64,000 nt of DNA from Selaginella moellendorffii (Eukaryota > Plantae > Lycopodiophyta). A program made the translations under genes and the position numbers. The notes under the pieces were generated by a model. It was not told where the DNA came from. It was given only the letters and a program-made list of their open reading frames with translations, and did not search any database. Numbering within the stretch: the first letter of the stretch is position 1; every line of letters begins with the position of its first letter. Below are positions 1 through 64,000 of this stretch, piece by piece. The stretch spans positions 534,939 through 598,938 of the forward strand of contig NW_003314288.1 in the NCBI RefSeq assembly GCF_000143415.4. The letters run 5' to 3'.

Positions 1-259
1 AAAAAAGAAGAAAAGAAAAAAAAAAAAAAAAAAAAAAAAAAGAAAAAAACTAGAGAAAAAAAGGGTGAAAATGAGACGGTACCGTTATAGGATACTCACT
101 ATAATCAAGTGCTCAGACGAGGTAGATTCAAAACAACCTCATTTAAAGAAGAAACATACAATAAAAACTACTGTACAAAAAGCAAGACCAGCAATACAAC
201 CCAAACAACTATAAACTACAGAATATCACCTAGATATACAAGACGAATCCGCACTCACC

Positions 260-2990
260 ACTGAAAATCAAGAATTCAAACTTCGTATAAATATCAATGA
301 AGATATTGAAGAATTAAATCTAGGGGTTCCCTCAAACCCACAAAACATCTTAATAGCTACACAACTCGACAAACCATTTAAACTTGAGGCTATTACGCTC
401 CTTACTAAGTATAAAGATGTCTTTGCGTGGTCATATAAAGACCTCAAGGGTATACCACCTGATTTATGTACATTGAATTACTTCCAGGAATTCGACCTAT
501 TAAACAAACTGCTTACTAGATGAATCCAATGTTCGCTGAAAAATTAAAAGCTGAAATTAACAAACTCCTTGAAGCAAGATTTATATATCCAATACAAAAT
601 GCCCAATGGCTATCACCTTTAGTCATTGTACCCAAGAAAAATGGGAAATTACGCATCTGTATGAACTACAAGAAATTAAATGATGCAACTATGAAAGATG
701 CTTTTCCCATCCCATTTTCAGATGAAATACTTGATGTTGTCGCCGGTCATGAGATGTACTAATTTCTTGACGGTTTTTCAAGCTACAATCAAGTACATAT
801 AGCTGTTGAGGATCAACATAAAATAGCTTTCATAAGTCCATGGGGAGCATATGCATACATGCGAATGCCATTTGGATTAACCAATGCCCCATTTACATTT
901 CAACAGATCATTACCGATACTTTCCAAGATTATCTCACAGATTTCATGTGAGTCTTTATGGATGACTTTAGTGTCTTTGGACCTAAAGACAAACACCTTG
1001 AATACCTCGAGAAATGTTTTATCAAATGCAGACAAAACCAAGTTGCTCTGAATCCTGAAAAATGTACTTTCTTTGTTAAATCAGGAATACTCATATTGTT
1101 TCCACTCATGGCATTCAAATCAATAAAGTTAAAACCAACGTCATTATGAAAATGCAACCACTTTATGATCTCAAAAGTTTGCGAAGTTTTCTAGGCAAGA
1201 TGGGTTACCATAGAAGATTTATCAAAGACTATACCAAAGTCACTAAATCCTTAACTAATTTACTCAAGAAAGACAAATTCTATCACTGAACTCAAGAATG
1301 TTAGCAAGCATTCTTGATACTCAAAGATAAACTTACACAGGCACCAATTCTTGTCTAACCAATTTGGACTCAAGAATTTCTTGTACAAGTTAATGCCTTT
1401 GACTATATGCTAAGAGCAATTCTTTGCCAAAAAAAAGATGATCATTGTGATCACCCCATATATTATGCAAGTTGACGACTTTCTCCACCTTAAATGAATT
1501 ATACACCTACAAAAAAAGAAGCCTTAGGTATGATATATGCCTTAACCAAGTTCCAACACTATTTACTTTCCAACAAAGTAAATATATTTATTGATCATCA
1601 AGCATTAATTCATCTGCTCAACAAACCCATCCTTAGCGGATGAATAGTAAGATGGTTTTTGTTATTACAAGAATTCAATTTTGAAATAGTTCACAAACCT
1701 GGCAAATACCATGAACAAACTGATCATCTCAACAAAATTACAACCAGGGAAAATATACAAGACCCCAACAATGACTTACCTGATTCACATCTTTTTAAGA
1801 TTACCACCCACTATACACTTCAAGAAATCTTTCATTATTTAACTACTACAAAAGTTCCCACATCATGTACCATGCAAGATCAAAGGAAACAATTCATTTT
1901 GAGGACATGACGATACTCAGTCGTCGTTGGAAGACTCTATAGAATTGGACATAATAATATATTAAGAAGATGTGTACATTCACAAGGAGAGATACATGAG
2001 TTACTAGAAGAAGCCCATGCCGGTTGCTCTGGAGGGCATTTTGCAGAAGAAATTACAGCAAGGAAAATATTGCAAGTAGGCCTATGGTGGCCTACATTAT
2101 GGAAAGACACTTCACAGTTTTGTCAAACTTGTGATATTTGTCAACGTACACAATTTCCACTCAAGAAACAAACACAAGAACTGAATCCAACTATAGCAAT
2201 GGAACCTTTCCAAAGATGGAGCCTAGATTTTGTAGGACCCATACAAAAGAGCAGAAATGGAAATCAATATATTTTGGTGGCAACAGATTATATGACAAAA
2301 TGGGTAGAAGCCCAACCACTCAAGAAAGTGACAGCAAAGAATACAGCAAAGTTTCTTTATAAAATGATTATCACAAAATATGGATTACCTCGAGAAATAA
2401 TAACGGATAGAGGAACACATTTCCTTAATGAAACAATCAAGATTTTACTAGATGAATTCTTCATCAAACACAAGAAATCTACACCATATTATCCACAAGG
2501 CAACAGCCAAGCTGAATCCACATTGGGCTTATAGAACAGCATATAAAGTTTCAACAAATTCAACTCCATTCAAATTAGCTTATGGACTTGAAGCTTTGAC
2601 ACCACTAAAATATACTGTACCATCCTTGAGAATGGCAATTCAGCTGCAAATTAATCAAGAAGAATCAATCAAGAAAAGATTGGCTATGCTAGAAAAGTTA
2701 GATGAAGAAAGATTATATGCTTTATGGACAATTGAAGCCATACAAGCAAGGAGAAAAACTTATCACGATAGAAAACAGATTATAAAGAAAACTGATAGAT
2801 TTGAAGTTGGAAATTTGTTCTATGGTATAGAGGAAATGTCAACAAAATCAGAGGCAAATTAATACATCAATGGGAAGGACCATTCAAGATCACAAGTATG
2901 CAAACACCTAGCACAGCTCACTTAGTGACACTCGATGATGAAGAAATTCAAATAGTCAATCTCAACAAATTGAGAAAATATCAAAAACCA
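260..2990 (+). pseudogene. Degenerate Ty3/gypsy (non-chromovirus, Athila/Tat-like) pol: RT-RNaseH-integrase, related to family C
   Basis: ORF pieces WLSPLVIVPKKNGKLRIC, FMDDFSVFG, LLQEFNFEIVHKPGK, CQTCDICQR, WSLDFVGPI, IITDRGTHF and STPYYPQGN occur in RT-RH-INT order with many stops and frameshifts; no chromodomain seen. Confidence 0.9.
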
Positions 2991-3429
2991 AGTATAGCAT
3001 ACATGCAAGCCAAGCACACCATGCTGGAATTGACTACCAATGAAACCAACACAACTCACGTTGTCCACAAAACAAGTCCACAAAAATTACAAACAACTCT
3101 ACTCAAGCAAAGACTTAGTGAAAATGCAAGAACACCATATGAATGAAACAATAAAACAGAGTTAGCCCTAACCCTGATGGCGAGGAAGCGCACGCTGGAA
3201 CATTACAAGGGTAAGCTTGAGTGGCAAGCAAATCTTGAGATCACAAGTGCGCTAGAGAGTGATTGTTAGCTAAGCGCTCTCACCCATCTCAAACGAGTGC
3301 ATCAGATTCTAAGAAACACACCAATCGAGAGAAACAAGAAGAAAGCAAGTAGAAAGAGAGTGCCCACAAAAGAAGCAAGAAGAGTGTGTTCACGAGTATA
3401 GAAAGAGCGCTCATATCTTTTCCACTATT

Positions 3430-5300
3430 TGCATCACAGGTACAAGTGCATTCTCAACAGTGCCGAAGAGTCGACACAATGTGAACCAAGTAGACACCCA
3501 AGACAGATACCGTCATCCTTTCTCAAAATCTCGAGTGGCAATTCAATGCCAATGTCAAGCGTTGGATTCGCACTCACAGCCTCTTCAACTTTCATGAATC
3601 AAGTGAGCAACGAGAAGGCTCACTTGATGGATCTCGTCACTTCGGAGTTGGCAGCAGCTCTATGTCTCCCAGCCGAAGGTGAGCCAGACTCTGCTCCATG
3701 CACACAGGCTTTAAGTCATGACATCATGAAAGATCTCAAGAGCTACATCTCGGCGCTTAGTTTGCAATTCTCCAACATCAAGGACGAGCTCTACAAAATC
3801 TTCAAGTTCCTTGTTCTCAACCTGGACTTTTCGGAAGACTGCCACAATAGTGAGCAGATCCGTGGCCTTCATCTACGAGGATCTTCAAGCTGGGAAGAAA
3901 GTGGATTTAGTAGGATATGTGATCCCAAAGTTTCATAGGGAACTTAAGAAGGTGACAGCAGATCTCAACACAAGGAGATGTGTGAAGACACTGATACTAC
4001 CATATGTCTAAGCCATCATCATGCATAGAAGTCAAGCCATGGTGATCTACAGTCCACCACCTCTGCCTCTGCAGCACGCAGCCACAAAAAGTTCAAAGCG
4101 CCAAGTTGAAGACCACTTGATGAACACTGAGAAGAAAAAGGTCCAGCAAAAGATAGCAGCAACTCCACGAAGAAAGACACGGGGACAAGGCCGAAGAAAC
4201 GTTGCGCCTCCACAAATTGACAATGATGATAGTGATGTGCAAACAATCCAGTACAAGGTGCCAAAATGGCAACAACCAACAAGAACCTCTAGCTCCAAAA
4301 CAAAAAGGCAGCAAAGTTTGGCACCTACTCAGCCATCAACGAAGAGCTTGCAGCCTCCGAGCTCACCACAGCTGGATTTGCCACCATCATCACTGCATGA
4401 ACCATCTCCGTCTCCAACGACAACAATTCCAGTGGACAATCATGTTTTGCTGATGCAGGATATTCTTGAAAATCTTGAGACAGTTACAATTCCACCATCC
4501 ATTGTGCAAGGGCACAACACTCTTCATGAACCACCCGTGCAGCAGGAGTAGTCCGTCGAGCAACACTAGCCTCAGCAGCAGCAGCCTCCACCGCAGCAGC
4601 CCGTTGAGCAGCACCAACCTTTGCTGCCACAGCCTACCAAGCAGCCGTCTCCACCACACCAGCAAGCTGAGGAGCAGCCATCTTTGCTGCTGCAACCAAC
4701 CGAGCTATAGCAGCCTACTGAGCCGCACTAGACATTTGCTCCAGACACCACTGCCGACGATATGCAGCTGCCTCATTCAGCAATGCAACGCCAGTTTCAT
4801 CATGAACGCATGAGCAACAAGCACCATCATTATGATAAATATGCCACCAACAATGTTCCAATCGAGACAGAGGAGCAACAGCAACCAAAAGTGATCCATC
4901 CTATGCCTACAAACTTCATGGAGTAGTACCATAACTCCAACATGGTGGTGTACACATGGGATGGCATGAAGAGCTTCTTTCGCAACATTTTTGTACGACC
5001 ACACGAGGAGAAGATGGCAAGCATGGCTCAAGAACTCAATCAAGTAAAGGGAATCCTTCGCACTATACAAGCTCATGGACTCCCAACACCAAACACCTGC
5101 CGAGAATCTTTCAAGTTAGCACAGTAGTACCAACTCGAGAATGCCAGCATCACCAAAGAAAACATGGAGCTCAAGGCCAGACTTCAAGTGCTCGAGACTA
5201 CCATTAAGAACTACACTTGCGACGAGCTCGAGGACTATGAGGAAGAACTAGAGGCTAACACCACAACTGCTACTATCACCACAATGGAAGCTTGAGCCAC
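3430..5300 (+). pseudogene. Degenerate extra ORF downstream of pol (basic, then Pro/Gln-rich, then coiled-coil/acidic C-terminus)
   Basis: ORFs 3429-3938, 3811-4011 and 4021-4551 lie on the pol strand; the 4021 frame continues as a Q/P-rich run broken by TAG codons where CAG is expected. Confidence 0.55.
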
Positions 5301-7185
5301 AGGAGCTGCTCAACTCTAGTCATCAGAGAGTAGAGGTACATGCATTTTGCATCATGATTTAGGCACAAAGGCATTTCCTGAGTTAGGAATTGAGATCAAG
5401 ATTTCTCCCAGTCTAAATTTCTAACTTGGATGATTGGGCATGCAATGGTTATATAGGCTGGTGATAGCATGCCAGACCTATCCCCTTTCTGTCTTTTATA
5501 TCCTTGGCCATAATAACATATACTCCACTTGCTTAACATTTGCTCTTCTCTTCCATGCCTATCTTACTCATTGCCTTCTAAAGATCAAGGCTGTGAGATG
5601 TAAATCAATCTCAGCATCAACATCTTTGCAACAACACATGGCTAAATATTTCTTTCCTTTTTATGTTTGGATCTAGTTTAGATTAGAGAGGATTCACAAG
5701 ATCATTGTAGAGGTGATTTTGTAGTTCTCTAGCCTCTCATCCTCAAGATCTTCTCTAAGACGCCTTCTAGATCTTCTATAAGCAACAATCAACTAATAAA
5801 TTGCAACAGCAGCCACAACAACCATAGAAACCACAACCATTGCCCTAATCATCCCACATGAACCCTAATGATGTGGCATTAATCAATGACAAATCAGCAC
5901 TGACTCAATGGTAACTTGATTTTGGAATATTCTAGAATAATCTGATGTGGATGATGGTTGCATGTACAGCATTTTATCACTGTCACCGCACAGAAAATAA
6001 CAGTGATGGTCACATAGTGTCTCTAAGCAAACCAACATAGGATATACCTGGGTATTCTTGAATATTCTATAATCTAATTGTTCATATTTATTTAGACTAA
6101 TCTTGTGTTTATAAATTCAAAACATTTTAATAATGGTCATCACATTGACTACAAAGAGTTGACTATATAGTTGACTGATGGTTTTTGGTAAAAAGATGTT
6201 GTTTTGAGAACTACATTGTAGTTCAATGTTTGGACATGTGTTTGCAGGTGTGATTTTGTCACAAGGAAACAAGAGCAACAGGAGGTCCTCCAGACAAGCT
6301 AACTTTTGAAGTTTAACCAACTTCCACCTCCATGCAAGGGTACTTCCCACAAGCTCAAAGTGTAGAGGGCTAGCTTTTGATTTATTTTTTTCTTGTTCTC
6401 TAGGCTCTAATCTGTTAGGAGTGATGCAAAAAGATTGTTATTGATCAGGCTAGGGATTTCCAACCCAAAGCTATGTTTCTCATACCTGAAAAGTGTATCC
6501 ATGAAATATATATATCCTCTTGTGGTTTCTCTTCTAAATAGAAGATGAGTGCGTGAGGTTGTACATATTGAAGTACAAATCAAAGAAGCAGATCAATGGA
6601 TCTCCATGCAATGTGTCAATCATCAGTCGAACGAGGCAAGCAACACATACTTGATCCTCTTCCGGTTAATTTGCTTTGAAAAGCAATTTTTGTCTAGATC
6701 TGAAACAAAGTCTTCAACAAATTAGCTATCATATATTTGAAAAGCTATTTAACGTCATTCCATAAGTAAATTGACGTGCAATAGGCTATCATGTGCTAGA
6801 CAATTTGACTTTTGTATTGATTCCACAGGGCAATTTCATGGAATGGTCTTCACGCCCTATTCAAATTAGTCTTTAGTGTTGATATAATTTGCCTAAAATT
6901 TACCAAGAGCAATAAGCCACTCTTTATAATTCCACAATTGTAAGGGCAAGGTTGGCTATAAGCTACTAAGCATGGGCAAAAAGGAAAAATCCTCATACAC
7001 ACTTAGGTAGAGAGATTAAGGATTGACAACCCTTCACATTCCTAATAGAAGTTGAATAGGGAATTAGGGTAGATAAAATAAAAATATTTATCAGCGATCC
7101 ATCACACCTATTAGAAGATATATTTTTTTTATAGACTCAAACAAAAGTTGGTTGATCCCCACTCTGTGTGACTAAGCAAAAGTAT

Positions 7186-7741
7186 TATAAGCAACCAAAG
7201 AGAACGACTTAAGAGACAATCCATGAGGTTCAAATATAAAGGGATTGGTTAAGGGTCTTGGGATATTTGTGGTTAAGTATCTTTGGGTTTAAATAGTACT
7301 GGGCTGAGTGACCTCCCTGGAAAACCAAATTCATGAGCTTACATTTGGTATCAGAACAGTCTTGGGTCCGACTCTGTTGGTTGGCTAGGGGAATCACACC
7401 ACATGTTGAATGATATCTAGCTAGTCTAGTTTGCTCATGCTAGGCTCGACCCGATGGCTAGGGTGTTGAGAGAGCGAGGCTCTCAGGAGAGCTACAACTC
7501 TCAACTTCCATTTAGAAAGGCATCAACTTATAGGGAAGTATGGTGAATTATAAGCAACCAAAAAGGACGACTCAAGAAATGATCCATAGGGTTCAAATAT
7601 AAAGGGAAATGGCCCATGAACAAAAATGCACTCTCTTTTCTAATCGATTAAGAGTCTTGGGATATTTGGGGTTAAGTATTTTTGGGCTTGAATAGTACTG
7701 AGCTGGGTGACCTCCCGGGAAGACTAATTCAAGAGCTTACA
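7186..7741 (+). mobile_element. Cassandra TRIM, older copy with 5S-derived LTRs
   Basis: LTRs 7186-7343 and 7549-7741 end in GCTTACA; PBS TGGTATCAGA after LTR1; 5S-like GTTAAG..TAGTACT..GGGTGACCTCCCGGGAAG; 5-bp TSD AGTAT (7181-7185 and 7742-7746). Confidence 0.9.
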
Positions 7742-8551
7742 AGTATAAGAAAGGATGTGTGCCTAATTAGGGTAGCAAATGATAACTTTAACGAAATTGC
7801 TTAAATAGCTCGACAAATTACCTAATAAAATACCTGATAATATTCTACTCAAGGTATACAAAAGTCTGACTCCTTATATCTTTACTATTGTCAAAGAAAA
7901 TGTGATAAAACTTTATAAGTACATAGAATAAATGAGTTTTATATCTGTGGAGTTACCTATACAAAAAGAAAATAAGACTAGAATTCTTCCTAAATAGAGA
8001 GATAGTTTGCTTATCCGAGCTAGATATAAATCCTAAATATTATAACCTGCAAAGGATTTATAAAATTTTGCCTATTTGACAATTGCTAAATCTTATGCAA
8101 TCTTTAGGTACAAAAGTTATTGTGAGAACTTTAATGGTTCACAATAAAGCTTTGATACCCATAGGCAAAAATACATTTGGTGATAATTGAGTTAATAGAC
8201 ATTGGATCAATTTTAAATTTGAATTGGTAGGCAACAAAATTTTGTAGAGTAAAAATCTTTTAAGGTGGACCACATTTGAGCAAAATAGATATGCTTTGAA
8301 AAACAATGTTTATTGCTCGAGAAATTTTTAGAACTTTTGTATAAAAAATACTCTAGATATTTGGCCTCTATAGAAAAGCTATCCCTATTTCGAAATAGGT
8401 TGGAAAGCTAAATACTTTCTCCTAAGAGTGACTGATAGGCCAATTTATAAGAAGGATACATTGTATAAAAAAGCCTCGTACTACTCACTCTATAAACGAG
8501 GCATAATAACTAGGCTTGCCATAGTAGCAACACCAACATGCTTCAAAATAT

Positions 8552-8713
8552 TGAAGCGCATGTGATCATAGGATGAGATTTGGATATACTGTCACCGTAG
8601 ATCCTTGGAACATTGGGGGATAAATGGGGATAAAATAGCCACTAAGGGCTCTCTCATAAAGCAATTGCCCTTTTGCCAATTGGTTTAAGGGGAGAGAGAT
8701 AGGGTGTGCTACA
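8552..8713 (+). mobile_element. Solo LTR of the 665-bp TRIM family
   Basis: 162-bp match to LTRs at 32480-32641 and 32983-33144; TG...CA ends; TSD AATAT on both sides. Confidence 0.9.
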
Positions 8714-9329
8714 AATATATAGGTATAGACCAACAATTGATCATACCTATAAAGCTTTAAATGACATAATCTCTATGTATAAAATTGTCATTGTCTATAT
8801 CAACCAAAGTAATAGATATATAATATTTCTTTCACAATCCGATAAGCAAAAGGCAGTCTGAAAAGAAGTATTCACAAGATCTAAAACAAAATTATAAGGC
8901 ACTTGCTTGTAATATTTGTGATCTTAACCTCCCTTTAAAAAAGACTAAATCATTGCTCAATCAAGCTAAAGAAAAATTTGAAAGAGAGCAAGCTAAAAGC
9001 ATAATAGGTACACCTCAACGAAGAGGAGATCAAAAATCCAAATACAAATTTGATGGTTATTTAAAATATGTGAATCCATACACTACTCCTCTTTGGCAAC
9101 ATAGAAAATGCCTCTACTTTAATTGAGAGTAGTGGAACACAAAAAAATTGGATAATTCCCCATAAGAGAAAGAAGTGCTAAATTTACAACCCTTACCCTT
9201 TGATGGTGATCCAGATTCCCCTACAAACTAAAGATTTGTTTTGCCTATATTATTTACAAAATAAAGCATTTCCTATCAAATTGCAATAAGCACAATAGCA
9301 ATTTTAGGAACAGCAATAGGCACCGTCAT

Positions 9330-11580
9330 TATATATCCATCCTTTTCTGAAATTAAAGGAGACAAGCTACAACTACGTATTAAGCAATATAGAAGCAATT
9401 AAGCTCAATCAAGAAGATAGGCAAAAAAAGAATTTTTCCCGTATACACTCAAAAACAAAGTCAAAGGCTGGTACTATGATAATGATATTAAAAATCTTGG
9501 CACATTTGATGAGCAAAAAAGTTTTTTCGAAAAGCTTTGTTTATGGAAACAAACCTAGGAAAAAATTATAATGAGTTGCAAAAGCTTCATCAAGGAAAAT
9601 TTGAGACAATCGAGGAATATACAACTTGATTTAACAAGCGTTATAAATATTAGTATTACACAAAATGTGCCTACTCCTATACATATAAAGCCTCAAGAAA
9701 ATTTATTGTGAACATGCGATAAAGAGAGCTAAGGTAAATTTTGATGATTTGAAAAAAGCCATGTTTAATTACTAAGATATCATAAAATAATATGACATGG
9801 TAGATATGGGGAAGTCAAACAAAAAGACAACTTTTATAGATAAGGAAACTAGTCATTTAAGGAGCTTCAAATTGCAAACCAATCTCATATAAGGGATTTG
9901 GTGTACTAAATGCAAAAATAAAGGCTATAGCAAAGAAAAATGCAAAATTCAACTAATAAAGTGCTAATTTTGTGAAAAATAAAGGCATTCAGCTAAAGAG
10001 TGTAAAACCTTGTTTAAACAATCAGGAAGCCAATAGGCAGCCTGAGTTAATAAAACATCATGTAAGCAAAACTATCCATTTGACGATAAAAGTTATTGTA
10101 GAAGAAACAATTATAATGATAATCAAAGTGCCAAACGTGAATACTCATGTGTTAAAAAGCTAGATGACCATCAGAATTATCCACCTAGGGGTAATTTTCA
10201 ATATTATCCACCTAGCTATGAGGAAAATAGGCCTAAAAAGTATAATTAATCTAGAGAATATGATTAACTCAGAGGTTATAATAGGCCTAGAGAATATAAA
10301 AGGCCAAAAGAGTATAATCAACTTAAGACTCCTATTCACTATCCTATGCTAATACAATCAAGCTGAATCATCAAGCAAGAATGATAGGCTTCATAAAGAT
10401 ACACAACTTACAGTTAGGCATGTTGAGGTAGAATGGTTAGATACAGAAGAGCTACCTCACTCTCTTTATCTTGGCTTTTAGATTCAACCCTTCTTCCTTA
10501 GGCTTTAATCATGATATAGATGCTAAGTAGTAAAAATCATCCCCAATTCTCAATGGCACTAAAAGAAAAATATCAACACAGAAATCACTCAATAATTCCA
10601 AAACTTCCAACCGCAAGTCGATTTAGAGAATGGTGATTTTAACACAAAGAATTTCACACCTTTACAAGCTGATACAAATTTATCATTAGCGCAAAAGAAA
10701 AATCCTATACTAAAGCTAGATGGGAAGGATGAAAAGAAGGCAATGAAAGGCAATTTGAATGCCGGAATTACACTCACTCTAAGCCAATTTTTCATTATAA
10801 CACCTTACTTTAAAGCTATATTGCTCAGAGAGTTCTCGCCTATGAAGGAAGAAATTTTAATCCCATCTATAGCTATTGTAATTAAGCTAGGAGATTGTGA
10901 TGATAAAATTCCTACAATCGATATAAACATTGGTAAGAATCTATTATGTGGAACTCTTATTGATGGTAGTTTAAGCATAAATATTCTAGAAGATAGTATT
11001 TGTAAAGAATTAGGCTTAACCCCTATTCAACCAACCCATTTAATATACAAATGGCTGATGACTGAAGTGTTAAGCCCATTGGAATTATTAGAAATGTCTT
11101 AACCAATGTGGTTAGCCTAAAATACAAACTTAATTTTGTCATGCTTAAAATAACCCGACAAGATTATGCCTACAAAACTCTACTATGCAGACCTTGGATA
11201 AAAATTTCTTGCAGAAACCAAGACTGGAAAAATGATTTCTTATATATAGAGCAAGGCAACAAAAAAATGTCTGTGCTCATTACTTTCACCATACAATTGG
11301 AAAAAAAGAATGACCTCAAAACTCAAATTTATAACTGGGAGGAAGGCTTAGACGGTTTCCAAAAACAACAAATCTTAGAAGATTTCCCTGAAATTGAGAA
11401 AATTTCAAAAATTCATCTTTATTCAATACTTAAAGGAATACTTGAACAAGAAACCCCTAAACCAAAAATCGGTTAAGATATAAAAGATTTTTCCTTAAAA
11501 GAGGATCTGCCTATAAAATTGATCAACAGAAAAATTATGTTTCGCATATTTCTTGTGATCGACCACTTGAGCAAATTAAT
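9330..11580 (+). pseudogene. Degenerate Ty3/gypsy gag-protease fragment
   Basis: Two decayed zinc knuckles near 9900-10005 (WCTKCKNKGYSKEKC; C*FCEK*RHSAKEC); protease-like TLIDGSLSINIL and LLCRPWIK; boundaries approximate. Confidence 0.7.
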
Positions 11581-11584
11581 TTAG

Positions 11585-13685
11585 TAGATCAACAGCACTT
11601 CAACCTCAACTGGTTCTAGCATCTGCTATAGATGGTGCAACACAGGTGAAATACTTTTATCAAGCTACTCTCTTGCTTAAGGAGTGCATGTTGACTTGCA
11701 AGATGTAGTAGAAGGAATGCTCAAAGAATGGCAGGAAAACCTAGCTATAATGGCAGCTAACCAAACTAATGGGGAGAAGAGAGTGATTATGCATCTTGGT
11801 GATTGTCTCTGGTGACATCACGATGAGGTATATACATGGTCACACATTGATATTTCTCATAGTTTTAGCTTGCAGATATGTCAAGCGCATATTTGCTATC
11901 TTGTTGCAAATGCTAGTTTTGAGCCTTTCTCCCCTTCTACCAGACCTTGTCTTATAGGTGCCGACCATTGTAAGTATCCACGCATGTATGCTAGTCCAGA
12001 AGCTATCCAGGTAAGCTGTGTTTGTCCTAACAATTGTTAACTTTTTCTTCATCAGCAAACGGAAGTGTACGAATTTGCAAGAGTGACTGGCAATTCCCAG
12101 TTTATTTTACTTCCTTTTCAGCCATACAAGCTTATTTATGCATCGATGCTTACTGGAGCTGGAAAGATAAACAAAGCTTTAAGGTTGGTAGTGATTTTTA
12201 ACTGTATCCTTCATTAACACAAGGTTTCTCTTCGAAGGTATTGCCAAGCGGTGTTGAAAACATTGAAAACAGCGGGCCATGCAGCTGATGTGTGCAAAGA
12301 AGCGGCTGTAGCCTTGGAAGAGCCTCTTCATATCCACTCTCAGGTTTGTAAGTGGACACTCGGCTTTTATACTCACTTTCCTGTTATCCAGGGAGGCTTG
12401 ACGTCAATTGTGCAATGATTTTTTGGCAATATTGGTCTACACAAGATGATAGGCCCTTTGCCCCCGAAAGCTTCTGATAATGCTGATATTAATAACTGTC
12501 CCGCAACAGCTTCTAGCAGAAGCAGTGTAGCACTTGCTTCGTTGGCATCAATGGAACCCATAAGTGATAATACAAGAAGATCCAACATGCCAGCAAGAAG
12601 CATTTCTGAGCCTGACTTTAGGCCTGCACAGGTAACTTGACTTGCTCTTGTGTACCTTTGATTAAGACTTGTATTCTTTCATCAGATCATTAGTCCAGCG
12701 AAAGGAACACCTAACAGAGGCGTCTTTACTTCTTTTGTGCAAAGAGCGATGGGCTTCATAAAAACACCTTCGAAGGAGGTTTGTAGAAGCTTTGGAAAGA
12801 GCGCTAGCTGATTGATGGTTGGTACGTGATGCAGGCAAAGCTTGGTGACAGCAACAAGTTCAGATAGGGTTGAAGAAGGAGCCGAGGCACAAGCACCAGA
12901 GCTTCCGTCGGCTCCTCCTCCCACGGCAAACAATCTCGTCTCGCATGTGGAGGAGAACGGCACTCCTATTTCCATGTCTCCGGAGAGACCACAGCCAACT
13001 CCGGAAAGGCCGCAACCGGTTGTGAGTGGAATCCCACCAATGCCTCCAAGCAGTAACCAGTACGCAGCTGGCGCACGTCAAAACGTTAGATCAAGGTACC
13101 GTTTTGGTCATTCCCAGCACTCCAATCTCACGAGGTTTTTGCAGATATGTCGATACATTCAACAAAGGTAGCATAACACCATCCAAGACATCATCGGACT
13201 CTCCTCCACTGTTTGGCGTGGTGCCAAAGGCAAGCGCAAAGCCTTTGGCTCCAGTGAGATTTTTCGTGCCTGCGGCCGCTGCTGCCGCTGCTCCAGATAT
13301 CAACAGCAACCATTTGGTGGATCCTTCCTCGGCACCAGCCTTTGTCTCCGACACGGCGTTCTCAAACGGGAATGGAGCATTCGCTCAGCTGGTTGTACAG
13401 GATATGAGAAATGATCCGGGGCCAATGCCTGATCATCTCTCGAGCAGCTCTTTGCCAGCAATGTTCTATTCGAATCACTATCCAGCAGCACCATCGACAG
13501 TCTCGTTGCTGCCACCTCCAGCTCTGGAAGTCACTCCACCAGTGATGGTCGAGCAGCAGCAGCAAAACCAACACCAGGAAAGTTCGATTCATCAGCACCA
13601 CCATCAACAGTCCGGCACAGTGGGATTCGAAGCTGCCAGTTCCTCCAGAGTGTTTGGAGACGACTTGCAAGAGGTGGAATTGTAA
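11585..13685 (+). pseudogene. SEC16: 5'-truncated SEC16 (COPII scaffold) pseudogene, intron-containing
   Basis: Spliced exons give WQENLAIMAAN..IMHLGDCLW*, AHICYLVA..CLIGADH..YASPEAIQ, TEVYEFAR..LPFQPYKLIYA, YCQAVLK, RSISEPDF, AKLGDSNKF..VEEG, VRSR/YVDTFN and DDLQEVEL*; GT-AG introns of 45-56 bp; in-frame stops and a deletion of the YYDEKLKRW-type segment. Confidence 0.9.
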
Positions 13686-15404
13686 ATCACACTCCACAAG
13701 TAAGTAGTAGTGACTGTTGCTGGGTGGATTTTGGTAGAGCAGTGTAGCGAAGTAGTAGTCATGGAAGGAGGAATTTCTTTTGGCTGGGGTGATTCTTTGG
13801 AGCCACGAGCGAAGCAAGGAAGCAAGATAAATAAAATGGATCAAACAATATAATTCAGGAATTAAATTCTATAAAACAATAAAATTTAAAATGAAAACAG
13901 TAAAATATAACATAGAATATAAATAGAATAAAATAGAGTAATAAACTACAACATATGCAGCATATACTCTTCAATAATAAATTTCAAGCCATGATTCTCA
14001 TTATATAATCTTGTAAACAAATTTTCAATAAATACTAAAAAAATTCTAATTATCGCATTTTTTGAAAAAACTTTTTATGGAGTCTCTTCTTGAACTATAT
14101 GACAACATTAAATATCTGTACTACATTATTTATTAATCCTGCCTAAATTCAAACAAAACTGATACAAGCTATTAGTATCATAACACTACCCTTGCATTTC
14201 AAATTCTTTGTCAAGCTTGCATTTCAAATTTTCCCCCTCTTAGCCTTATGGTTTTTTCTTAGGTTTTATTATTTGGGTTCTCTAAGGTCACCACTACTGG
14301 TTCATAGATCACATCTTAGGTGGCATTTTTCCTTCCTCTCTAGCACATCCTAAGCACATGTCTCTCCCACACTGTTTTGGTTTGTTTATGGCTGTCGCGA
14401 ATGTGACTTCAGGTATCGAAAGTTACCTGTCGGCCAGTCCTTACGGACACTCTTACCTTACTGCCACGACGGCAGGAGGTCGGTATTGCTGGACCCGTTA
14501 TTAGTCTCCGCCTAAGCTAGTTGAGAAACTGGTCCTCGCGTGTGCACTTGACCAGATGGGCATAAGGACGGAATTCCTAAGTGCTATTAGTCAAGCATAC
14601 TTGACCTGGTTAGAGAAACTCATTCGTTGACTTGCACTTGCTAGTGTTGGGAACCCCCGCGGTATTGAGCTTGGTCCCTCAACATCGCTAGATGATAGCT
14701 TACCGTGTCTGCCAAACACCCTCGCTATCATGCCCTTTGTGTTAGTCTCAATTCGTCCTAGATGCTATTTATGGAAAGTGTCCAGATTTGCTCATTTGGC
14801 ATATCTACGGAATGTAGAGATCGTCCTGAACACAATGGTGTTCGTCCCGTGTCCAAATTCGCAATCTAAGGACATTCCATATTTAGTAAGTTTTGAGCTT
14901 GTCCCAGAGACTAACTCCTAATACTAAGGGAGGCTTGGGGTGAAAGCCCAAAGCGTGTGTTCCTCAAGGGGGGGGGGGGGGGTTATGGGGGGTTCCAAAT
15001 GTATAGTAAGGATAGTGGGTAGGTCGGGCATGGCCCACCAACCTGAGGCATAGTCTAGCTCCCGCTTGCGTGCCTGTCCTTGTTCTGCGTCCGGCTTGGG
15101 TCTAAGCCCAAGTTCCATTCCATGCTAGCTGGTGGAGTACCCATATCCTCACGTTAGGCCACCGGTATGCTGAAATAGCGCCAGACCCCGTTTGGCTCCG
15201 TTTTGCGTGCTGGTCCTAGCATTGGGATGCTGGTTGCTCCAGGACTGTTCCAAGTCGCTCCGGGCCCCTGTCCCTTCGCTCCTTGGGCTATATGCTCGGG
15301 AGTTGCTCCGTGGTCCGGTTCCATCACTCCTTGGCATCACGTTTGGGAGTTTGGCACTGTTCCTTCGTTCAGTGGCCCAAGGCCCTGAACCTCGGGTTCC
15401 TATG

Positions 15405-15455
15405 GACACGTGGCATGGACACGTGGTATGTGACACGTGGCATCTATCACGTGGC
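15405..15455 (+). promoter_or_regulatory. Cluster of four G-box/ABRE-like motifs in the family A LTR (also about 22127-22177; partly degenerate at about 33233-33283)
   Basis: GACACGTGGC, GACACGTGGT, GACACGTGGC and TCACGTGGC within 51 bp; function inferred from motif only. Confidence 0.5.
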
Positions 15456-16669
15456 ACAAAGAGGGTTTAGGTTCCGCTTCGTGGTGTTATCCTATGGTAA
15501 ATCACCATAGGATAAAGGGTCAAAACCACGTGCGCTACATTTGGTATCAGAGGATGAGTCTCAGCGAGTACTATTCAATGAGATTGGGCAACTAGTCTTG
15601 TTGCATACGCAGAGATGAAAACGATGATCCGAGTGGGTACACGTTTTGGTGCAAAGACTTTGCAATCATTCCTTGGGTATGGATTTGGTTACCTTCTTGT
15701 ACCTTATGATGTGAGCTTGCGCTTGGGCTCATAGGATGGTTTGGAGATGTTCTGTTTGCACGAGTTTGAGCTTGGGCTCGTGAATGAGGCGCATTAGCAA
15801 CTTGAGGTTACACTTTGAGTTGGCAGGATTAATGTTAGCCTATCGGTGGTTCTGTGAGTTGTTCCTTATACCATGGGTGAAAAGCAAACCTCCCTGGGTT
15901 TGCTGTGAGTGGCAAATAGGCTGGTCCGTAGCTATTTAGCACGGCACTAGTGGATCCTTCCTAGGCATGATTATAATTGGATCAGTCAAGACTGTAGGGA
16001 ATAGTCTATTGGTTCAAGTAATCATTGCCGTGCTCTCTCATAAACTTTTCTTGGATTGAACTGAAGGCAGTGCGAAAGCAAGCTTGAGGTTTGGTCAAAG
16101 ATGAGACCGAAAAGAGAGTCATCGAGGACGGAAGATCAAATACATAAATCATTTTCTCTTCTTGGAGAGATGATTTGCAACGAGGTGTTAACTCATTGCT
16201 TGTGTTCACATCATGCAATCAAGAGTCCCTATTTTGATGCATGTTGGAGATGGTGGTTTTACAATAGTGAGTTATGGGATGGATAGTGGTGAAACACTAA
16301 ACCATTTTGTCTAGGCTCGCTATTGGAAGACTTGGGTTGCAATGCTCAATTCTTTTCCAGGGAATCTTGCTACTGCTCCTTGAGTAGCTTGGTGTTGGAT
16401 TAGTGTTGAGTTTGGTCGGAAAGAGAGTGGCATGAGCTTGTCCGTGTGGTGAACAAAAGTTAGTGATGTTGGGTGTTGTAAAACTCTATCGGTGGAGTGT
16501 GGCATTTATGTCGCATTTTGTCGAATTGAGTTGGCACTTGATGCTCACATAAACCTTTGAAGTAATGACATTGGCATTGCTCATATTGTTGCTTGATTGA
16601 TGATCAAGTCATTGTGATACTTATATCATATCCATGTGATAATGAACAATGTGTTTACGAAGTTGCTTG

Positions 16670-17051
16670 NNNNNNNNNNNNNNNNNNNNNNNNNNNNNNN
16701 NNNNNNNNNNNNNNNNNNNNNNNNNNNNNNNNNNNNNNNNNNNNNNNNNNNNNNNNNNNNNNNNNNNNNNNNNNNNNNNNNNNNNNNNNNNNNNNNNNNN
16801 NNNNNNNNNNNNNNNNNNNNNNNNNNNNNNNNNNNNNNNNNNNNNNNNNNNNNNNNNNNNNNNNNNNNNNNNNNNNNNNNNNNNNNNNNNNNNNNNNNNN
16901 NNNNNNNNNNNNNNNNNNNNNNNNNNNNNNNNNNNNNNNNNNNNNNNNNNNNNNNNNNNNNNNNNNNNNNNNNNNNNNNNNNNNNNNNNNNNNNNNNNNN
17001 NNNNNNNNNNNNNNNNNNNNNNNNNNNNNNNNNNNNNNNNNNNNNNNNNNN
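16670..17051. other. Assembly gap (N run)
   Basis: Run of N. Confidence 1.
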
Positions 17052-20000
17052 TGAAGAAGAGTGTTAGTGCAATGTGGACGTCCGAAGTTGTGGTCTTCAT
17101 GATCAAGCTTTAGATGTTCATTTTTGGCACTTTGCGGATATCAGTGTTAGATGTCGGAGATATGGGCAAAAAGAGATGTTCGAGGCTTAAGCATACTATG
17201 GGTCTCGAGGATTTGTGTTAAGGTGAACATATGTGAAGTTGTTAGTAGGAGGAAGTTGGTTGAGTCTTGAAAGTTTGCATTTCTAGACTGAGAGTCATTC
17301 TTTCTCTAGGATGGAAAATTTCCCACAAATTTTCTTGGACTTTTCCAATGGCTGATCTGTTGGTCACTTTGCTCGAAAACCATTCTGTTTTCGTAAGCTA
17401 GTACAAACTATTGAAAGGGTTGGAGTTGGCTTCGGTTGGCTTAAACCTTAGTAAGTAGTTTGTATGATGCGACCCGAAAGGGATGCTAACTTTTGGGGCT
17501 AAGGCAATTGAGTTGGATAGAGTCTGGAGTTAGTGTAGAAAAGTGGCTGTTGCACTTTTCTAAGAAGGGTGACTCTTGTGCCTTTCTTTTGTAGCATTAT
17601 GCTCGGTGGCAGGTTGCACTTTACATTTCGCTAAGACTCTATGAGAGTAGTGAGCTCTCACTGATCTTGACTTAGTCTTGGTAGCCCTGCACCTTGGCTG
17701 AGGATGGTGATGTCCAACTTAGTTGTTTGAGGTTGAGATGTTGGTACCCATACTATAGCTTTGTCTATGAGGAGGTTGTGTACCGATATGAGTCCATCTT
17801 ATGATCTTCACTTTAGTTTCGACTGAGTGTTGATTGCATAGCTAGCCTCTTCAAAGCATGCTCAGAGCTAGTGGCTAAATGTTTTAGTGAGCTTATTGCG
17901 GTTGAGTTGGATTTGAGTGGTCATTTAGTTTGTGCTTGTCTATGAACTTTTATCTCGTACCTGGGGTATCACGTTCATATTGGGCAAGTATATCACTTGA
18001 TGACAAGAGTTGGTGTTTGAGTCTTGTGAACGCAAGTTAAGGAGTGATTGTTAGTTGCTTTGCGACTAGTGATTACTTGTAGACTTCATCAAGGACCGTT
18101 GATACTTGCTTTGCTCGATGATGATTTAGCAGTGGTGGGCTTGCTTTACCGAATAGTGTTGCGGAGGATCGTGTCGTTAGACATACATGGGTTTTCCATG
18201 TTGACATGTCGACTCTACCTCTGTTGATATCATTTGGTTACATTTAGTCCGTAGTGTTGGATTTCATTGAGTCTTGGATGTGGTGATTCACTCCTTGATA
18301 ATGTGTTATCTGTAATTGAGTTTTGTTGGAGGATTAGTCTCGGATACTGACTAAAGTATCTTCGACTTTGGTTAGCTTGGTTGCTGGAGAGTTTTGAGTG
18401 GTGATTCACTCGTGCTTTCTTCTAGCTTTGTTTTGGTGTTGATGGCATTGAAGTGATGCTTTGTCATTGACATTGTTGATATTGAGATCTGAGTGAAATG
18501 AAAGCTCTTTCCTTAGGATTGATATTGAGTTTCATTAGTCTTTATGAAAAGTGTTGATGATTTAGCTTTAGCTTTGTGTTGTTGGTATTCATGCATTTGC
18601 TAGTTAGCAACTGTGTTGACGTTCAAATGAACTGAGTGGCAAGTTGAGTTAGTTGTGTTCTCGATGAGTTTGTTTAGTAAGGGTTGAGCTTTAAGCTTGT
18701 CCTTGAAAAGTGATTCAGTCGTGGACTATGCTAACTTTACAAACGAAAGAGTTAGTGATCAATATTGGAAAGTTTGAATCGTTATTGGGTTTGAATTCAA
18801 ATATATTGATCATTGATGATTTGCCTTGTACTTGTTATGACGTGAGTTACGTCTTGCTGTAGATGGATTCATGGAGGATCGTTTGATGATCACTTGTTAA
18901 GCATAGCTTCATTGTGCTTAGCTTTTGGATTGATGCAGAAATGCTCTTCATTAGCTTTGGCATTATGAAGTTTGGCTTATGGAGGTGTTGAAGAAGACAT
19001 TGTGGGTTGCACCATGATTTCTTCTTTAGCATCGAAGTTAGCTTCTATGAGACTCGTGATCATTATTAAGCAAGACTTGGCTATAGGTTTCTTCGAGCTT
19101 TGGTTCTTTGAGTTTTATGCTCATTGTTCCATTTGTTAGAAGTTGTTGGGGAAAGCATTTTGGCTCATTAGCTTCGATGTTGAAGTTAGTATTTGCATCT
19201 AGCAATCATTGGTGATGATTGACTATCATCTAGGATAATTGATTATCCATGTCAAAAAGTTTTGCTTGATTATTGTTGGTATAGAATGGTTTACCGTTCT
19301 TCGGGATGGTGGATTCCTTCTTAGACGATGATTATGCATCTCTTTATTAATGGAATGATTGATGATCTTTCATGATGGTTAGTTGTTCTCTTTGATAGCT
19401 TATGGCTTTTCGCATTACCATATATTCTTTGTGGTTTGCTCTGGATTAGTCTCTTGGGTTTGAGACATCAGTAGGATGTTGCTAACACTTGCTTAGGCAA
19501 CTTGAGTTCCTTGGTATTGTTGGCTGGGATCTATTCAGATTGGCTTTTGTGATAGTTGGCAGGCATGAGTGTTTGTTGGTCTTCCCACATTCATTCTCTT
19601 CTGTTGATTGTTGCTCGAGTTAGTTTTGATAAATTTGGATGTTATTTCCTTTGGGTGATACATTCGCGAGCATTGTGCTTGTTAGTCAATGATACTTTGT
19701 GTTCTTTGAGTTCTCTTTAGTAAGTTGTTGGTTTACTGTCTGCTATCTTCGGTAGTTAAGTTTTATCATTGTGTTTACTTGATGATATACTTGCTATTGA
19801 ATTTTGTTGGATGGTGCATCTTATGTTTTCCAATGATAGTGATCTTGGTGACTTTTATACTCTAATACTAGTTTATCGGATGATAACTTACTTGGAATAC
19901 TTTTGTGTTCTAATCTAAGCTTTATTCCCTGATAATTAAATCTCTAACATATCATTGTCTATGACTTTGATATTGTCCAACTATTGATCTTTGAGTTTGG

Positions 20001-20174
20001 GCCAGTAATGGGCAGACTGGCTTCGGTACTTCGTGTGCATGGTGAAATCTCTAGTCATGGGGTAGCTACTGTTGACTGGTCACATAACCCGCCTCTTTGT
20101 CGATGTTCCTTATTCCGTTGAAAGGGCGTGACCGTGTAAAAAACTCTAACTGCCTGTTTACAGTAGTCTATCTA

Positions 20175-20767
20175 TGTAAGCTCCTGAGTTTGGACTTCCC
20201 GGGAGGTCACCCAGCCCAGTACTATTCAAACCCAAGGACGCTTAACCCCAAATATCCCAAGACCCTTAACCAATTGGAAAAGGGGGTGCACTCTTGTTCA
20301 TGGGCCCTTTCCCTCTATATTTGAACCCCATGGATCGTCTCTCAAGTCGTTCCCTTTGGTTGCTTACAATCCACCACGCTTCCCTGCAAGTTCACGCCCT
20401 CGTGAACGGAAGCTGAGAGCTGCAGCTCTCCCGAGAGCCCCGCTCTCTTGACACCCTACCCCTCGGGTCGAGCCCAGTGGGAACAAACTGGACCAGCTAG
20501 ATGTCAATCAACATGTGGTGTGATCCCCTTAGCCAACCAACAGAGTCGGACCTGAGACCCCTCTGATACCAAATGTAAGCTCCTGAGTTTGGACTTCCCG
20601 GGAGATCACCCAGCCCAGTACTATTCAAACCCAAGGACGCTTAACCCCAAATATCCCAAGACCCTTAACCAATTGGAAAAGGGGGTGCACTCTTGTTCAT
20701 GGGCCCTTTCCCTCTATATTTGAACCCCATGGATCGTCTCTCAAGTCGTTCCCTTTGGTTGCTTACA
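20175..20767 (-). mobile_element. Cassandra TRIM, young copy nested in the family A 3' internal region
   Basis: 194-bp LTRs 20175-20368 and 20574-20767 (one mismatch seen); minus-strand LTR core GTTAAGCGTCCTTGGGTTTGAATAGTACTGGGCTGGGTGACCTCCCGGGAAGTCC matches the 5S A-box/IE/C-box; PBS(Met); TSD ATCTA; empty site in the paralog at about 24240-24255. Confidence 0.95.
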
Positions 20768-22848
20768 ATCTAAACCTTACCGACGGGTTTGGTTTCTTTG
20801 CTCAGGAGGGTTGGGGCCTCTGGCTTCTCTCTCTATGTCCCTGCGGGCAGGGCATATCACACTTTTGTAAGCTGGGTGACTCCCAGAGCAGCAGGGGTGG
20901 CTGACTCCGTTGGTCATTTCCTTGTCGGCGACAGCCGGAAGGTGTCTGAGCTGGTAGCGCATCCGCGTTAGACAAAGAGGTTTCCCCCTAACTCATTTAA
21001 GTTGGTGCATTTCTCACATAGTGTGAGTACCGTGAACTTTTTATGGAGTTGTTTCCTTGGCGGTATTCTAGACTGGAGTATGCATCGACGAGGACGTCGA
21101 TTTTCCCAAGGGGGGGAGAGTGTCGTGAATGTGACTTCAGGTATCGAAAGTTACCTGTCAGCCAGTCCTTACGGACACTCTTACCTTACTGCCACGACGG
21201 CAGGAGGTCGGTATTGCTGGACCCGTTATTAGTCTCCGCCTAAGCTAGTTGAGAAACTGGTCCTCGCGTGTGCACTTGACCAGATGGGCATAAGGACGGA
21301 ATTCCTAAGTGCTATTAGTCAAGCATACTTGACCTGGTTAGAGAAACTCATTCGTTGACTTGCACTTGCTAGTGTTGGGAACCCCCGCGGTATTGAGCTT
21401 GGTCCCTCAACATCGCTAGATGATAGCTTACCGTGTCTGCCAAACACCCTCGCTATCATGCCCTTTGTGTTAGTCTCAATTCGTCCTAGATGCTATTTAT
21501 GGAAAGTGTCCAGATTTGCTCATTTGGCATATCTACGGAATGTAGAGATCGTCCTGAACACAATGGTGTTCGTCCCGTGTCCAAATTCGCAATCTAAGGA
21601 CATTCCATATTGGAATTTCGAGCTTGTCCCAGAGACTAACTCCTGATACTAAGGGAGGCTTGGGGTGAAAGCCCAAAGCGTGTGTTCCTCAAGGGGGGGG
21701 GGGGTTATGGGGGGTTCGAAATGTATAGTAGGGATAGTGGGTAGGTCGGGCATGGCCGACCAACCTGAGGCATAGTCTAGCTCCCGCTTGCGTGCCTGTC
21801 CTTGTTCTGCGTCCGGCTTGGGTCTAAGCCCAAGTTCCATTCCATGCTAGCTGGTGGAGTACCCATATCCTCACGTTAGGCCACCGGTATGCTGAAATAG
21901 CGCCAGACCCCGTTTGGCTCCGTTTTGCATGCTGGTCCTAGCATTGGGATGCTGGTTGCTCCAGGACTGTTCCAAGTCACTCCGGGCCCCTGTCCCTTCG
22001 CTCCTTGGGCTATATGCTCGGGAGTTGCTCCGTGGTCCGGTTCCATCACTCCTTGGCATCACGTTTGGGAGTTTGGCACTGTTCCTTCGTTCAGTGGCCC
22101 AAGGCCCTGAACCTCGGGTTCCTATGGACACGTGGCATGGACACGTGGTATGTGACACGTGGCATCTGTCACGTGGCACAAAGAGGGTTTAGGTTCCGCT
22201 TCGTGGTGTTATCCTATGGTAAATCACCATAGGATAAAGGGTCAAAACCACGTGCGCTACATTTGGTATCAGAGGATGAGTCTCAGCGAGTACTATTCAA
22301 TGAGATTGGGCAACTAGTCTTGTTGCATACGCAGAGATGAAAACGATGATCCGAGTGGGTACACGTTTTGGTGCAAAGACTTTGCAATCATTCCTTGGGT
22401 ATGGATTTGGTTACCTTCTTGTACCTTATGATGTGAGCTTGCGCTTGGGCTCATAGGATGGTTTGGAGATGTTCTGTTTGCACGAGTTTGAGCTTGGGCT
22501 CGTGAATGAGGCGCATTAGCAACTTGAGGTTACACTTTGAGTTGGCAGGATTAATGTTAGCCTATCGGTGGTTCTGTGAGTTGTTCCTTATACCATGGGT
22601 GAAAAGCAAACCTCCCTGGGTTTGCTGTGAGTGGCAAACCACGTGCGCTACAATGGCCATGGTAAGTTTTTCTTTCCTCAAAACATATGGTTTCCATTAT
22701 TATAAAAAATATACATTTGTATTTTAGTATTGCTTGGCATGAGACTATATGATAGTGTAATGTATTTAAGAGAGTCATCCCATACTTGTGTATAGGGATG
22801 AGAGCGCATGCCTAGAAATCTCAAAACAAAAGAACAAAGATTTACAAG

Positions 22849-25025
22849 TGTAGTGCATGTGGTTTTGACCCTTTATCCTATAGTGATTTACCATAGGATA
22901 ACCACAAAGCAAAACCTAAACCCTCCATATGCCACGTGTCACATGCCACGTGTCCAAAGGTTAGTGGTGTGGAACTCAAGTTTTAGGGCTTTGGGCCATT
23001 GAACGAAGGAATGGTGCCAAACTCCCAAGAATGGAGCCAAGAAGCAATGGCATTGGAGCACGGAACAACTCCTGAGCATATAGCCCAAGGAGTGAAGGGA
23101 CAGGAGTAGGGAACGACTTGGATCAGTCTTAGAGCAAAAAGCATCCCAATGCTAAAACTAGCATGCAAAACAGAGTCAAATGGAGTTTGGCTCTATTTCG
23201 GCATACCAGTGGCCTAACGTGAGGATATGGGTACTCCATTAGTTGGCATGGAATGGAACTTGGGGTTAGACTCAATCTGGACATAGAACAAAGACAAGCA
23301 TGCAAGCGGGAGTTAAACTATGCCTTAAGTTGGTCTACCATGCCCAACCTACCCACTATCCCTACTATACATTTGGAACTCCTATAACACCCCCCCCCCC
23401 CCCCCCCTTCTTGAGGAACACACGCTTTGGGCTTTCACCCTACACAAGACGAACACCATTGTGTTAAGAACAATTTCTACATTCCAAATGAGCAAATTTA
23501 GACACTTTCCATAAATAGCATTTGGGACCAAAATGAGACTAACACAAAGGGCATGATAGCGAGGGTATTTGGGAGATACAATAAGCTATCATTCAGCAAT
23601 ATTGAGGGACTAGTCTCAATATACGAGGGTTCTTGTCAAGCCAATGCAAGATAGAGCAAAAGAAAACTAAAAAGCCAAACCAAATATGTTTAGCTAAATA
23701 GAGACTTAGGAATTCTATCCTTATGCTCATCCGGCCAAATACATATGCAAAGTCCAATTTACTAACACTTGAACAAGAGGGACTAATAAAAGGTCCAGCA
23801 ATACCAACCTCCTACCATCATGGCAGTAAGGAAAAAGTGTCCATAAGGACTATCCGACAAGTAACTTTCGATACTCGAAGTCACATTTGCGACACTCTCC
23901 CCCCCTAGGGAAGATCGACGTCCTTGTCAATGCATATTTGAGTTTAGACCACTGCAAAGGAAATAACTCCAGAAAAAGTTCATGGTGATCACACTATGTG
24001 AAAAATGCACCAACTTAAATGAGTTAAGAAGCAACCTTTTTATCTAATGTGGATGCACTACCAGCTCAGACACCTTTTGGCCATTGCCGACAAGGAAATA
24101 ACCAATGGAGTTAGCCACCCTTGCTACTCTGGGTGTCACCCAGCTTACAAAAGTGTGATAGGCCCTTGCCCACAAGGATATAGAGAGAGAAGCCAAAGGT
24201 GCCAACCCTCATGAGCAAAGAAACCAAACCCGTCAGTAAGGTTTAGATAGACTACTATTGTAAATAGGTAGTTAGAGTTGTTTACACGGTCACGCCCTTT
24301 TAACGGAATAAGAAACATCAATAGAGAAGTGGGTGATATGATCAATCATTAATAGCTACCCCATGACTAAAGATTTCACCATGCACACGAAGTGCTGAAA
24401 CCAGTCTGCCTATACTGGCCCAAACTCAAAGATCAATAGATAGATAATATCAAAGTTATAGACAATGATAGCTTAAAGATTTAATTATTAGTGACTAAAT
24501 CTTAGATTGGAACACAAAAGTATTCTAAGTAATTTATCATCTGATAAACCAGTATTATAGGATAGGAACCACCAAAAGCACTATAGTTAGAAAACATAGG
24601 ATTTAATATCCAACAAAATTCAATAATCAGTGTATCATCAAGGAAACTTAATGATAAAATTTAACTATCAAATATAGTAGATAGTATGTTAAACAACTTA
24701 CAAAAGATAACTGAAAGAACACAAAGTATCATGAACCGACAAGCACAATGCTCACGAATGTATCACCCGAAGGAAATAACATCCTAATCTATTAGAACTA
24801 ACTCGAGCAATAATCAATAGAACAGAATGAATGTGGGAAAACCAACAAACACTCATTCATGCCAACTATCACACTAGCTAATTTGACTAAATCCCGATCA
24901 ACAATACAAAGGAACTAAAGTTGCTTAAGCAAGTGTTAGCAACGTCTGGCTTATGGCTTTTCACAATACCACATATTCCTTGTGGTTTGCCTTGGATTGG
25001 TCTCTTGGGTTTGAAACATTAGTAG
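22849..25025 (-). mobile_element. Older, 5'-truncated family A copy (3' LTR 22849-23894, PPT, 3' internal region)
   Basis: Reverse complement of about 19400-22261 without the Cassandra insert; many CpG/CHG transitions. Confidence 0.85.
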
Positions 25026-26038
25026 AGCTTGACAAACTCGAAAATGTCTTCCTAATTCAAAATCCAAAATGGCTATCACCACTAATCATTGTCCCCAAGA
25101 AGAAAAACAAGCTTAGGATTTGTGTCAACTATAAAAAGCTCAACGATACAACTCAAAAAGACTCCTTTTCAATTCCATTCTTTGATAAAATTCTTGATGC
25201 AATTGTAGGATATGAAATGTACTCCTTTCTCAATGGCTTCAATAGACACTATCAAGTACACATTGCATCTGAAGATCAACACAAGATAGCTTTCATCAAT
25301 CCATAGGGAGCATATGCCTACCTTCGCATGCCTTTCAGTCTCTCCAATGCACCATTCATGTTTCAATAGATCATCACTAACACTTTTTGAGACTACCTCA
25401 CCGAATTTATACGAGTATTTATGGATGACTTTAGTGTCTTCAGCAACAAAGAAGATCATCTCCAATGCTTAGAAAAATTCTTCATCAAATGCCATGAACA
25501 CAATATCACATTGAACCCTAACAAGTACATTTTCTTCGTCAAATCAGGAATTCTACTTGGACATGTAGTTTCCAAAGAACGAATCCTCATTAACAAGGAC
25601 ACAATCACCAATATACAACATCCATTTGACATTTCAAGCCTTCAATCACTCCTCAGTAAGATGGGATACCATTGAAGATTCATCAAAGACTACACTAAGA
25701 TTGCAAAACCCATCACCGAACTCCTCAAGAAGAATCAAGCTTACAAACACCTTCATCAACCTCAAGAATTCCCTCACCCAAGCTCCAATACTTGTTCAAC
25801 CAAACTGGAACAAAGACTTCAACATTCAAGTCGACACCTCCAACTACACACTCAGAGTGATCCTTTTGCACCAACAAGAAGATCATAAAGACTGACCAAT
25901 CTACTATGCAAGTTGAAGACTCAACTCAGTCGAAATGAACTACACTATAATTGAAAAAGAAGCTCTAGCAATGATCTACGCACTCCAGAAGTTTTGACAC
26001 TACCTACTCAGTAACTTCTTTCACATTCTCAACAAAAC
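25024..26038 (+). pseudogene. Family C Ty3 pol fragment (RT-RNaseH), left part
   Basis: WLSPLIIVPKKKNKLRICVNY and MDDFSVFS; continues at 39054 after the B composite; paralog at 50440-52830 (minus). Confidence 0.85.
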
Positions 26039-29000
26039 TGTCGCGAATGTGACTTCGGGTATCGAAAGATACTTGTCGACCAGTCCTTACGGACACTCTT
26101 TCCTTACTGCCATGACGGCAGGAGGTCGGTACTGCTGGTTCCCATCATTGGCCCCTCTTGTCCAAGTGTTAGTAAACTGGGCTTAGCATCTGTACTTAGC
26201 CAGATGGACATAAGGTAGGAACTCTTATGTGTTTTTAGTTGAGCATTCTCGGCCTGGCTTTTAGTTCTCTTTTGCTCTGTCTTGCACTGGCTTGGCAAGA
26301 ACCCTCGCGTATTGAGACTAGTCCCTTAATATCGCTGGATGATAGCTTACCGTGTTTGCCAAACACCCTCGCTATCACACCCTTTGTATTAGTCTCATTT
26401 CAGTCCCAAATGCTATTTATGGAAAGTGTCTAGATTCGCTCATTTGGCATATCTACGGAATGTTGAGGTCGGCCTGAACACAATGGTGTTCGTCCTGTGT
26501 CCAAATTCGCAATCTAAGGCCATTCCATATTTAGTAAGTTTTGAGCTTGTCCCAGAGACTAACTCCTGGTACTAAGGGTGGCTTGGGGTGAAAGCCCAAA
26601 GCATGTGTCCCTCAAGGGGGGGGGGGCTGTGGGGGGTTCCAAATGTATAGTAGGGATAGTGGTTGGAATGCATGTCCGACCACCTGAGACATTAGTTTGG
26701 CTCCCGCTGGGCTGTGTCGCTCCTTGTTCTGCGTCCGGCTTGGGTCTAAGCCCAAGCTCCACGCTGCTCTAGTCGGTGGAGTACCCTCCTCCTCGTGTTA
26801 GGCCACCGGTATGCCAAAATTGTGCCAGACTCCGTCTGACACCATTTTGTGTGCAGGTGCTGGATACAGGGAGCTGGTGCTCATGGGATTGTACTGGACC
26901 CTCGTTTCGTAGCGCAACGGGCTTGGAGTTCGGCTCCAAATTCAGGTGCGCTACATTTGGTATCAGAGAACTTGTCTCAGCGATTCCTATCCAACTTTTG
27001 TCGGATTTTCTGACTCAAGTTGCATACGCAGAGACTTTTCTAGTAGATCCGAAGCGACCTGTGTAGGATTTGTTGGATAGCACCATTCGGTAAGAACGTT
27101 ATATGCATGTTCAGTTACTGATGGAGGCATGCATGCAGCTAGCAGAATGGTGAAGAGGAACCATGTTGATGACGCTGAAACCTCTAGACGGGCGAATCGA
27201 GAGGAGGAAACTCCGGCTAGAGATGCTTCGGAAGGGGCTGAGGCCGAGTCAGAAGAGGATGAGCCAAATGCTGCAGCACTGCAGCGCACGGCTCATGAAG
27301 TCGAGATCGAGAATTTGCGAAAAGAGATTCGCAAATTGAAGAAGGAGAACAAGAAGATGAAGAAAGGAGCTGAGGCACCTAAACCAGCCAAGCCTAAGCA
27401 ACTGGACTCCTCCTCTAGTTCTGAGGACGATGAAGTTCTGCAGCCGCCCCCGGTTGCACGAGTTTCAAAGTTCAAGCCTCCAAAGCCACCCAACTTCAGA
27501 GGCATGCAGGACTATCAAGTTTTGGAAGACTGGGTCTACGATATGGAAAACTATTTCATAGCAGCAGACGTAGATGATCGTACGAAAGTTGCGTGCGCGC
27601 AATCCTTTCTCACCGATCATGCCAAAACTTGGTGGTGCCAGGTGTGTGCTGAAAAAGGGCAGACTAGAAGTTGGACCAAGATGCGGTCTCGTATCCGTAA
27701 GGAATACTTGCCGGATGATCTTGGTCTGAGACTTCGCGCAGAGCTGCGGCGGTTAAAGCAGCGAGGGGACCTTATGCATTACATTAATGCGTTTGCTCAG
27801 AAGCGCATTATGATTGCAAATATGAGTGACGAAGATGCTCGGAGTTATTTCTTGGAGGGTTTAAGTTCACTTTCTCGTAATGAGATCTTGAAGTTTAAGC
27901 CGAAGACATACCTGGAGTGTAAGGAGGCAGCGCAGCAAGTTGCCTTTAGTCACTCGCTCATGGAACAATATCAGCAACCTTATGCTGGTAACTCGGATAA
28001 GAATAGGAATTCTGGGAATAAGCAAGGTGATCGGAAACAAAAGGTGGAAAGTAGGTACCGCCCTGGGGGCTCACAAGCTACGGTGAATAAAGGTGGTGGT
28101 GGTTGGAGACCACCAACAGCTTCTTCTGGTCCTAGGCCCTCTGTTCCTCCTCCTGGTGGGTACAAGCAGCAGCAACCTGCAAAACCTGCTCCTAGCGGAA
28201 CGGGTAGTGTGGGTCATTGCTTCCATTGTGGAGAGTCGGGACATAGGTCCTCGGAATGTCCCAACAAGCATAAGACAAGGTCTTGGGTTAATGTCATGAG
28301 GGAAGACGGTGGTGGTGAAGCTGAAGGGGTTGACGAGTTGGTCAATGCAGACTATGAGGAAGAAGAGGTGAGTAACTTTCGTTGCTTTCCTCAAGCTTTT
28401 CTTGCAGTCAATGCAAACACTGATCCGTTGATGTATCTGGTAGGCTTTGTCCGTGGACACCGAATCCGAGTGATGATTGACACGGGAGCTACGCACAGTG
28501 TGATATCCGAAGACTTAGTTAAGTTGTTAGGATTGAATGCTGAGCAAATGTCGCCTATGCACTTCCGGTTTCCGGAAGGTGGGCAAGTAGCCAGAAAGTT
28601 TGTGAGTGATGTTCCAATAAAGATATCCAAGTGGAAAGAAAGAGTGGACTTGGTAGTGTTGAAGATACCAGATTTTCAAATGGTGTTTGGTATGGATTTC
28701 TTCAACAAGTATATCAAAGGGATTTATGGTGCTGGACAAAGTCGTATCACGTTGAAGTCAGAAGGACGTCCTGATGTATCCTTTCAGTTGCAAAAGCGTT
28801 CCTCAAAGGATTGGGATGCAAAGTTCCTGACTGTGAGGGCCGCTCAAAAAGCAGCTAAAAGGGGATGTCAAACCTTTTGGGTTCAAGTGATGGAAGCTGA
28901 GAGTGTGGGTGACTCGGTTCGAATCGGTGACGGGGTTGATCTTGTACCACAGAAGATATTGGAGTTGTTGGCATGGAATCAGGATATCTTTCCAAAGGAT

Positions 29001-29520
29001 TTGCCGCCAGGGCTACCCCCTAGCCGTGAGGTTGATCATCGGATTGAGGTTATTCCGGGTTCTAAACCACCTACAAAGGCTCCGTATCGTCTGAACATCA
29101 AGGAGATGGCTGAACTCAAGAAGCAACTCACAGAGCTTCTTGACAAAGGTCATATCCGACCAAGTAAATCCCCTTATGGAGCGCCGGTCCTTTTTGTTAT
29201 GAAAAAGGATGGAACCATGAGGATGTGTATTGACTATCGGGCACTTAACAAGATCACGGTTAAAAACAGTTATCCTTTGCCTCGCATTGATGACTTGTTT
29301 GACCAACTCTTAAAGGCTAAGTATTTTACGCAACTTGATTTGCGGTCCGGGTATCATCAGATATGGGTGGTAGATCAGGATGTGGAGAACACAGCCTTTA
29401 AGACTCGGTACGGATCTTATGAGTTCCTTGTCATGCCGTTCGGGTTATGCAATGCTCCGGCAACGTTCAGCACTATGATGAATAGAATATTTGGAGATTA
29501 TTTGGACGCATTTGTTGTCC
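26039..29520 (+). mobile_element. Family B chromovirus copy B1, truncated within RT
   Basis: 5' LTR 26039-26955 (TG..CA), PBS TGGTATCAGAG, gag-PR-RT; near-identical to B2; stops just before the YIDD motif. Confidence 0.92.
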
Positions 29521-29768
29521 AGCCAAGGGGAACCAGCACCTCCATTTCCGCACTGAATCTACCAATCCTACCAATCCTTCCATTGTGTAGACTAGCTATT
29601 CCATGTGAGGCAACTAGTCATCCACCCGTACCGCAGTCCCACGGTGGATACATTCGTCCGTGGATACTCCACACAAGAGGAAGGACGTACGCATGGATGC
29701 CCAATACGTATGATTTCAATTTTAGGGGTAGGAATATACCTTGCTCAAGGGTATATTATACTTTTTAA
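27129..29768 (+). CDS. Ty3 Gag-PR-partial RT of B1; the C-terminal ~80 aa are read-through into the TRIM fragment
   Basis: [14 protein letters not shown] knuckle, VMIDTGAT protease, [15 protein letters not shown] and [10 protein letters not shown]; diverges from B2 after DAFVV at 29520. Confidence 0.85.
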
Positions 29769-29981
29769 GTAGCCATTAATCAATAGGAATCAAACCCGTG
29801 CCATTTGCTCCGATACCAACTGTAGCGCACCTTATCTCTCTCCCCTTAAGCCAACTAGAAAAGGGGCAATTGCTTGATGAGAGAGCCCTTAGTGGCTATT
29901 TTATCCCCATTTATCCCCCAAGGTTCCAAGGATTCACGGTGACAGTATATCCAAATCTCATCCCATGATCACATGCGCACA
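29521..29981 (-). mobile_element. Partial TRIM (5' LTR 29821-29981, PBS, part of the internal region) joining B1 and B2
   Basis: Reverse complement of about 32480-32922 with small indels. Confidence 0.9.
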
Positions 29982-31410
29982 GAATGATCACACAAAATGG
30001 TGTCAGACGGAGTCTGGCACAATTTTGGCATACCGGTGGCCTAACACAAGGAGGAGGGTACTCCATCGACTAAAGCAACGTGGAGCTTGGGCTTAGACCC
30101 AAGCCGGACGCAGAACAAGGAGCGACACAGCCCAGCGGGAGCCAAACTAATGTCTCAGGTGGTCGGACATGCATTCCAACCACTATCCCTACTATACATT
30201 TGGAACCCCCCACAGCCCCCCCCTTGAGGGACACACGCTTTGGGCTTTCACCCCAAGCCACCCTTAGTACCAGGAGTTAGTCTCTGGGACAAGCTCGAAA
30301 CTTACTAAATATGGAATGGCCTTAGATTGCGAATTTGGACACGGGACGAACACCATTGTGTTCAGGCCGACCTCAACATTCCGTAGATATGCCAAATGAG
30401 CGAATCTAGACACTTTCCATAAATAGCATTTGGGACCGAAATGAGACTAATACAAAGGGTGTGATAGCGAGGGTGTTTGGCAGACACGGTAAGCTATCAT
30501 CCAGCGATATTGAGGGACTAGTCTCAATACGCGAGGGTTCTTACCAAGCCAGTGCAAGACAGAGCCAAAGAAAACTAAAAGCTAGGCCGAGAATGCTCAG
30601 CTAAAAACACATAGGAGTTCCTACCTTATGTCCATCTGGCTAAGTACAGATGCTAAGCCCAGTTTACTAACACTTGGACAAGAGGGGCCAATGATGGGAA
30701 CCAGCAGTACCGACCTCCTGCCGTCATGGCAGTAAGGAAAGAGTGTCCGTAAGGACTGGTCGACAAGTATCTTTCGATACCCGAAGTCACATTTGCGACA
30801 CTCTCCCCCCCTTGGGGAAGATCGACATCCTCGTCGATGCATACCCGAGTCTAGCAAACCGTCAAGGAAACAACTCCGAAAGTTAACGGAAAGCACACTA
30901 TGTGGGAAACACACCGACTTAAATGAGTTATGGAACGACCTCTCCTCTACGTCCAAAGACGTTAAAACTCAGACACCCTCCAGCCGTCGCTGACAAGGAA
31001 ATGACCAACAGAGTTAACCACCCTTGCTGCTCCGAGTACCACCCAGCTTACAAAGGAATGATACATCCCTGCCCGCAGGGATATAGGGAGAAGGCCAGAG
31101 ACCCAACTGCCCCTGAGCAAGAAATCAACCCCGTCGGGAAGATTTAGACAACTATTATAAACTTGCAGATTAAGTTGTTTACACGACCACGCCCCATTTC
31201 GAAAATGAGTCATCGAGAGAGAGGCGGGGACTTGTGATCAGTCTATAATAGTTATCCCCATGGTTATGGATTGGACACATGCACCGAAGTGCCGAAGTTA
31301 GCCTGCCAAAACTGACCCAAGTACTAACGAACGAGAGAAATGACACTTTGATTTATAGAAATATATTACTTTATTGATTTGCAAGATTTATTACAAGATT
31401 TTTATAAAAG

Positions 31411-32479
31411 CTAGTCTTTATTACTATTCTCATACTCCGTGACAAGCTCACGAGCATGGGTAAGATTACAAAGAGGCTCCCAAGTTGATTCACAAGTAGG
31501 GTAACCTTTCCATTTAACTAGATACTCCCGACATTTGGCATGTTTAAGCCAGCGTGAATCCAAAATAGCTTCAGCCTCATACTCAGGTTCACCGTCAATG
31601 ATCGTAGGTGGAGGACGATCCTCAGCAGCATGATATGGTGCCAGTAAACTGACATGAAACACATCATGTACATGAGAGAATTCATCTGGAAGATCCAACT
31701 TATAGGATACATCACCAACTCGTCTCAACACCCTATAGGGTCCAACATATCTCGGCAATAATTTCCGAGATAAACATCCCTTAATGTTCAAGTTCCGGGA
31801 AGATAGCCACACTTGATCTCCCACTTGATAGGATACATCCCGACGATGCTGATCCTTATCATGTCGATACCTATCCTGAGCTTTGCCCATCGCCTCAGTA
31901 GCTCTAGACCAACCTTGGCGTAGCTGCTCCGCATAAGTCTCAACAGCCGGGACCAACATTTCGGACATAGGTTTCGGTACAACAATCTGTTGAGGAACCC
32001 CACGAGCATTCCCTTGCAATATCTCCCATGGAGAACAGCCTATAGCGCTATGAAATGTGTTGTTATAACAGATTTCTGCTGTGTCTAAATGCTCAACCCA
32101 GTCGCGTTGGTCCGCCGCGACATAGTACCGCAGATAATCCTCAATTTGAGCATTCACGTGTTCGGTCTGCCCATCAGTCTGAGGATGATAAGCCGTACTA
32201 AACTTCAATTTGGTACCGAACAACTGGAATAGGGTCCCCCAAAACTTCCCCGTAAACCTCGAATCTCTATCTGAGATCATTTCTTCAGGAAGACCACGAA
32301 CTCGCACTACTTCATGGAAAAAGAGCTTTGCTGCTTGTTTCGCATTTACTGTTCCCACAGTTGGAATGAAGTGTGCAATCTTTGACAACCAATCCACAAC
32401 CACCATCAAAGTATCATAACCCTTAGACTTCGGCAAGCAAGTGACGAAATCAAGTGTCACACTTTGAAATGGCCATGCC
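31411..32479 (-). CDS. B2 integrase core, GPY/F motif and chromodomain (split from the upstream polyprotein by an insertion)
   Basis: TLDFV, ISDRDSRFTG, STAYHPQTDGQTE, PRYVGPY, YEAEAILD..EYLVKWKGYP..ESTWEP. Confidence 0.92.
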
Positions 32480-33144
32480 TGTAGCGCATGTGATCATGGG
32501 ATGAGATTTGGATATACTGTCACCGTGGATCCTTGGAACCTTGGGAGATAAATGGGGATAAAATAGCCACTAAGGGCTCTCTCATCAAGCAATTGCCCCT
32601 TTTCCAGTTGGCTTAAGGGGAGAGAGATAAGGTGTGTTACAGTTGGTATCGGAGCAAATGGCACGGGTTCGATTCCCATTGATTAGTGGCTACTTAAAAG
32701 TATAATATACCCTTGAGCAAGGTATATTCCTACCCCTAAATTTGAAATCGTACGTATTGGGCATCCATGCATACGTCCTTCCTTTTGTGTGGAGTATCCA
32801 CGGACGAAGGTATCCACCGTGGGACTGCGATACGGGTGGATGACTAGTTGCCTCACATGGAATAGCTGGTCTACACAATGGAAGGATTGGTAGATTGAGT
32901 GCGGAAATGGTTCCCCTTGGCTCAGTAGGGGTTGTTAGTCAATAGTCAATGAGGACATTGACATCTCTGAAGGGGGGGTGAGTGTAGCGCATGTGATCAT
33001 GGGATGAGATTTGGATATACTGTCACCGTGGATCCTTGGAACCTTGGGAGATAAATGGGGATAAAATAGCCACTAAGGGCTCTCTCATCAAGCAATTGCC
33101 CCTTTTCCAGTTGGCTTAAGGGGAGAGAGATAAGGTGCGTTACA
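32480..33144 (+). mobile_element. Complete 665-bp TRIM
   Basis: 162-bp LTRs 32480-32641 and 32983-33144; GT spacer then PBS TGGTATCGGAGC; PPT GAAGGGGGGGTGAG; no coding capacity. Confidence 0.93.
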
Positions 33145-33148
33145 GTAA

Positions 33149-34294
33149 TGTAGCGCACGTGGTTTTGACCCTTTATCCTATGGTGATTTACCATAGGATA
33201 ACACCACAAAGCGAAACCTAAACCCTCTTTGTGCCACGTGACAGATGCCATGTGTCACATGCCACGTGTCCATGCCACGTGTCCATAGGAACCCAAGGTT
33301 CAGGGCCTTGGGCCACTGAACAAACGAACGGTGCCAAACTCCCAAGCATGGAGCCAAGGAGTGATGGAACCAAACCACGGAGCAACTCCCGAGCATACAG
33401 CCCAAGGAGCGAAGGGACAGGGGCCCGGAGCGACTTGGAACAATCCTGAAGCAACCAGCATCCCAATGCCAGGACTAGCACGCAAAACGGAGCCAAACGG
33501 AGTTTGGCGCTATTTCGGCATACCGGTGGCCTAACGTGAGGATATGGGTACTCCACCAGCTAGCATGGAATGGAACTTGGGCTTAGACCCAAGCCGGACG
33601 CAGAACAAGGACAGGCACGCAAGCGGGAGCTAGACTATGCCTCAGGTTGGTCGGCCATGCCCGACCTACCCACTATCCCTACTATACATTTGGAACCCCC
33701 CATAGCCCCCCCCCCCTTGAGGAACACACGCTTTGGGCTTTCACCCCAAGCTTCCCTTAGTATCAGGAGTTAGTCTCTGGGACAAGCTCGAAACTTACTA
33801 AATATGGAATGTCCCTAGATTGTGAATTTGGACACGGGACGAACACCATTGTGTTCAGGCCGATCTCTACATTCCGTAGATATGCCAAATGAGCAAATCT
33901 AGACACTTTCCATAAATAGTATTTGGGACAAATTGAGACTAACATAGAGGGCATGATAGCGAGGGTGTTTGGCAGACACGGTAAGCTATCATGTAGCGAT
34001 ATTGAGGGACCAATCTCAATACGCGAGGGTTCTTGTCAAGCTAGTGCAAGACAGAGCAAAAGAGAACTAACAAGCCGGGCCGAGTATGCTCAGCTAAATA
34101 GACACTTAGGAATTCCTTCCTTATGCTCATCCGGCCAAGTACAGATGCAAAGTCCAGTTTACTAACACTTGAACAAGAGGGGCTAATAAAGGGTCCAGCA
34201 ATACCTACCTTCTGCCATCGTGGCAGTAAGGTAAGAGTGTCCGTAAGGACTGGCCGACAGGTAACTTTCGATACCTGAAGTCACATTCGCGACA
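33149..34294 (-). mobile_element. Family A solo LTR, joined tail-to-tail to the TRIM
   Basis: Reverse complement of 14393-15539; shares the outer TSD ATGCC with the TRIM. Confidence 0.92.
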
Positions 34295-34328
34295 ATGCCG
34301 GTGCTGGAATGCACTGCAACTTTCCAGC

Positions 34329-37300
34329 CTACTTCTCAGTTCTAAGCTTACATTGCTGGCATATAGGGCAGGAACGGACATAATCCGCTACATCACCTTC
34401 CATACCAGACCAGAAAAATCCCTTTTTCAATGAAGCCAGAGTCTTTCGCTGTCCACCATGTCCCGCTGCTAGAACATCATGATGTTCCCGCAGAAATAAC
34501 TGCTGAAGATCCTTAGAGGGAAGATACAATCTTTCTTGCTTATAGAATATAAGCCCATCCCGAACTGAGAAGTGAAACTTCGCATTAGTGCGACTAGCAA
34601 CTTTTGCTGCTTTGCTACCAAGGCTCTGCTTCAAAAACCCCGCACGGCATAAGATTGCCTTCGCCAATGGATCACTTCCATACGAAGCCCGAACATCCTT
34701 CAACCAGTCCGAACTGATTGCCGATAATGCCCGGAACTGAGCTTGATGACTCAACGCGTCCGGAACAATATTGTCCTTACCAGGTTTATATATGATTTCA
34801 ATATCATATCTAGCAAGCTTCTCTTGCCAACGAGCCTGCTTTGGCGTAAGCTTAGGCTGCGTAGCAAAGTAGCTCAGTGTGTTACTATCTGTATAAACCT
34901 TGGTATGTCCACCCAAGTAGTGTCTCCAGTGTTCCAGGGCCGACACTATAGCAAACATCTCTTTCTCATGCGTTGGCCATCTTTGTTGGGTCTCATCCAA
35001 TTTCTTGGAATAGAACGCAACGGGACAACCATGTCGCCTTAGCATAACACCAACTGCTTTGTCACAATCTTGCTGCAACACGGCACCGATAGCATAACCA
35101 GATGCATCACAATGCACTTCGAAAGGTTTATCAAGATCTGGGATCCTGAGAACAGGAACCGTAGTCAAGATCTCCTTCAACCGTGCAAAAGCACGCTGGC
35201 AAGCTGGTGTCCAATGAAACGGAATACTACTCTTTGTCAACTCAGTCAACGGAAGAGCAATCCTTGCAAAATTGCAGACAAACTTGCGATAGTATCCCGC
35301 CAAACCGAGAAAGGATCGAACATCTGTTACAGTGGTTGGAACTTCCCAGGACTTCACTGCTTCCACCTTCTTTGGATCGACCTCAATCACACCACCACCA
35401 ACTATATGTCCGAGAAAGTTTACGCGCAATTGTCCAAAAGCGCATTTACTTTCCTTAGCATACAGTTTGTGTTCACGCAACTTCTGAAACACCAGCTCCA
35501 AGTGTTTCAAATGATCCTCCAACGTCTCACTAAAGACAAGAACATCGTCGATGTATAGGACAACAAATGCGTCCAAATAATCTCCAAATATTCTATTCAT
35601 CATAGTGCTGAACGTTGCCGGAGCATTGCATAACCCGAACGGCATGACAAGGAACTCATAAGATCCGTACCGAGTCTTAAAGGCTGTCTTCTCCACATCC
35701 TGATCTGCCACTCGTATCTGATGATACCCGGACCGCAAATCAAGTCGCGTAAAATACTTAGCCTTTAAGAGTTGGTCAAACAAGTCATCAATGCGAGGCA
35801 AAGGATAACTGTTTTTAACCGTGATCTTGTTAAGTGCCCGATAGTCAATACACATCCTCATGGTTCCATCCTTTTTCATAACAAAAAGGACCAGCGCTCC
35901 ATAAGGGGATTTACTTGGTTGGATATGACCTTTGTCAAGAAGCTCTGTGAGTTGCTTCTTGAGTTCAGCCATCTCCTTGATGTTCAGACGATACGGAGCC
36001 TTTGTAGGTGGTTTAGAACCCGGAATAACCTCAATCCGATGATCAACCTCACGGCTAGGGGGTAGCCCTGGCGGCAAATCCTTTGGAAAGATATCCTGAT
36101 TCCATGCCAACAACTCCAATATCTTCTGTGGTACAGGATCAACCCCGTCACCGATTCGAACCGAGTCACCCACACTCTCAGCTTCCATCACTTGAACCCA
36201 AAAGGTTTGACATCCCCTTTTAGCTGCTTTTTGAGCGGCCCTCACAGTCAGGAACTTTGCATCCCAATCCTTTGAGGAACGCTTTTGCAACTGAAAGGAT
36301 ACATTAGGACGTCCTTCTGACTTCAACGTGATACGACTTTGTCCAGCACCATAAATCCCTTTGATATACTTGTTGAAGAAATCCATACCAAACACCATCT
36401 GAAAATCTGGTATCTTCAACACTACCAAGTCCACTCTTTCTTTCCACTTGGATATCTTTATTGGAACATCACTCACAAACTTTCTGGCTACTTGCCCACC
36501 TTCCGCAAACCGGAAGTGCATAGGCGACATTTGCTCAGCATTCAATCCTAACAACTTAACTAAGTCTTCGGATATCACACTGTGCGTAGCTCCCGTGTCA
36601 ATCATCACTCGGATTCGGTGTCCACGGACAAAGCCTACCAGATACATCAACGGATCAGTGTTTGCATTGACTGCAAGAAAAGCTTGAGGAAAGCAACGAA
36701 AGTTACTCACCTCTTCTTCCTCATAGTCTGCATTGACCAACTCGTCAACCCCTTCAGCTTCACCACCACCGTCTTCCCTCATGACATTAACCCGAGACCT
36801 TGTCTTATGCTTGTTGGGACATTCCGAGGACCTATGTCCCGACTCTCCACAATGGAAGCAATGACCCACACTACCCGTTCCGCTAGGAGCAGGTTTTGCA
36901 GGTTGCTGCTGCTTGTACCCACCAGGAGGAGGAACAGAGGGCCTAGGACCAGAAGAAGCTGTTGGTGGTCTCCAACCACCACCACCTTTATTCACCGTAG
37001 CTTGTGAGCCCCTAGGGCGGTACCTACTTTCTACCCTTTGTTTCCGATCACCTTGCTTATTCCCAGAATTCCTATTCTTATCCGAGTTACCAGCATAAGG
37101 TTGCTGATATTGTTCCATGAGCGAGTGACTAAAGGCAACTTGCTGCGCTGCCTCCTTACACTCCAGGTATGTCTTCGGCTTAAACTTCAAGATCTCATTA
37201 CGAGAAAGTGAACTTAAACCCTCCAAGAAATAACTCCGAGCATCTTCGTCACTCATATTTGCAATCATAATGCGCTTCTGAGCAAACGCATTAACGTAAT

Positions 37301-37949
37301 GCATAAGGTCCCCTCGCTGCTTTAACCGCCGCAGCTCTGCGCGAAGTCTCAGACCAAGATCATCCGGCAAGTATTCCTTACGGATATGAGACCGCATCTT
37401 GGTCCAACTTCTAGTCTGCCCTTTTTCAGCACACACCTGGCGCCACCAAGTTTTGGCATGATCGGTGAGAAAGGATTGCGCGCACGCAACTTTCGTACGA
37501 TCATCTACGTCTGCTGCTATGAAATAGTTTTCCATATCGTAGACCCAGTCTTCCAAAACTTGATAGTCCCGCATGCCTCTGAAGTTGGGTGGCTTTGGAG
37601 GCTTGAACTTTGAAACTCGTGCAACCGGGGGCGGCTGCAAAACTTCATCATCCTCAGAACTAGAGGAGGAGTTTGGTTGCTTAGGCTTGGCTGGTTTAGC
37701 TGCCTCAGCTTCTTTCTTCCTCTTCTTGTTCTCCTTCTTCAATTTGCGAATCTCTTTTCGCAAATTCTCGATCTCGACTTCATGAGCCGTGCGCTGCAGT
37801 GCTGCAGCATTTGGCTCATCCTCTTCTGACTCGGCCTCAGCCCCTTCCGCAGCATCTCTAGCAGGAGTTTCCTCCTCTCGATTCGCCCGTCTAGAGGTTT
37901 CAGCGTCATCAACACAGTTCCTCTTCACCATCCTGCTAGCTGCATGCAT
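34329..37949 (-). CDS. B2 Gag-PR-RT-RNaseH-integrase N-terminal polyprotein
   Basis: Long open frame with zinc knuckle, [33 protein letters not shown] and HHCC (H..H..CPICQQC); ends at a TAG that is probably a mutated CAG. Confidence 0.95.
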
Positions 37950-39053
37950 GCCTCCATCAGTAACTGAACATGCATACAACATTCTTACCGAATGGTGCTA
38001 TCCAACTAATCCTACACAGGTCGCTTCGGATCTACTAGAAAAGTCTCTACGTATGCAACTTGAGTCAGAAAATCCGACAAAAGTTGGATAGGAATCGCTG
38101 AGACAAGTCCTCTGATACCAAATGTAGCGCACCTGAATTTGGAGCCGAACTCCAAGCCCGTTGCGCTACAAAACGAGGGTCCGGAACAATCCCATGAGCA
38201 CCAGCTCCCCGTATCCAACACCTGCACACAAAATGGTGTCAGACGAAGTCTGGCACAATTTTGGCATACCGGTGGCCTAACACGAGAAGGAGGGTACTCC
38301 ACCGACTAGAGCAGCGTGGAGCTTGGGCTTAGACCCAAGCCGGACGCAGAACAAGGAGCGACACAGCCCAGCGGGAGCCAAACTAATGTCTCAGGTGGTC
38401 GGACATGCATTCCAACCACTATCCCTACTATACATTTGGAACCCCCCACAACCCCCCCCCCCCCCCCCCCCCCCTTGAGGGACACATGCTTTGGGCTTTC
38501 ACCCCAAGCCACCCTTAGTACCAGGAGTTAGTCTCTGGGACAAGCTCGAAACTTACTAAATATGGAATGGCCTTAGATTGCGAATTTGGACACGGGACGA
38601 ACACCATTGTGTTCAGGCCGACCTCAACATTCCGTAGATATGCCAAATGAGCGAATCTAGACACTTTCCATAAATAGCATTTGAGACCGAAATGAGACTA
38701 ATACAAAGGGTGTGATAGCGAGGGTGTTTGGCAGACACGGTAAGCTATCATCCAGCGATATTGAGGGACTAGTCTCAATACGCGAGGGTTCTTGCCAAGC
38801 CAGTGCAAGACAGAGCAAAAGAGAACTAAAAGCCAGGCCGAGAATGCTCAGCTAAAAACACATAGGAGTTCCTACCTTATGTCCATCTGGCTAAGTACAG
38901 ATGCTAAGCCCAGTTTACTAACACTTGGACAAGAGGGGCCAATGATGGGAACCAGCAGTACCGACCTCCTGCCGTCATGGCAGTAAGGAAAGAGTGTCCG
39001 TAAGGACTGGTTGACAAGTATCTTTCGATACCCGAAGTCACATTCGCGACACT

Positions 39054-39490
39054 AAACGATCCTCACCGGTAGAATTGCACAATGGTTCTTACTACTTCAA
39101 GAATACAACTTCAAGATCATCTACAAGCTTGGAAGAGAACATGAACAAGTCAACCACTTAAGCCGCATTACAACCGTTGAACCGAAACACAATATGGATG
39201 AATTTCTTGACTCCAATATCCTTCGAATCCACACATCACCAACCTAGATGGACAACATCTACTACTATCTCACAACAGCAACAATACCAAGTCGATATTC
39301 AACCTCCGACAAGCGCAAATAATTTGTCTTGAGGACAAAACCATATTCATTCGTGGGAAGAAGACTGTACAAACAAAAGACAACATTTTATGAAGATGTG
39401 CAAACCCAGAAGAAACACAAGATCTACTTGAAAAAGCCTAATGTGGACAAGTAGGAGGACATTTTGCTGAAGAAATCACAGCTCGAAAAA
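39054..39490 (+). pseudogene. Family C Ty3 pol fragment, right part (RNaseH end and integrase N-terminus)
   Basis: Collinear continuation of 25024-26038 according to the uninterrupted paralog at about 51150-51600. Confidence 0.85.
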
Positions 39491-39891
39491 GCTGGACAGA
39501 TGTTAACTCAGGAAAAGTGCATCTTTTTTCTATTGGGGTTAGGAGTCACTCACAAAGTGATGAGATTGCGGTCAAGCTCAAGCAATTGTTGCTGAGAATG
39601 AAAGAGGAGGGGTACGCGAGTGATATGATCAACATTCTAAAAGACATACCCAAGGAAGAGAAAGAGGATCACTTGTGCAGCCACAGTGAGAAGCTTGCGC
39701 TGCGGTGTGCTCTGGTGAACTCTCACCAGAAGGAGACCATCAGAATTGTGAAAAATCTCTGAGTTTGTGACGATTGCCATGCAGCCACTGCTCTCATCTC
39801 TAAGCTGGTAAAAAGGTTAATCATCTGCAAAGATGCCAGTCAGGTTCATGTGTTCCAGGATGGCAGATGTTCCTGTGACAACTAATTTTGA
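39491..39891 (+). pseudogene. Isolated DYW-domain fragment, a third paralog of the PPR-DYW genes
   Basis: WTDVNSGKVHLFSIG..HSEKLA..IVKNL*VCDDCH..; near-identical to 45725-46124 with premature stops; followed by the same downstream block. Confidence 0.9.
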
Positions 39892-41329
39892 AAACATGTC
39901 AGTGCTCTTTCTTGCAGTTATCCCTGGTTTTAAACCCTCCGTGAGTCAAGCAGAAACATGGGCCGCTGAGTGAGCATGCCTCGTCAAAGTACCGCAGTCA
40001 ACCTAAACTTCACAGAGAAAAAATTAACATTTAAAAGTTAAAACTATGCAAAAGGAGGATGACACGTTGTCTTAAATTTAAATTTCTTTTTGGTAGAAGA
40101 ATGGGGGAATGCTGACTAAACCTGCCAACAGGTGCACCCAGATTCAGATAATAAGCCTTAGTATGAAGACTTGCCGGTACCCAAACTCTTTGCTGATAGC
40201 AAGTACCGCCTCATGTTCCGGGAGCAAGGTGATGGCGGCTTGCGGCATGACCAACTTTGGGTTTGTGCTCCTAGAGCACGTTGAAGACGTGTGGAAGCTG
40301 GTGACGATGGCATTTGTTTCTTGCGATGTACTCACCAGTTCCTCGGCAACGTCTTCCTTCCAGATTTTTTGAGCTTGTCGTGAGTGGTGACCTGCTTGCT
40401 CTCTCCTGTGACGACTTCTTCCAGCCTCTGGTGCCCAACCTCAAGGCTCTCTTGTGGATGGAGCTAGCCCTACACAGTGTGTGTGTGTGTCAACCAGCAG
40501 ATGCACAAATCGTTGAGAAGTAGCAACAAGTGTGTATCAGGCTTAGTACGTAGTGTACTAGTGTACATGTACATGTGTTTCAGCTAAATATAATGGGCCA
40601 AATACACCGAAGAAGTGCATATAAGAAGAGTAGAAACAAATTAAAAAATGTAAATTAAGAAGTGCAAAAGAAATGAAAATAAAAATTGTCCATCCTCATC
40701 AGTTTGCTGAAATTAAGTTGGATTCATTTCTTTCAGCTCCAAATATTGTGTGATTGAGTTGTAAGCTAATTAATAGTAGAAAATAAGAAAAAAACAAACA
40801 TTGAAAAAATAGTGTTTGATAATATCTTCTTTGCTTTTAGTTTTTTATTTTCGAAAGAAAATTAGTGGGGGAGTGCTGGTAAAGATATCTTGGCCGTTCA
40901 TTGGTGGTTAATTAAATGAGCATGTTTAGAGCTGTTTATAAGAGTTTAGCTCTGGACCAATTCGAACATGAGTTACCCGAAAATTAAAGTTCAAATTTAC
41001 GTTTTCCCTATTTGCACAATAACTTAAGCTAAAGTAATGTACTTACCCTTATTTTTTATGGGAAAATTATTTCGCACGAAAAGAAGGCGAATTTAGAGAA
41101 TTCTTAAGTAATTTTCAAAAACCCCGACCAAATCTAAAGTGTTGGGAGGGGTCATTTTATTTTAAGGGAAGTTGTTAAAAATTATTCCGGAAATATTCGA
41201 GAAGATTCTTAGGTTAGGGTTTGGCATTCTTCAATTAGGTTTTGTTGCTTTCATGCACATTGCGGATGACAAGAGCCCCAGTCTCCAAGTGCTGCCTGAG
41301 GAAGAAGACTGTGAACTTGAGGTATGTCG

Positions 41330-41560
41330 GGCTGTGATTGGGAGGAGGTTTTGCATCGGCCTGTGGTGGGTGAAGCCTCGAAATGTCACCACCTAGGTGG
41401 AAGAGGAAACTTCAGATGGAGAAGAGGACCTTCTTCACCATTTGTGGCATGCTGGAGAGTGAGATCCAGAAGCAAGGTTGGAGGAGTGCGGTGCCGGTGG
41501 ATGTTCGACTGGGGGTGACTTTGTACAAGCTTTTCAAGAACACAGATTACCTGGATCTGG
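41330..41560 (+). mobile_element. PIF/Harbinger-type transposase fragment
   Basis: WKRKLQMEKRTFFTICGML..AVPVDVRLGVTLYKL resembles the FRMxxxxF..L and AIPVxxRxAxxL..L N-terminal motifs of Harbinger/HARBI1 nucleases. Confidence 0.6.
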
Positions 41561-43367
41561 CACCAAGCCCCAAACCACCCAGCAGTCTTGGCGCACAGGG
41601 ATGACATCAGCCCTAACCTCTTGCTCCACTGAGCTGCTAGCAGCTTCTCCCCTCCTTAAAAAAAAAGGTCTGTTGTTCTCTTGGAGTTCAAGAGGCATCT
41701 TCTTCACCGTCTCCTCTGTTTTTGCTAGCTAGTTAGCTCTTACAAGAAGGAGCACAAGCCAAGTTCAGCTTCATGCTCAGCTCTATCATCTCCTCTTTAA
41801 GACACCTCACCTCTTTGAACATTCAGGAGAGCTAGCACGCTTCACGTCTAGACGTCCCCCCCCCCCCTTTTTTTTTCACAATTGTCTCTTCAAACTCATC
41901 ATACTTATTTAACTCACCAAACCTTACCAAGCCGAGTGCAGGTTTTGAAACCCCATGAGTCACCTTGGCTTCCAGTTGAGCTCTCCAACAATCTTGACGT
42001 GCGGATGCGTGCAAACTGCTCCTTGAGCCAGGACCATTTCTCCAGGAGATAACTTATGCTACAACACTCTCCGCTCGACGATCTCAATGTGGAAAGATCC
42101 ACAAAGCTGTCCCACTCATCATAGTTGTAGAAGAAATCATCCTCATACTGCATCTGCAACCTTGCTCGAGCCCAAGCCTCCGCCATCACAAGCTTCTCCC
42201 TCATCTTGATCAGCTCACACTTGAGGCGGCAAAACAAGTCCAGGTCCTGAGGAACAACAATGGAATACACCTTTCCCGGGTACCTGTCTCGAAACCTGTG
42301 AAAGTACAGTGGACGATGTGGTGTTTCAGATCACAGCGGAATGATAACTTGATGAAAGCAACAAAACCATCGAGCTCGCTCTTTGGGGATCAATTATCAT
42401 CTCCTCCTTTGAAGCAATGAGCAGCAGGCCTTGATCGCATCCAGAAGTACTAGAGATAGTCTGCAAAAGCAAGTTTGACACCAGTTATTTTGGCAACACA
42501 GAAGAAAAAGAAGAAAATTTATAGAGATCCATACAATCCAAATCAAGATCAATCCTCCACGAATTTAATGCCGCTTTCAGCACCTCCAAGCTCTTCCGAA
42601 AAACGTAGCCACGGTATGCCACAATCGTTCACTTGAAAATCTGAAGATGTCAATCGAAGCATGCAAGCAAAAACATGAAGTAAAGAAGCGCAGGTGGACA
42701 ACAAAGGAGATGAACTGAGCAAGGCCAAGAACACATATAAGGACTGACTGTAAGCACTTGAGGCCTCGCGCAGTTTTTTCCTCCGTGCGTGGCTTCATAT
42801 GCAAAAGAGTTTGGTGTGGTAAGGTATGTTGCAGAGCAGCCAGAAGCCCAGGGTGAATATAAGTACGTGAGGCCTTGTGAGGTTTTACCACTGCCCGAGG
42901 ACTCCTGTGCATGGACCCCGGGCGAGACTCATTTGCGAAAGTGTTCTGCATAAAACTGGTGCCCTGAGGCTTTTGGCCGTGTCGCCCCATGAAGAGCATT
43001 TTTTATTTAATTTGTGTAGAGTGTGGTTTATTTTTGCATATTGAGTGTATCGATATCTTTTAGTTAGCAGATTATATTGAAGAACTGAAGACTACCTACA
43101 GTTAAGTGCATGCAGCAACAGATCATATAAAAAATGAATGCAGAGAATAACAAATCGGGATTTCTAGGAAGTTCGTGCGTGTTGTTAGCATGTACTGATT
43201 CTTTAGCTCTTGAGCAACTGATTGCTGCTGGCTCACATTCTATATATATCAAAGAGATTTTTTTTAAACAATAAACATCTAAGCTGCTGCAGTTAAGCTG
43301 TGACATTGTAAAGTTTAAAAAGGAAAAGAAGAAAAAACAGAAAACACGAAATCGGGATTTCTAGGGT

Positions 43368-46124
43368 ATGCGTGCGGCGCTAGGGTTTGTGTGGTGTGTG
43401 TCATTTCTCAACAATCTCATGGAGTGGAAAACGTTTTTCAGGGATCCCACTTTCTGGTGGGACAACAGGTTCAAGAAGAAAAACAAGTTCTTCTCAGAGT
43501 CCTACCTGGATTTCAAACATGTTTCTACCAGAGAGAGCCTGTGGATCGCCAACAGGAAAACACCAACCTGGGTCTCTGCAAAACTCGAGTCGCTCGCTGA
43601 CCCAGCTGTAGGTAAGGCCACCACGGCCCGCTACAAATCTCCACATACCCCACCTGTAGCTGGTGATGAACGGGTGAGTTTAGGGAGGCTGATACACCGC
43701 GTGAGAGACTCAGCTGAGAGCAGATCCCTTTCTTTGGGAAAACAAGCCCATGAAGCTGTGCTCAAGAGTGATAAGCACAAAAGCAACATCTACTTGTTGA
43801 CGGGATTGATCGATATGTACTGCAAGTGTGGCGAGCTTGAGGAGGCTCGCAAGATTTTCGACTCCATGGGAACCCGGAGTGTTGTGTCCTACAACGCGAT
43901 CATCCAGGGCTGCGGCTCGAATGGGCAAGCTGAACTTGCTCTGGAGTACTACTCTGCCCTGAGAGCTTGTACCACCATTCAACCCAACGATCGGACACAT
44001 GTCGCGGTGATCAGCGCCTGCTCCAGACTTACTACCGAATCCAGCGAGAAGAGGGAGAGAGCTCTACGCATTGGGATGGAGATCCATTCAATTCTCAGCA
44101 AGGAGAAGAAACAGGTAGATCTGTTCGTGGCGACTTGCCTGGTCGACATGTACTGCAAGTGTGGCGAGCTTGAGGAGGCTCGCAAGATTTTCCACTCCAT
44201 GGGAACTCGGAGTGTTGTGTCCTACAATGCGATCATCCAGGGCTGCAACACGAACGGGCGAGCTGAACTTGCTCTGGAGTACTACTCTGCCCTGAGAGCT
44301 TGTACCACCATTCAACCCAACGATCGGACTCACGTCGCGGTGATGAGTGCCTGCTCCAGACTTGCTACCGAATCCAGCGAGAAGAGGGAGAGAGCTCTAC
44401 GCATCGGGATGGAGATCCATTCAATGCTGAGCAAGGAGAAGAAACAGCTAGATCTGTTCGTGGCGACTTGCCTGGTAGACATGTACTGCAAGTGTGGCGA
44501 GCTTGAGGAGGCTCGCAAGATTTTCCACTCCATGGGAACTCGGACTGTTGTGTCCTACAACGCGATCATCCAGGGCTGCGGCTCGAACGGGCAAGCTGAA
44601 CTTGCTCTGGAGTACTACTCTGCCCTGAGAGCTGATAACACCATTCAACCCGACGATTGGACTCATGTCGTGGTGATCAGCGCCTGCTCCACACTTGCTA
44701 CCGAATCCAGCGAGAAGAGGGAGAGAGCTCTACGCATTGGGATGGAGATCCATTCAATGCTGAGCAAGGAGAAGAAACAGCTAGATCTGTTCGTGGCGAC
44801 TTGCCTGGTAGACATGTACTGCAAGTGTGGCGAGCTTGAGGAGGCTCGCAAGATTTTCCACTCCATGGGAACTCGGAGTGTTGTGTCCTACACCGCGATC
44901 ATCCAGGGCTGCAACACGAACGGGCGAGCTGAACTTGCTCTGGAGTACTACTCTGCCCTGAGAGCTGATAACACCATTCAAGCTAATGCTTGCACCTACA
45001 CCTGCGTCCTTGTTGCTTGCGGGAGTGTGATGGCGACTAAGCTCGGGAGGGAGATTCACCAGCTGGTGAAGCATAAAGGGCTGCTGAAAAACAATCCAGT
45101 TCTGGGCTCCAGCCTGGTGAGCTTCTACGGCAAATGCGGCGATGTTGATTCTGCTCAGGAAGTGTTTGACGAGTGCCGAGCTCGGGACAACACGGGTCTC
45201 TGGAATTCTCTTATACAGGCTTACACTCTCCAGGGCCGATCGATCGAGGCCTTGGAGCGTTTCTATTCCATGACTCAGGAGGAGGGCTGTAAAGCTGACG
45301 ATGTGAGTTTTGTCTTGGTGTTGAACGCTTGCAGCCATGGTGGTCTGATCGGGAAAGGAAGGCAGCTTCTGGATGAAATGCCCAAGCAGTATGGAGTCAA
45401 GCCACGTCTGGAGCATTATGTGTGCCTGATCGATATGCTCGGGCGAGCTAACCTCCTTGACGAAGCTGTGAGAGTTCTCAGAGCCATGCCTTTTGAACCG
45501 GATGCAGTGGTTTGGACGTCCCTGCTCGGAGCCTGCCGGAAGTGGAAGAATTACACGGTTGGCAAACTCGCGTTTGAGCGTCTTGTGGAGATGGATCCCA
45601 AGAGCGGCACGCCCTACGCATTGATGGCCAATATATTTGGAAACCTGGGGATGCTCAGTGAAAGGGCCGCTGTTGTGGAGAGAATGAGAGGTGAAGGCAG
45701 CTTCAGGGAGCCCGGGAGAAGCTGGTGGACGGATGTTAGCTCAGGAAAAGTGCATTCTTTTTCTGTCGGGGATAGGAGTCACTCACAGAGCGACGAGATT
45801 GCGGCCAAGCTCAAGCAATTGTTGCTGAGAATGAAAGAGGAGGGGTACGCGAGCGATGTGATCAACGTTCTAAAAGACATACCAGAGGAAGAGAAAGAGG
45901 ATCACCTGTGCGGCCACAGTGAGAAGCTTGCGCTGGGGTGTGCTCTGGTGAACTCGCACCAGAAGGAAACCATCAAAATTGTGAAAAATCTCCGAGTTTG
46001 TGACGATTGCCATGCGGCCACTGCTCTCATCTCTAAGCTGGAAAAAAGGCTAATCATCTGCAAAGATGCCAGTCGGGTTCATGTGTTCCAGGATGGCAGA
46101 TGTTCCTGTGACAACTACTTTTGA
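43368..46124 (+). CDS. PLS-class PPR-E-DYW (WW-type) RNA-editing-factor-like protein with an N-terminal OSB-type PDF motif, 918 aa
   Basis: Intronless ORF; S/P/L repeats; E domain (VVWTSLLGAC); PGRSWWTD, HSEKLA, KNLRVCDDCH, CSCDNYF; N-terminal WKTFFRDPTFWWDNR..YLDFKH..ESLW..PTWV. Confidence 0.93.
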   Translation: MRAALGFVWCVSFLNNLMEWKTFFRDPTFWWDNRFKKKNKFFSESYLDFKHVSTRESLWIANRKTPTWVSAKLESLADPAVGKATTARYKSPHTPPVAGDERVSLGRLIHRVRDSAESRSLSLGKQAHEAVLKSDKHKSNIYLLTGLIDMYCKCGELEEARKIFDSMGTRSVVSYNAIIQGCGSNGQAELALEYYSALRACTTIQPNDRTHVAVISACSRLTTESSEKRERALRIGMEIHSILSKEKKQVDLFVATCLVDMYCKCGELEEARKIFHSMGTRSVVSYNAIIQGCNTNGRAELALEYYSALRACTTIQPNDRTHVAVMSACSRLATESSEKRERALRIGMEIHSMLSKEKKQLDLFVATCLVDMYCKCGELEEARKIFHSMGTRTVVSYNAIIQGCGSNGQAELALEYYSALRADNTIQPDDWTHVVVISACSTLATESSEKRERALRIGMEIHSMLSKEKKQLDLFVATCLVDMYCKCGELEEARKIFHSMGTRSVVSYTAIIQGCNTNGRAELALEYYSALRADNTIQANACTYTCVLVACGSVMATKLGREIHQLVKHKGLLKNNPVLGSSLVSFYGKCGDVDSAQEVFDECRARDNTGLWNSLIQAYTLQGRSIEALERFYSMTQEEGCKADDVSFVLVLNACSHGGLIGKGRQLLDEMPKQYGVKPRLEHYVCLIDMLGRANLLDEAVRVLRAMPFEPDAVVWTSLLGACRKWKNYTVGKLAFERLVEMDPKSGTPYALMANIFGNLGMLSERAAVVERMRGEGSFREPGRSWWTDVSSGKVHSFSVGDRSHSQSDEIAAKLKQLLLRMKEEGYASDVINVLKDIPEEEKEDHLCGHSEKLALGCALVNSHQKETIKIVKNLRVCDDCHAATALISKLEKRLIICKDASRVHVFQDGRCSCDNYF
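43790..44990 (+). repeat. Tandem 333-bp (111-aa) S-P-L units (4 S-P pairs, 3 long L motifs)
   Basis: Period of 333 seen directly, and in repeated off-frame ORF ends at 44173, 44506 and 44839. Confidence 0.95.
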
Positions 46125-46849
46125 AAACATGTCAGTGCTCTTTCTTGCAGTTATCCCTGGTTTTAAACCCTCTGTGAGTCAAGCAGAAACATGGGCCGCT
46201 GAGTGAGCATGCCTCGTCAAAGTACCGCCGTCAACTTGAACTTCACGGAGAAAAAATTAACATTTAAAAGTTAAAACTATGCAAAAGGAGGATGACACGT
46301 TGTCTTAAATTTAAATTTCTTTTTGGTAGCAGAATCGGGGAATGCTGACTAAACCTGCCAACAGGTGCGCCCAGATTCAGATAATAAGCCTTAGTATGAA
46401 GACTTGCCGGTACCAAACTCTTTGCTGATAGCAAGTACCGCCTCATGTTCCGGGAGCAAGGAGATGGCAGCTTGTGGCATGACTAACTTTGGGTTTGTGC
46501 TCCTAGAGCACGTTGAAGACGTGTGGAAGCTGGTGATGACAGCATTTGTTTCTTGCGACGTCACCAGTTCCTCAGCGATGTCTTCCTTCCAGATTTTTTG
46601 AGCTTGTCGTGAGTGGTGACCTGCTTGCTCTCTCATGTGACGACTTCTTCCAGCCTCTGGTGCCCAACCTCAGGACTCTCTTGTGGATGGAGCTAGCCCT
46701 ACACAGTGTCTGTGTGTGTGTTTATCAACCAGCAGATGCACAAATCGTTGAGAATCATAGGCTTAGTATGTAATGTACTAGTGTACATGTACATGTGTTT
46801 CACAGCAGTGGACAAGCTATGATACAATGAAAAAGGTAAAGTCAGGTAT

Positions 46850-47650
46850 TTGTTTAACGTCTGCTTGGAGCAAATATGGCCTCATGACAACCTATTACAA
46901 CCCAGGATGAAAACTCCACATCAAAGCTTAAGGCAGCATCGCTATTGCCTTCATCTTGCTTTACAAACTGAAGTTATCGAGGTTCGTGATTGGATAATGC
47001 TTGATGGTGCTGAGACTCAAATCATCTTTGTTATGGAAACAACCCCATCACCTCAAGGTATTGTTTTCTATCCCCATAACAGTGGTGCACTGTTTCCATG
47101 TATAGTTCCCGAGGAGGTCCCAGTTCCCAGGATGGCCTTCGGTAAAAGGTTCAGGACGATACATCAGAGAGGGAAATACACTGAACTGGATCCTAAGGTT
47201 CAACTGGGAGAATGCTCTGCAATACACTAGTTTGGGGAGTACCTATATCTGATCTTATATAGGATCCGGCTCAGTTATCCTGGGAAGGTAATGAGTTCAG
47301 TGTGTCTTTTTTATGTACAGGTCTAAGCATGGCAGAGAGCTTTTGATGGATAAAATTGACACCAAGCTTATGTGAAAGTTGAAGAATCGGAAGTGAACAT
47401 GTGGAAGACACTGGTGGAAGCTAACGTAAGCTGGCTTCTTGTGCAGGACAGCATCCCTGTTGGTGATTGGCTCACAGTTCACAAAACTCTCTGTATTCTA
47501 TGCAATGAAAACCCCGTGGAGATGCTTGAACACCTCTTCACATGCAAATTTGCAGTTGGTATTTGGCTCTTTGATCAGAGACCTAGATCCAGAATCAGCT
47601 GGTTCATCACGAAATACGGTGACATTTTTCCCTACTGTGATGAACAGTAG
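46850..47650 (+). mobile_element. LINE (L1-like) ORF2 3' remnant
   Basis: zf-RVT-like CILCNENPVEMLEHLFTCKFAVGIW; fragmented. Confidence 0.6.
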
Positions 47651-47699
47651 CTGAGGAGAGAGAAGCTAGCAAAGCATCCCGCTAACAAAACCACTAGCT

Positions 47700-50330
47700 G
47701 TCTCACGTGACACAACACCTCCAGCCATCAACGGGGTCAGAAAAGAAAGAAAGGATAGGAGCAAGTGACTATTTCTCCTCTTCCTCTGGAATGCATCCAA
47801 GTCATACTCAAAATTAGGAAACAACATCATCCTCAGCTTCCCATGTAGCATCATATGGAGAATAACCATTCCACTGAACAAGTAACTCTCTCCAAGTCTT
47901 ACGATGTATGCGCACTAGCCGTTGCTATAACACACAACTAGGGCCAACCTTCAAACATCTATCTCTGGAATCTTGATTGCAGACTGGTCCAAGATATTAC
48001 CAGAATGCAAACACGCCTTCAACTTCCTACATAGAAGACGGGATGAATCTTCACACCACTAGGCAAGTCTAGTTGATAGGCAAGGTCTCCAACTCGTTTG
48101 AGAATAATCCAAGGCCCACAGTACTGTGGTGACAACTTAGAACTACCTCCACCTTGAAGAGCTCATTGAGCTTCAGACAACCGAAGGAAAACCTTGTCTC
48201 CAACCTGAAACTGCTTGTGCTGACGATGCTCCTTTGCCTGGTGCACCTCAAGAGAAGCGAAGTTCATACCAATAGGGGACCGAGGTTGAAAGCTATACAT
48301 TGCCATAAACAGAGCCATCTCAATAGCCAAATGGAAGGCACAGTTATGGGCAAACTCTAACAAAGGCAGGTACTTCTCCCAAATACCTTACCTCTTCAGA
48401 TACCAACAAATGATCTCAGCATGTCTTCCAGCACCTAATTAACTCCTTTTGTTTGTCCATCTGACTGTGGATGCTCATGCTCAACTTTGTCTCAAGCTTC
48501 TGAAACACCGTCTGCCAAAACACCAAAGTGAACGTGCAATCCCGATCACTTACAACATCCTTAGGCAGCCCATAGAGAAATACAGCTGAGCAAGGTCAAA
48601 AGCCTTAGCATTCATCTTCACAAGGAAGAAGTGAGCTAACATCATCACACAATCCACAACAACCCAGATAGCATCATTGCCTTGAAACGCCTACTATGAA
48701 ACTCATAGAAAATGTTATCCCACTTCTGTTGAGGTTAACTATGGTAGAGACCTTCATGCTTCTCACAATCCATTGTGACCACCTGGCCGGTCTAACAACT
48801 GTGCACATACTTATCAACACCTAACTTCATTCGAGACCAAAATAAATGCATCTCTACCAGAACACACGCCCTCAATGTCCTGCACTTGGTGCAATGGACA
48901 CTCTTACAGAATCCACTGTAAAAGAACATCATCTCTAGGAACCATAGCCCGATTCCTCTTGACTAGGAAACCATCTCATACATTGAAGGAAGCACAGTCG
49001 CATTGGAAGAGGCATCCCCCTTCAAAACAACTGCACGTGCCTTCACTACAAAGGAGTTGAAGTCAGCAAGCTCATTAATTTCATCCAGCAAACCACTGGA
49101 GAGCTTCCCAAACAAGATAGAGTTCACCATCCTAAACAATGGAGAAATAACCACCTTTACTGTCTACTATCTACAAATTTTCTTTAAGACAATTTCCCTA
49201 TTTCTGAAAGGTCTTGGAAACCTAGCAACTTTGCTTTAGTAATCTGAGGTCAAAATTACCCTTTGACTTTTACTCGGGAGAAATCGGTTTTCATCACCTT
49301 AAACCCCAGAGCTAAACTCCTTTGGTGGTTTGGAATCTGCACGTCCATTTCCTGCAAAAACTCTAGTCAATGAGCTAGCCGGCCTCGAAACTCCATCTGG
49401 CAAGTGAAAAGAGTGACAAGTGGTAAAGTTATTGACATGAAAAATCCAAACCATACAGATAATGCCTCCACTCTTTGACCGCAACAACTACAACATATAA
49501 CTTCCTATCCCGAGTTGCTAAGTTGCGTCAAACTTGTGGCTTATGTAGGCAATAGGACAGCAGTCTTGCACCAAGACAGCTCCTATACCCTCATCACTAG
49601 CCTTGTTAATGAAAGTATGCGTAGCATCAGAGCCAAAGAGGACACTGAGCACTTGGCTATGCACAACTCATTGCACAAACAACTGTACAGCTCAGATGAG
49701 TTGATACAATTCTTCTTCACTCCTTCAGAAAGCTTAGTGACAGCAGTGTCAGCTAGAACACGAGTAGATACAATCTCTCCTTGGTCCACACTGACACCCA
49801 TGGCCTCACTAGGATCAGAAAGAGAAAAGGACTCATGAGCCATACCCTCTGAACGTATAGACTCCATAGCGTGAACCTTAGCCTTCTACCACAAGTGGCT
49901 TATCACAAGCAAATATTTGTAGAATATACATGATTGCTTTAACCGCTCAAACGCTTCTTGACACTTTCACCCCACACCAACTTAGCATGCTTGGTGGTGT
50001 TTCGAAGAATATCCATCAAAGGAGCAGCAATCAAGGAGAAGTCCTTCACAAACCGGCAAAAGACTCCCAGCATACCAACCCATGCACAGGAGGGGGAACA
50101 AGCTAGTCAACAACTATCTGAGTCTTTTGAGGATCATCTTGTGGCACCACATGTCTGAGATAGGTGATCTCTTCCAAGAAGAATTCACGCTTTGACAGTT
50201 TAGAATACAGCTTATTCTCCTTCAATAGTGGCAACATTTGCCTCACATGCATCTCATGTTCCTCCTTAGTCGTAGGACATCGTCAAAGTAGTGCCTTGCA
50301 CATGAGATTGCAAAACTCTATCAAAAGAAC
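47700..50330 (-). pseudogene. Highly degenerate chromovirus pol remnant (RT, RH, integrase, chromodomain)
   Basis: HRQHKQFQVGDKVFLRL; DRDCTFT; chromodomain-like GYSPYDATWEAED near 47830-47870; boundaries approximate. Confidence 0.65.
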
Positions 50331-50439
50331 TGTTTAATAATAGTTAGCCTTGGCCATCATATGAAGCAACATCTTTGCTGAGTTAGAAAAGACTCCTTGA
50401 GCATTCCAAAGCTTCAAAACGAGATAGTCAAAGGATCTC

Positions 50440-52830
50440 AACTAGCAATAAGTTCTAGCATGGCTAGTCTTTTTTTGATCAATTCTTCTTAGTTGATTTT
50501 GTATTGTATTGCCATTCGTAGTGATGAAACGATGTACTTGAGTGGTGTCAAAGCTTCAAGGCTGTAGGTGAGCTTAAATGGTGTCGAATTTGTTGAAACC
50601 TTATATGCAATTCAATATGCCTATAGAGTGATCGTCCCTGTCTTTCTGATTTATTTTCATGATTTTCATGAGGATGTTTTTGAGTGTCTTGTTTGTAGAC
50701 TCTGCTTGACCATTGCCTTGAGGGTAGTATGGTGTTGAAACCTTGTGCTTGATAGTGAATTCTTGAGTTAAAATCTTGATGGTTTCATTGATGAAGTGTG
50801 TTCTTTGATTAGTGACGAGTTCTCAAGGTAAGCCATATCTTGTGATGATGTTTTCGTAGATGATCTTTGTTGTGTTCTTTGTTATAGTAGTCTTTATTGG
50901 TTGAGCTTCAGCCCATTTTATCATATAGTCTATTGTAATTAGAATGTACTAGTTTTGCTTGGAGCTTGTTATAAGTGGACCAACAAAGTTGAGTCCCCAT
51001 TATTGAAAAGGTTTGAGTGGAGTTTCTAGATGAAGTTCTTGAGTTTATTTCTTTAGTGCATACTTGGTTCATTGTAGATGTTGCATTTTTGACAGAACTT
51101 GGCTTAATTGTGCCAAAGTGTTGGCCACCAAAGTCTTGCTTGTAAAATTTTTTGAGTTATGAATTCTTTAGCAAAATGTCCTCCTACTTGTCCACAATAG
51201 GCTTTTTCAAGTAGATCTTGTGTTTCTTCCATCTTTATAAAATGTTATCTCTTCCTTATTTGTGCAATTTTCTTCCCACGATTGAATATGGTTTTGTCCT
51301 CAAGACAAATTGCTTGCTCTTGTCGGAGGTTGAATATCAACTTGTATTGTTGCTATTGTGAGGTAGTAGTAGATGTTGTCCATCTAGGTTGGTGATGTGT
51401 GGATTCAAAGGATATTGGAGTCAGGAAAGTCATCCATGTTGTGTTTCAATTGTTCATTGGTTGTAATGCGGCTTAGGTGTTCATGTTCTCTTCCAGGCTT
51501 GTAAATGATCTTGAAGTTGTATTTTTGAAGTAGTAAGAACTATCGTGCAATTTTGCCGGTGAGGATTGTTTTGTTGAGAAGGTGGAGGAAGTTATCGAGT
51601 AGGTAGTATCAAAACTTTTGGAGTGTGTAGATCATTGCTGGAGCTTCTTTTTCAGTTGTAGTGTAGTTCATTTCAGCTGAGTTGAGTCTTCAACTTGCAT
51701 AGTAGAGTTGTCGGTCTTTATGATCTTTTTGTTGTTGCAAAAGGATCACTCTGAGGGCATAGTTGGAGGTGTTGACTTGGATGTTGAAGTCTTTGTTCTA
51801 GTTTGGTTGAGCAAGTTTTGGAGCTTGGGTGAGGGAATTCTTGGCATTTTGACAATCTTGGGTCCAGTTGTAAGCTTGATATTTCTTGAGGAGTTTGGTG
51901 ATAGGTTTTGCAATCTTGGTGTAGTCTTTGATGAATCTTCGATAGTATCCCATCTTACTGAGGAATGATCAAAGGCTTGAAATGTTGAATGGATGTTGTA
52001 TGTTGGTGATTGTGAGGGTCTTGTCCTTGTTGATGAGGATTCCTTCTTTGGAAATTAATGTTCGAGTGGAATTCCTGATTTGATAAAGAAAATACACTTG
52101 TCAAGGTTCAATGTGATATTGTGTTCATGGCATTTGATGAAGCATTTCTCTAAGCATTGGAGATGATCTTCTTTGTTGCTGAAGACATTAAAGTCATCCA
52201 TAAATACTCGCATAAATTTGGTGAGGTATTTTCGAAAAGTGTCAATGATGATCTATTGAAACATGAATGGTGCATTGGAGAGACTGAAAGGCATGTGAAG
52301 GTAGGCATATGCTCCCTATGGATTGATGAAAGCTGTCTTGTGTTGATCTTCAGATGCAATGTGTACTTGATTGTGTCTATTGAAGCCATTGAGAAAGGAG
52401 TACATCTCATATCCTACAATTGCATCAAGAATTTCATTAGAGAATGGAATTGAAAAGGTGTCCTTTTGAGTTGTATCGTTGAGCTTTTTATAGTTGACAC
52501 AAATACTAAGCTTGTTTTTCTTCTTGGGGACAATGATTAGTGGTGATAGCCATTTTGGATTTTGAATTGGGAAGATGAATCCAACATTTTCGAGTTTGTT
52601 AAGCTCTTATTTGACTTTGGTTTGTATGTTGGGATTCATTCGGTAGGTTAATTGCTTTGTTGGTACCACTTTTGATTGAAGTTCAATCCGATGTGTGTAA
52701 AGTTCAGATGGAATTCCTTGTAAGTCAGTCTAGGACTAGGTGAAAACATCTTGATAAGTTTCAAGTAGTTGGGTTGCTTTTGCTTTAAAATCTTCATCAA
52801 GCTCTTGGGCAATGTGAAGTTTTTTTGGTT
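50440..52830 (-). pseudogene. Family C Ty3 pol (RT-RH-INT), degenerate
   Basis: Reverse-complement paralog of 25024-26038 plus 39054-39490; related to 260-2990. Confidence 0.85.
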
Positions 52831-53020
52831 CTGCTGCCATGTTTTAATTCTCGGGCCATGCTGTGAGATCAGATCTTCTTTGCAGGCACGCCAAAGCCTT
52901 ACCAAAGAATCTTCTTGAATATTTCCGGAATAAATTTTAAAATGACCCCAACACTTTAGATTTGGTCAGGGTTTTTGAAAATTACTTAAGAATCCTCTAA
53001 ATTCACCTTTTTTTTTGTGC

Positions 53021-56000
53021 TGTGAGGGCCAAGTGTATAGCTACGATGCTGTATACTAATATTAACGTAGTGAGATTTTGGTAGCCATCGGATTGGTTTC
53101 AATCTGGGCCACTCACTCCTGTATATAAGCTAGGGTTTTTGGGCTAATTGATATGCACATTTTCTGTATTCCCTTTCTATATTCCAAACACTCACATTGG
53201 TGGAGGTGAGGGGCACCTTTGATTGTCCCTGGGGAGTGTTTGGATTTAGGATTTCAGTTTAGATCTAACTTCTGCATTGTCTAGATCTAACTTTTTTTAT
53301 TTCCTTTCTTTTGTTCTTTCCTTTCAGGATTTTGGTTTAGATCTAGTGTTTTGCATTGTCTAAATCTACCATTTCCTTCTAGCTTTTTGTCCTTTCTCTT
53401 CTTTTGCTCTTTCTTTTTCATTTGTCTCCATGGCAGATCAACAATCTCCTTCTAAATATGTCGGAGCGGGTCAAGCCAAGAATGTTGTGGCTAGCACTTC
53501 GTCAAGATCTTGTCAGACTTGTGCATGCACTTGCTCCTGCCACCCTTGATGATGCTCTTCGCTTGGCATAACGTTATAATACATCGCCTCTTCCACTTCT
53601 CGCTACACGTCCTTCAACTCCACTTCCTATGAGTGATAGTCCTGTTCCAATAGAGATTGATGCTGCTGCTACTCGAGTCCAAGGACAAGGGCGAGGACGT
53701 GGTTGTGGCTGTGATGTTCATTGCTGGGCATGTGATGAAGTTGGTCATACTTATCAGAGTTGTTGGCGCTTTCCGGATTGGCGACCTCCATTTCCTCGGT
53801 GGAGACCTTGGTGTCAGCAATGTCCCATTGGTGCTATTGCGGTGGAAGATTTGGACACCGAGGTGCATCCGGGAAACGAGGTGTCACTTGAGTAATGGAG
53901 GGACCTTGCGCGAATAAGTTAATGACCCTTCTATCTTTCTTTCGGGAGTATCATCAAGGGGTTCACTCGGCACTGGTTTATCCAGTGTTTACTTTCCAAG
54001 CTCATTTTTATAACAAGAGGTCTCATATTATTCTCTCTGTGTTGGTTGATACAGGTTCGAGTTTATCTTCTATTGCTCGACTTATTGCCACACGTTGTCG
54101 TCTACACTTGCGTCGTGCGGTAGATCCAGTTTTCATTCTTTATGGCAACGGCCGCACATATGCATGTGCACGAGATGAGGCAGACCTTGTTGTGTGTGTG
54201 GGCGATCTCAAGGTTGAGTTGCAGTCGTTGCGGGTGGTGCCGAGTCAAGCTTTTGACCTCATTCTTGGTATGGATTGGTTGCAGCACAATCATGCCAAGT
54301 ATGACTTTGAGGCTTCTCCCCCTTGTCTCATACTTCCTTATGTTTCATCCATTCCTCTCACTTCCGTACCTCTTCATCCCTCTACTTCTACCTCTGCTTC
54401 CATTACTTTCCCCCACTATTTCCTCCTATGTTTCTATCTTGTTCTGCTTTTCCCTTTTCTAATCCCTCCAATGATCTTTGTGTTGCAGCTGTTGACCGGC
54501 TCATGAAGGAGTATTCTGATATCTTTGAATTTAACTTATCATTTGGGGCCAAGATTGCCACACATCATCTGATTCCAACCGGGGATGCTCGTCCAATCAA
54601 GGTTCCTGTTTGTCGTCGGTCACCCAAGGAGATCAAGGTTTTACGTGCAAACATCAAGGAGATGTTGGAGAAGAGTGTTATTTCGAAGTCGTGGAGTCCT
54701 TGGGCATGTGAACTTGATCTTGTGACAAAGCTTAATGGGAGTATTCATTTCTGCATCGACTATCGTCCATTAAATGAAGTGACGATCCCGGATGTGTACC
54801 CTCTTCCTCACACTATTGATCTCTTGGATCGTCTAGGGTGAAGTCGTTGGTTCACCAAGCTCGATCTTGCTTCTGGGTACTGGCAAGTACCGATGGCCGA
54901 AGAAGATATTCCTAAAACTGCTTTTTGTACACCGTTTGGTTTGTATGAGTTCTTGGTGATGCCATTTGGTTTGAACAATGCTCCAGCAATTTTCCAATAG
55001 ATGATGGATAAGGTTCTTTGTGATATGCCAGAGGTGACTACTGACTTCATTGATGATGTCTTGATTCATTCAGAGGGGACGTGGGAGGAGCACATTCGTG
55101 ATATGTGTAAAGTGTTGGATCGGCTACGGGACGTTGGTTTAAAGCTGAAGCGGTCAAAGTGCGTGTTTGGGTCCAAGGACACAATTTATCTTGGGTACTG
55201 TATTTCTCGTGAAGGTTTGCAAGTTGATCCTAACAAACTTGTAGCTGTTCTAAAGTTCCCTACTTCGAAGTGTGTGAATGATGTGTAGCGCTTCCTAGGC
55301 AAGGTGCAGTATCTCGGTTGTTTTGTGGATCATCTTTTTGATCGCACTGCACCATTGCAAGCATTGCTAAAGTCATCAATGTCATCTTTCATTTGGTCTT
55401 CAGCTTGTGAGTAGGCGTTTGTGGATTTCAAAGAGCCCTCCAGTTTTGGCATATCCTGATTACACTCGACCTTTTATTTTGCGCATAGATGCTTATGATA
55501 TTAGTCTTGGAGGTGTGTTGATGCAAGAAAGCCCAAGTGTGCCTAGTCAGCGTCATCCCATTGCATATATAAACCATACGTTACAACCAGCAGAGGTGAA
55601 CTACTCCACGACAGAGAAGGAGTGTTTAGCGGCAGTTTAGGGTTTCAAGAAACTTCATGCATATCTACATGGTTCTTGGACGTTACTTGAAGGTGACCAT
55701 GCTGCCATTACTTCATTATTGAAGCGGAAAAACCTGTAATTTTGATGTTGTTCATTGCCTAGGGAGTTCTATGGCTAATGCTGATGCCCTTTCTCGAGCT
55801 CCTCTTCCTTCTCCACTATCTTCTCATGTTTCTGATGAGCCTATTGTTCCAGCATCTTTGGATTTTCTAAACGAGGATTCTATGCCATCGGCGGTTGCTA
55901 TACTTGACGTTCAGTGTTCACAAGGTGCAAAGCAATATCTACTTTTTCTTGATAAGGTTCGCGAGGCTCAAAAGATTGAGCCGTGGATTCAAAGGCTTCA

Positions 56001-57507
56001 AGGTGCATTTGAGAATCCTACATCACTTACTGATGACTTGCCTTTTCAGCATTTACATTCTCAATATCGCCTTGAAGATGGCCTTCTTTATTTTGTGAGG
56101 ACGAATCCTAATGATCATTTACGGCTGGTGGTGCCTTCTATCTTTATTCCGCGGTTTCTCCATGCCTATTATGATTCTCTTATTTTAGGTGGGCATATAG
56201 GACATCGTTGTGTGACCGAGAAGCTGCACAGGTCTTTCTATTGGCCGGAGATGCGACGTGATATTATCCGGTATGTGTGTAGCTACGTTTGGTGCCAAGC
56301 TCGTAATACTCCCCTTTGTGCTGTAGAAGGACGGTTGGAGTTAATTGCAATTTCCTGTCCCTTTGAGTTGGTGGCGTTTGATCTTATTGGACCTTTTCCA
56401 TAGTCGATTGCGGGCAATGAATATGTTATTATTGTTTTTGACTACTTGACTCGTTGGGTGGAAGTTGGTGCTCTTGCTAGCACCTCGGCAACTACTGTTA
56501 GATACTTCCTCCTCAATCGAGTGGTGTTTCAGCATTCTTGTCCAGAGCGAATTTTTTCGGATAATAGTCCTGCATTTATGGCTGAGGCATTTCATGTTTT
56601 GACATCTTGTTTGGGGATATGCCACAGTTTCACGAGTGCTTATTATCCACAATCAGATGGTCTAGTGGAACAGCTCATTCGGACATTCAAAAGGATGATT
56701 GCGAAGTATGTGAACTTTCAGCATTCGGATTGGGATGGTTATTTGCCGTCTCTTCGGTATGCCTATGTCACAGGGGTGCAGAGTTATATTGATGCTTCAC
56801 CATATAAACTTCTATATAGTCATGATCCAATATTACCAACAGAGTTGGGTTTACCTTCATGATTGCCACAAGCTCCCGATTCTACGTTGTGGGATCAATA
56901 TTTGACGAGCATTCTTCCACTTGTCCGAGTAGAGTCTGCCGAACACTTAGGCCACGTACAAGTGGGACAACAACGGCACTACAACTCCCATCATCGTTCA
57001 CTTGCGGAATACAAAGTCGATGATTTGGTGTTAGTTTGTTTTCCCGATTTTATGGTACGTTATCTAAGGGGCTCCTTGCACAGTGGAAAGGACCATATCG
57101 GGTGTTGCAGCAAGTTGGACCACAAGTTTATGAGGTTCAGCATGACGTCTAGCAAGCCAATCCTTCGGAGATTGTGCATGTGCAGCAGTTGAAACGCTTC
57201 ATACAAAGGGATCAGGAGTAGTTAATACCATCTACAGATCCACCAATGCCTCCTCTTGATGTTCCTCCAAATCTTGGCCCATCTACAAGAGAACCCTGAT
57301 GGCCTTCCATTATTCCGAGAGGAGGGGATGATGTGAGGGCCAAGTGTACGGCTACAATGCCATATACTAATATTAACGTAGTGGGATTTTGGTAGCTGTC
57401 GGATTGGTTTCAATCCAAACCACTCGCTCCTGTATATAAGCTAGGGTTTTTGAGCTAATTAATATGCACATTTTCTATATTCCCTTTCCATATTCCAAGC
57501 ACTCACA
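53021..57507 (+). mobile_element. Family D Ty3/gypsy element with 176-bp LTRs and a 4-bp TSD; coding region degenerate
   Basis: LTRs 53021-53196 and 57332-57507 (TGTGAG..CTCACA); PBS TGGTGGAGGTGAGGGG; PPT GAGAGGAGGGGATGA; TSD GTGC; CWACDEVGHTYQSC, LVDTGSS, FIDDVLI, YSTTEKEC, SDNSPAF, SAYYPQSDG; empty site at about 41070. Confidence 0.92.
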
Positions 57508-58081
57508 GTGCGAATAATTAAAAAATACTGGTAAGTACATTACTTTAGCTTAAGTTATTATGCAAATAGGGAAAACGTAAACTTTAAACTTTAATTTTCG
57601 GGTAACTCTTGGTCCAGAGCTAAACTTTTATAAACATATCTAAACATGCTCATTTAATTAACCACCAATGAACGGCCAAGATATCTTTACCAGCACTCCC
57701 CCACTAATTTTCTTTCGAAAATAAAAAACTAAAAGCAAAGATGATATTATCAAACACTATTTTTTCAATGTTTGTTTTTTTTTCTTATTTTCTACTATTA
57801 ATTAACTTACAACTCAATCACACAATACTTGGAGCTGGAAGAATTGAATCCAACTTAATTTCAGCAAACTGATGAGGATGGACAATTTTTATTTTTATTT
57901 CTTTTGCACTTCTTAATTTACATTTTTTAATTTTTTTCTACTCTTCTTATATGCACTTCTTCGGTGTATTTGGCCCATTATATTTAGCTGAAACACATGT
58001 ACATGTACACTAGTACACTACGTACTAAACCTATGATACACACTTGTTGCTAATTCTCAACGATTTGTGCATCTGCTGGTT

Positions 58082-58106
58082 CACACACACACACACACAC
58101 ACACAC
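58082..58106 (+). repeat. (CA)n microsatellite, length-variable among the three paralogous blocks
   Basis: CACACA run; shorter (GT)n runs at about 40477 and 46710. Confidence 0.9.
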
Positions 58107-58691
58107 TGTGTAGGGCTAGCTCCATCCATAAGAGAGCATTGAGGTTGGGCACCAGAGGCTGGAAGAAGTCGTCACAGGAGAGAGCAAGCAGGTCACCACT
58201 CATGACAAGCTCAAAAAATCTGGAAGGAAGACATCGCTGATGAACTGGTGAGTACGTCGCAAGAAACAAATGCTGTCATCACCAGCTTCCACACGTCTTC
58301 AACGTGCTCTAGGAGCACAAACCCAAAGTTGGTCATGCCACAAGCCGCCATCGCCTTGCTCCCGGAACATGAGGCAGTACTTGCTATCAGCAAAGAGTTT
58401 GGGTACCGGCAAGTCTTCATACTAAGGCTTATTATCTGAATCTGGGCACACCTGTTGGCAGGTTTAGTCAGCATTCCCCGATTCTGCTACCAAAAAGAAA
58501 TTTAAATTTAAGACTACGTGTCATCCTCCTTTTGCATAGTTTTAACTTTTAAATGTTAATTTTTTCTCCGTGAAGTTCAGGTTCGCAGCGGCACTTTGAC
58601 GAGGCATGCTCACTCAGCGGCCCATGTTTCTGCTTGACTCACGGAGGGTTTAAAACCAGGGATAACTGCAAGAAAGAGCACTGACATGTTT

Positions 58692-61600
58692 TCAAAAGTA
58701 GTTGTCACAGGAACATCTGCCATCATGGAACACATGAACCCGACTGGCATCTTTGCAGATGATTAGCCTTTTTTCCAGCTTAGAGATGAGAGCAGTGGCC
58801 GCATGGCAATCGTCACAAACTCGGAGATTTTTCACAATTTTGATGGTTTCCTTCTGGTGCGTGTTCACCAGAGCACACCCCAGCGCAAGCTTCTCACTGT
58901 GGCCGCACAGGTGATCCTCTTTCTCTTTCTTGGGTATGTCTTTTAGAACGTTGATCACATCGCTTGCGTACCCCTCCTCTTTCATTCTCAGCAACAATTG
59001 CTTGAGCTTGGCCGCAATCTCGTCGCTCTGTGAGTGACTCCTATCCCCAACAGAAAAAGAATGCACTTTTCCTGAGCTAACATCCGTCCACCAGCTTCTC
59101 CCAGGCTCCCTGAAGCTGCCTTCACCTCTCATTCTCTCCACAACAGCGGCCCTTTCACTGAGCATCCCCAGGTTTCCAAATATATTGGCCATCAATGCGT
59201 AGGGCGTGCCGCTCTTGGGATCCATCTCCACAAGACGCTCAAACGCGAGTTTGCCGATCGTGTAATTCTTCCACTTCCGGCAGGCTCCGAGCAGGGACGT
59301 CCAAACCACTGCATCCGGTTCAAAAGGCATGGCTCTGAGAACTCTCACAGCTTCGTCGAGGAGGTTAGCTCGCCCGAGCATATCAATCAGGCACACATAA
59401 TGCTCCAGACGTGGCTTGACTCCATACTGCTTGGGCATTTCATCCAGAAGCTGCCTTCCTTTCCCGACCAGACCACCATGGCTGCAAGCGTTCAACACCG
59501 AGACAAAACTCACATCGTCAGCTTTACAGCCCTCCTCCTGAGTCATGGAATAGAAACGCTCCAAGGCCTCGATCGATCGGCCCTGGAGAGTGTAAGCCTG
59601 TATGAGAGAGTTCCAGAGACCCGTGTCATCCCGAGCTCGGCACTCGTCAAACGCTTCCTGAGCAGAATCAACATCGCCGCATTTGCCGTAGAAGCTCACC
59701 AGGCTGGAGCCCAGAACTGGATTGTTTTTCAGCAGCCCTTCATGCTTCGCCAGCTGGTGAATCTCCCTCCCGAGCTTGATCGCCATCACACTCCCGCAAG
59801 CAACAAGGACGCAGGTGTAGGTGCAAGCATTAGCTTGAATGGTGGTACAAGCTCTCAGGGCAGAGTAGTACTCCAGAGCAAGTTCAGCTTGCCCGTTCGA
59901 GCCGCAGCCCTGGATGATCGCGTTGTAGGACACAACACTCCGGGTTCCCATGGAGTCGAAAATCTTGCGAGCCTCCTCAAGCTCGCCACACTTGCAGTAC
60001 ATGTCTACCAGGCAATTTGCCACGAACAGATCTACCTGTTTCTTCTCCTTGCTCAGCATTGAATGGATCTCCATCCCGAAGCGTAGAGCTCTCTCCCTCT
60101 TCTCGCTGGATTCGGTAGCAAGTGTGGAGCAGGCGCTGATCACCGCGACATGTGTCCGATCGTTAGGTTGAATGGTGGTACAAGCTCTCAGCGCAGAGTA
60201 GTACTCCAGAGCAAGTTCAGCTTGCCCGTTCGAGCCGCAGCCCTGGATGATCGCGTTGTAGGACACAACACTCCGGGTTCCCATGGAGTCGAAAATCTTG
60301 CGAGCCTCCTCAAGCTCGCCACACTTGCAGTACATGTCTACCAGGCAATTCGCCACGAACAGATCTAGCTGTTTCTTCTTGCTCAGCATTGAATGGATCT
60401 CCATCCCGATGCATAGAGCTCTCTCCCTCTTCCCGCTGGATTCGGTAGCAAGTGTGGAGCAGGCGCTGATCACTGCGACATGTGTCCGATCGTCAGGTTG
60501 AATGGTGTTATCAGCTCTCAGGGCAGAGTAGTACTCCAGAGCAAGTTCAGCTTGCCCGTTCGAGCCGCAGCCCTGGATGATCGCGTTGTAGGACACAACA
60601 CTCTGAGTTCCCATGGAGTGGAAAATCTTGCGAGCCTCCTCAAGCTCACCACACTTGCAGTACATGTCTACCAGGCAATTCGCCACAAACAGATCTAGCT
60701 GTTTCTTCTCCTTGCTCAGCATTGAATGGATCTCCATCCCGATGCGTAGAGCTCTCTCCCTCTTCTCACTGGATTCGGTAGCAAGTGTGGAGCAGGCGCT
60801 GATCACCGCGACATGAGTCCGATTGTTGGGTTGAATGGTGGTACAAGCTCTCAGGGCATAGTAGTACTCCAGAGCAAGTTCAGCTCGTCCGTTCGTGTTG
60901 CAGCCCTGGATGATCGCGGTGTAGGACACAACACTCCGAGTTCCCATGGAGTGGAAAATCTTGCGAGCCTCCTCAAGCTCGCCACACTTGCAGTACATGT
61001 CTACCAGGCAAGTCGCCACGAACAGATCTACCTGTTTCTTCTCCTTGCTCAGCATTGAATGGATCTCCATCCCGATGCGTAGAGCGCTCTCCCTCTTCTC
61101 GCTGGATTCGGTAGCAAGTCTGGAGCAGGCGCTGATCACCGCAACATGTGTCCGATCGTTGGGTTGAATGGTGGTACAAGCTCTCAGGGCAGAGTAGTAC
61201 TCCAGAGCAAGTTCAGCTTGCCCGTTCGAGCCACAGCCCTGGATGATCGCGTTGTAGGACACAACACTCCGAGTTCTCATGGAGTCGAAAATCTTGCGAG
61301 CCTCTTCAAGCTCGCCACACTTGCAGTACATGTCTACCAGGCAAGTCGCCACGAACAGATCTAGCTGTTTCTTCTCCTTGCTCAGCATTGAATGGATCTC
61401 CATCCCGATGCGTAGAGCTCTCTCCCTCTTCTCGCTGGATTCGGTAGCAAGTCTGGAGCAGGCGCTGATCACCGCGACATGAGTCCGATAGTTGGGTTGA
61501 ATGGTGGTACAAGCTCTCAGGGCATAGTAGTACTCCAGAGCAAGTTCAGCTTGCCCGTTCGAGCCGCAGCCCTGGATGATCGCGTTGTAGGACACAACAC

Positions 61601-62048
61601 TCCGGGTTCCCATGGAGTCGAAAATCTTGCGAGCCTCCTCAAGCTCGCCACACTTGCAGTACATATCGATCAATCCCGTCAACAAGTAGATGTTGCTTTT
61701 GTGCTCATCACTCTTGAGCACAGCTTCATGGGCTTGTTTTCCCAAAGGAAGGGATCTGCTCTCAGCTGAGTCTCTCACGCGGTGTATCAGCCTCCCTAAA
61801 CTCACCGGTTCATCACCAGCTACAGGTGGGGTATGTGGAGATTTGTAGCGGGCCGTGGTGGCCTTACCTACAGCTGGGTCAGCGAGCGACTCGAGTTTTG
61901 CAGAGACCCAGGTTGGTGTTTTCCTGTTGGCGATCCACAGGCTCTCTCCGGTAGAAATATGTTTGAAATCCGGGTAGGACTCTGAGAAGAACTTGTTTTT
62001 CTTCTTGAACCTGTTGTCCCACCAGAAAGTGGGATCCTTGAACTCCAT
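58692..62048 (-). CDS. Second PDF-PLS-E-DYW (WW-type) PPR protein; start uncertain (first in-frame ATG at 62048)
   Basis: Open frame 58692-62078; FWWDNR..YPDFKHISTGESLW; 6 S-P pairs; intact HSE and CDDC; the ATG at 62101 orthologous to gene 1 is out of frame by a 2-nt TG expansion. Confidence 0.88.
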   Translation of the reverse strand: MEFKDPTFWWDNRFKKKNKFFSESYPDFKHISTGESLWIANRKTPTWVSAKLESLADPAVGKATTARYKSPHTPPVAGDEPVSLGRLIHRVRDSAESRSLPLGKQAHEAVLKSDEHKSNIYLLTGLIDMYCKCGELEEARKIFDSMGTRSVVSYNAIIQGCGSNGQAELALEYYYALRACTTIQPNYRTHVAVISACSRLATESSEKRERALRIGMEIHSMLSKEKKQLDLFVATCLVDMYCKCGELEEARKIFDSMRTRSVVSYNAIIQGCGSNGQAELALEYYSALRACTTIQPNDRTHVAVISACSRLATESSEKRESALRIGMEIHSMLSKEKKQVDLFVATCLVDMYCKCGELEEARKIFHSMGTRSVVSYTAIIQGCNTNGRAELALEYYYALRACTTIQPNNRTHVAVISACSTLATESSEKRERALRIGMEIHSMLSKEKKQLDLFVANCLVDMYCKCGELEEARKIFHSMGTQSVVSYNAIIQGCGSNGQAELALEYYSALRADNTIQPDDRTHVAVISACSTLATESSGKRERALCIGMEIHSMLSKKKQLDLFVANCLVDMYCKCGELEEARKIFDSMGTRSVVSYNAIIQGCGSNGQAELALEYYSALRACTTIQPNDRTHVAVISACSTLATESSEKRERALRFGMEIHSMLSKEKKQVDLFVANCLVDMYCKCGELEEARKIFDSMGTRSVVSYNAIIQGCGSNGQAELALEYYSALRACTTIQANACTYTCVLVACGSVMAIKLGREIHQLAKHEGLLKNNPVLGSSLVSFYGKCGDVDSAQEAFDECRARDDTGLWNSLIQAYTLQGRSIEALERFYSMTQEEGCKADDVSFVSVLNACSHGGLVGKGRQLLDEMPKQYGVKPRLEHYVCLIDMLGRANLLDEAVRVLRAMPFEPDAVVWTSLLGACRKWKNYTIGKLAFERLVEMDPKSGTPYALMANIFGNLGMLSERAAVVERMRGEGSFREPGRSWWTDVSSGKVHSFSVGDRSHSQSDEIAAKLKQLLLRMKEEGYASDVINVLKDIPKKEKEDHLCGHSEKLALGCALVNTHQKETIKIVKNLRVCDDCHAATALISKLEKRLIICKDASRVHVFHDGRCSCDNYF
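59830..61690 (-). repeat. Tandem 333-bp S-P-L units (6 S-P pairs, 5 long L motifs; one unit is 330 bp)
   Basis: Repeated DMYCKCGELEEARKIF units; one unit lacks a codon (SKKKQL). Confidence 0.95.
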
Positions 62049-63336
62049 GAGATTGTTGAGAAATGACACACACACCACACAAACCCTAGCGCCGCACGCA
62101 TACCCTAGAAATCCCGATTTGTTATTACTTAACTGTAGTAGTAAAAAGCTCGTGTTTTCTTGTTTTTTCTTTTTCCAATTCTTTTCCTTTTTAAACTTTA
62201 CAATGTCACAGCTTAACTGCAGCAGCTTAGATGTTTATTGTTAAAAAAAAATCTCTTTGATATATATAGAAAGTGAGCCAGAAGCAATCAGTTGCTCAAG
62301 AGCTGAAGAATCAGTACATGCATAATTTTCAGACAATCTTCTAACTGGCTGAACATCAGGTTTTTATGATTATTATTATTATTACTAACAACACGCGATT
62401 TGTTATTCTCTGCATTCATTTTTTATATGATCTGCTGCTGCATGCACTTAACTGTAGGTAGTCTTCAGTTCTTCAATATAATCTGCTAACTAAAAGATAT
62501 CGATACACTCAATATGCAAAAATAAACCTCACTCTACACAAATTAAATCAGGGCACCAGTTTCATGCAGAACACTTTCGTAAATGACTCTCGCCCCGGAC
62601 CCATGTGGTGGTAAAACCTCACAAGGCCTCACTTACTTATATTCACCCTGGGCTTCTGGCTGCTCTGCAACATACCTTACCACACCAAACTCTTCACACA
62701 TGAAGCCACGCACAGAGGGAAAGACCGCACGAGGCCTCATGTGCTTACATTCAGTCCTTATATGTGTTCTTGGCCTTGCTCAGTTCATCTCCTTTGCTGT
62801 CCACCTGCACTTCTTTACTTCATGTTTTTGCTTGCATGCTTCGATTGACATCTTCAGATTTTCAAGCATACGATTGTGGCATACCGTGGCTACGTTTTTC
62901 GGCAGAGCTTGGAGGTGCTGAAAGCAGCATTTAGTTCGTGGAGGATTGATCTTGATTTGGATTGTATGGATCTCTATAAATTTTGAAACTTGAGTTTATT
63001 TTCTTCTTTTTCTTCTATGTTGCCAAAATAACTGGTGTCAAACTTGCTTTTGCAGACTATCTCTAGTACTTCTGGATGCGATCAAGGCCTGCTGCTCATT
63101 GCTTCAAAGGAGGAGATGATAATTGATCCCCAAAGAGCGAGCTTGATGGTTTTGTTGCTTTCATCAAGTTATCATTCTGCTGCGATCTAAAACACCACAT
63201 CATCCACTATACTTTCACAGGTTTTGAGACAGGTACCCGGGAAAGGTGTATTCTATTGTTGTTCCTCAGGACCTAGACTTGTTTTGCCGCCTCAAGTGTG
63301 AGCTGATCAAGATGAGGGAGAAGCTTGCAATGGTGG

Positions 63337-64000
63337 AAATCCCTTTTATATACTTGTTGAAGAAATCCATACCAAACACTATCTGAAAATTTAGTATTTT
63401 CAACACTACCAAGTCCACTCTTTCTTTCCACTTAGATATCTTTATTGGAACATCACTCACAAACTTTCTGGCTACTTGCCCACCTTCCGCAAACCAGAAG
63501 TGCATAGGTGACATTTGCTTAGAATTCAATCCTAACAACTTAACTAAGTCTTCGGATATCACACTATGCGTAGCTCCCATGTCAATCATCTCTTGGATTC
63601 GGTGTCCATAGACAAAGCCTACAAGATACATCAACGGAGCAGTGTTTGCATTAACTGCAAGAAAAGCTTGAGGAAAGCAATAAAAGTTACTCACCTCTTC
63701 TTCCTCATAGTTTGCATTGACCAACTCGTCAACCCCTTCAGCTTCACCACCACCGTCTTCCCTCATGACATTAACGCGAGACCTTGTCTTATGCTTGTTG
63801 GGACATTCCGAGGACCTATGTCCCGACTCTCCACAATGGAAGCAATGACCCACACTACCCGTTCCGCTAGGAACAGGTTTTGCATGTTGCTGCTGCTTGT
63901 ACCCACCAGGAGGAGGAATAGAGGGCCTAGGACCAGAAGAAGCTGCTGGTGGTCTCCAACCACCACCACCTTTGTTAACCGTAGCTTGTGAGCCTCCAGG
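63337..64000 (-). mobile_element. Diverged family B gag-protease fragment running off the window edge
   Basis: [21 protein letters not shown]; matches about 36355-37015. Confidence 0.88.

Follow-up and report, generated by a model that had tools for sequence, protein, structure and literature searches.

A TRIM and a LARD-type LTR joined at their U5 ends under one target site duplication: a probable two-cDNA integration in Selaginella moellendorffii

Within the 64,000-nucleotide stretch of Selaginella moellendorffii DNA analysed here (the window), the integrase gene of an LTR retrotransposon is interrupted by a composite insert in which a TRIM and a solo LTR of a LARD-type element (family A) lie tail-to-tail, joined exactly at their U5 termini and bracketed as a pair by a single perfect 5-bp duplication (ATGCC). 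The best explanation, and in our view a probable one, is a single concerted integrase event that drew its two U3 ends from two different cDNA molecules, the unprocessed U5 ends of which were joined blunt. The evidence for the composite comes from one locus in one assembly.

The insert measures 1,815 bp. On its left, the first copy of ATGCC (32475-32479, placed by direct reading and by collinearity with a homologue of the host) adjoins the TRIM, which occupies 32480-33144 on the plus strand. Its 5' LTR (32480-32641, 162 bp) starts with the U3 terminus TGTAGCGCATGTG directly at the target site duplication (TSD), without the AG of the PPT side, and is followed by a GT spacer (32642-32643) and, from 32644, by a PBS of the initiator-Met tRNA type (TGGTATCGGAGC; spacer and PBS together, 32642-32655). 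The PPT GAAGGGGGGGTGAG (32969-32982), which includes the AG dinucleotide, precedes the 3' LTR (32983-33144), ending in GCGTTACA. Between the TRIM and its neighbour there is GTAA (33145-33148) and nothing else. The family-A LTR then runs on the minus strand from its U5 end at 33149 to its U3 terminus TGTCGCGAATGTG at 34294 (1146 bp, full length), which adjoins the second copy of ATGCC (34295-34299, read directly). A sequence-only reading of the window had described this layout, and it proved right at every coordinate.

As that reading had also stated, neither part has a TSD of its own: direct reading of the flanks gives ATGCC and GTAAT for the TRIM, and AGTAA and ATGCC for the A LTR. The TRIM family does generate 5-bp TSDs elsewhere, although none is present for the focal copy alone. 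In an ordinary end in the window, that of a solo TRIM LTR (8552-8713), the terminal ACA is followed directly by the TSD AATAT. Several more conventional scenarios were considered and rejected. Ordinary nested insertion needs one TSD per element, which these flanks do not provide, and sequential insertion of the TRIM and A does not fit. Double insertion at one target site would leave ATGCC at the junction, where the four nucleotides GTAA are observed, and insertion of the TRIM into the left TSD copy would likewise make the middle read ATGCC rather than GTAA. Had A inserted in a tandem TRIM after GT, its flanks (AGTAA and ATGCC) would not mismatch as they do. If integrase had used one cDNA to attack the other, the GT would be gone, and a deletion through a PBS-PBS hairpin requires an implausible precursor.

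The target is complete. The host, B2, is a Ty3/gypsy chromovirus (gag-PR-RT-RNH-IN-chromo; 29989-39051, minus strand) with a 5' LTR at 38123-39051 and a 3' LTR (29989-30800) truncated on its U5 side, and the composite sits within its integrase. The claim that B2 regains a continuous integrase frame once the insert is removed was upheld by two checks of the empty site, namely a reading of the flanks and collinearity to one homologue. The flanks continue in a single frame (...LQCIPAPA|WPFQSVTLDF...), and an unrelated chromovirus protein aligns with B2 on both sides of the insert (residues 328-942 with 36125-34347, residues 958-1222 with 32478-31684), which shows that no target sequence is missing. 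The LTRs of the TRIM diverge by K=0.006 and those of B2 by K=0.019, a coherent timing for insertion of TRIM and A into an older B2. B2 also carries an unrelated in-frame stop (34329-34331). Homologue searches with the B2 pol and IN-chromo proteins returned distant relatives only (best identities 38% and 49%), and exact-protein look-ups for seven ORFs of the window (B2 pol, IN-chromo, the junction-spanning ORF, TRIM, A LTR and two PPR genes) found no record. The two PPR genes in the window share 85-87% protein identity with S. moellendorffii, in which two loci are paralogous, not orthologous, to the window (88-96% DNA identity).

A flawless 5-bp duplication with nothing missing from the target is not what a mis-join would be expected to produce, and this bears on the possibility that the assembly, through a mis-join or a chimeric read, has spliced in the TRIM or the A LTR. 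The region is indeed a dense nest of related repeats, but there is no common sequence at GT|AA on which an assembler could collapse, and the arms of a second inverted pair nearby (B1/B2, see below) differ by about 1.9%, which argues that this pair at least is no fold-back read artefact. An assembly artefact therefore strikes us as highly improbable.

Both partners were identified from their own structure. The focal TRIM is 665 bp long with LTRs identical at 161 of 162 positions (99.4%), the sole difference being a C/T at a CpG, which places it well within the size range of TRIMs (below about 1.5 kb, with LTRs of about 100-250 bp). The PBS adjoins the 5' LTR, the PPT adjoins the 3' LTR, and the element is non-coding, with a longest ORF of 62 aa; the composite had no match in Rfam and none in a tRNA scan. 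Family A is defined by a reference copy in the window (14393-22652, plus strand), a non-coding, LARD-type tandem complex of three LTRs under a single TSD (ATGGC), from which the ends of the A LTR, the TT spacer, the PBS and the PPT were taken. It has LTRs of 1.15 kb, TT followed by TGGTATCAGAG, a PPT and an internal region of 5.6 kb, in which there was no ORF longer than 161 aa, no Pfam match and no pol match by tblastn, so that A needs a helper. The A piece of the composite consists of a solo LTR only, which can be aligned from one end to the other with two A LTRs of the window (14393-15539 and 21121-22261), at an identity of about 92.7% over ungapped sites, or about 91% by BLAST with gaps counted.

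Linear LTR cDNA carries two extra base pairs beside the PBS. In the composite, each LTR terminus is complete and is followed by just such a dinucleotide of its own, as expected of a joint between unprocessed ends. The GT at 33145-33146 equals the LTR-PBS spacer of the TRIM, which is GT in both copies (the second at 29819-29820, minus strand), and the LTR-LTR homology found by BLAST runs 2 nt past the LTR. The AA at 33147-33148 is TT on the minus strand, that is, the spacer of family A (15540-15541 and 22262-22263) and of family B, to which B2 belongs (26956-26957 and 38121-38122), or TT in 4/4 A and B copies. These counts bear out the earlier assignment of GT and AA to the elements' own spacers, and we read the former as the putative unprocessed U5-end dinucleotide of a TRIM cDNA and the latter as that of an A cDNA. 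The chance of GTAA had been put at about 1 in 256, which stands with little change, since it is about 1/208 by the composition of the window; a 5-mer TSD would match by chance in about 1/1000 cases. With 0.88 expected per window, the bare motif TACA-N4-TGTA is common enough that the significance of the GTAA junction rests on its context. No second such junction occurs within the window, and a metagenome-wide scan for GTGYGYTACA-N4-TGTARCRCAC gave 12 matches, roughly the chance number, all of them unrelated hairpins.

The outer ends tell the complementary story. The composite begins with TGTAG... and ends with ...GCGACA, and at both termini the AG of the PPT side, which precedes each 3' LTR in these families, is missing, which points to integrase-like processing. 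With its TG...CA outer ends, lost terminal dinucleotides, 5-bp TSD and intact target, the insert has the features of integrase-mediated integration. The same features weigh against a capture without integrase, in which end joining would have filled a double-strand break in B2 with two free cDNAs. Yeast offers a precedent for capture of cDNA at breaks, the inner junction is a blunt joint of the end-joining type, and error-prone end joining has left its mark between B1 and B2 nearby. Nevertheless, capture gives no canonical 5-bp duplication in an otherwise intact target, and captured ends should keep the PPT-side AG that both outer ends lack, which makes this reading barely conceivable.

The left boundary is less diagnostic than it looks when taken alone. 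A 9-nt sequence (TGTAGCGCA) at the start of the TRIM U3 recurs in the A U5 end when the latter is read as its reverse complement, so that a microhomology deletion could mimic this boundary. A stepwise history can be built on it: a full A element (minus strand) with the TSD ATGCC, and with the TRIM inside it, would have lost its left A part by deletion between the TGTAGCGCA repeats, and a second deletion would have removed the stretch from the TRIM to the A 5' LTR. The microhomology exists where it is needed, at the left terminus of A and the start of the TRIM, AA would simply be A's own spacer, and deletions of the microhomology type, along with other illegitimate ones, are found nearby (22638|22639, 29520|29521 and the truncated B2 3' LTR), which indicates that deletion-based rearrangement has been active in the window. 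Against this, the second deletion must stop exactly 2 nt past the TRIM and 2 nt short of the A LTR without any microhomology, the 2 nt beside the TRIM must be GT by chance (1/16), and GTAAT, if it is to be the TRIM target copy of an A sequence that reads CAAAT in A copies, needs two substitutions (the first two PBS bases). The 99.4% identity of the TRIM LTRs, moreover, leaves little time for all this. We consider the stepwise history quite improbable.

A more serious competitor starts, like the preferred reading, from cDNA. In a single particle, reverse transcriptase could have finished the TRIM plus strand (...ACAGT) at the 5' end of the minus-strand template, jumped end to end and without homology onto the 3' end of an A plus strand (...CATT), and so made a chimeric cDNA; the acceptor could be plus-strand strong-stop DNA after early removal of the tRNA, copied to the start of the A U3, whereupon integrase would use both U3 ends. 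This predicts the observed junction and outer ends exactly, and it yields a solo A LTR from the outset, without later recombination. It has relatives as well: template switching has already been proposed for complexes of three LTRs under one TSD (PMC1950507), of which family A provides an example in the window, and Ty1 composites in yeast join at dead-end replication intermediates (PMC2939329). The acceptor, however, must end exactly at the spacer without a copy of the PBS, which is not a normal strong-stop product, and GT|AA offers no microhomology that could direct the jump. Although the sequence alone cannot separate a chimeric cDNA from ligation, these demands lead us to regard the former as unlikely.

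Integration of two cDNAs through their U3 ends, the preferred reading, can be followed in some detail. Two reverse-transcribed DNA molecules would have been present, a complete TRIM cDNA and an A cDNA (full length or LTR only). Integrase would have trimmed their two U3 ends and inserted them 5 bp apart in the integrase gene of the older B copy, the stagger giving rise to the ATGCC duplication. The two U5 ends would never have been engaged by integrase, and would on that account have kept their extra 2 bp next to the PBS (GT in the TRIM, TT in A). These blunt ends would then have been joined directly, most simply by host NHEJ, just before or just after strand transfer, to give ...ACA-GT|AA-TGT.... 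What we infer from the product is trans-synapsis, which enzyme did the joining, in what order things happened, and any later reduction of A to a solo LTR. Joining before integration, joining after a trans-synaptic integration and an end-to-end jump of reverse transcriptase result in an identical sequence. The earlier proposal of a U5-U5 heterodimer integrated through its U3 ends thus agrees with the exact U5 junction and its spacers, the trimmed U3 ends and the TSD, whereas its ligation before integration does not follow from them. Much the same holds for two further parts of that proposal. The presence of one TSD around both elements means that the TRIM and A would have shared one integration complex, or intasome, as had been suggested, but a shared particle does not follow from the TSD. 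A is indeed represented by a solo LTR, but an LTR-only, dead-end cDNA would explain it as well as a full A later reduced would; since the solo LTR is all that is present, either a further event or an LTR-only cDNA of an unusual kind must be assumed.

The ends themselves suggest which proteins may have been at work. The terminal 13 nt are conserved in an alignment of A, B and the TRIM, the U3 end of the TRIM (TGTAGCGCATGTG) is similar to the U5 end of A and B (TGTAGCGCACGTG), and A and B have leader motifs 3' of the PBS in common. Owing to this similarity of the TRIM U3 end to the A/B U5 end, the composite offers integrase a pair of ends like that of A or B. In the type of their LTR termini and PBS, and in where the spacer lies, A and the TRIM match the autonomous B, so that B-type enzymes, reverse transcriptase and integrase, presumably produced and handled their cDNAs. 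For co-packaging of TRIM and A RNA in one virus-like particle, the termini, PBS type and leader motifs in common with B, and the single TSD, would be indirect evidence at most.

Elements of this scheme are familiar from other systems. The junction of 2-LTR circles is a blunt joint of complete LTR termini that retains the two extra base pairs integrase would otherwise remove, and it is attributed to host NHEJ. The composite has this joint in common with the circles, but here it is U5-U5 instead of U5-U3, links two different families, and lies in linear, chromosomal DNA under a TSD, so that it is no such circle; plant examples of the latter are known from eccDNA (PMC9324142). Three-LTR complexes (Sabot and Schulman 2007, PMC1950507) and tandem TRIMs (PMC4717578) similarly consist of several units laid down in one event under one TSD. 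Such complexes are head-to-tail arrays of one family with a common middle LTR, explained by minus-strand template switching, and the A complex at 14393-22652 has all of these features (same family, head-to-tail, common middle LTR, one TSD). In contrast, the TRIM-A composite is inverted and heterologous, has no common LTR and carries spacer dinucleotides at its joint, the single TSD being all it shares with them. Inverted tandems made by double insertion (McGurk and Barbash 2018, PMC5932611) also place two inverted elements at one locus, but their middle junction retains a target-site copy, whereas the composite has GTAA there and not ATGCC. Ty1 integrase in yeast integrates composite DNAs with 5-bp TSDs (PMC2939329). 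According to that work (Kiechle et al. 2000, cited in Friedl et al. 2010, PMC2939329), it takes any duplex with suitable TG...CA ends, and foreign DNA is joined to replication intermediates at defined ends of these intermediates; those composites, however, are experimental (transformed DNA, with ku mutants or integrase overexpression) and involve plasmid or PCR DNA rather than cDNAs of two natural retroelements, and no U5-U5 inverted joint is described among them. Among reports on tail-to-tail, U5-U5, inverted-dimer and chimeric eccDNA structures, no heterologous, integrated U5-U5 dimer was found.

A further parallel is biochemical. In vitro, retroviral integrases carry out two-donor concerted integration, in which each donor contributes one end to a single intasome and the canonical stagger is produced. 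The composite would share with this reaction the use of one end from each of two DNA molecules in a single intasome; what is known of the reaction comes from short donors in the test tube, whereas the composite is a natural genomic product with re-joined distal ends. To our knowledge, integrase ends from two DNA molecules have otherwise been seen in such assays only. The literature searched yielded no report of a natural genomic two-donor product with re-joined distal ends, nor direct experimental support for trans-synapsis of two U3 ends in vivo, and the available text of papers on concerted integration (e.g. PMC8742673) does not mention two-donor products.

Whether the event was exceptional is a question for which the surroundings offer some hints. 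B1, a partial B copy on the plus strand (26039-29520; 5' LTR 26039-26955) that extends through RT, faces B2, and the two form the second inverted pair, again with their U3 ends outward. The flanks of this pair are contiguous in a paralogue, its LTRs diverge in a star-like manner, and its target duplication is short, readable either as 6 bp with 5/6 matching or as 4 bp plus AG. Its inner region, with the second TRIM copy between B1 and B2, bears signs of error-prone end joining and a probable templated filler (ATCATTC). Together with the three-LTR A complex under one TSD, the pair suggests that insertions of several cDNAs recur in this lineage. One might go further and suppose that the integrase of the lineage comprising B, the LARD-like A and the TRIM regularly synapses U3 ends of two cDNAs from the same particle, so that inverted dimers are recurrent and TRIM-A and B1/B2 are two of their fossils, a tentative idea that we find possible but rather doubtful.

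If the preferred reading is correct, the composite is a natural chromosomal record of an LTR-retrotransposon integrase drawing its ends from two DNA molecules. It would also tie a TRIM physically to a LARD-type element through a shared integration event, and both of them to a chromovirus through common termini. This matters since the autonomous partners that mobilise TRIMs have for the most part yet to be verified (PMC4717578), and recurrent dimers from the same particle, if confirmed, would be direct physical proof of an autonomous family mobilising both a TRIM and a LARD. The retained dinucleotides would, moreover, report the end structure of unintegrated cDNA for elements with no history of laboratory study. 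Such events would create inverted repeats and confusing nests, which would be mis-called by LTR annotation pipelines built to expect a TSD for each element. The B1/B2 pair and the three-LTR A complex, both within these 64 kb, hint that such events recur, in which case they would be a separate way in which a lycophyte genome is restructured.

The sequence-only reading had described a TRIM and an LTR of family A, a non-coding LARD-type family, separated by GTAA under a single target-site duplication (TSD), and direct reading found every part of the pair in its place. The TRIM (32480-33144, + strand) has two 162-bp LTRs identical at 161/162 positions, a GT spacer at 32642-32643 (+) followed by the primer-binding site (PBS) TGGTATCGGAGC, and a purine tract, with last letters ...GGTGAG, preceding its 3' LTR. 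The latter ends in ...GCGTTACA at 33144 and is followed by GTAA and then by TGTAGCGCACGTGG..., which is the U5 end of a full-length (1146 bp), minus-strand family-A LTR whose U3 start is at 34294. ATGCC lies immediately outside both ends of the composite, and neither part was found to have a TSD of its own, just as had been claimed, since the TRIM is flanked by ATGCC and GTAAT, and the A LTR by AGTAA and ATGCC. Sequential insertions and a nested insertion are both excluded by these flanks, while a double insertion at one site would have left ATGCC in the middle (PMC5932611), where GTAA is found instead.

The host of the composite, B2 (29989-39051), is a minus-strand Ty3/gypsy chromovirus encoding gag, protease, RT, RNase H, integrase and chromodomain (Pfam), whose integrase reading frame had been proposed to resume across the insertion and is indeed unbroken across the flanks (...IPAPA|WPFQSVTLDF...). 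The alignment of an unrelated chromovirus protein runs to residue 942 at 34347 and restarts at residue 958 at 32478, the gap comprising only residues coded between 34346 and the insertion point. Since frame and alignment are collinear, the target is intact except for the 5-bp duplication; B2 also has a separate in-frame stop (34329-34331).

The ends of linear LTR cDNA, that of Ty3 included, are blunt, and each has two extra base pairs that integrase removes. In these families, 3' LTRs are preceded by ...GGGGGGG(A/T)GAG, so that an AG separates the purine run from U3. This AG is missing from both outer ends of the composite, and these abut the canonical 5-bp duplication, which indicates that integrase processed and joined them. 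As for the inner joint, the proposed origin of its four nucleotides from two LTR-PBS spacers was borne out: the TRIM spacer is GT both in the focal copy and in a second one (29819-29820, minus strand), and the A spacer is TT in both A units (15540-15541 and 22262-22263), TT being also the spacer beside both 5' LTRs of the autonomous family B (26956-26957 and 38121-38122). In an ordinary integrated TRIM end, the solo LTR at 8552-8713, ACA is directly followed by the TSD AATAT. The inner ends of the composite, which keep their dinucleotides, were therefore never processed by integrase. Had one cDNA been joined to the other by an integrase-mediated attack, GT would be gone, which rules this origin out. 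By base composition, the chance of GTAA is ~1/208, and TACA-N4-TGTA alone is not rare (0.88 expected per window); the evidential weight of GTAA is in its context, rather than in this motif alone.

Among conventional rivals, the strongest is a full A element that carried a TRIM internally and later suffered two deletions. Of these, the left one is credible, TGTAGCGCA being a direct repeat present at the A left terminus and at the TRIM start, and illegitimate deletions are common in this region, but the right one is not, since its break must be blunt and fall exactly at the boundary of each spacer, and the two nucleotides remaining beside the TRIM must match GT by chance. Taking the five nucleotides after the TRIM as its own target-site copy would require two PBS substitutions, the native A sequence being CAAAT. 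The evidence for the composite is one assembly, and an artefact of that assembly seems unlikely, because the two sides of GT|AA have no sequence in common and a perfect TSD is not what a mis-join would give.

The most economical account is one concerted integration via two U3 ends, each from a different molecule, together with a blunt joint between two unprocessed U5 ends; the sequence-only proposal of two cDNAs joined in this way and entering through their U3 ends is well supported by the structure. The U5-U5 joint may have been made (i) before integration, the order originally suggested, or (ii) afterwards, which would amount to repairing a chromosome broken by a two-molecule integration. 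Joining might be due to host end joining or to an end-to-end jump of reverse transcriptase, and A may have come in either as a full element later cut down by recombination between its LTRs or as a dead-end product consisting of an LTR only. Of the shared particle or integration complex that had been put forward, the complex stands, since the single TSD places TRIM and A in one integration complex, but a common particle is not implied by it.

Family A, whose LTRs are 1.15 kb and whose 5.6-kb internal region has no ORF >161 aa, no Pfam match and no pol similarity, is a LARD-type non-autonomous element. Its LTR is for the most part shared with B (about 82-87% identity), as are the U5 terminus, TT spacer, PBS, post-PBS leader motifs and the region before the polypurine tract (PPT). 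Across all six kinds of end, the terminal 13 nt align as TGT(A/C)(G/A)C(G/A)(C/A)A(T/C)(G/C)T(G/T), and a single position distinguishes the TRIM U3 end TGTAGCGCATGTG from the reverse complement of the A U5 end TGTAGCGCACGTG, so that on the minus strand the composite starts like A and finishes almost like A. Its ends are plausibly a pair usable by a B-type integrase. Just past its PBS (32656-32700), the TRIM has a sequence similar to a tRNA T-arm/box B, GGGTTCGATTCCC, and no tRNA was detected in this stretch by ARAGORN or Rfam; CGATTCC(C/T)AT is common to this stretch and the B leader.

A second complex is the A copy at 14388-22657, which is a three-LTR tandem (LTR-internal-LTR-internal...) with a single TSD, ATGGC. 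Its LTR1 and LTR2 are 99.0% identical, and in its third unit a deletion that starts at internal nucleotide ~377 leaves the final 14 nt of the LTR (junction 22638|22639). This tandem (14393-22652) is of the class of the three-LTR complexes of Sabot and Schulman (PMC1950507). Multi-unit complexes account for 3/4 of the insertions of this lineage with both ends scorable in the 64-kb window, in contrast to the ordinary TSDs of two Cassandra-type TRIMs and another gypsy element. These TRIMs, at 7184-7741 (+, 5-bp TSD AGTAT) and 20174-20770 (-, 5-bp TSD TAGAT, nested in the A internal region), have 5S-rRNA-like LTRs (Rfam 5S_rRNA scores of 31.2 and 34.4 bits, respectively, under the gathering score of 38), a TT spacer and the PBS TGGTATCAGA, and their LTRs have the motif CCCCTTTTCCA(A/G)TTGG(C)TTAAGGG in common with the focal TRIM. 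A gypsy element at 53021-57508 has 188-bp LTRs (TGTGAGG...CTCACA, ~89% identical); its TSD is apparently 4 bp (GTGC), not 5 bp.

B2 is itself part of an inverted pair with B1 (26039-29520, +), a B copy running from 5' LTR through RT, which B2 (-) faces. With their U3 termini outward, they constitute a single insertion of 13 kb within a C-type gypsy RT/RNase H region; in a paralogous gypsy copy that lacks the interruption (51480-51660), the B1-left (25950-26038) and B2-right (39052-39150) flanks are contiguous. Between these flanks there is an overlap of 6 nt (CAAAAC vs CTAAAC), or of 4 nt (AAAC) after CT, which is the complement of the PPT-side AG. Over ~812 nt, the private differences are 7 (B1 LTR), 5 (B2 5' LTR) and 10 (B2 3' LTR), a star-like pattern that gives B1 and B2 the same source and age, and the ~1.9% divergence of the arms argues against a fold-back read artefact. 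The interior has no clean joint, but a truncated B2 3' LTR, a 7-nt filler, a TRIM fragment beginning at the exact U3 terminus, and B1 truncated in RT. On the minus strand (29960-30000), the junction between the B2 3' LTR and TRIM copy 2 reads ...TTTTGTGTG-ATCATTC-TGTGCGCATGTGATCATGG. The filler ATCATTC (29982-29988) looks like a probable templated insertion of polymerase-theta-type end joining, and TGTGATCAT recurs 10-20 nt further along the TRIM LTR. B1/B2 looks like a second U3-U3 event, with distal ends either closed by error-prone end joining or deleted later.

Elsewhere, a large inverted segmental duplication (39493-46802 vs 57519-64000, about 90-96% identity) contains two intronless PPR-DYW genes (Pfam; 43368-46124, +, and 58692-62078, -), both of which include an internal array of 333-bp (111-codon) tandem repeats, of unequal copy number (43812-44981 and 59835-61667). 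The best database matches of both proteins are from Selaginella moellendorffii (85-87% identity), and related copies of the segment lie on scaffolds GL377646.1 and GL377582.1 of this species. These two loci, 88-96% identical to the window in DNA, non-coding DNA included, are paralogous segments, one of which contains a related TRIM-like solo LTR. The similarity assigns the window to S. moellendorffii or a very close relative, and thus to a lycophyte.

In its working, the inner joint resembles a 2-LTR-circle junction, from which it differs in being U5-U5, intermolecular and integrated. The composite follows the single-TSD logic of three-LTR complexes, but in an inverted and heterologous arrangement. 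Its nearest precedent from experiments is in yeast, where composite DNAs whose junctions lie at replication-intermediate ends are integrated by Ty1 integrase (PMC2939329). The literature search found no description of a natural heterologous U5-U5 dimer, which is weak evidence since most subscription journals fall outside the coverage. The TRIM-A composite is a novel form of known complex or composite insertions.

Follow-up and report, generated by a model that had tools for sequence, protein, structure and literature searches.

The window analysed here, 64,000 nucleotides of Selaginella moellendorffii DNA (contig NW_003314288.1), contains two intact genes, W1 and W2, one in each arm of an inverted segmental duplication (Table 1). 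Both translations match the Pfam profiles PPR, PPR_1, PPR_2 and PPR_3 (E-values 1e-22 to 1e-89) and carry E and E+ (E1/E2) motifs (PF20431, PF20430), followed by a full-length DYW domain (PF14432); the deaminase motifs HSE (HSEKLA; HxE) and CDDCH (CxxCH) are visible in both. Motif lengths of 31, 36 and 44 residues with canonical landmarks assign the tandem PPR motifs to the PLS class, and by their domain make-up W1 and W2 are PLS-class PPR-DYW proteins of the C-to-U RNA-editing-factor type. The arms of the duplication are 94-99% complementary over the inverted-repeat pairs I1, I2, I10, I12 and I18-I20, and are separated by an 11.4 kb spacer containing Ty3/gypsy debris. A remnant of a third family copy, still followed by the downstream flank of the family, lies in the same window.

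Table 1. Features of the W1/W2 region, in window coordinates.
Feature	Coordinates	Strand	Details and basis
Remnant of third family copy	39481..39888	+	last 136 codons (DYW) only, 2 in-frame stops; tblastn 86% identity
Family downstream flank 3' of DYW remnant	40137-41225		flank matches
Inverted segmental duplication, arm 1	41560..46720	.	upstream flank, W1 and ~0.6 kb downstream; inverted repeats, blastn
W1, intact PLS-class PPR-E-E+-DYW gene	43368..46124	+	918 aa; ORF, translation, Pfam PPR/E/E+/DYW
W1 array	43788..44987	+	TRF period 333, 95% matches; unit boundaries, code residues
W1 units, each S+P+L	43788-44120, 44121-44453, 44454-44786	+	final S+P only: 44787-44987
W1 unique C-terminal part, L-S-P-L2-S2-E1-E2-DYW	44988..46124	+	Pfam coordinates, motif slicing
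W1 DYW domain	about 45843-46118	+	Pfam
Ty3/gypsy protease and integrase	53895-54503, 55771-56400		Pfam
Inverted segmental duplication, arm 2	58090..63340	.	W2 and flanks; inverted repeats, blastn
W2, intact PPR-E-E+-DYW paralog	58692..62078	-	1128 aa, listed from GTG; ORF, translation, Pfam
W2 DYW deaminase domain	58698..58973	-	Pfam PF14432, residues 1036-1127, profile positions 1-92 of 93
W2 array	59829..61691	-	TRF; unit table; nearest-neighbour distances
W2 units 1-3	61691-61359, 61358-61026, 61025-60693	-
W2 units 4-5	60692-60363 (330 bp, 3-bp deletion), 60362-60030	-
W2 last partial unit, S+P only	60029-59829	-

W1 probably starts at the ATG at 43419 (MEWKTFF...), a start that is common to other paralogs. 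In W2 this upstream ATG is out of frame and adjoins a (GT)n run, so that the earliest ATG in frame lies at 62048-62046 (MEFKDP...). The shared start (MEW/MEF...) runs straight into a PDF-like motif, and no organellar transit peptide is evident at the ORF starts, the first residues already belonging to this motif; nor was an upstream exon found for W2, the RNA contigs showing no joints. The proteins may be located in an organelle.

Repeat units and predicted recognition

The initial annotation described 111-aa S-P-L units that are almost identical at the DNA level, and tandem repeat analysis bears this out: TRF reports a period of 333 for W1 at 43815-44981 (3.5 copies, 95% matches, no indels) and for W2 at 59835-61664 (5.5 copies, 95% matches). 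In all, W1 has 3.6 and W2 5.6 tandem copies. Each unit consists of an S motif of 31 aa, a P motif of 36 aa and an unusually long L motif of 44 aa. Among 27 inner units the mean identity is 95.0% for nucleotides and 90.1% for amino acids. Within one and the same protein, repeated and unique motifs are far less alike, with 9 of 31 shared residues for S and 7 of 36 for P. Counts of four units in W1 and six in W2 hold for the S motifs; full units number three and five plus a partial one, as the final unit of each array comprises S and P only and is followed by a unique L. By nearest-neighbour distances, units 2, 5 and 6 of W2 are unit-1-like modules.

The code residues were as first listed: NN,NN,ND,TN in the P motifs of W1 and NN,NN,TN,ND,NN,NN in those of W2; TS,TS,TT,TS and TS,TS,TS,NS,NS,NS in the respective S motifs; and SN in W1, SD in W2, in the unique S motif after the array. 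All the variants noted earlier (GSNGQ/NTNGR, ACTT/ADNT, FDS/FHS, CSRL/CSTL, QV/QL) were recovered, arranged as a mosaic with all four combinations between blocks. Since the four combinations are seen even for blocks of 4 nt and 3 nt, as in NTNGR x ADNT, recurrent mutation is excluded.

In editing factors of this family, P and S motifs each recognise one RNA base through their fifth and last residues, and the base aligned with the last S2 motif lies 4 nt upstream of the cytidine that the DYW domain deaminates; W1 and W2 would be expected to work likewise. Read in this way, the PPR code calls for conflicting bases in W1 and W2 at 6 of the 10 coded positions, which agrees, at the level of prediction, with the earlier proposal that these otherwise similar paralogs recognise different sequences. 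The code strings differ in all six paralogs of the family described below, so that every paralog would have its own predicted recognition string. The W1/W2 family presumably binds and edits RNA, its members may well act on different real targets, and the differences could be of adaptive value.

A paralog family and its transcription

Four further copies of the family (A, B, C1 and C2) are found in three other loci, with 6-9 units each; C1 and C2 form an adjacent pair. At the loci of A, B, C1 and C2, ORFs of 1209, 1248, 1472 and 1020 aa run without interruption and contain 6.5, 6.5, 8.5 and 5.5 copies of the 333-bp unit, and unit numbers over the six paralogs W1, W2, A, B, C1 and C2 (six loci, four scaffolds) are 4, 6, 7, 7, 9 and 6. 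The ORFs of five of the six members, at 0.9-1.5 kaa, are still open. C2 carries a frameshift upstream of the DYW domain, with singleton changes of 9N:1S; this and the decayed DYW fragment in the window indicate that the family also yields pseudogenes. The impression that W1 and W2 are a specially close pair did not survive the comparison: their 1134-nt C-terminal parts differ from each other at 23 sites and from those of paralogs on other scaffolds at 18-31. A reading of A and B, or of W1/W2 and C1/C2, as two haplotypes was rejected, the flanks being 90-95% identical and the orientations different; at the sequence level the copies are paralogs, not alleles. Very long ORFs at locus L001 proved to be stretches of N that mark gaps in the assembly.

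The annotated models of the four other copies are in error, as they remove the repeats as if these were introns, and the family is consequently invisible in protein databases and PPR censuses. The proteins in the databases closest to W1 and W2 are S. moellendorffii gene models, and word searches found no relative above 43% identity outside this species, a search limited by models that skip the repeats; as judged from these sequences, the subfamily is seen here solely in S. moellendorffii.

The family is transcribed, at the family level. Contigs from three RNA-like runs, each of a different study, cover the gene and short UTRs only (58476-62121, with W2 as the query), with no introns and no upstream transcribed sequence. 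These contigs match paralog A and not W2: the C-terminal transcript contigs have the letters of A at 18 of 18 sites, and the letters specific to W2, of which there are 12 in 58725-59849, are absent from the RNA or DNA of four public runs, the large run X4 included. A 30-nt loose end at 62074 has no match in the window or the three other loci and therefore probably derives from yet another paralog that is expressed. Short-read contigs break within the array.

Age, recombination and selection

For most units, the nearest neighbour is the unit that occupies the matching position in a different paralog (A.2-B.2, A.3-B.3-C1.3, A.4-C1.4, A.5-C1.5), which argues that the array is older than the gene duplications; W1.3-C1.2 is a further nearest-neighbour pair. 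Within the 333 bp of the unit, all four gametes occur at 297 of 630 site pairs, the minimum number of recombination events is at least 12 (Rm >= 12), and a PHI-like permutation test of recombination gives P < 0.0002. C1 contains a perfect self-match of 1156 nt at offset 999, that is, a perfect duplication of three units. Together with unit numbers of 4-9, these results uphold the proposal that units have been exchanged by unequal crossing-over and by conversion, here of short tracts.

Less of the proposed focus on specificity residues could be sustained. Taking as code positions the fifth and last residues of S, P and L (six per unit), 19 positions vary at high frequency, and these include 4 of the 6 code positions vs 15 of the 105 others (p = 0.008, or p = 0.0007 when position 2 is included). 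Code positions do vary as noted earlier, but so do many residues outside them, and the enrichment applies to common variants only: of the 28 amino-acid-singleton positions, 2 are code positions, near chance expectation. The code differences are mostly old unit types that are common to positional orthologues and were then reassorted, not new substitutions.

Because a recombination minimum this high invalidates single-tree site models, selection was assessed by counts of singleton and common variants. Unit singletons (36N:23S) give an omega of 0.47 with a significant synonymous excess (p = 0.004). In the C-terminal part, pairwise dN/dS is 0.22-0.35 among the five intact paralogs, and lineage-specific changes (30N:23S) give an omega of 0.37, with values of 0.19-0.57 over the individual intact paralogs. 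New point mutations are thus removed by purifying selection, and the arrays are most likely functional. The mean unit-to-unit dN/dS is 0.84. Common unit variants stand at 22N:5S (omega about 1.3) vs 46N:31S for the rare variants and singletons combined, a difference that does not amount to significant positive selection (MK-like Fisher p = 0.059).

Interpretation and comparison with known systems

We consider it probable, on the sequences compared here, that W1 and W2 are members of a young nuclear PPR-DYW subfamily with an old array, reshuffled modules and differing predicted recognition strings, and that they are likely functional. In the sequence of events we suggest, the array came first, and segmental duplication then multiplied the genes that carry it. 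Later, whole modules were gained and lost by unequal crossing-over, leading to 4 to 9 per gene, and short-tract conversion reshuffled some eleven sequence blocks with two states each. Code residues lie in four of the blocks (S5 T/N, P5 N/T, P36 N/D and L44 D/G), and the combinations of P5 and P36 alone yield all four code pairs NN, ND, TN and TD.

We speculate, more tentatively, that the modules serve as cassettes, that is, that near-identical modules, kept alike enough for recombination, create new specificities by module gain or loss and exchange of two-state code blocks and not by point mutation. If this possible reading is true, P5 and P36 alone would give Y, U, A or G, the mechanism would help the nucleus to keep pace with thousands of organellar editing sites, and one would expect individuals and haplotypes to be polymorphic in unit number and code, and W1, W2 and the other paralogs to have distinct real targets. 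For the question of how a plant whose editing sites run into the thousands makes PPR specificity factors to match and replaces them over time, the family offers a concrete, testable route, namely recombination among near-identical modules.

The same features could also be the product of neutral birth-and-death, in which a repeat-prone array in a hyper-expanded PPR family has its code reshuffled without functional consequence, the copies are redundant or decaying, and the enrichment at code positions reflects ancestral unit differences. The clustering of W1, W2 and the DYW remnant in one window, the recombination and the variable unit number are birth-and-death features; the code differences that are reassorted and not new, the MK-like result short of significance, the mean unit-to-unit dN/dS, the decay of C2 and of the DYW fragment with its stops, and the lack of W2-specific transcripts in the four public runs all fit this explanation. 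Selection against new mutations in units and C-terminal parts speaks against it, however, as do the open ORFs in five of six members and the transcription of the family, and we regard it as unlikely.

We find it highly improbable that unit-number differences and part of the mosaic result from misassembled repeats of paralogs or two haplotypes, although the copy numbers stem from one Sanger-era assembly of 95% identical repeats with N runs in the window, L001 and L002, the perfect self-match of C1 could be artefactual, short-read contigs cannot span the arrays, and the unique letters of W2 are missing from the four runs. Against this, arrays are in frame at all six loci on four scaffolds and free of gaps, positional orthologues are common across scaffolds, and the singletons carry a signature of selection. 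Moreover, Sanger reads of 700-900 nt can place units that differ every ~20 bp, as these do.

TAL effectors of Xanthomonas consist of near-identical 34-aa repeats, one module per nucleotide, with nearly all variation in two specificity residues. The initial comparison of the arrays with TALEs stands as far as the near-identical tandem modules are concerned, along with the reading of one nucleotide per module and a change of specificity by repeat gain, loss and shuffling; it fails in that 15 of the 19 common variable positions lie outside the code residues. Unlike in TALEs, moreover, the unit is made of three different motifs and reads RNA, and there is no homology between the two.

Among plant proteins, W1 and W2 resemble PLS-class PPR-DYW editing factors with the architecture (P1-L1-S1)n-P2-L2-S2-E1-E2-DYW, such as Physcomitrium PPR56/PPR65 and Arabidopsis DYW proteins (PMC8110955, PMC10482289), in motif order, E1/E2, a complete DYW domain with HxE and CxxCH, and a readable fifth/last code on P and S motifs. 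They differ from factors of the PPR56/PPR65 type in triplets that are ~95% identical in DNA, a 44-aa L motif, the N-terminal PDF-like motif and the absence of an evident transit peptide. Clusters of restorer-of-fertility-like (RFL) PPR genes likewise show tandem duplication, unequal crossing-over, recombination, variable RNA-recognition residues and truncated remnants (PMC7380019, citing Fujii 2011 and Melonek 2016), and the W1/W2 family shares the clustering, the recombination, the variable recognition residues and the remnants. As described there, however, RFL genes are P-class without a deaminase and exchange mainly from gene to gene, whereas W1 and W2 are PLS-class with DYW and exchange occurs among near-identical modules within one gene. 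For RFL genes there is good evidence of diversifying selection, which is only suggested here.

Selaginella editing factors with unusual, regular arrays of monotypic S-type PPR motifs are known from the same genus, and synthetic consensus PPR and PLS editors have been built (PMC8809517, PMC8110955). W1 and W2 consist of P-L-S triplets and not of a single motif, and DNA near-identity is not described for S-type arrays in these two papers. Designer PLS editors string together consensus triplets whose differences lie mainly at the fifth and last residues; W1 and W2 resemble them, but their arrays are natural. As natural counterparts of such editors, W1/W2-type proteins could be scaffolds or a natural experiment on the PPR code. 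Non-seed plants are without MORF cofactors (PMC8809517), and these proteins are therefore expected to work without MORF in their natural host. The full-text literature searched held no description of near-identical PLS-triplet arrays, and a prior description may exist.

Homogeneous PLS arrays do occur in ferns and gymnosperms (for example Adiantum P0047 and Ginkgo P0014 among the search hits), where successive triplets at an offset of 101-102 share 60-70% amino-acid identity. These arrays are much older and more diverged than those described here, whose units show ~90% protein and 95% DNA identity and whose copy numbers differ among very recent paralogs. The likeness of successive triplets in the fern and gymnosperm proteins suggests array growth by triplet duplication, and Adiantum P0047, like W1 and W2, has a PDF-like N-terminus.

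Architecture, surroundings and relatives of W1 and W2

W1 and W2, the two PPR-E-E+-DYW genes within the window, are convergent ORFs with Pfam matches to PPR families, E, E+ and a full-length DYW deaminase domain, and HxE and CxxCH motifs are present in both. In each repeat unit, an S motif of 31 aa is followed by a P motif of 36 aa and by an L motif that, at 44 aa, is unusually long; the final unit of both arrays stops after S and P and leads into a unique L-S-P-L2-S2-E1-E2-DYW tail. A 3-bp deletion shortens unit 4 of W2. Reading both genes unit by unit, we recovered every code pair (fifth and last residue of each motif) and every named unit variant listed in the initial annotation.

A PDF-like motif (…DPTFWWDNRFKKKNKFFSESYPDFKH…LWIANRKTPTWV…; 43419-43600 in W1, 61860-62048 in W2) opens both proteins, and the fern protein P0047 has a similar N-terminus; no evident transit peptide was found at the N-terminus of W1 or W2. 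The opening ATG of W1 is out of frame in W2, beside a (GT)n run (62046-62101, minus strand); the common start is probably a MEW/MEF codon.

Both genes lie inside one inverted segmental duplication, whose arms are 94-99% complementary and enclose an 11.4-kb spacer with Ty3/gypsy debris. The window also holds the decayed end of a third family copy, the 5' part of which was not found elsewhere in the window.

The closest database matches are S. moellendorffii gene models of 506-617 aa, and their loci (L001-L003; spans of 3.6-4.2 kb) were taken from GCA_000143415.2. The DNA there contains uninterrupted ORFs, paralogs A, B, C1 and C2, while the GenBank/RefSeq models P0001 (617 aa), P0002 (566 aa), P0003 (506 aa) and P0122 (223 aa) are shorter; the annotation thus removes the repeated units as spurious introns. 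C1 is missing from every called-gene list, and C2 has a frameshift ahead of the DYW domain. Since the flanks are just 90-95% identical between loci, these are paralogs, and the possibility that they are two haplotypes of the assembly was rejected. Database protein searches returned no relative beyond S. moellendorffii above about 43% identity. Downstream of C2, a 324-aa ORF contains a 12-bp tandem repeat of about 32 copies (TCTCGGACTCCA; L003 19254-19618).

Features of the family in the window and in the three fetched loci
Feature	Sequence	Position	Strand	Details
Third family copy, decayed	window	39481-39888	+	DYW end only, 2 in-frame stops
Duplication arm with W1	window	about 41560-46720		inverted-repeat comparison
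W1 ORF	window	43368-46124	+	918 aa
W1 array	window	43815-44981		Tandem Repeats Finder: period 333, 3.5 copies, 95% matches, no indels
Ty3/gypsy-type protease, integrase, gag-protease ORF fragments	window	53895-56400 (between W1 and W2); 63269-63853 (upstream of W2)
Duplication arm with W2	window	about 58090-63340		inverted-repeat comparison
W2 ORF	window	58692-62078	-	1128 aa
W2 array	window	59835-61664		Tandem Repeats Finder: period 333, 5.5 copies, 95% matches, no indels
Paralog A	L001	1967-5596		1209 aa, 7 S motifs
Paralog B	L002	9959-13705		1248 aa, 7 S motifs
Paralog C1	L003	4211-8629	-	1472 aa, 9 S motifs
Paralog C2	L003	10735-13797		1020 aa, 6 S motifs
Repeat-skipping gene model	L001	2003-5596		uninterrupted ORF, 1209 aa
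Repeat-skipping gene model	L002	10001-13705		uninterrupted ORF, 1248 aa
Repeat-skipping gene model	L003	10001-14150		uninterrupted ORF, 1020 aa

Homogeneity and history of the arrays

The near-identical unit arrays are real and far beyond chance. Inner units share on average 95.0% of nucleotides and 90.1% of amino acids (39 units in all), whereas a repeated and a unique S motif of the same protein share 9 of 31 residues, and P motifs 7 of 36. Of the other PPR proteins retrieved, a fern and a Ginkgo protein have the most homogeneous arrays, with 60-70% identity from one triplet to the next, and by this measure the S. moellendorffii family is the young extreme of a continuum. In the PLS proteins P0047 (Adiantum), P0014 (Ginkgo), P0091 and P0127, successive 101-102-aa triplets are 55-72% identical, a likeness suggestive of earlier rounds of the same triplet amplification. 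No description of such near-identical arrays was found in the literature searched, which did not extend to two key PPR surveys.

Most units have their nearest neighbour at the corresponding position in another paralog (A.2-B.2, A.3-B.3-C1.3, A.4-C1.4, A.5-C1.5; also W1.3-C1.2), so the array predates the gene duplications. In C1, units 3-5 equal units 6-8: 1156 nt match perfectly at an offset of 999 (L003 5507-7661), the result either of a three-unit duplication that happened very recently or of faulty assembly. C2.2 and C2.3 are 2 nt apart. W2 units 2, 5 and 6 resemble unit 1, and the last P motif of W2 is therefore NN, rather than the TN or TD of all other paralogs.

There is good support for the proposal that units exchange sequence by unequal crossing-over and conversion. 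In 24 inner units, 297 of 630 pairs from 36 informative sites fail the four-gamete test, at least 12 recombination events are required within 333 bp, and a PHI-like statistic is lower than in all 5000 permutations. Recurrent mutation as the source of the mosaic is ruled out by the multi-nucleotide blocks NTNGR (4 nt) and ADNT (3 nt), which are seen in all four combinations.

High-frequency variation (minor state in at least six units) affects 19 of 111 unit positions: four of the six code positions (S5 T/N, P5 N/T, P36 N/D, L44 D/G) compared with 15 of the 105 others (Fisher p = 0.008; 0.0007 with position 2 counted; 0.004-0.033 at other thresholds and in the S+P-only subset). All four pairings of P5 with P36 (NN, ND, TN, TD) are found, and P36 shows complete linkage with the CT/DN block. 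Amino-acid singletons hit code positions only at chance level (2 of 28 affected positions); the code-pair diversity is thus old unit-type variation reassorted by recombination, not a burst of new substitutions. The comparison with TALEs drawn in the initial annotation is apt as regards architecture and the way the arrays evolve; unlike in TALEs, variation is not restricted to specificity residues, the majority of common variable positions being non-code.

Constraint and transcription

In the unique C-terminal part (378 codons), pairwise dN/dS is 0.22-0.35 at dS 0.036-0.057, and lineage-specific changes total 30N:23S (omega 0.37). Unit singletons (36N:23S, omega 0.47) show a synonymous excess (p = 0.004). 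The intact copies, among them W2 (6N:9S), thus behave like constrained coding sequence. In the frameshifted C2, singletons stand at 9N:1S, as expected of a pseudogene. Common unit variants stand at 22N:5S (omega about 1.3), a contrast with rarer variants, singletons included, that is only suggestive (p = 0.059).

Three small RNA-like runs, each from a different study, gave Logan contigs that span 58476-62121, the gene with short UTRs, and leave uncovered the 1.9 kb upstream of W2, a stretch covered by the large run X4. These contigs contain no joints over this span, indicating an intronless transcript. Transcription holds at family level: the C-terminal contigs (1.3-1.4 kb) differ from W2 at 21-24 positions and carry the letters of paralog A at 18 of 18 variant positions compared, and those of W2 at none. 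W2-specific letters had no independent DNA match in the runs aligned. The 5' contigs contain a 12-nt insertion (WKTF) typical of W1- and B-type copies and absent from W2. Contigs of the RNA-like runs X25 and X26 continue upstream of 62074 by 30 nt that are absent from the window and from L001-L003, which points to at least one further paralog that is expressed and whose 5' leader differs.

Predicted recognition

In the PPR code, TN specifies A, TD G, ND U, NN a pyrimidine (Y), NS C, SN A and SD G, with TS weakly A, and the S2 motif of an editing factor is aligned at -4 of its target. The motif arrangement follows PMC8110955. The six paralogs yield six different predicted strings. From -19 to -6, W1 would read a Y. 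a Y. a U. a A. A U, and W2 a A. C U. C Y. C Y. G U; six of ten coded positions conflict, and the two proteins would accordingly be predicted to differ in editing target. It is plausible that recombination among units generates new editing specificities, a claim that is now open to test. W1 and W2 are of the same kind as known PLS-DYW editing factors, to which this family adds an RFL-like recombinational evolution.
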